In this document: positions 1 through 26,842 of the stretch, piece by piece
Layout: every line of letters starts with the position of its first letter
How positions within the stretch are numbered: the stretch's first letter is position 1
Source of the DNA: an uncultured bacterium
GTDB taxonomy: Bacteria; Lernaellota; Lernaellaia; Lernaellales; Lernaellaceae
Length of the DNA stretch: 26,842 nt
Reading direction: 5' to 3'
NCBI GenBank assembly: GCA_964534375.1
Contig: CAZHPN010000061.1
Span: 1-26,842, forward strand
Translations under genes and position numbers: made by a program
Notes under the pieces: model-generated
Databases searched by the model: none
Told to the model about the DNA's origin: nothing
The model's input: only the letters and a program-made list of their open reading frames with translations

Positions 1-41
1 CCTTTTTTTCGACGCCTGTCCGCCTGCCAATGCGGCGCCTG

Positions 42-104
42 CCTGCCCCTCCCCGTGTCGGGGAGGGGCGGGAAATTTCGGCGAAAGCCGAAATTTCCGG
101 GGAG
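42..104. repeat. Double-hairpin palindromic repeat, copy 1
   Basis: CCTGCCCCTCCCCG-tgt-CGGGGAGGGGCGGG hairpin followed by the perfect hairpin GGAAATTTCGGC-gaaa-GCCGAAATTTCC. Positions 51-104 recur at 179-232. Confidence 0.85.
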
Positions 105-178
105 AGGTCTGCGCGACCAACAAAGAGCGCAATTCTGCGCCATTTGAAGCATCGCGGCGTTTAATCCTAAAGCCTATG

Positions 179-232
179 CCCCGTGTCGGGGAGGGGCAGG
201 AAATTTCGGCGGAAGCCGAAATTTCCGGGGAG
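179..232. repeat. Double-hairpin palindromic repeat, copy 2 (left arm truncated)
   Basis: 54-bp direct repeat of 51-104 with 2 mismatches. Confidence 0.85.
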
Positions 233-418
233 TTTCCCCGCTCCGCACCGCGGGCTCCGGACGCCTCCGCCCGGTCGCTCCGGTCGAAATGACGACGCGG
301 AGCCGCCTAAGGGGGCGGAAGACACAACAGGGGCGAACCCTGCGTCACGCGCGCGCCGTGCACGCCGAGGCGGCTGGCGGCCGCGGCGAAAATAGTTCGG
401 CCGGTTCGGGGCTGACGG

Positions 419-715
419 CTACTGCCTCCACTGAGGAAGGGCCCAGTAGGTATTGAAAACGATCTCTTCCGGCTCGGCATCCGGGTTCGCCGGATCGACC
501 TTCAGCATTTCCCATGTTGTGACGGCGAGAACATTATCCCAGGTCGAGCGGAGCCTGAACGACCCGTGAGCGGTTGTGAACACTCCCTTTCCTTGAATCT
601 GTTCAAGCAACCAGTTCATTTCCGTCGCATTTTTTTCGAATATCGCCCGGTGTTCCTTCGATCCCTGTTTTTGTCTTTTCACGCGAGTCACATTGCGTTC
701 GCTCTTGTTGGTCAT
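419..715 (-). CDS. Hypothetical protein (98 aa)
   Basis: ORF with protein-like composition, unlike the Arg/Pro-rich shadow ORFs. AAGGAG lies upstream of the ATG. Same orientation as upstream genes. No recognisable family. Confidence 0.7.
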   Translation of the reverse strand: MTNKSERNVTRVKRQKQGSKEHRAIFEKNATEMNWLLEQIQGKGVFTTAHGSFRLRSTWDNVLAVTTWEMLKVDPANPDAEPEEIVFNTYWALPQWRQ

Positions 716-835
716 TTCCCGTCATTCTCCTTTTCGGCAAAGTCTGCCCGGTGCGGCACAGAACTGGTTTTTCAGCCCGAAGCGTCACGCGGAGTACAGA
801 GAGCGCGTCGGCCCGAATGCAAGCGCGATCGCGGG

Positions 836-1876
836 TCAGGGCGTCAACTCGACGTGCGCGACCTCGACGCCTTTGCCGTCCGGCGCCGCGGCCGGCGTGA
901 CGACGCCGACGCCGCTCTTCTGGAGCGCGGCCGTCAAGGCGGACAAGGCCTCGCAGGAATCGCCGCCGCCGTCGATCGTCAGGTTTTCATCCTGCAGATC
1001 CAGGACCAGGGAACGCCCGCCGTCGCGGACCGTCACCCGGATCGCCGCCGAAAGAAAATCCGTATCGTCCGTGTGCCCGCCGGTGGTCGTCGACTGTTGC
1101 GCACGTTTCAAGACTCCGGACGCCTGGACCGCCGTTTCCGCACGCTCTTCCTGGCCCGCGACGGAGAGTTTGATCACGTTCGCGACTTGTTTGTCGTCGG
1201 CGCCGGCGCTGTAGTCTTTCAGCATGGCTTTGACGTCCGCGCCCTGCCGCGCCGCCGTTCGCATGAAGAGCGCGATGACGAGCGCCTTGAGCTTCGCGGA
1301 ACACGACCGTTGCGGCCCCGCGGCGAAATGAACGGCATCCGCCTCCGCCGCGGCGGCGATGTTGCGCTTCCCGCCCGCGGGCGCGCTCGGCGAACCGTGC
1401 GGCGCGCTGAGCAGCAGATACAGTTGGGAGTTGGCATTTTCCCAGGTGGCGACGGGGGCCGCGCGGAGCGGGAGCGACGTGATCTGCTTGGCCATCGAGA
1501 TCGTGTACGGTTCCGTGTACGGTTCCGCGGCGGCGCCGGCCTTGGGCTGATTTTTTTCGTTTTCCGTCCTGACCAGCACCTCCACGGTCCGCGCCGCTTC
1601 CGCGTAGGCGTCGGCGTACGCGGCGAGCAGCTTGGCGGCGGCCCCGCGCTGCGTCGGACTGCTGATGCCGACGCTGCAAATGCACTGGTCGTCGATCAGG
1701 TCGCGGGCTTGCGAGCAAGCGCCGGTGGCCCACAGGGGCGCGTTCTGGAGTTCGTTTTTGGCAGGATCCCCCGCGGCAAGCGGCTTGGCGGCGGACTGCG
1801 CGAAGCCCAGTTGATCGGACGCGGCGAACAACAGCGCCGCCAGGGAAACCAACGCGAGAATACGGATTGTTTTCAT
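836..1876 (-). CDS. Secreted hypothetical protein (346 aa), possibly with an LPP20-like N-terminal domain
   Basis: Sec signal peptide MKTIRILALVSLAALLFAASDQLGFAQ; purine-rich RBS (GGAGAAGGGAAG); APLW...ICSVGISS resembles LPP20-type domain starts (weak inference). Confidence 0.8.
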   Translation of the reverse strand: MKTIRILALVSLAALLFAASDQLGFAQSAAKPLAAGDPAKNELQNAPLWATGACSQARDLIDDQCICSVGISSPTQRGAAAKLLAAYADAYAEAARTVEVLVRTENEKNQPKAGAAAEPYTEPYTISMAKQITSLPLRAAPVATWENANSQLYLLLSAPHGSPSAPAGGKRNIAAAAEADAVHFAAGPQRSCSAKLKALVIALFMRTAARQGADVKAMLKDYSAGADDKQVANVIKLSVAGQEERAETAVQASGVLKRAQQSTTTGGHTDDTDFLSAAIRVTVRDGGRSLVLDLQDENLTIDGGGDSCEALSALTAALQKSGVGVVTPAAAPDGKGVEVAHVELTP

Positions 1877-1955
1877 CGTGGCATACTTCCCTTCTCCGAC
1901 GAATCAGGTCGGCCAAATTCAATGTTGGCGAAATCAAAGGCGATGTTTGCGCACA

Positions 1956-1984
1956 AGATTACACAGGGGGCGACGGGCGGTCAA
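1956..1984 (-). promoter_or_regulatory. Putative sigma70 promoter for the 836..1876 gene
   Basis: TTGACC-17 nt-TAATCT on the minus strand, about 80 bp upstream of the ATG. Confidence 0.45.
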
Positions 1985-2235
1985 GAAGCGATGGGGCGGG
2001 TGGGACTTACGGACCCATAGGACTCGCTGGGCCAGTACGCACCGCCCGGACTGGGGCCGCCCGCGTTTGAACACCCACTACACGAATTATCTCGGCAGCT
2101 GTTCCACCTCAAACATGAGTCCGTCGCCCCGCACGCACCGCCGCTTTGCGTGGCCCGACAGCCTCGAACTATGCTCCGAAGCTCTCTTATCGTCGGCAAT
2201 CGCCAATCGCGATAGCCACCCACATTCAGGGCCAG
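1981..2235 (-). pseudogene. Internal fragment of a Cys-rich DUF1566 (Lcl C-terminal-like) gene
   Basis: [24 protein letters not shown]...[13 protein letters not shown] aligns with 20012..20587. It lacks the N-terminus and the C-terminal WSSS...RCVR segment. Confidence 0.85.
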
Positions 2236-2414
2236 TTTTTCTGATATTTGTCGATGCCGACCACGAGCGCGACGCTCTTGCCGCACCAGCCGGCCGGCGC
2301 GCCGGCGGGCCCGGCGGGGCCGATGCCCTTCTTGCTGCTCTGGGCGAAGGTCACCGTTGCCGCGACGGCGATCGTCGCGGCGTAAAACAACAAAATCAGC
2401 GTCAGTCGTTTCAT
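2226..2414 (-). pseudogene. Truncated N-terminus of a secreted caspase-family paralog (62 aa)
   Basis: Signal peptide followed by [23 protein letters not shown], matching PPGWYAKSIALVVGIDQYSQGWP of the adjacent caspase. Both genes have GACGACATG at the start. It stops before the catalytic dyad. Confidence 0.85.
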
Positions 2415-2427
2415 GTCGTCGCCCCGT

Positions 2428-4641
2428 TTAGCGGACTCGCGTGATGCTCGCGCTCCCGAGCGGCAGACCGATGCCCACGTCGGCGCCGATGCGACGCACG
2501 TCGGTTGCGTCATCGGACAGCCCGGCAAAAAAGAAGAAGTCGCCGATCGAACTCGAAGCGAAATAATAGTAGAACCGCGGTCGGATGAACGCGCCGAATC
2601 GATTGGCAGTTTCCACTTTCTTATTTTTGTCGGCGATCAAAGGGCGTTTCAGATAGAGGGTGACGTCCACCGCCGACGCCAGCAGGTCTGCCGAGAAGCC
2701 AAAATCGGACCACCGGCCGATGTAGCCAAAGGAAACGCCGAAGATCCACGAGAGGCCGCTCCGATCGTTGCGGGCAAAGGCGTTGGTCAGCGCGCCATAA
2801 TCGACAACGCCGGTCAACCCGAACAGCGCCCAGTGATAACGGACGAGCAGGTCGAGTCCGCCGCCGGCAAAACCCCGGAAAGCCTCATTTTCATTGAACG
2901 AAAAATCGGAATTGGGAAAAGAATGACAGTTGACGTTGCCGGGCGCAAAGCCGTTGCCATATGCCGTCAACGCGATCGGCGTTTCGACGCTCGTCGGCCG
3001 TGACGCCGTCGTGGCCGGCGCGGCCGGCGCGGGCGGCGCGGGCGGCGCGGGCGGCGCCGGCGGCGGCGTCACTTCCGCAGCGACGACGGCATCTTGACGT
3101 TCTTTTACTTCGACGGTTCCCGTCCAGTTCCCGTTCTTTGTTTTGACGTCGACGCGATGCCGCCCTATCAAGACCGTGAAGGTGTCGGGGATCTTGCCGA
3201 TAAGCGTTCCGTCCACCGCCGCTTCGCCGGCCAAAGCGTTGCCTTGGGCATCGCGGGCGGAAACGCGCAACCCGCCCACGCGCGGCGGCAATTTGACCGA
3301 CACGGTCTTCGTTTCGCCGGCGGCGATCCGAAATCGCTCGCCTTGGTCATAGTAGCGCGGATCGGTCACGAGCACCTCGTGCGCGCCGGGATCCAGCATC
3401 CTGCGGTCGATCGGCGTCGGGCCGGCGTCCTGTCGGTCAACGACCACCGTCAATCCGGACGGTTCGCTATGGACGTTCAGCCAGCCAAAATTCGGCTTCA
3501 AGGTCCAGGAAATCGAGCTCTCCCCCGGGCCGACATAAATTTCTTCCTCGCGCTTTTGGTAATGCAATTTGTGGAACGCCACACGCCTCCGGCCCAACGG
3601 CGCCTCTTGCTGGCAAGGCGTGGCATTGCAGACAAATCGCTCATCGACGATCACCACGGCGCCCGGCGGATCGCTGTTGAAATGGACAATGGCCGTTGCC
3701 TGGCGGGCCGGAATATAATCCGGAGGGTTTTCTCCGAAATGTTCAGTGACCGGCGGCGGGCGCCCGGTCTCGTCAGGCCACGTCGCCTGGGCGCTGACGC
3801 GAAAAACCATTTCACCTTCGCCGTCCCACCGTTGGTACACGGGATTTTGCCGGCTCTCACTGCTATCGGCGACATGCTGCTGGACATAAAGGGCCAACTC
3901 GCTGAACGTCACGAACCCGTCATGATTGGCATCGGCCTCGCCGGTCAACCCGCGGACCAGGACGCTCGTAAACAGGCCGTCCGACGCCAATTCGTTGCTG
4001 CCTCCGGCCGTCAAAACCAACTTGGCGCTGTTCTTCAACGCGGCGACGACGCTCGCGGACTGCGTCAGGCCGCGTTTCGCCAGCAAACCGCCGAAACACG
4101 CGTCGGCAATCAGCAGCACGTGCTTTGCCGCATATTTGTCCAACAGAATATCGCGAATCTCTTTCATGGATATATAGCTCGACCACGCGTCGCGCCCGCC
4201 GGGCCGGCGGCCGTTGACGGGCACGAGGTAGCCGACCTGGCCGCCCGGCGCGTGTTCGGTTTGGCCGTGGCCGGAGAAGTAAAACAGGAAGCGGTCGCCC
4301 TGGCCGAGCTGCGGCGGGATCACATCCTCCAACTGGCGCATGATCTCGTCGCGGGTCGCCTGCCGATCGAGCAGCTTGATGACCTGGAAACCCTGGCCGC
4401 GCAGGGCGGCCTCGATTTGGTTGGCGTCGCTCGCCGCGGCGGAAAGCGGCGGCCAGCCTTGCGAGTATTGGTCGATGCCGACCACCAAGGCGATGCTCTT
4501 GGCGTACCAGCCGGGCGGGTCGCCGGTCGCGGCGCCGGCCGGCGCAACGCCGCGTTCCTGCGCGAGGCCGGGGTGATCGGACGCGGCGAGCCACAGCGCC
4601 GCGAGAGCGAAAACGGCCAGGGCGCGGATCGTCTTGCTCAT
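2428..4641 (-). CDS. Secreted caspase-family (peptidase C14) protein with PEGA domains and a C-terminal beta-barrel-like region (737 aa)
   Basis: Signal peptide; ALVVGID first strand; FYFSGHG (catalytic His); IADACFGG (catalytic Cys); DANHDGFVTFSEL; PEGA starts SDPPGAVVIVD and SEPSGLTVVVD; Pro/Ala linker; amphipathic aromatic beta-strands at the C-terminus. Start reassigned to ATG 4641 at the signal peptide. Confidence 0.92.
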   Translation of the reverse strand: MSKTIRALAVFALAALWLAASDHPGLAQERGVAPAGAATGDPPGWYAKSIALVVGIDQYSQGWPPLSAAASDANQIEAALRGQGFQVIKLLDRQATRDEIMRQLEDVIPPQLGQGDRFLFYFSGHGQTEHAPGGQVGYLVPVNGRRPGGRDAWSSYISMKEIRDILLDKYAAKHVLLIADACFGGLLAKRGLTQSASVVAALKNSAKLVLTAGGSNELASDGLFTSVLVRGLTGEADANHDGFVTFSELALYVQQHVADSSESRQNPVYQRWDGEGEMVFRVSAQATWPDETGRPPPVTEHFGENPPDYIPARQATAIVHFNSDPPGAVVIVDERFVCNATPCQQEAPLGRRRVAFHKLHYQKREEEIYVGPGESSISWTLKPNFGWLNVHSEPSGLTVVVDRQDAGPTPIDRRMLDPGAHEVLVTDPRYYDQGERFRIAAGETKTVSVKLPPRVGGLRVSARDAQGNALAGEAAVDGTLIGKIPDTFTVLIGRHRVDVKTKNGNWTGTVEVKERQDAVVAAEVTPPPAPPAPPAPPAPAAPATTASRPTSVETPIALTAYGNGFAPGNVNCHSFPNSDFSFNENEAFRGFAGGGLDLLVRYHWALFGLTGVVDYGALTNAFARNDRSGLSWIFGVSFGYIGRWSDFGFSADLLASAVDVTLYLKRPLIADKNKKVETANRFGAFIRPRFYYYFASSSIGDFFFFAGLSDDATDVRRIGADVGIGLPLGSASITRVR
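3025..3057. repeat. 9-bp tandem repeat (CGGCGCGGG, about 3.7 copies) encoding a PPA linker
   Basis: Directly visible; encodes APPAPPAPPAP between the PEGA domains and the barrel-like region. Confidence 0.85.
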
Positions 4642-4668
4642 GTCGTCTCTCGGTTGCGGATGATGGGC

Positions 4669-4698
4669 AAGATAACCTGCGGGCCGGCCCGGCGTCAA
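4669..4698 (-). promoter_or_regulatory. Putative sigma70 promoter for the caspase gene
   Basis: TTGACG-18 nt-TATCTT on the minus strand, located between a terminator and ATG 4641. Confidence 0.55.
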
Positions 4699-4701
4699 CG
4701 G

Positions 4702-4724
4702 AAAAGCCGCCGCCGGCGACGGCT
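4702..4724 (-). terminator. Intrinsic terminator after the EAL-like gene
   Basis: AGCCGTCG-ccgg-CGGCGGCT-TTT just after the stop at 4732. Confidence 0.65.
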
Positions 4725-4731
4725 GTGAAAA

Positions 4732-7700
4732 TCAATAGCCCTGTTTCAAGATGATCGCCGGGACCGGCATTTGCGCGACCCGTCTTGGCATTTGGCGCAA
4801 CGCGGTTTCGAACGCCTGAATGTGCCGCGCGCGTTTCCCCTCGTCGCGAAAGAAGCCAGTGGCGCCTTCGAAAACCAGGGCGAACTTTTCGCGGTTGTCT
4901 TCGCGAATGTCGCAGGCCACGCAGGTCAGTTCCTGGAGATTGGCGAACGACAGGGCCCAGTGCGGGGGCGGCGGCTCGTGCGCCGGCAAGCCCTCGGCAG
5001 CTTCGCGCTCGTTGCGGTAAAGCAATTTGGCGATGGCCGTGCCGTCGACCTTAATGAAGATCCTCGCGAAGCGCCGGTTGTCCGCTTCCGCGACGAGGTC
5101 GTGCAGTCGGGGCAAATCGGCGCCGGGTCCGAGAGAATCATCCAACCCGATTCCGGCTTTGCCGCCGCTTGCCGCCGTCTCCAGCGCGGCCCAGAAACGC
5201 CGCCACGCCGGCGAGACGCCTTCGCCCGCCCTTTTTTTCGGCACTCGCCCCTCTTTGATCTCAATGACCGGCAGCGCTTTCTTGCCGCGGATCGCGCGGC
5301 ATAAACGGCGGGCGCACCTGACAAACTCCTCGCGGTATTCGGTGAAAAATCGCGCCAGGCGCTGGCGCTCGGCCGGGTCGGTCGTCTCGTCGACCAGGCT
5401 TTCGTCGAGCAGAAAGCCGTTGATATTGAACGAAACGTAGCGACCGTTCGGTCTCCACCCGCGGGCCGAGACGGTCAGCCAGGCGGCTTTCAAGCAATTC
5501 AACTCGAGCTGCATCGCCCGGGCAATCAAGAGATTCCGGTGGAGATACAGTTCCGGCGGTTGCTCGACGCGGCGTTTCACGATCAACTTGTGGGCGAGGT
5601 CATAACGAATCGCGCCTGCCGCCGGATCGCCGGAACTGAGCGCTTGCACCGGCACGCCCCTTTTGCCGCCGTCGCCCGCCGCGAAAAATTCCGCCAGCAA
5701 CTCGCAACCCGCCGGCGTCGGCCGGTCCTTTCCGGGTTCGATCTGTTCGAAGTTCGATTCGCGGCACGCGAGATAAAACGACAACTCCGGATGCGCCTGC
5801 CGGTGCATTTCGGTTTCCGCCGCGGCGTAACGCTGCAAATCGGCGAACCCGGCTTCCGCGGCCTGGCTTTTCCATTTTGCGCGGACGTACTTGAAAATAG
5901 CGTCATGCACGCGCTCGGCCCGCACGCGGTCCGTCAAACGCGCGGCCTGAATCGATAAGATAGGACAAAGAATGATCCCATACATTCGCCGGAGTTGCTT
6001 CGCGCTCACGGCCGCCGGACGTCGCCCGCCGCGACCGCCGCCGGGCGCCGGCTGAAAATCGCGGCCGATCAGGTCTTCGATATCCAACGCGAGGTCGACC
6101 GCGAGCGACCACGCCATCGACAATACGGCGCCGACCGCCTCCTCGTGTTTCGGCGCTCCGGTCTCGCCGCGGCGGACGTAAAGCCCGTCTTCGGAGTTCG
6201 CCGGATCCTGATCGCTGAACTCAAACCGCAGGAAATCCAGGCCGGCCGTAAACGTTTGCTGCAGATTCAACGCGAGCTTCGTCAACTTGATTTTGCGTGT
6301 TTGCTTGGCGAATTCGGGGAATTCACGCGCCACATCGTCCGCGGCTCCAAGATACGCACGCGTCCAATCTTCCTCCGCGCCGGCGCGGCGCAGCGCCATG
6401 ACGCGTTGCAGAAAGCGGCCGGCGACGAACTTCGCCACGATCGACGGATCGATGCGTTGGGCGGGATCGAGAATCAGCGACGCCAGCCGCCGCAACGGAG
6501 GCCGGCCGCCACGGTCGGGATGATGTCTCAAGTAGGACAGGCTGACGCACGCGCCCAACGACTCGCCGAGATTCTCCCAGATATCGTCGATGATCTTCAC
6601 GGGCGTTTGCGGAAATTTGTGAAGCTGGTGCGCCTTCGCCAGCGGCCGTTGCAGCGGCAGCAACAGCGCGCGGCAAGCGGCTTCCACGATTTCGTACAAC
6701 GCGTAGACGAGATATTTCCGGTCGTCGGTTTTGTTGCGATGGCCGTGCCCGTCGTCCTCCGGGTGCAAGGCGCCGTAGGTGATCGCCGCTTCCAGAATCG
6801 TTTCGTTTTTCGTCATGGCGACCGGCACCGCGTAACCTTGCCGTTCGCCGGGAATGAAGCGCAGGCGCAGTTCTGGCGGTTTGCCGCCGCGCATCAGGGG
6901 CTGCACGGCTTGGAATATCGCTGCGCCGACTTGGCGAACTTTGGCCACCCGCAGACTGGCGTCTCGGCCGGCAATGCGTTCGGGCAACCACAGGGGGTTG
7001 ACGGCCGGCCCGGCGTAGCCGGACGAGTCTTTCTTCCGGTCGCCGCGTTCGGGCGGTTGGGTGACGGCGAAGGCGCGAGTCTTGATGAAAAAATTGGTTT
7101 TTTGCAGAACTTCGAAGACGGCTTTCATGTAGGTCCGCGGGCGAACCTCGAAGACCTTGCTGCTGACCAGATCGACCCAGCCGTGAGTCGCGCGCAGAAC
7201 GTCCGCTTCGATGCCGAACGTTCTTTCCAAGAGTTTCTTGGCATCGGCCTTTTTCCCCGTTTCCACCCGAGCCAGAAAATGGATTTTTTCCTGGGTTTTC
7301 TCGGTCGCCTCATCCGCGCAAATCAGGCGGTCGTTTGCGCAGAAGGTCACAAATGGCGCGGCGAAAACCCGACAGCCGCAAGCTTCGAGCGGATGGATTA
7401 CGGCGTCGAACTGGGCGCTGAAGACACCGGGGAAGAACGCCGCCCCGGCGTAGTACCCATCGGTCCGGCAGATCAATCCCTGGCGATTGCCGCAAGCCGT
7501 GCGCCCCTTCTCGAAGGTCTTGGCGTTGGCGGCGCGGTCGACGGCCAGGTCGCCGCGTCCCCAGAAAACCAGCACCCCCGGTTCGCTGGTTCGGCGTTGT
7601 TCCCCGATGAATGCTCGCAAGGATTTCGCGGTCCAGCCGTCGGCAGGCTGAAGCAGACAGTGGTGCAACTGAAAAACGCTTTCCGGGGCCGGTTCGACAA

Positions 7701-7899
7701 AACCGGGCGAGACGCCCTGCGCCGTCAAAAAATCGCGGTGCCAACGATCCGATTCTTCGTCAAAAGAGCCGATCACGGCATCGACCGAACCGATGGCCGC
7801 GCCGACCAGCAGCATGGGGGGGAACGGATTTCCTTCGACAAAATCCATAAATTTCTTGAATTCTTTCGGTCCGACGGCCAACACCGACAACAAGCCCAT
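4732..7899 (-). CDS. 1055-aa protein: AsnC/Lrp ligand-binding-like N-terminal units, helical middle region, divergent C-terminal EAL domain
   Basis: EAL motifs in canonical order: GCELL, VSFNING, VIEIKE, IGLDD, IKVDG, LVFEG, terminal QGY. FLARVETGKK...ATHGWVDLV resembles an AsnC/RAM domain. GGAAGGGA RBS. Confidence 0.8.
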   Translation of the reverse strand: MGLLSVLAVGPKEFKKFMDFVEGNPFPPMLLVGAAIGSVDAVIGSFDEESDRWHRDFLTAQGVSPGFVEPAPESVFQLHHCLLQPADGWTAKSLRAFIGEQRRTSEPGVLVFWGRGDLAVDRAANAKTFEKGRTACGNRQGLICRTDGYYAGAAFFPGVFSAQFDAVIHPLEACGCRVFAAPFVTFCANDRLICADEATEKTQEKIHFLARVETGKKADAKKLLERTFGIEADVLRATHGWVDLVSSKVFEVRPRTYMKAVFEVLQKTNFFIKTRAFAVTQPPERGDRKKDSSGYAGPAVNPLWLPERIAGRDASLRVAKVRQVGAAIFQAVQPLMRGGKPPELRLRFIPGERQGYAVPVAMTKNETILEAAITYGALHPEDDGHGHRNKTDDRKYLVYALYEIVEAACRALLLPLQRPLAKAHQLHKFPQTPVKIIDDIWENLGESLGACVSLSYLRHHPDRGGRPPLRRLASLILDPAQRIDPSIVAKFVAGRFLQRVMALRRAGAEEDWTRAYLGAADDVAREFPEFAKQTRKIKLTKLALNLQQTFTAGLDFLRFEFSDQDPANSEDGLYVRRGETGAPKHEEAVGAVLSMAWSLAVDLALDIEDLIGRDFQPAPGGGRGGRRPAAVSAKQLRRMYGIILCPILSIQAARLTDRVRAERVHDAIFKYVRAKWKSQAAEAGFADLQRYAAAETEMHRQAHPELSFYLACRESNFEQIEPGKDRPTPAGCELLAEFFAAGDGGKRGVPVQALSSGDPAAGAIRYDLAHKLIVKRRVEQPPELYLHRNLLIARAMQLELNCLKAAWLTVSARGWRPNGRYVSFNINGFLLDESLVDETTDPAERQRLARFFTEYREEFVRCARRLCRAIRGKKALPVIEIKEGRVPKKRAGEGVSPAWRRFWAALETAASGGKAGIGLDDSLGPGADLPRLHDLVAEADNRRFARIFIKVDGTAIAKLLYRNEREAAEGLPAHEPPPPHWALSFANLQELTCVACDIREDNREKFALVFEGATGFFRDEGKRARHIQAFETALRQMPRRVAQMPVPAIILKQGY

Positions 7900-7986
7900 G
7901 CGTGTTCATCCCTTCCCGCCGGAACCGCTGCGGCTCGCCGGCGCGAACGACTAGCGCGCCCCCGATAAGACTAAATTGACCGTCGC

Positions 7987-7998
7987 TGCAACGTTGCA
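7987..7998. promoter_or_regulatory. Perfect palindrome TGCAACGTTGCA, candidate operator
   Basis: Lies 88 bp upstream of the EAL-like gene. Its 10-bp core recurs at 9661-9670. Confidence 0.4.
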
Positions 7999-8020
7999 CT
8001 AGCGGGGGCAGTCGAATGGT

Positions 8021-8254
8021 TTATTGTATTTCTTCAATCTCGCCGACAGGGTCGGAAGCCGTTGAGTCGAAATCAAAATGGCCTTTTAGGCCTTTGTCGA
8101 AGCCTTTGATTCGTCGCGAATACCGCGCGGTGCGGGCATCGATCTGGAGTTGCTCTTCATCGGTCCGATTCGGTGTGACGCCGCAGGCCCGGTCCAACCA
8201 CCGAAACGAAACAGCCGTGGTTCGCACGCGAGCCTTTTGTGCTTTCGCTCCCAC
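8021..8254 (-). CDS. Small hypothetical protein (77 aa)
   Basis: GTG start preceded by GGAAAGGA; mixed composition with an acidic tail; same strand as the downstream EAL-like gene. Confidence 0.5.
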   Translation of the reverse strand: MGAKAQKARVRTTAVSFRWLDRACGVTPNRTDEEQLQIDARTARYSRRIKGFDKGLKGHFDFDSTASDPVGEIEEIQ

Positions 8255-8257
8255 GTG

Positions 8258-8623
8258 TCATCCTTTCCGCGCCGCAACGCGCGCCAAATTGGGTTTCGCA
8301 ATTCCGTTCGACGTCCGTGCAACCCGTCTCCGTCGCCGCGCTTTGCTGTCGAGCGGCAAGCTGCGGACGCGGGCCTTGGCCCTGTTCCCGACTGCCGCTT
8401 CGTTCCGACGGCGATTCTTTTGGTTGCGAAGCCCGCCCGTGCAAAGTTGTTCATTCGCGGACGCCACGTTAATCGGTTCGATCGGTCTTCGTCGTTCGGC
8501 ATCGCCTCGCGTCGCGGTCGTTTTCTCGACGCTCACCGAACCGCGGGCAGACGTCCGCGGTTTGACGCGCGCACGATGCTTGCGCCGTTGCTCGGTCTCG
8601 TTTCGGCGCCCCACGTTCCGCAT
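8258..8623 (-). CDS. Possible highly basic hypothetical protein (121 aa)
   Basis: ATG 8623 has a weak GGTGA upstream, and its stop overlaps the RBS of the next ORF. The Arg-rich composition could equally be non-coding GC-rich sequence. Confidence 0.25.
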   Translation of the reverse strand: MRNVGRRNETEQRRKHRARVKPRTSARGSVSVEKTTATRGDAERRRPIEPINVASANEQLCTGGLRNQKNRRRNEAAVGNRAKARVRSLPLDSKARRRRRVARTSNGIAKPNLARVAARKG

Positions 8624-8702
8624 TTTCACCGCCCAGTATCCGCCGGCTCCGCCCGCGCGATCGACGCGATGAACACCATCGCCACGATCGGCGCCGACGT
8701 TT

Positions 8703-8751
8703 AAAAAACAACAGCGGCGCCATCGCACCCCCCCAAGGGCACGATGCCACC
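8703..8751 (-). terminator. Terminator/attenuator-like hairpin
   Basis: Minus strand GGTGGCATCGTGCCC-ttgggg-GGGTGCGATGGCGCC followed by GCTGTTGTTTTTT. Confidence 0.55.
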
Positions 8752-9024
8752 CACACCCCTCCGCGAAACGCGAAGTCAATGCGGCGCACTTCGTCGGCGA
8801 ATTTCGCATTCGCCCACCGCGCCGCAAAGCAACGCCGGCGACGTGGCGTCCGGTCCCGCCGCGTCAGCCGCAACGAGAAGGCAAGCGCCTTCGTCGCTGT
8901 CAACAACGTTCACGCCCGGCAGCCGATAACAACACCCGGCGACCGAGCGGCGCGCAATCAAAGTATAGCCGCTCTCACCGACTTTTGCCACCCGCCGTGG
9001 CAGTCTCCCACGTAGATTGCTGTC

Positions 9025-9053
9025 ATTACAAAACAGCCTCACCTCATTGTCAA
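9025..9053 (-). promoter_or_regulatory. Near-consensus sigma70 promoter
   Basis: TTGACA-17 nt-TGTAAT on the minus strand, with an A/T tract (9067-9074) at the UP-element position. Confidence 0.7.
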
Positions 9054-9227
9054 GCAGCATCTCGGCAAAAAAAACTCCACGTTTTCTGGCTGATAGCGCG
9101 TTCGCCGCGCGTGCCGCGGATCTTCTGCGCACATCGCGCACCTGTGCTATTTGTTGCGCGAATTTCCGGTGCGGCGAGCCCGCGCGGCGATGCCGGCTTG
9201 GTGAACGGGCAGCCGCGGCGCGATCTC

Positions 9228-9653
9228 TCAGGCCTGGTCGCCGCCGGCGTATTTCCCGGATTCGTCGTAGCGTTTGCCGTCGACGGTCTGGCCCGCGTAC
9301 TTGCCGGCGGCGTCGTAGTGTTTGCCGTCTTCCGTGGTCTTGCCGGCGTAGGCGCCGGCGGCGTCGTACTGTTTGCCGTCGGCGGTCGTCTTTCCCGCAT
9401 AGTTTCCGGCGGCGTCGAACGACTTCCCATCCGCGGTTGTCGTGCCGCTGAAGTTGCCGGCGCTGTCGAAATGTTTCGCCTTCTTGCGCTCTTCCACCCG
9501 CCGGACAACGTACGGCGACGGTTCGAGCGTGTTGCGCGAGAAAATCGACTGGAAATCGCCCGGCAGCAGCGACAGAAAAAACCAAATGAAAAACAGAACC
9601 ATATACCCGCAGATGGCGCCCACGGGCGTCAGCGCGATCAAAATCGCCAGCAC
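9228..9653 (-). CDS. Membrane-anchored protein with 17-aa YDAAGxYAGKTTxDGK repeats (141 aa)
   Basis: Hydrophobic N-terminal segment and 4.5 clean amino-acid repeats in this frame. The start codon is uncertain. Confidence 0.8.
   Translation of the reverse strand: MLAILIALTPVGAICGYMVLFFIWFFLSLLPGDFQSIFSRNTLEPSPYVVRRVEERKKAKHFDSAGNFSGTTTADGKSFDAAGNYAGKTTADGKQYDAAGAYAGKTTEDGKHYDAAGKYAGQTVDGKRYDESGKYAGGDQA
9243..9473 (-). repeat. About 51-bp coding tandem repeat, 4.5 units
   Basis: HFDSAGNFSGTTTADGK / SFDAAGNYAGKTTADGK / QYDAAGAYAGKTTEDGK / HYDAAGKYAGQTVDGK / RYDESGKYAG. Confidence 0.9.
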
Positions 9654-9706
9654 GCAATAGGCAACGTTGCACCCAACATTTCCCCTCGCCGCTGCGGAAA
9701 CGAGCG

Positions 9707-9730
9707 AAAAAAACGCGAAGGCGCTCTTTT
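9707..9730 (-). terminator. Short intrinsic terminator after the DUF1566 remnant
   Basis: AAAAGAGCGC-cttc-GCGTTTTTTT starting at the TAA stop. Confidence 0.5.
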
Positions 9731-10052
9731 ATCGGCGAACACAACGGACAGCGTGTTCGTCTTTGACGTTGGGGTTGAAGACGCGGCCGTTATAGAAATT
9801 GATGTGCCACGCCTGGGCGCCGTCGTCCGCGACAGCCGAGGCCGACCAGCACCAGCTTATCTTTCCGGAAAATGATAGATCGTTCGGCCAATACACGCCG
9901 CCCGGACCGGGGCCGCCTTTTTCGGCACAACCTCGGCACGGCTTTTTCCAGCAAACGCGATTCAAGCACACGTCCGTCACCATGCAGGAACCGCCTTTCT
10001 GCGTGACCGGACAGCCAAGAATCAAACTGCGAAGCTCGGAGATCGTCGGCAA
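9729..10052 (-). pseudogene. 5'-truncated Cys-rich DUF1566 gene
   Basis: LPTISELRSLILGC...GGPGPGGVYWP...WSASAVAD...AWHINFYNG...VRCVRR*. Homology begins abruptly inside the WRLPT motif, with no signal peptide or RBS-supported start upstream. Confidence 0.8.
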
Positions 10053-10096
10053 GATGCGTGTCGGGAATTTCGGTTGCGCCGGATCCGCGCAAACGG

Positions 10097-10126
10097 TTGA
10101 CGCCCGCGGCGGGCCGATGGTAAGTT
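10097..10126 (+). promoter_or_regulatory. Putative sigma70 promoter for TPR-CHAT gene 1
   Basis: TTGACG-18 nt-TAAGTT with an extended -10 TG; GGGGGGAG RBS at 10191-10198. Confidence 0.55.
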
Positions 10127-10200
10127 TCGCGACGCCATCAACTAGAGTTTCTGCATCGTTGCGCAACCGGCAATAACCTTCGACGCCTTCGGGGGGAGCT

Positions 10201-13200
10201 ATGCGACTGTGGAAATGCGGCGTGGCTTTGGTTGTTTTGGCGCTCGCGGCGGCGTGCGGCGCGGGGTGCGACGTCATGACTCGGCACGTGGTGGGCACGG
10301 CGCCGTACAGCGACCCGGCGCCGATCAAGGTGCTGGTCATCCACGACAGCAACAAGGGCAAGGGCTTCAAGGACGAACATATCGTCGACGCCGGCGCCGG
10401 TTTGGATGTGCGTTTTTCGGGCAATTGGATGACGCACCCGGCGTATGCCGACTACGACTACGTGGTCATCGCCCGGGCCGAACAGAACACCGGCTGGGGG
10501 TCGTTCATGGGGTTCTGCGGCGCCGCGTTCAGCATTATCACCGTGACCGTTCTGCCGGGCCTGACCGAAGCGGGCGCCGCCACCTGGATCGGCGAAGTGC
10601 ACCGCGCCACCCCCGATTTCCCAATCGTGGGCAATGCGCAGATCAAGTTGAAACACACGGCCGTGCTGTGGATGTTCATGGTGCTGGGCGATCGTCGATA
10701 CGATGTCGGCGCGGTGCAGAGCATGGTGGTGGCCGATCTCCGCAGCCACCCGCGGCCTGTGGCGCAGCGCGCCGAACCCGCCGCGGTCGACCAGCGCCAG
10801 CCGGAGGCGGCCGCGGGAACGACGACCCGCAGCCCGGGCGAGCAATACGCCGATCTCGCCCGGAAACTGGAAGCCGAAGGCCGCTACCCCGAGGCGGTCT
10901 CGCCGCTGGCGAAGGCGGTGGAATATTACACGCAGGCGGCCGGCGCGCAGTCGAAAGAGGTCGGCGTCGCCCGTATGGATCTGGGAACCGAAAACCTGCT
11001 GGCCGGGCAACTGGCGCCGGCGACGACGGAATTGCTGGCGGCCGGCGCCGCGCTGGCGGCGACCGCCGGCGAAAACAGCGACGAAATGGCCAAGTGGCAT
11101 CAGCGGCAGGGCCGCCTGAATTTCGCGCTGGGGCGTTATGCCGACGCCGGGGCCGACTATCAAAAGGCGCTGGCGATTCGCGAGTCGTTGCGCGGAAACG
11201 AGAACGAGCGCGAAAAGGGCGCGACGGTCCTCGAACAAGCGCGGCTGGCGATCGCGCAGGCGCGTTATGCCGAGGCGCAAAAGGCGCTGGACCGCAGCGG
11301 CGAACTGCTTCGCCGCCACTGCGACGGGAACCATCCGCTCGCGATCCAGCAGCGCGAGATGTCGAGCCTGCTCGCGTTCGCCCAGGGCAACTACCCTGCG
11401 GCGGAAAAGAGCCTCAAGGAACTGCTCGACAAGACGCGCCAGGCGCTGGGGCCGAACCACCCCGAGGCGTCGCGCCAGCTCAACGACCTGGCCGCCGTCT
11501 ATCTGGCGCGCAATCAGCCCGAGACGGCGCGGCCGTTGCTCGATCTCGCGTTGCAGAATCAGAAGCAACTGCTGGGCGACGCGCATCCGGATGTGGCGAT
11601 CACGGACGCGAATCTTGCGCAGTGCAATCGCGAGGCGGCGAGGTACGCCGACGCGGCGGCCGGGTTCGACCAGGCGTTGGCGCTGCAGGCGCGGGCGCTG
11701 GGCGACCATCATCCGGCCTACGGCGAAACGCTGGACCGCCGGGCCCGCCTGCTGCTGGCGATGGGCGATTTCTCGCAAGCCGGCGAAGCGGGCCGCGCGG
11801 CGCAGGGCGTGATTCGGGGCGTCTTCCCGGTCAATCATCCGTGGGCCGCGGCGAATCTCGTCACCCTGGCGTTGGTCGATCACAAAATGGGCCGCTTCAC
11901 CGACGCCGAAACGAAATTCCAGGAAGCGCTGGCGGCGTGGCAGGGCCTCGACTGGACCAATGCCGACGTGCCGCAGCGGCATCCGCAGATCGCCAACGTG
12001 CGCCACCTCCTGGCGAACCTCTACGCCGAGTGGGGCCGCTACGCCGACGCCGAACGGCTGCTCAACCTCGCGCTGGCCATGGAACGCGGCTACGCCGGCG
12101 AACGCAGCCTGCCGGTCGTGGCGACGCTGACCACGCTGGCCCGCGTCGACGCCGCCGCGGGCGAGTTCCCGAAAGCGCGCGCCGCTCTGGACGAGGTGGC
12201 GCAGATCCAGCCCGAGGCGTTGAAGGAACGGACGCCCGAAACGGCCGCCGCGCTGGCCGGCGTGGCCGAAGCCAACGCCGCGGTCGGCGATTACGCCCGC
12301 GCCACGCAGAACCTCGGCGAGGCCGCCGCGATCCAACGCGAGACGCTCGGGGCGCAAAGCCCGGCGGTGGCCGCCACACTGACGCAATTGGCGAAGGTCA
12401 ACATGGCCGCCGGCGACTACGCGCAGGCCGAAACCAACCTGGCCAGCGCGGCGAGCATCCAGCAAAACGAGCCGGCCAACCCGCAAGCGGCGCAGACCCA
12501 GCAGGAACTGGCGGCGCTTTACACCGTCACGGGCCAGTACGCGGAAGCCGGCAAGATCTACGCGAAACAGGCGGATGCGGCCCAGCAGGTTTTCGGAAAA
12601 CAGAGCGTCGAATACTCGCAGGCGCTGCTCGACGAAGGCGAGTTCTACGGCCAGACCTACCAATTCGACGCGGCGGGCAAGGCGCTGGCGCAGTCGGTCG
12701 AGATTCAACGCAAGCGCCTGCCGCCCGACCACCCGGCGCTCGCCGACGCGACGCGCCAACTGGCGCAGAACTTCGAGGCGGTCGGCGACCAGGCGCAGGC
12801 CGAACAACTGTACGCGCGCGCCCTGGAAATGCAGAAAAAGACGCTGGGGGCCGACCACCCACGCACCATCGCGACCTACGCCGATCTCGGCCTGCACTAT
12901 GCCAGCCTCGGCGACTTCAAACGCGCGGAGGAGAGCCTCGCCGCGGCGTTGGCGGCCGCGGAACGGCGCGATCAATCGGCGCCCGGGGTCAGCCCGGCGA
13001 CGGCCGACCTCAAAGACGACTTGGGCCTGGTCCAGTTCTATCGTGGCGATCTCGACGGGGCGGCGAAGCTGTTGACCGAGGCCGCCGAGGCCCGCGCGAA
13101 GCTGTTCGGCCAGGACCACCCGCTGACGGCCGCGTCGCTCGACCATCTCGGAATGCTCGCCCTGGCGCGCGGCGACACGGACGGCGCCCGCCGGCAGTTC

Positions 13201-15039
13201 GAGAGCGCGCTGCAAACGCGCCAGAAGCTGCTGGGCGAGGAGCATCCGGACACGATCGAGGCCCACGATCATCTCGGCGGGCTGTACTGGCGACTCGGAG
13301 ACCGCGCCCACGCGAAGGCCGAGTTCGACCTCGCCTTCGCCAACCTCAAGAAGCACGTGCTGAAGAACCTGGAGTGCGGCCTGACCGGCGAAGGCCTCAA
13401 GTTCCTCGCGCTGGTGCGGCCGCAGCTCGACCGGCAGATTTCGTTCTTTCTGAGCGGCGACGATGCGGCGGCGGCGTACGCCCGCGCGGCGTTCGCCAAG
13501 GGACTGCACTTCGACGCCGCGATCGCCGCCCGCGAGGCCAACGCGCTGCTGGGCGAACCGGCCGTGCGCGATTTGCTCGTGCGCTACCGCAGCGCCGTGA
13601 ACGTGCAGAGCAAGCTCTTCAACCAACTCGTGCGCGAGCCGGACGCGGCCCGCCGCCAAACCCTCAACGAGTATCTGAAGGGTTGGACGGAAAACGTCGT
13701 CGCGCTCGACCGCGAGCTGGCGGCGAAGAGCAACCGCTACGTCCGCAACAAGGCGGCGCTCGACCTGACGACCGCCGCCGTGCAACGCGCGCTGCCGCCC
13801 GACGCCGCCCTGGTCGACATCTACCGCTATGCGCCGTCAGCGCCGGGGCGCAACGCTGCGGCCGGGGAAAACGCGGACGAGTATCTCTTCTTCGTGGTGG
13901 ACAAAAAGGGCGTGGCGGCGGCAGCGCAGCCGGCGCAGAACGTCGGCCGGCTGGTCGAACGGGTCTATGCGGAATTCCAATCCGACCGCGCGGCGGCGGC
14001 GCTGGCCGGCGGGGCCGGCGGGGCGGCGGCGGAGCAGGAATACAAGAACGCGGCGCGGGCGCTGTACGCGAGCGTGCTGGCGCCGTACCGCGACAAGTTG
14101 CGCGCCGGGCAGCTCGTGCTGGTCAGCGCCGACTCGACGCTGGCGACGATTCCGTTCGAGGCGCTCGCGGACGACCGGGGCGAGTACCTGGTGGGCCAGT
14201 ACGTGTTCGGCTACGAAGCGTCGGCGCGCGAATTCGTGCGCGTGGTCGGCCGCGCGACGGCGGGGCGCGGCGCGCTGCTGGTCGGCGATCCGAATTTCGG
14301 CGAGCCGCCGCCGGCCGACGCGAAGGCCGCGGCCAACCCGTTGCAGTTCGGCCGCCTGGAACAGACGGGGCTCGAGGTGCAACAGGTCGCGCCGAGTTTC
14401 GGGGCGGACAACGAAATACTGCTGGGCGCGGCGGCCCAGGAGGCGCGGGTGAAAAGCCAGGCGCCCGGCCGCCGGTTCCTGTACTTCGCCACGCACGGCT
14501 ATGTGCTGACGCGCGAGGCGGCGGCGCCGGCCACGGGCGCCGCGGTGCGCGGCATCGGGCTGGCCGGCCAGTTGGTCCACGGCGTGCCGCTGGCGCAGGT
14601 TGTGGCGAACCCGCTCGATCTGTGCGGCCTGGCCCTGGCCGACGCGAACCTGCCCAAGCCGGCGGACGGCGCCGGCGACGACGGCCTGCTGACGGGTCTG
14701 AAGGTGACGGGCCTGAATCTCGACAGCGTTTCCTGCGCCGTGTTGTCGGCGTGCCAGACCGGGTTCGGCCACGTGCGCGAGGCGCAGGGCCTGGTCGGAT
14801 TGCGCTACGCCTTCACGCTGGCCGGGGCCGCGTCGGTGCTGGGCAGCGCGTGGTCCGTGCCCGACCTGGAAACGCGCGAACTGCTGCAGATCTGGACGCC
14901 GCGGGTCGTCGCCGGCGAACCGGCCGGCAAGGCGCTGCAAGCCGCCAAGCTGGCGGAGATCGAGGCCGTCCGCGCCCGCTATCAGCACACGCACCCGCTG
15001 TTCTGGGGCGCGTTCACGGCCTCGGGCAAGGTCTGGTAG
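10201..15039 (+). CDS. Exported (probable lipoprotein) TPR-CHAT protease (1612 aa)
   Basis: Signal peptide with lipobox-like LAAAC/GAGC; long array of ~42-aa TPRs (LGxxHP...LA..Y...G.Y..A); CHAT motifs LATIPFEAL, LVGDPNF, YFATHG (His), DDGLLT, VLSACQTG (Cys), WSVPD, HPLFWGAF. Confidence 0.95.
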   Translation: MRLWKCGVALVVLALAAACGAGCDVMTRHVVGTAPYSDPAPIKVLVIHDSNKGKGFKDEHIVDAGAGLDVRFSGNWMTHPAYADYDYVVIARAEQNTGWGSFMGFCGAAFSIITVTVLPGLTEAGAATWIGEVHRATPDFPIVGNAQIKLKHTAVLWMFMVLGDRRYDVGAVQSMVVADLRSHPRPVAQRAEPAAVDQRQPEAAAGTTTRSPGEQYADLARKLEAEGRYPEAVSPLAKAVEYYTQAAGAQSKEVGVARMDLGTENLLAGQLAPATTELLAAGAALAATAGENSDEMAKWHQRQGRLNFALGRYADAGADYQKALAIRESLRGNENEREKGATVLEQARLAIAQARYAEAQKALDRSGELLRRHCDGNHPLAIQQREMSSLLAFAQGNYPAAEKSLKELLDKTRQALGPNHPEASRQLNDLAAVYLARNQPETARPLLDLALQNQKQLLGDAHPDVAITDANLAQCNREAARYADAAAGFDQALALQARALGDHHPAYGETLDRRARLLLAMGDFSQAGEAGRAAQGVIRGVFPVNHPWAAANLVTLALVDHKMGRFTDAETKFQEALAAWQGLDWTNADVPQRHPQIANVRHLLANLYAEWGRYADAERLLNLALAMERGYAGERSLPVVATLTTLARVDAAAGEFPKARAALDEVAQIQPEALKERTPETAAALAGVAEANAAVGDYARATQNLGEAAAIQRETLGAQSPAVAATLTQLAKVNMAAGDYAQAETNLASAASIQQNEPANPQAAQTQQELAALYTVTGQYAEAGKIYAKQADAAQQVFGKQSVEYSQALLDEGEFYGQTYQFDAAGKALAQSVEIQRKRLPPDHPALADATRQLAQNFEAVGDQAQAEQLYARALEMQKKTLGADHPRTIATYADLGLHYASLGDFKRAEESLAAALAAAERRDQSAPGVSPATADLKDDLGLVQFYRGDLDGAAKLLTEAAEARAKLFGQDHPLTAASLDHLGMLALARGDTDGARRQFESALQTRQKLLGEEHPDTIEAHDHLGGLYWRLGDRAHAKAEFDLAFANLKKHVLKNLECGLTGEGLKFLALVRPQLDRQISFFLSGDDAAAAYARAAFAKGLHFDAAIAAREANALLGEPAVRDLLVRYRSAVNVQSKLFNQLVREPDAARRQTLNEYLKGWTENVVALDRELAAKSNRYVRNKAALDLTTAAVQRALPPDAALVDIYRYAPSAPGRNAAAGENADEYLFFVVDKKGVAAAAQPAQNVGRLVERVYAEFQSDRAAAALAGGAGGAAAEQEYKNAARALYASVLAPYRDKLRAGQLVLVSADSTLATIPFEALADDRGEYLVGQYVFGYEASAREFVRVVGRATAGRGALLVGDPNFGEPPPADAKAAANPLQFGRLEQTGLEVQQVAPSFGADNEILLGAAAQEARVKSQAPGRRFLYFATHGYVLTREAAAPATGAAVRGIGLAGQLVHGVPLAQVVANPLDLCGLALADANLPKPADGAGDDGLLTGLKVTGLNLDSVSCAVLSACQTGFGHVREAQGLVGLRYAFTLAGAASVLGSAWSVPDLETRELLQIWTPRVVAGEPAGKALQAAKLAEIEAVRARYQHTHPLFWGAFTASGKVW

Positions 15040-15061
15040 CGGCGCCGCGGCTCGCCGTCGG

Positions 15062-16657
15062 TTACGGCATCGTGGTGACGGTCACGCGGGTTTCGGCCAC
15101 GGGCGCCGCCGCGGACGGGTTGGCCAGGCCGATGCCGCGCATCTTGGGCAACGCGACGGCGAGGTCCTCGGCGAGCACCTCGTAGGGCACGCCGTCGATC
15201 GTTTGCGGCGCGGTCCGGACGGCGGGCAGGGGCGTTGTCGAGGCGAGCACCTGCAGCACCTCGGCCCCGAACGGCGGCATGACCTCGTAGTCCTGCGGCA
15301 GTTCGACCACCTTGTTGACCTTGCTGGCGTCGATGAAATAGTCGTAGCCGTCCCGCCCGACGATGGACACCAGCACGCGCTGCTTCGTGGCCAGATGATA
15401 GACGAGCCGGATATGGGCCGGCTGGTTCACGCGGACCAGGATTTTGTACGTCGCGCCGCGCCGCAGCGCCAGGTTGCGGTCGCCGCGGGTCGTCCACGCC
15501 TGCACGGCGAGGCCGCCGCTGACGATGTCGCCCCGGCCGAAGACCTTTTGGTCGGCCATCGCCTCGACCGCGTTCGCCGGTTTGAGCGCGAGCCCTTCCT
15601 GCGCGACGACCGCCGCGGCGATCGCCGAATCGGCCGTGCCCAGCCGGTCGCCGGTGGCCGGGTCGACGGCGTAGGCGAACACGCGGATCTCGTCGCCTTT
15701 GTCCTGGTAGCTGCCCGTCACGGCCAGCGCGCCGGCGGCCGGATGGCCGGCGTCGCTCGATCGCAGGCGCATGCCGTCCGCCGCGGTCGCGCCGACCTTT
15801 TCGCCGGCGAGCTTGGCCGCCATCGCCGTCGCGAGGAAACGCGAGAATTCGGAGGTGAAATCGGTGTCCCGATAGGTGAAGGGCGCGACGACGACGCGTC
15901 GCGCTCCGACCTGCGCCGCCAGGCGGTGGGCCAGAATCGCGGCGAGGGCGTCGACCGACTCGCAGCGCCGCGCCAGCAGCCGTTCGATCGCGGCGGTGAC
16001 GGCGGCGCGGTCGACCGCCGGGCCTTCCTCTGTATCGGACCGCGCGCCGCCGACGACCAGCAGCACGGCCTCCGCTTCTTCCAACTCGGCGAAATGCGGA
16101 TAGGCGGATTCGTAAATCTTCGCGGCCTGCGCCGCATCGCCCCGGCTTTCGGCGTCCTTCGCCGAGGCCGTCAGCCCGGCGATCGCCCGGCGGAGTTGCG
16201 CCGCGCGCCCGGCGTAGGTGCGGGCCGCCTCGCGGACATTCATCACGGCCAGCGCGTGGACGGTCGCCGCGCGGCGATCGTCATAGCGTTCGACCTTCAC
16301 ACCCAGCAATTTCAGCGTCGAGAAGGCGCTGACGCTGGAGCGCACGTATTGGGTGTCTTGGCCGTTGCGGTTCTGCTCTTCGGAATCCAACACCGCATTG
16401 ACGCGCGTTTCGAAAATGCCGGCCAGGGCGGCGCGGGCGGCCGCTTCCGCGGCGGGCGCGGCTTTTTCGAGGTCGGCGTCCTTCGAGCAGCCGTAGCCGG
16501 TGAGAAATTGCGCCGCGGGATACTTCGCGGACTTGCCGGCGCCGGCGGCCCAGTCCGGTTGGTCCTCGCACCACGCGGGCACGACGCCGGCGAGCAGGAG
16601 CGCGAGACCGGCCAGCGCGGCGCGCGCCGCGAACCGCCAAGAGGGAAGGTGGTTCAT
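15062..16657 (-). CDS. Secreted LPP20-like / FlgO-like / DUF4384-like protein (531 aa)
   Basis: Signal peptide; QPDW...YP...FLTGYG...ARAALAGIFETRV (LPP20-like); VVVAPFTY...SEFSRFLA...VTGSY (FlgO/CsgG-like); VQAWT...YKILVRVNQPAHIRL...PPFGAEVLQVLAS (DUF4384-like). Start reassigned to ATG 16657 with GAAAGG RBS. Confidence 0.85.
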   Translation of the reverse strand: MNHLPSWRFAARAALAGLALLLAGVVPAWCEDQPDWAAGAGKSAKYPAAQFLTGYGCSKDADLEKAAPAAEAAARAALAGIFETRVNAVLDSEEQNRNGQDTQYVRSSVSAFSTLKLLGVKVERYDDRRAATVHALAVMNVREAARTYAGRAAQLRRAIAGLTASAKDAESRGDAAQAAKIYESAYPHFAELEEAEAVLLVVGGARSDTEEGPAVDRAAVTAAIERLLARRCESVDALAAILAHRLAAQVGARRVVVAPFTYRDTDFTSEFSRFLATAMAAKLAGEKVGATAADGMRLRSSDAGHPAAGALAVTGSYQDKGDEIRVFAYAVDPATGDRLGTADSAIAAAVVAQEGLALKPANAVEAMADQKVFGRGDIVSGGLAVQAWTTRGDRNLALRRGATYKILVRVNQPAHIRLVYHLATKQRVLVSIVGRDGYDYFIDASKVNKVVELPQDYEVMPPFGAEVLQVLASTTPLPAVRTAPQTIDGVPYEVLAEDLAVALPKMRGIGLANPSAAAPVAETRVTVTTMP

Positions 16658-16687
16658 TGGATTGCCTTTCCGAAAAGGTTGATGTCG

Positions 16688-16869
16688 CCGCAAAGACGCA
16701 AAGAGCGCAAAGGGATGAAGAAATAAGCCGCGAAGGCGCGCGAATGCAGGCGAATAGAATCGGACAAATGTTCATTAGGATTCACTGACGTTCATTCCTG
16801 GTCAAACCCATTCATTCGATTCCTGTTCCGGCCGGCCGTATTCGCGTGCATTCGCGTGCATTCGCGGTT
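16688..16869. repeat. REP/MITE-like element with imperfect inverted arms
   Basis: CCGCAAAGACGCAAAGAGCGCAAAG, then left arm AGCCGCGAAGGCGCGCGAATGCAGGCGAATA (16726-16756), complementary to right arm TATTCGCGTGCATTCGCGTGCATTCGCGGTT (16839-16869). A second copy lies at about 21223-21399. Confidence 0.75.
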
Positions 16870-16917
16870 AGCCCCAATCATTCAATTCCTGTTCCTGCCG
16901 CTCTTGGCGGTCGCGTC

Positions 16918-19900
16918 TCACCAGGTCCGGCCGGACACCGTGAACGCGCCCCAGAAGAACGGATACATCGACCCGGTGCGCTGTTTCACCTCGGCCATCA
17001 GCTTCAGTTGCTCGTCGCGCAGCGAGGCCGCGGCCGGTTCGCCGGCCAGCACGCGGGGCGTCCAGCGCTCCATCAACGTCTTCGTTTCGTCAGACGGCAC
17101 GCTCCAGGAGGTCGCGGCCACGGTCCGCGCGCCGGCCAGGGTGAACGCGTAGCGCAGGCCCATGATGCCTTGCCCGCTTTTCACCTCGCCGAGGCCCGTC
17201 ACGCAGGCCGAGAGCACGACCAGCTTCGCGCCGGTCAGGTCGAGGTTCACCACCTTCGCGCCGGTCAGCAGGCCGTCGTCCTCGGCGGATTCGCGCACGC
17301 CCGGCGCGACGTTCGCCCCGGCGAAGGCCAGGCCGCACAGCGACAGCGGATTCACCACCGGCCCCGCCTTGCGAACGGGACCGCCTGGCGACTCGGCCGC
17401 GCCAACAAGACCGATGCCGCGGGTTCCTTCGCGGGCCGGTTCCGGCCGCTCGATGAAGTAACCGTGCGTGGCGAAATAGAGATATTCGCGGCCGGGCGCT
17501 TGCCGCTTGACCGCCGCTTCCGTCGCCGCCGCTCCGAGCAGCACCTGCGCGCCCTTTCCCGCCGCCTTGCCGACGGTCCGCACCTCGTCGGCCGTTTCCG
17601 CCAGCCGTCCGAAGCGGAGCGTACCGATGTCGCCAACCGCGGCCCGGGCGTCGCCGGCGAAACCGGCGCCTCGCGTAAACGCCACGCCGGCGGAAGTTGA
17701 CGATCGCCCGGCGGCGCCCGCGTCGAAGTCCGGATCGCCCGCGAGCAGCGCGCCCTTGCCGTTGGTCCAAGCCGCCGCGGCGCGGATGACTTCCCGCGCC
17801 GAGGCGGCGTAACCGAGCGTGTACTTCTCGATGAGATAATGCCCTTGGTCGTCCGTCAGCACCGAAAAGGGCACGGTGGACAACATTCCGTCCGGGCTGA
17901 CGATGATCTTGTCGAAGCCGTTCAGGGCCGGCGCCAACGGGGCGAACACCTTGCCGTAGAGTTCGCTCGCCGCCTCTTTGTAACGCGCTTCCTTTTCGGC
18001 GAAGTTGCCGCCGGAAACGGCGGCCGGGTCCAGGCGTTGGCGCACTTTGCCGACGAGCGCGTCGATCGCGTCGGCGTCACCGAGATCGAAATACTGGATT
18101 TTATCCTTGGTCACGACGAACGCGGCGTAGCGATATTCGAACCACACTTTCTTCGGGTCCATGGGGTCGAATCGCCGATAGCGGAAGTAGTCCGCCAGGG
18201 CCGTTCCGGCCGGCAAGGCCGCACGAACGGCCCGACCATCGGCGCGCAGGGCGTCGCGGTTCGTCCGATACGCGGCGCTGGCACCGGCGAGAGCGGTGTC
18301 AAGCTCTGCCACGCGGGCTTGCAGGTTCTTGATTTCCGCCTCCAGCGCCGCACGTGCCTGGGATTCGGTGGTGGTGAATCGCTTGTCGATCAGCAAAGAA
18401 AGCCGCTCGTTGGCGCGAACGAAGTCGTCGAAGAGCGTTTTGGTTTGCGGATCGGCCAGCGCCGCCCGCCGCGACGCGCTCGCCGCATCGAAAAACAGCC
18501 CCTTGCAGAAGGCGACCGGGTCATAGGCCTTCTCGGCAGCGCGGTAGGTGAGGTTGAAGCTGGTAAGGGCCGCGAAATGGGATGTGTTCGCTTCCAGCAG
18601 CTTCATTCCCTCGCCGGTCTGCCCCGCATTCAGGTTGCGCGCGAGAAATGCAGAACGCGCGGAAAAGGCCGAATCCAAATGCCGGCCCGCATCGTCCATG
18701 CGACCCATCGTCCATTCTATTTCGCCCAAATTGGAATATGACGTTGCCGTGTCCGGATGCTCCTCTCCTAAGACCTTGCGCCTTATCTCCAGCGCCTTCT
18801 TGAACAGCGGCTCGGCCTCAGCGCGCCGGCCGGTGCGTTCATAAAGCCACGCCAGGTTGTTGTACAAATTCGCCGTGTCCGGGTGCTCCTCGCCCAGGGC
18901 CTTGCGATAGATCTCCAGCGCCTTCTTGTACAGCGGTTCGGCCTCGGCGTACCGGCTTATGTCGCAATAATGTCCAGCGAGGTTGTTATAGCTTTTCGCC
19001 GTTTCCGCGTGCTCTTCACCCAGCGCCTTGCGGTTTATCTCCAACGCCTTCTTGTATAGCGGTTCGGCCTCGGCGTGCCGGCCTGTCATCTCGTACAACC
19101 ACGCCAAGTTGGTATAAGAAATCGCCGTGGATGGGTGTTCCTCGCCCAAGGCTTTGCGCTTGATCGCTAACGACTTCATGTACAGCGGCTCGGCCTCAGT
19201 GTATCGGCCGGTGTTGTCATAGAGTACAGCCAATTCGTTGTAAGATTTCGCCGTGATCGGGTGCTCCTCGCCCAGCGCCTTGCGATAAATGTCTAGCGCC
19301 TTTTTCAATAGCGGCTCGGCGTCGGCGTAGCGACCAGTAACGGAATAAAGCCACGCCAGGTTGTTGTACAAATTCGCCGTGTCCGGGTGCTCCTCGCCCA
19401 GGGCCTTGCGATAGATCTCCAGCGCCTTCTTGTACAGCGGTTCGGCCTCGGCGTAGCGAGCCGTGGTGTCGTAGAGTGCTGCCAGATTGTTGTAGGACGC
19501 CGCGGTTTCCCGACGCTCTTCCCCCAAGACCGTGCGCGTGATCTCCAAAGCCTTCTTGCATAGCGGTTCAGCTTCCGCATATCGGCCGGTTTCGAGGTAA
19601 AGTGCCGCCAGTTTGCTATAAGAAGCCGCCGTGTCAGGGTGTTCCTCGCCCATCGCCTTGCGCCTTATCTCCAGCGCCATTTTGAGGGGCCGCTCGGCGG
19701 CGGCGTATCGGCCGGTAACGCGATAAAGATCGGCCAGGTTGTTGTAGGCTACTGCTGTTTTCGGGTGCTCCTCGCCAAACGTTCTTTTGACCAGATCCAA
19801 CGCTTGTTTCGCGATGAAGATTGCTTCCTCGTAGCGGTGTTCTTGGTACGCCCGAATCACTTGTTTGTTAAGTTCGTTCCATTGCTGCTGATCGTCGCCC

Positions 19901-19968
19901 CAAGCCGCCGATGCGAGGCCGATTAACGAAGACAATAACAGGACAAACGAGAACGCCCTCTTGCCCAT
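16918..19968 (-). CDS. Secreted TPR-CHAT protease (1016 aa)
   Basis: GAGGGAG RBS before ATG 19968; signal peptide MGKRAFSFVLLLSSLIGLASAAWG; about ten regular 42-aa TPRs (LGEEHPDTA.SYNNLA.LY..TGRYAEAEPLYKKALEI); CHAT motifs SPDGML, YFATHG, VLSACVTG, YPFFWGAF. Confidence 0.95.
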   Translation of the reverse strand: MGKRAFSFVLLLSSLIGLASAAWGDDQQQWNELNKQVIRAYQEHRYEEAIFIAKQALDLVKRTFGEEHPKTAVAYNNLADLYRVTGRYAAAERPLKMALEIRRKAMGEEHPDTAASYSKLAALYLETGRYAEAEPLCKKALEITRTVLGEERRETAASYNNLAALYDTTARYAEAEPLYKKALEIYRKALGEEHPDTANLYNNLAWLYSVTGRYADAEPLLKKALDIYRKALGEEHPITAKSYNELAVLYDNTGRYTEAEPLYMKSLAIKRKALGEEHPSTAISYTNLAWLYEMTGRHAEAEPLYKKALEINRKALGEEHAETAKSYNNLAGHYCDISRYAEAEPLYKKALEIYRKALGEEHPDTANLYNNLAWLYERTGRRAEAEPLFKKALEIRRKVLGEEHPDTATSYSNLGEIEWTMGRMDDAGRHLDSAFSARSAFLARNLNAGQTGEGMKLLEANTSHFAALTSFNLTYRAAEKAYDPVAFCKGLFFDAASASRRAALADPQTKTLFDDFVRANERLSLLIDKRFTTTESQARAALEAEIKNLQARVAELDTALAGASAAYRTNRDALRADGRAVRAALPAGTALADYFRYRRFDPMDPKKVWFEYRYAAFVVTKDKIQYFDLGDADAIDALVGKVRQRLDPAAVSGGNFAEKEARYKEAASELYGKVFAPLAPALNGFDKIIVSPDGMLSTVPFSVLTDDQGHYLIEKYTLGYAASAREVIRAAAAWTNGKGALLAGDPDFDAGAAGRSSTSAGVAFTRGAGFAGDARAAVGDIGTLRFGRLAETADEVRTVGKAAGKGAQVLLGAAATEAAVKRQAPGREYLYFATHGYFIERPEPAREGTRGIGLVGAAESPGGPVRKAGPVVNPLSLCGLAFAGANVAPGVRESAEDDGLLTGAKVVNLDLTGAKLVVLSACVTGLGEVKSGQGIMGLRYAFTLAGARTVAATSWSVPSDETKTLMERWTPRVLAGEPAAASLRDEQLKLMAEVKQRTGSMYPFFWGAFTVSGRTW
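18841..19455. repeat. Exact 111-bp duplication inside the TPR array (18841-18951 = 19345-19455)
   Basis: Base-for-base identical by manual comparison; offset 504 bp = four 126-bp TPR units. Confidence 0.9.
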
Positions 19969-20011
19969 GTTTTCTCCCTCGACGGAATCACTAATCTGCA
20001 TGTTCGGTCGA

Positions 20012-20587
20012 CTACCGTACGCACCGCGCGCTGCTGCCAAAGCCTTCGTGGGGCTTGACGTAGCCGTACTTTACGGCGCCGCTGTTGAAATTGACGCCCC
20101 ACGCGTGACCGCCGAGGTCGGCGAGCGCCGAGGACGACCAGTACCAACCCGGCTCTCCCGAAAGCTCAGGTGGCCAATAGGCACCACCCGGACCGGGACC
20201 ACCTTGGGCCGAGCATGCCTCGCAGGTATCTTTGCTCCAACACTCATTGATACTCATGCACTTGCCGCCCACCCTACAGGCCCCGTCCTTCTGCGTCGCC
20301 GGACAACCCCTGATCAAGCTCCGAAGCTCCGTGATCGTCGGCAAACGCCAGTCATTGTAGCCTCCGAGAGACAAGCCTTGACAATTCGCTTGCGCCTGTT
20401 GCCATCTCATTTTCCCGCCCGTCGGAGACACCTGCCACGTCAAACCCGACGTCGGGTCCTTCCATGTGTCGACGGATGGCAGGGATACCGGCTTAGGCTT
20501 AGAGTCTTCGCCGCCATACGAAAACGCCAAGCCGAGGCTAAGGCACATCACAGCACAAGACACGATTATAAAGGCCCTTCGCATCAT
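20012..20587 (-). CDS. Secreted Cys-rich DUF1566 (Lcl C-terminal-like) protein (191 aa)
   Basis: AAGGAGGG RBS; signal peptide; WKDPTSGLTWQ, CQGLSLGGYNDWRLPTITELRSL, YWSSS, AWGVNFNSG, ARCVR. Confidence 0.9.
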   Translation of the reverse strand: MMRRAFIIVSCAVMCLSLGLAFSYGGEDSKPKPVSLPSVDTWKDPTSGLTWQVSPTGGKMRWQQAQANCQGLSLGGYNDWRLPTITELRSLIRGCPATQKDGACRVGGKCMSINECWSKDTCEACSAQGGPGPGGAYWPPELSGEPGWYWSSSALADLGGHAWGVNFNSGAVKYGYVKPHEGFGSSARCVR

Positions 20588-20920
20588 TCCCTCCTTTTTC
20601 ACAAGCCTGTCCCAGACTCGGTTTTCAAAAGTCCTGGAACAGATGTGGTTTGTATCATGGATATCCCCCCCGCACCGTGCCGTCAAGACTCGTTTCCCGT
20701 CTCTGTTTCGCTTGCCAAGTGCCAAAACCGGATGGCTGGCTCACCATCACTGGGGCGCGCCGCCGGCAACAGCCCCGGGCCTCCAGCCTTCGCGGCCGAA
20801 GCGTCCGCGGTGCCGATGCAAAAAGTCGGTCGAGTACAGCGACGCCGTAATCAATGTTGAAGCGCACGTATGACGTTACACCGCCGTCGCGGCGCGTTCA
20901 AGAAGCAGCGGCCACTCGCC

Positions 20921-21399
20921 CCATCTCCGGCCGGACACCGTGAACGCGCCCCGGAACAACGGATACGTCGATCCGGTGCGCTGTTTCACCTCGGCCATCA
21001 ACTTCAGTTGCTCGTCGCGCAGCGACAGCGGATTCACTACCGGCCCCCCGCGAGCGCCGCCGCCCGGCGTCTCGGCCCCGCCGACAATGCCGATGCCCCG
21101 CGGCCCTTCGCGGGCGCGACGCCGGCGAGCAGGAGCGCGAGACCGGCCAGCGCGGCGCACGCCGCGAACCGCCAAGAGGGAAGGTGGTTCATTGGATTGC
21201 CTTTCCGAAAAGGTTGATGTCGCCGCAAAGACGCAAAGAGCGCAAAGGGACGAAGAAATAAGCCGCGAAGGCGCGCGAATGCAGGCGCAGCGGATCGGAC
21301 AAATGCGCATTGGCATGGACGAGCGGACATTCGCGGCTGCACCCAATTCATGCCGTCAATTCCTGTTCCCGCCGGCGTTGTTCGCGCGCGTTCGCGGTT
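20921..21399 (-). pseudogene. Three-part chimeric remnant of an LPP20-like gene start and a CHAT gene end
   Basis: 20921-21025 matches 16921-17025; 21020-21115 matches 17338-17436; 21109-21399 matches 16574-16869. Confidence 0.9.
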
Positions 21400-21439
21400 C
21401 CCTTTCCTTCCTGCGCCGATATTTGCGGCTTCCCCTCGT

Positions 21440-22756
21440 TCACGAACGATTCTTCGCGGTTGGTTTCCGGCGAACCCGCGTCGTCGGTTTGCGCGACTTC
21501 AGTTCGGGAATGCCGCGCGCGACTCGCTCTTTCGCGACGGTTTCGACGGGATAACCGAGCCGGTCGGCGAGCGCCCGGTCCGGCAGTTTTCCGAGCGGCT
21601 GTTCGTCCCAGAAGCGGCGCTCTTCTTCCGCTTTTTTGCGCGTTCGCAGGCTGGGAATTCCCCGCGTTCTGCGGGCCAGCGCCACGGTCGAGACGGCGCA
21701 ACCGAGTCGTTCGGCCAGCGCGCCATCGGTCATTTTCCCCAGGGGTTGTTTGGCCCACTCGATTTCGAGCCGCCGCGGCGGTTGGCAGGGCGGAATTCCG
21801 CGCCGCTGGCGTTGGCCGGCGACCGCGGCGGCGCTGACCCCCAGCCGGCGCGCAATGACCGAGTCGCGTTCCCGGCCGAGGCCGACGCCGTCCCAAGCGA
21901 TTTGCCGCGTCCGGCGCGCCGCGAACGGCGCAATTCCCGCCTTTTTGCGGCGCCGCACGGCCAACGCGACCGAGACGCCGTGCTTGGCGGCAAAGGCGCG
22001 GTCGGTCATGGTTCCCAGTTCGGCGACCGGCACGATTTTTCGCTCGCCGCGGACGAAGGTCGGGCAGCGGGGAATGCCGCGCTTTCGCCGCTGTTCGAAA
22101 ACGGTGCGCACGTGCAGTCCCAGTTTTCTCGCGAGGGCCGCGTCGCTTTCCCGGCCGAGGCCGACCCGGTCCCAGTCGATGCCGCGGCCGGCGTCGCGCC
22201 GATACGGCGGAATGCCGCGCTGCCGTCGATGGTCAAATACCGTCGAGACGTCGAGCCCCAGCCGCTTCGCGATGTCGCGGTCGCTTTCCTGGCCGAGACC
22301 GACCGCGTCCCAATCGATTTTCTGCGCGGTCCGGGTCGTATAGGACGGAATGCCGCGCTTTCGCCGCTGCGCGAAAACGATATTGACGCCAAGTCCCAAC
22401 TTTTCCGCGATCGCCCGGTCGATTTCCCGACCGAGGCCGACGCGGTCCCAATCGATGGCGCGCCGCCGCCGCGGATCGAACGGCGGAATTCCCGCCTCTT
22501 TGCGCCGTTTGAAGACCACGGCCAACGCGACGCCGTATTTGGCGCCCAGCGCCGCGTCCGTCATCGTTCCCAGTTCCGCGAGCGGGAGGTCGATGCGATT
22601 GGACCGCCGGCGCACGGGGCACACCGGTATGCCGCGCTTTCGCCGTTGCGCGCCGACCGTGTCGCTGAGGACCCCGAGCCGGCGCGCGAGGGCCGCGTCG
22701 GATTCGCGCCCCAACGGAACTTCGTCCCAAGCGATCGGCTGCTTTTTTCCGCTCAT
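21440..22756 (-). CDS. Protein of nine tandem ~46-aa HTH-like repeats (438 aa)
   Basis: Consensus IDWDxVxLGxxxDxxlAxxLGxxxxxVxxxRxxxGIP repeated nine times; very basic; no other domain. Start is ATG 22756 or TTG 22774. Confidence 0.9.
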   Translation of the reverse strand: MSGKKQPIAWDEVPLGRESDAALARRLGVLSDTVGAQRRKRGIPVCPVRRRSNRIDLPLAELGTMTDAALGAKYGVALAVVFKRRKEAGIPPFDPRRRRAIDWDRVGLGREIDRAIAEKLGLGVNIVFAQRRKRGIPSYTTRTAQKIDWDAVGLGQESDRDIAKRLGLDVSTVFDHRRQRGIPPYRRDAGRGIDWDRVGLGRESDAALARKLGLHVRTVFEQRRKRGIPRCPTFVRGERKIVPVAELGTMTDRAFAAKHGVSVALAVRRRKKAGIAPFAARRTRQIAWDGVGLGRERDSVIARRLGVSAAAVAGQRQRRGIPPCQPPRRLEIEWAKQPLGKMTDGALAERLGCAVSTVALARRTRGIPSLRTRKKAEEERRFWDEQPLGKLPDRALADRLGYPVETVAKERVARGIPELKSRKPTTRVRRKPTAKNRS

Positions 22757-22796
22757 CCAGGCGCCCGCCAACAAGGGTTTTATCTAACGGCTGCTT

Positions 22797-22893
22797 CACG
22801 CGAATAGGACCGGACATGCATCGGCTTGCAGTTGTTCGCGTCCATTCGCTGCCGGCCCGACGAAGCCAGGCGAAGTCGGGGGCATTCGCGGTT
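22797..22893. repeat. Degenerate third copy of the REP-like element
   Basis: CACGCGAATAGGACCGGACA resembles GGCGAATAGAATCGGACA near 16750; it ends in the same GCATTCGCGGTT. Confidence 0.4.
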
Positions 22894-23157
22894 CAGTTTC
22901 CTTCCTTTGCGGTCCAATTTCAATCACTGCCTTAAAACTTCCGGGAACTTCGGTTTAATTCTTGCTCGGAATCGAACGCAAAGCGACCGAAACGAATCTG
23001 AACGAAACTGGCCCGGGAACCGACTGTTGACGACAAGGAACGGGTTGCGTAACCATGAAATTGACAACCGCTGTTCCGGAACTTTCAACTGATTTCGGGA
23101 CAGGCTCACAAGATAGGGCCTGAGCAATCAACACGTCCACTTTCGGGAGACCTTGCC

Positions 23158-23781
23158 ATGAAGACCTACTTGGCAGCGTGGCTGGCGGTTTTGAGCGGGT
23201 TCTTGGCGCTGGCGCTCGCGTGCGGCAGCAGCGGGAGCAAAGCCGCAGCCACAGCGACTATGCGGGGCAATGGCGGCGGAGGAGACGACGACAGCGCGGC
23301 AAACGACGACGTATGGACGGACCCGTCCACCGGCTTGATGTGGGACCTTAGTGCGGAAACGGCCGAGTTCGGGTGTGAAAATTTGCAGGCGGCCATTGAA
23401 TATTGCATCCAATCAAAGAAAGCCGGCTATTCTGGATGGCGGGCGCCGACAATTGACGATTTGAGGACCGTCATTGTTGCGTGCTCTCCAACGGAGACCG
23501 GCGGGGCGTGCGACGTGACAGACTCCTGCAATTCGGCGACGAATTGCAGGAATAGCGCCTGTTCCGGGTGCGGCGAATCCGGGGCTGCCGGCGCTTATAG
23601 CAAAAACGGCAATTGGCAAAATGTTTCCTGCTCCTCAACAACGGATGCGGATGAACCGGCCAGCTTCGTGTGGACCGTCGATTTCCACGATGCGAGCATT
23701 CAATATTATGGGGCCAACGGCGGCACGGTGTTGCAACTCTCATGCGTGCGAAATTCAACCGCAACGGACGTCCGAAAATAA
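23158..23781 (+). CDS. DUF1566 (Lcl C-terminal-like) lipoprotein (207 aa)
   Basis: GGGAG RBS; lipobox LALAC-GSS; Gly/Asp linker; WTDPSTGLMWD, GYSGWRAPTIDDLRT, same Cys-rich insert as the paralogs, WTVDF, SCVR. Confidence 0.9.
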   Translation: MKTYLAAWLAVLSGFLALALACGSSGSKAAATATMRGNGGGGDDDSAANDDVWTDPSTGLMWDLSAETAEFGCENLQAAIEYCIQSKKAGYSGWRAPTIDDLRTVIVACSPTETGGACDVTDSCNSATNCRNSACSGCGESGAAGAYSKNGNWQNVSCSSTTDADEPASFVWTVDFHDASIQYYGANGGTVLQLSCVRNSTATDVRK

Positions 23782-23892
23782 GAGCCCGGATGCGCGAGAC
23801 ACGCGGCTGAAAATCCGACGATGGCCGAGCCCCGGCCGGTCGGTGACGGGCGCCGGCATTGTCCGTCAGGCGAGGCGCGGCACGAACGCGCG

Positions 23893-24198
23893 TCAGCCGG
23901 CGACAAGGAAGATTTCGCAGGTTTCGAAATCGATTTCCCACTTGGCGCCGGGAATATTTTCCCATTGATATTTGCGGCTTTTTAAATTCCACCAGTCGTG
24001 GTAAGCGGTCGTGACGGCGCCCAGGTCGCCGATCAATCGCTCATACAACGCGTTCACCTCCTCGTCGGTCGAGAGCGACTTGAGCAATTCGACCAGCGCG
24101 TTCTTTCGTTCGTGCAGACGGCGGATCTCGTCGCGTTCGGCGGGCGCCACCTTTCCGACCGATTTTTTCGGCGATTTCGGAGCAGCGGGCTTATTCAA
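23893..24198 (-). CDS. CXXX repeat peptide modification system protein (TIGR04116-like)
   Basis: VGKV...ERDEIRRLHERKNALVEL...LYERLIGDLG...WW...KYQWE...WEIDFETCEIFL; TTG start overlapping the upstream TGA; AAGGAG RBS; operon context. Confidence 0.88.
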   Translation of the reverse strand: MNKPAAPKSPKKSVGKVAPAERDEIRRLHERKNALVELLKSLSTDEEVNALYERLIGDLGAVTTAYHDWWNLKSRKYQWENIPGAKWEIDFETCEIFLVAG

Positions 24199-25343
24199 GA
24201 ACGATCTCCTTTCTTCTTTTTCAATTCGGCAAGGATCTCCTCTTGCACCTTGAGGATTTTGAGCAAGATTTCGCGATCGCTCGGCGGCGGCGCCGGCGCC
24301 GCCGCCGCCCGGACCCGAGGCGCCGCCGCGGCCCCCGGCAACGCCGTCAACGGGTCCAGGTACGGGAGTTCAGGCGGCGTCATCAACCGCGAGACGTCGA
24401 CGCCGAGGCGGGCGAGCGCATCGCGCAGGGACCGCGAGGCGTTTCGTTCGTGGTGGGCGAGCACGCATTGCTGCCAGGAAGGCGTATTCAACTCCCGGGT
24501 CGCCTTCGCGTTGAGGTAGACGCAACGTTTGCAATGAAAGGCATCGCAGGTCCGGCAAATCGGCGCGTGGTCGAGGCCTAGCAGTTGAGCGTTCCGAATC
24601 TCGAAGCCTTCTTCGACATTGCCCACGGCGGCGGATTTGTCGCCGTAGCAGAAACCTGGGCAGATGTACAACTGGCCGTCCGGCGCGCAGGTGAGATGAT
24701 GGACGCCGGCGCCGCAGTTGTTCATGCGGCCGAGCGACAAACGATCCGAAAGAACGTTCAGCTCGGCAGCGTCGCCTGCGGCGCAGGCCGCCGCAACGGG
24801 CGTTTCCAGGGCTTGAAGCTGCCGGCGATATTCCTCAACGTCGGCGTGGCCGTACTGTTCGACGTCCAGAGGGACCACGTTGATTCGTCGGGCCGCATTG
24901 AGATAGGGGATCAGCAAATCGGCCGCGTGCGAGATCTGGCTTTTTTCCAGCCGGACGATCAGGTTGCGCGCCCGCGCTTGCCGAATCGCGTCCGGTCGAG
25001 CCAGGTCGTTTCCGTCCAACACGATTACGGCGTCGCGGTAACGCCGGGCGAGCGCCAGCGGCGCGATCTTGACATGGGGCGCCTGGTCAATTTGCCGTTC
25101 GTGAGCGGCCGGAAGAGGCTCGGCCCCGAGAACGAACTGGAGCTGGAGCTTTCTCTTGTTCGCCAACGCGACCACGCGGCTCAAGCGTCGCAATGGCATG
25201 CGACTGGCAGCCGTCGGGCGGGCGCCGCGATTGCGGTAATGACAAAACGAGACGGCGGCGGCGTCCGTCAGAACGATCAACTGTTGCAGGTCGAGTCCGA
25301 CGCGATTCCAGGCGTCCGCGCGAGCGGGAGGCGACGGCGTCAT
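24195..25343 (-). CDS. CXXX repeat peptide maturase (TIGR04119-like; degenerate radical SAM plus SPASM-like domain)
   Basis: VSFCHY near the N-terminus; NNCGAG...PDGQLYICPGF; APICRTCDAFHCKRCVYLN...ELNTPSWQQC; ATGA overlap with the upstream gene. Confidence 0.88.
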   Translation of the reverse strand: MTPSPPARADAWNRVGLDLQQLIVLTDAAAVSFCHYRNRGARPTAASRMPLRRLSRVVALANKRKLQLQFVLGAEPLPAAHERQIDQAPHVKIAPLALARRYRDAVIVLDGNDLARPDAIRQARARNLIVRLEKSQISHAADLLIPYLNAARRINVVPLDVEQYGHADVEEYRRQLQALETPVAAACAAGDAAELNVLSDRLSLGRMNNCGAGVHHLTCAPDGQLYICPGFCYGDKSAAVGNVEEGFEIRNAQLLGLDHAPICRTCDAFHCKRCVYLNAKATRELNTPSWQQCVLAHHERNASRSLRDALARLGVDVSRLMTPPELPYLDPLTALPGAAAAPRVRAAAAPAPPPSDREILLKILKVQEEILAELKKKKGDRS

Positions 25344-26581
25344 GGCGTACTTGGCCTCTGCCTTTCCTCGGGGGCCGCCAACTTGCGATCGAGCCTGTCC
25401 CAGAAATATCGATTCGCGCGGACGCGCGCCTTGTGCAAGCGGCAGATATATGTCGCTCGCTGATATATTGTCGCCGTGTCCGCGAAATCATAGTTTGCGC
25501 CCTGGCACCACGCGCAGCCGGCGGCGATGTCGCATTCGATGCATTCCGGCGGGCTTTGCGATACGAGATCAAGCGCCAGGAAAGGTCGAAGCAAATTGGC
25601 GTCGATCCCGGCGACGCAATCGCCGATTTTGAGCGGCGGGCGATTTTGCAACGAAAACGCGGCGAATCTCACGCAAGGGTAAAAGACGCCGGCGTGGTCG
25701 ACCGCCAACATCTTCCCCGCGCCGCACCAATTCCTATTCTCCGGATTTGGCCGTCCGATATGCCGCGCGAAGAACGAACAACTGTGCTCCATGTACGTCT
25801 CGTAATCGACGATGTGGTCCGCCAGAGCCAGGAGCTGGTCTTCGAGGATCTTGTCGCTGTCGGCGTCCCACGCGTTCTCGAACACCACGTTGGCGTGGAT
25901 GTTCTTGATCCCGAGTTCCCAGAGATGGACGATGCTGTCTTTGACGTGCGGAAGATCCGCCCGCGAAATCGTGACCTTGGTGCTGGCTTCCGGAAACTGC
26001 CGCAGCCACAGCGGAATATTCCGCACCACGTCGTCGTAGGAGCCGCGCCCGTCCGGGTAGACTCGCTGAAGATTGTGCTTGCCGGGGGTTCCGTCAATCG
26101 TAATCCCGACGCTGACGTGGCGAAAGTTCTTTTCGAGATACCGCTGGACCCGCGGCTCGTCGTATAAGATGCCGTTCGTGGCGAAGCTGAAGCGATAGCT
26201 GTCGAACCACCAATGCCCCGTTTCGTAGGCCTGCCGTTTGAAATAATCGCTGATTCGGTCGATCAGGTCGATCTCCAGAAACGGCTCGCCGCCCATGAAG
26301 TCCCAGATCAGGGAGCGATCCTTGAACAACTCCCGTTCGCGGAGCAAGTAGTCCACGGTGCGCCGAGCAACGTCGAAGCTCATCCGGTGATGGGAATTTT
26401 TGCCAACCAGATAACAATAACGGCACCGCAACTGACAGTTTTCGGTGAGAATCATCGTGACGGTTTTCGCCTTCCCGCCTTCCCAGTCGCGACTCCGGTC
26501 GAACGCCGTCCGCCGACGGCCGCTCGCGGCAAACGCCGTGTTGCGCTCGCCAACCTGACTATTCGGCGCCGGGCTACGCAC
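25340..26581 (-). CDS. Radical SAM/SPASM peptide maturase, CXXX-repeat target family (TIGR04115-like)
   Basis: CQLRCRYC (CxxxCxxC), FMGGEP, ITIDG, NWCGAGKML, YPCVRF, CIECDIAAGCAWCQG, IYQRATYIC; GTG start with GGAG RBS. Confidence 0.93.
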   Translation of the reverse strand: MRSPAPNSQVGERNTAFAASGRRRTAFDRSRDWEGGKAKTVTMILTENCQLRCRYCYLVGKNSHHRMSFDVARRTVDYLLRERELFKDRSLIWDFMGGEPFLEIDLIDRISDYFKRQAYETGHWWFDSYRFSFATNGILYDEPRVQRYLEKNFRHVSVGITIDGTPGKHNLQRVYPDGRGSYDDVVRNIPLWLRQFPEASTKVTISRADLPHVKDSIVHLWELGIKNIHANVVFENAWDADSDKILEDQLLALADHIVDYETYMEHSCSFFARHIGRPNPENRNWCGAGKMLAVDHAGVFYPCVRFAAFSLQNRPPLKIGDCVAGIDANLLRPFLALDLVSQSPPECIECDIAAGCAWCQGANYDFADTATIYQRATYICRLHKARVRANRYFWDRLDRKLAAPEERQRPSTP

Positions 26582-26682
26582 AGAAATACTCCTGCCTGAA
26601 AAACCCCGCCAGCCGCGCGTGCAGCGAACGGATGTCGAGCCGTTTCGTCAAGCGGAATTGCACCGACCCGCTGTGATTTGCA

Positions 26683-26842
26683 TCAACGCGAACGCGCGCG
26701 ACGATTGCCGCCATAACGATCACTGCGGCCGCTGCCGCCGGAGTTTCCAGAACAGGAACCTGTGCAATCGCCCCCGCACGAGCTTGTGCAGCCATCGCCG
26801 CAACCGCCGGTGCAGCCATCGCCGCATCCGGTGCAGCCGTCC
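26683..26842 (-). CDS. CXXX-repeat Cys-rich RiPP precursor peptide, 3' part (5' end outside the window)
   Basis: Manual translation from 26841: DGCTGCGDGCTGGCGDGCTSSCGGDCTGSCSGNSGGSGRSDRYGGNRRARSR*, stop at 26683-26685. It lies directly upstream of the maturase and is absent from the ORF track. Confidence 0.92.
   Translation of the reverse strand, partial: DGCTGCGDGCTGGCGDGCTSSCGGDCTGSCSGNSGGSGRSDRYGGNRRARSR

Follow-up and report, generated by a model that had tools for sequence, protein, structure and literature searches.

The peptide RGIGL recurs in two CHAT proteases and in the protein encoded between them in the 26,842-nucleotide stretch of DNA analyzed here (hereafter, the window), and it is best explained as the local form of an R-G-hydrophobic recognition motif common to this partner protein and its clan-CD protease, a motif that would be read by the protease active site and cut after the Arg (probability of roughly 0.5). 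Observed are the motif and its invariance, the synteny and co-variation of the pairs, and the position of the motif along with its predicted accessibility; from these we infer the reader and the cut. Matches of the motif across many bacteria point to a conserved and undescribed protease-target pair. The initial annotation had proposed that the R-G-I-G-L word defines a cognate pair; the pairing and the Arg-Gly link are supported by the invariant R-G, by synteny, and by pair-specific co-variation, whereas the exact word RGIGL proved to be only local.

Proteases and Partner Protein of the Window

CHAT1 (positions 10201–15039, plus strand) is a predicted exported TPR-CHAT protease of 1612 aa (Pfam CHAT, E = 1.1e-52; TPR_12, E = 2.4e-82) with catalytic residues at His ~1432 and Cys ~1518. 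CHAT2 (16918–20040, minus strand) is a second such protease (Pfam CHAT, E = 2e-60), whose ORF encodes 1040 aa but whose likely start at 19968 yields 1016 aa, as in database protein P0010. Its key residues are H859, R874, and C946, with H859 and C946 forming invariant columns in an alignment of 73 sequences. By profile score (PF12770; 179.8 bits for CHAT1 and 205.1 bits for CHAT2 against a cut-off of 24) and by their His and Cys residues, both are CHAT domain peptidases of clan CD with predicted activity, and they are paralogs whose CHAT domains are 46–48% identical. A third clan-CD protease of the window, the exported C14-PEGA protein P0279 (2428–4698, minus strand; Peptidase_C14, E = 3.7e-19; PEGA, E = 8e-20), carries RGV after its signal peptide and RGL 8 residues past the catalytic Cys.

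The partner (15062–16693, minus strand; ~531–543 aa) has a putative signal peptide followed by an LPP20/FlgT-like, TolB-N/LpoB-like, and DUF4384-like architecture, and its likely start is at 16657, as in database protein P0005. Hydrophobic, signal-like N-termini were read by eye in CHAT1, CHAT2, and the partner. On the partner, the DUF4384 profile (PF14326) reached 18.2 bits, and 22.2 bits when the genome was scanned, both under the cut-off of 27; for the relatives P0007 and P0008, a PF14326 match is precomputed. LPP20 (PF02169) gave no Pfam match in the partner at E ≤ 0.01. Foldseek returned weak multi-domain matches of low TM-score to HP1454 (4kzs, E = 1.4e-3), FlgT (3w1e), the LpoB C-domain (4q6l), and the TolB N-domain. 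The AF2 model of the partner (pLDDT 88.5) places a beta-sandwich at residues ~397–542 and a lone helix at residues 19–36.

Position and Accessibility of the Motif

All four motif copies reported in the initial annotation were recovered by translation at their coordinates. CHAT1 has RGIGLA in its His-Cys loop (R1450; 14548–14565, plus strand), and the partner has RGIGLA 24 residues before its C-terminus (R519-G520 in ORF numbering; 15122–15139, minus strand). CHAT2 has RGIGLV in its own His-Cys loop (R874; 17404–17421, minus strand), and the remnant has RGIGIV (21083–21100, minus strand). The partner, CHAT2, and remnant copies are read from the minus strand, and the plus strand encodes other peptides at these positions; the initial annotation gave no strand. 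Translations of both CHATs confirm that the motif lies between ATHG (His) and LSAC (Cys). The remnant itself (20926–21396, minus strand) is scrambled and non-coding, comprising the 3′ end of CHAT2, a piece of the CHAT2 loop that holds the motif, and the intergenic region with the 5′ end of the partner gene, and its segments are 95, 82, and 88% identical by blastn to 16926–17025, 17334–17436, and 16574–16856, respectively. Since the remnant consists of scrambled CHAT2 and partner pieces of 82–95% nucleotide identity, its RGIGIV was copied in from CHAT2 rather than independently derived and adds nothing as a further instance.

In the structural models of both the partner and CHAT2, the motif falls in predicted flexible loops. 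In the AF2 model of CHAT2 (pLDDT 86.8), residues 863–897 are devoid of secondary structure and loop 868–891 has a pLDDT below 50. In the partner, the motif sits between helix 511–518 and the last strand (532–542), with pLDDT below 50 at residues 521–523. In this model, the R-G-hydrophobic that ends helix 511–518 also fits an ordinary helix C-cap, and its invariance could thus be structural. A complex predicted from CHAT2 residues 640–1040 and partner residues 390–543 scored 0.00, which is below the mark, but this prediction was made without controls and counts neither way.

Conservation of the Motif in the Partner Family

Searches with the partner recovered 827 representative relatives at E ≤ 1e-3, including 191 at E ≤ 1e-30 that mostly span residues ~30–542. 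R519 and G520 are invariant in all 68 aligned relatives, which are ~30% identical, and are two among only 7 invariant columns; an R-[GA]-hydrophobic is present at the motif site in 145 of 154 relatives. The family consensus is T-R-G-hydrophobic-K-K, usually T-R-G-[LMFI]-K-K, and conserved residues of the family include R519, G520, E534, T540, and T541. The partner shows full-length similarity to the family and carries its C-terminal R-G-hydrophobic followed by A-E-x-R-x-x-x-T-T (alignment A1). Its own motif is KMRGIGLA, with G-L where the consensus has K-K.

Of 401 Bacteroidota genomes that were sampled, 16 encode a member of the family, and a search for the partner in 16 other genomes of its own phylum (E ≤ 1e-10) returned only one partial N-terminal match. 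Loci elsewhere were located by scanning genome contigs with alignment A3 as the pattern; a single partner protein used as the query in such a scan gave no match.

Gene Neighborhoods and Motif Co-variation

In a set of 29 partner loci from at least eight phyla or classes, 13 have a neighboring gene for a C14 caspase homolog, as do 4 of another 15 partner loci; in 25 of 44 loci no C14 was present within ~9 kb. For comparison, Bacteroidota genomes encode fewer than one C14 gene on average, and any C14 was found in 69 of 201 genomes. In the source genome, all three CHAT genes flank the two partner genes, the second of which (on contig C279) likewise adjoins a CHAT; the C279 pair of paralogs has only RGI in common, which sits at a different position in the protease. 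Outside the source genome, a CHAT was found beside the partner family in none of 26 loci and, separately, none of 3 loci. The system of the window, which would work like the pairs of C14 orthocaspases and their neighbors, is not itself a C14 pair, since the genes flanking the partner encode CHATs and the C14-PEGA gene is 10 kb off. A further pair of DUF4384 and C14 genes in the source genome, on C41, was left out as an example because of its different architecture and its lack of the tail motif.

The motif is enriched in C14 proteases that neighbor the partner. RG[LIVMF]K[LIVMFAP] was identified in 9 of 13 such C14s versus 1 of 217 control ORFs of the same loci, and in none of 30 C14 ORFs sampled irrespective of a partner. 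A plain RG-hydrophobic is common in C14s generally (21 of 30 controls) and often directly follows the Cys. The motifs match in their particulars within pairs (partner/protease: TRGMK/TRGMK, TRGFKI/TRGFKI, KSRGY/KSRGF, TRGMKK/TRGMKK, and TRGLKKS/TRGLKKS), as does RGIGLA/RGIGLA in the window. Among distal C14s, RG[LIVMF]K was present in 11 of 19 from partner-bearing genomes versus 1 of 26 from partner-less genomes (Fisher 7e-5), and a permutation test on 15 pairs yielded 29 identities versus 20.3 ± 3.0 expected (P = 0.004), for tests that were devised after the pattern was seen, on pairs collapsed by hand from genomes that are akin. The co-variation expected in homologous loci was recovered for C14-partner pairs of other phyla, whereas CHAT-partner pairs come from the source genome alone.

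Motif positions in the C14s are regular, at 93–101 or 137–144 residues before the His or at +25 to +28 after the Cys. Caspase maturation sites lie in the prodomain and in the p20/p10 linker (PMC5756287), and by analogy the C14 positions are the two canonical positions of caspase maturation. In PVC-type C14s the motif lies 2–3 residues past the predicted end of the signal peptide, where a cut would remove almost nothing. The initial annotation had invoked a loop close to the active site, which describes CHAT1 and CHAT2 but not most of the proteases, where the motif precedes the catalytic domain or follows the Cys by ~27 residues. Placement in the His-Cys loop is peculiar to the TPR-CHAT lineage, in which RG[LIVMF] occurs in the loops of 21 of 116 relatives versus ~2.6% expected. 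In P0011 and P0012, the proteins most closely related to CHAT2, the loop contains TRGGGF rather than RGIGL.

Proposed Mechanism and Its Implications

Judging from sequence, the motif would be a recognition site, probably cut after the Arg, that serves both self-processing and action on the partner. It would be read by the substrate cleft of the protease with Arg as P1 and Gly as P1′. Within the protease, it would serve self-processing or auto-inhibition, from a site before the catalytic domain or in a linker ~27 residues after the Cys in C14 proteins, and from the disordered His-Cys loop in CHAT1 and CHAT2. Within the partner, it would be presented in an exposed loop immediately preceding the final beta-strand of the DUF4384 sandwich, such that a cut would free the strand and switch the partner. 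The working protease would be a C14 caspase homolog in most phyla, with a TPR-CHAT as its replacement in this genome. Two considerations count against cleavage. Clan-CD proteases would not usually be cut between the His and the Cys, and the CHAT proteases whose specificity is known differ in it, with an Arg preceding the cut in separase and a Met or Leu in craspases (PMC11506125). In favor of cleavage, orthocaspases prefer cuts that follow a basic residue (PMC6426788).

A broader and more tentative proposal, to which we would give somewhat less than even odds, is that these proteins form a widespread and undescribed envelope module. Its two components would be a clan-CD protease that is exported (C14 or, here, CHAT) and an LPP20/DUF4384 lipoprotein-like protein, and the link between them would be a cleavage motif, Arg-Gly-hydrophobic-Lys, that occurs in both and co-evolves. 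The protease would be armed by cutting itself, and a cut at the last strand of the partner would act as a one-shot periplasmic switch in signaling, defense, or surface remodeling. The window would then represent a swap of clan-CD fold families, in which the two CHATs and the partner all came to carry the motif in its RGIGL form.

Bacterial caspase homologs and CHAT proteases are abundant, and almost none has a known substrate. If the motif is a recognition site, it would reveal, for many enzymes at once, what they act on physiologically and with which P1-P1′ specificity, cognate pairs would be predictable from sequence even for non-adjacent genes, and C14 and CHAT enzymes would be interchangeable within one module. 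Two proteins and a pair of point mutants would also suffice to address the question directly.

Alternative Explanations

The match in the window might be a coincidence, with the R-G-I of the partner acting as a helix cap, the T-R-G-I-G of the CHATs being a trait of the TPR-CHAT lineage, and the additional G-L arising by chance in Ala/Gly/Leu-rich proteins of a genome with 64% G+C. Among 2000 shuffled partners, 20% have a 5-mer in common with both CHATs and 31% have a 6-mer in common with CHAT1, so a common 5-6-mer alone is not significant; generic k-mer sharing among these three Ala-rich proteins is within chance. The real proteins also have the words ARAAL and AGRAAQ in common, the codons of the motif are preferred ones, RGIGG and RGIGA loops occur in CHAT relatives with no known partner, and CHAT-partner loci are confined to the source genome among those surveyed. 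We nevertheless consider coincidence improbable. From the residues that follow the tail RG in 146 other family members (I in 23, G in 2, and L in 8 at the successive positions), the background for I-G-L is ~1.2e-4; only 15 RGIGL occur in 12.6 million six-frame codons of the genome, three of them in the CHAT1, CHAT2, and partner genes; and like matches arise independently in the C14 pairs of other phyla. The DNA around the motif copies lacks extended identity, which ends at 18 bases, ruling out gene conversion or a DNA repeat as the source of the identical word.

Docking rather than cutting would account equally well for co-variation and synteny. Here, the R-G-hydrophobic-K strand of protease and partner would bind one non-catalytic groove, for instance in the DUF4384 sandwich or in a third envelope protein, and act as a tether or through competition (a 'tail swap'), leaving the bond after the Arg uncut. 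This could explain the motif directly past the signal peptide of PVC-type and L016-type C14s, where cutting seems pointless, and its location in or beside Ig-like accessory domains in loci L008, L030, and L032; the invariant Gly after the Arg may also suit a turn or the beginning of a strand better than it suits a P1′ preference. Against docking stand the regular placement at the two classical maturation positions, the invariant basic residue (Lys for Arg in KGIAV of L036), which fits the P1 preference of orthocaspases, and the disordered, undocked motif in both AF2 models, and we regard it as unlikely, though a credible competitor. A further alternative is that the working protease of the partner is the C14-PEGA protein of the window, with the CHATs as later arrivals whose loop motif is unrelated to the partner. 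The closest relatives of the partner outside the genome (L036 and L038; 48–49% identity) do adjoin C14 proteins, one of them a C14-PEGA-FGE-sulfatase, the N-terminal half of the C14-PEGA protein closely resembles the L036 protein by eye, and its RGV and RGL occupy usual positions. However, its QERGVAPA and AKRGLTQS match KMRGIGLA of the partner only in R-G-hydrophobic, both CHAT loops match further, the partner strays from the family consensus (K-K to G-L) toward the CHAT word, and the second partner gene is again beside a CHAT. This assignment therefore appears even more doubtful than coincidence, and recognition and cutting by a clan-CD active site remains our preferred reading.

Comparison with Known Systems

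Orthocaspases and metacaspases (C14) are likewise clan-CD His-Cys enzymes that cut after basic residues and must self-process (PMC6426788, PMC5756287). MaOC1 cleaves a protein encoded beside it (PMC7935541), and C14 proteins are similarly the usual neighbors of the partner family in other phyla. The orthocaspases studied are cytoplasmic cyanobacterial enzymes, whereas the enzyme of the window is a CHAT. A literature search found no published co-varying motif common to an orthocaspase or metacaspase and a DUF4384 lipoprotein-like partner.

The craspase Csx29-Csx30 of type III-E CRISPR also combines a TPR-CHAT protease with a substrate from the same locus, and in some members of Csx30, the substrate of Csx29, the C-terminal domain is a DUF4384 (bioRxiv 10.1101/2022.08.17.504292). 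Csx29 is described as cytoplasmic, RNA-guided, Cas7-11-bound, and cutting after Met or Leu (PMC11506125), in contrast to the signal-peptide-like N-termini of all three proteins of the window and their Arg-Gly motif, which is also found within the protease. A Pfam scan of 32 ORFs of the window identified no Cas families, and thus the association with Cas7-11/gRAMP that, together with a CRISPR array, characterizes type III-E craspases does not appear to extend to the window.

Separase, which cuts itself, differs from the window proteins in being eukaryotic, in its (S/D/E)xExxR motif, and in having neither a DUF4384 domain nor export. It parallels the proposed system as a clan-CD enzyme of CHAT type: its target sequence is unstructured, with the cut following an Arg, and securin restrains it as a pseudo-substrate (PMC11506125). 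DdvA, an anti-sigma factor of Myxococcus xanthus, is a periplasmic TPR-CHAT protein with a proposed self-cut in trans at a flexible linker; unlike the window proteases, it is anchored in the membrane, carries a zinc-binding anti-sigma domain on the cytoplasmic side, has an active site that is incomplete, and has no known DUF4384 partner or described R-G motif (PMC11506125). When solved structures were searched by sequence with the CHAT2 domain, the sole match was 8rot/8rw5, a 'CHAT domain-containing protein' (E = 1.8e-5) that presumably is DdvA.

Amyloid signaling motifs comprise ~20 or more residues, are terminal, and template a fold. Those of adjacent NLR and effector genes similarly use a short common motif to mark a functional pair (bioRxiv 10.1101/2020.01.06.895854). 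The motif of the window has an Arg-Gly based core of 3–7 residues, is internal to the protease, and is tied to the active-site family of that protease; an amyloid-type signaling motif was ruled out because the core is too short and internal to the protease.

Motif Copies and Gene Arrangement

A six-frame scan of the window recovered all four copies of the motif at the positions reported in the initial annotation: RGIGLA in CHAT1 (14548-14565, + strand) and in the partner (15122-15139, - strand), RGIGLV in CHAT2 (17404-17421, - strand), and RGIGIV in a non-coding remnant (21083-21100, - strand). Other peptides result when the latter three sites are read on the + strand. CHAT1 (10201-15039, +; 1612 aa) and CHAT2 (16918-20040, -; probable start 19968) each comprise a Pfam TPR array and a CHAT domain (E 1e-52 and 2e-60, respectively); they are paralogs with CHAT domains that are 46-48% identical. 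The motif lies between the catalytic His (ATHG) and Cys (LSAC) in both, as had been claimed. The partner (15062-16693, -; probable start 16657) is encoded in the same direction as CHAT2 and convergently with CHAT1, and its sole Pfam match was to DUF4384 (18.2 bits, under the cut-off of 27).

The remnant comprises segments matching the 3' end of CHAT2 (20926-21025, 95% identity), the CHAT2 loop (21016-21115, 82%), and the CHAT2-partner spacer with the 5' end of the partner (21109-21396, 88%). It is a scrambled copy of CHAT2 and partner pieces and its RGIGIV is therefore inherited, such that the fourth copy is present, as annotated, but is not independent. An adjoining 444-aa ORF (21440-22774, -) with several helix-turn-helix matches (HTH_23, HTH_38) may be a transposase-like gene behind this rearrangement. 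Two further ORFs match the Lcl C-terminal domain (9729-10424, -, and 23158-23781, +), one of them just upstream of CHAT1, and a radical SAM protein is encoded at the window edge (25340-26581, -).

The Motif in the CHAT Loop and in the Partner Tail

Among 116 TPR-CHAT relatives with a recognizable His, RG[LIVMF] was identified in the loop running from His to the NPLL strand in 21, versus ~2.6% predicted from its density elsewhere in the same proteins. Typical loop forms were GTRAVGG, TRGLTL, and QRGIGG, and the closest relatives of CHAT2 (67-70% identity) have TRGGGF. In an AlphaFold2 model of CHAT2 (pLDDT 86.8, pTM 0.86), residues 868-891, which include RGIGL, have pLDDT below 50, and residues 863-897 are without secondary structure. 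A metagenome protein (P0082, 1750 aa) combines an N-terminal DUF4384 domain, TPR repeats, CHAT, and a C-terminal ATPase-like region; with Ser in place of the catalytic Cys (LSASESG), it seems to represent a pseudo-protease version of the DUF4384-CHAT pairing.

A threshold of E<=1e-3 gave 827 representative partner relatives, and E<=1e-30 gave 191; most are ~500 aa long and align over their full length. When 68 relatives were aligned, mean column identity was 32% and only seven columns were invariant; these include R519 and G520, which form the R-G of RGIGL. The family tail reads K-T-R-G-[LMFI]-K-K-K ... A-E-x-R-x-x-x-T-T, with R-[GA]-hydrophobic at the site in 145 of 154 members. A divergent Bacteroidota subgroup (L074, L075, L076) is without the tail R-G (NRR or TGK), and C14 is absent from its fetched flanks. 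In the AlphaFold2 model of the partner (pLDDT 88.5, pTM 0.80), R-G ends a helix (511-518), the final strand spans 532-542, and residues 521-523 between them are the only internal stretch with pLDDT below 50. This suggests that the motif is exposed and not buried.

Synteny With Clan CD Proteases

A home-built CHAT profile search identified exactly three CHAT genes in the source genome (6.3 Mb, 64% G+C, from a small phylum). Two flank the partner in the window and the third (CHAT3, contig C279) lies immediately upstream of the one other partner gene (61% identical). All five clan CD genes of this genome are within ~10 kb of a DUF4384 gene. On another contig (C41), a DUF4384 protein of a different type, above the Pfam cut-off (7037-8806, -), and a C14 protein (13203-16859, -) are ~8 kb apart; the latter has one RG-hydrophobic site (RPRGIFVE) before the catalytic domain and a very long Pro-rich repeat tail, and its frame enters a masked/unassembled stretch.

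A scan of species-representative genomes yielded 26 partner loci among Bacteroidota, Ignavibacteriota, Lentisphaerae, Verrucomicrobia, Kiritimatiellae, Myxococcota, Deltaproteobacteria, Spirochaetes, and others, and a metagenome scan added three close relatives, for a total of 29 (one, L033, with a partial DUF4384 match only). A CHAT gene was detected within ~9 kb of the partner at none of these 29 loci outside the source genome. Peptidase_C14, a caspase homolog, was identified at 13 of them with Pfam and our own profile, mostly as the adjacent gene. In a further even sample, the partner family was present in 16 of 401 Bacteroidota genomes, and C14 was adjacent at 4 of 15 new loci (after removal of two repeating L010 and L012). 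C14 genes occurred in 69 of 201 sampled Bacteroidota genomes, averaging about one or fewer per genome, and we therefore estimate chance adjacency at well under 1%.

Four PVC-group loci (L013, L014, L017, L018) share a conserved string of C14, partner, a 205-222-aa protein that matched no Pfam family, and QueF on the other strand; the 205-222-aa protein is a candidate third component. Partners without adjacent C14 have a small LPP20-domain protein encoded next to them at L009 (7438-8229), L011 (7230-8581), and L026 (7147-7734); L009 and L011 are two partner copies separated by 17 kb on a single contig.

Shared Words in Protease-Partner Pairs

RG[LIVMF]K[LIVMFAP] was identified in 9 of 13 C14 neighbors of partner genes, 1 of 217 other ORFs >=200 aa from the same loci, and 0 of 30 Bacteroidota C14 ORFs sampled regardless of partner. 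Plain RG-hydrophobic is common among C14 generally (21/30); the specific feature of the neighboring C14s is the extension beyond it, which matches the partner. Adjacent pairs (partner tail/protease) include RTRGMKTV/TTRGMKIP (L008), NTRGFKIK/DTRGFKIA (L069), KTRGMKKV/KSRGMKAV (L023), KSRGYQMV/KSRGFARV (L077), KLRGIRID/SLRGITVT (L038), and HRGLRRK/RGLKVRK (PVC loci). In genomes without adjacent C14, a distal C14 often has the partner's word: ATRGMKKVK/QTRGMKKI (G154), KTRGLKKST/NTRGLKKT (G159), KTRGLKKSA/STRGLKKS (G247), TTRGLKKDA/NTRGLKKV (G259), and RGMK/RGMK (G084 and G126); G174 had no good distal match. RG[LIVMF]K was present in 11 of 19 distal C14 ORFs versus 1 of 26 from partner-less genomes (Fisher 7e-5, overstated because kin genomes are not independent).

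A permutation test on 15 pairs (with a single entry each for PVC orthologs, for L025/L027, and for the two window CHATs), designed, like those for motif sharing, only after the pattern had been seen, gave 29 identities at six flanking positions versus 20.3+-3.0 for shuffled pairings (P = 0.004; derangements, P = 0.0007). The co-variation anticipated between neighboring CHAT and DUF4384 genes was found in C14-partner pairs at homologous loci, where no neighboring CHAT was detected.

The matching site in C14 proteins occupies three places: 93-101 or 137-144 residues before the catalytic His, or 25-28 after the catalytic Cys. The L036 protease has K-G-I-A-V at the first position (partner, R-G-I-R-V), T-R-G-I precedes the CHAT domain in CHAT3, and only CHAT1 and CHAT2 have the motif between His and Cys. 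Conservation of sequence despite shifts in position is characteristic of a linear motif, not a fold element.

Interpretation of the Motif

The most likely reading, with a probability of about one half, is that the protease recognizes the motif in its own cleft, placing Arg at P1; from a shared, co-varying, exposed motif, we infer cleavage after Arg. In the enzyme, the motif would be used for self-processing or auto-inhibition; in the partner, a cut would release the final strand of the DUF4384 sandwich. A non-catalytic docking strand is a less likely alternative, and would account for the PVC-type enzymes in which the motif immediately follows the signal peptide. The C14 positions match the boundary of the prodomain and the p20/p10 linker, sites at which caspases and their homologs undergo processing (PMC5756287), and a basic residue precedes the orthocaspase cut (PMC6426788).

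It is improbable that the identity is a coincidence, peculiar to this window, superimposed on a structural helix cap. When the partner was shuffled 2000 times and its words compared with CHAT1 and CHAT2, 20% of shuffles had a 5-mer common to both CHATs and 31% a 6-mer common with CHAT1, and the real proteins also have ARAAL and AGRAAQ in common. Shared words are therefore commonplace among these Ala-rich proteins. RGIGL occurs 15 times in 12.6 million six-frame positions of the genome, three of them in CHAT1, the partner, and CHAT2. The three residues after R-G in the other 146 partner-family members are I in 23, then G in 2, then L in 8; from these counts, I-G-L is a rare departure (~1e-4) towards the word of both flanking CHATs. 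Comparison of flanking DNA revealed no extended identity around the motif, and a DNA repeat or conversion tract as its source was therefore ruled out.

It is more improbable still that the true enzyme is the exported C14-PEGA protein of the window (P0279; 2428-4698, -; Peptidase_C14). By eye, its N-terminal half closely resembles a C14-PEGA-FGE-sulfatase protein beside the L036 partner relative, and its C-terminal ~200 residues have many aromatic-Gly patterns with a membrane beta-barrel look. A 1055-aa ORF directly upstream (4732-7899, -) matched no Pfam family at E<=1e-3.

Comparison With Known Systems

In the openly accessible literature on DUF4384, CHAT autoprocessing, orthocaspase/MaOC1, and bacterial caspase/periplasm/PEGA, neither the shared motif nor the protease-partner pairing was found described. 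The nearest known system is Csx29-Csx30, in which a TPR-CHAT protease cleaves a protein encoded at its own locus; some Csx30 forms end in DUF4384 (bioRxiv 10.1101/2022.08.17.504292). The window system differs in being putatively exported, in having no Cas genes among the ORFs scanned, and in a motif that is Arg-Gly and is also within the enzyme. Separase-securin, MaOC1 with its neighboring antitoxin, and the periplasmic TPR-CHAT protein DdvA each have single features in common with it.
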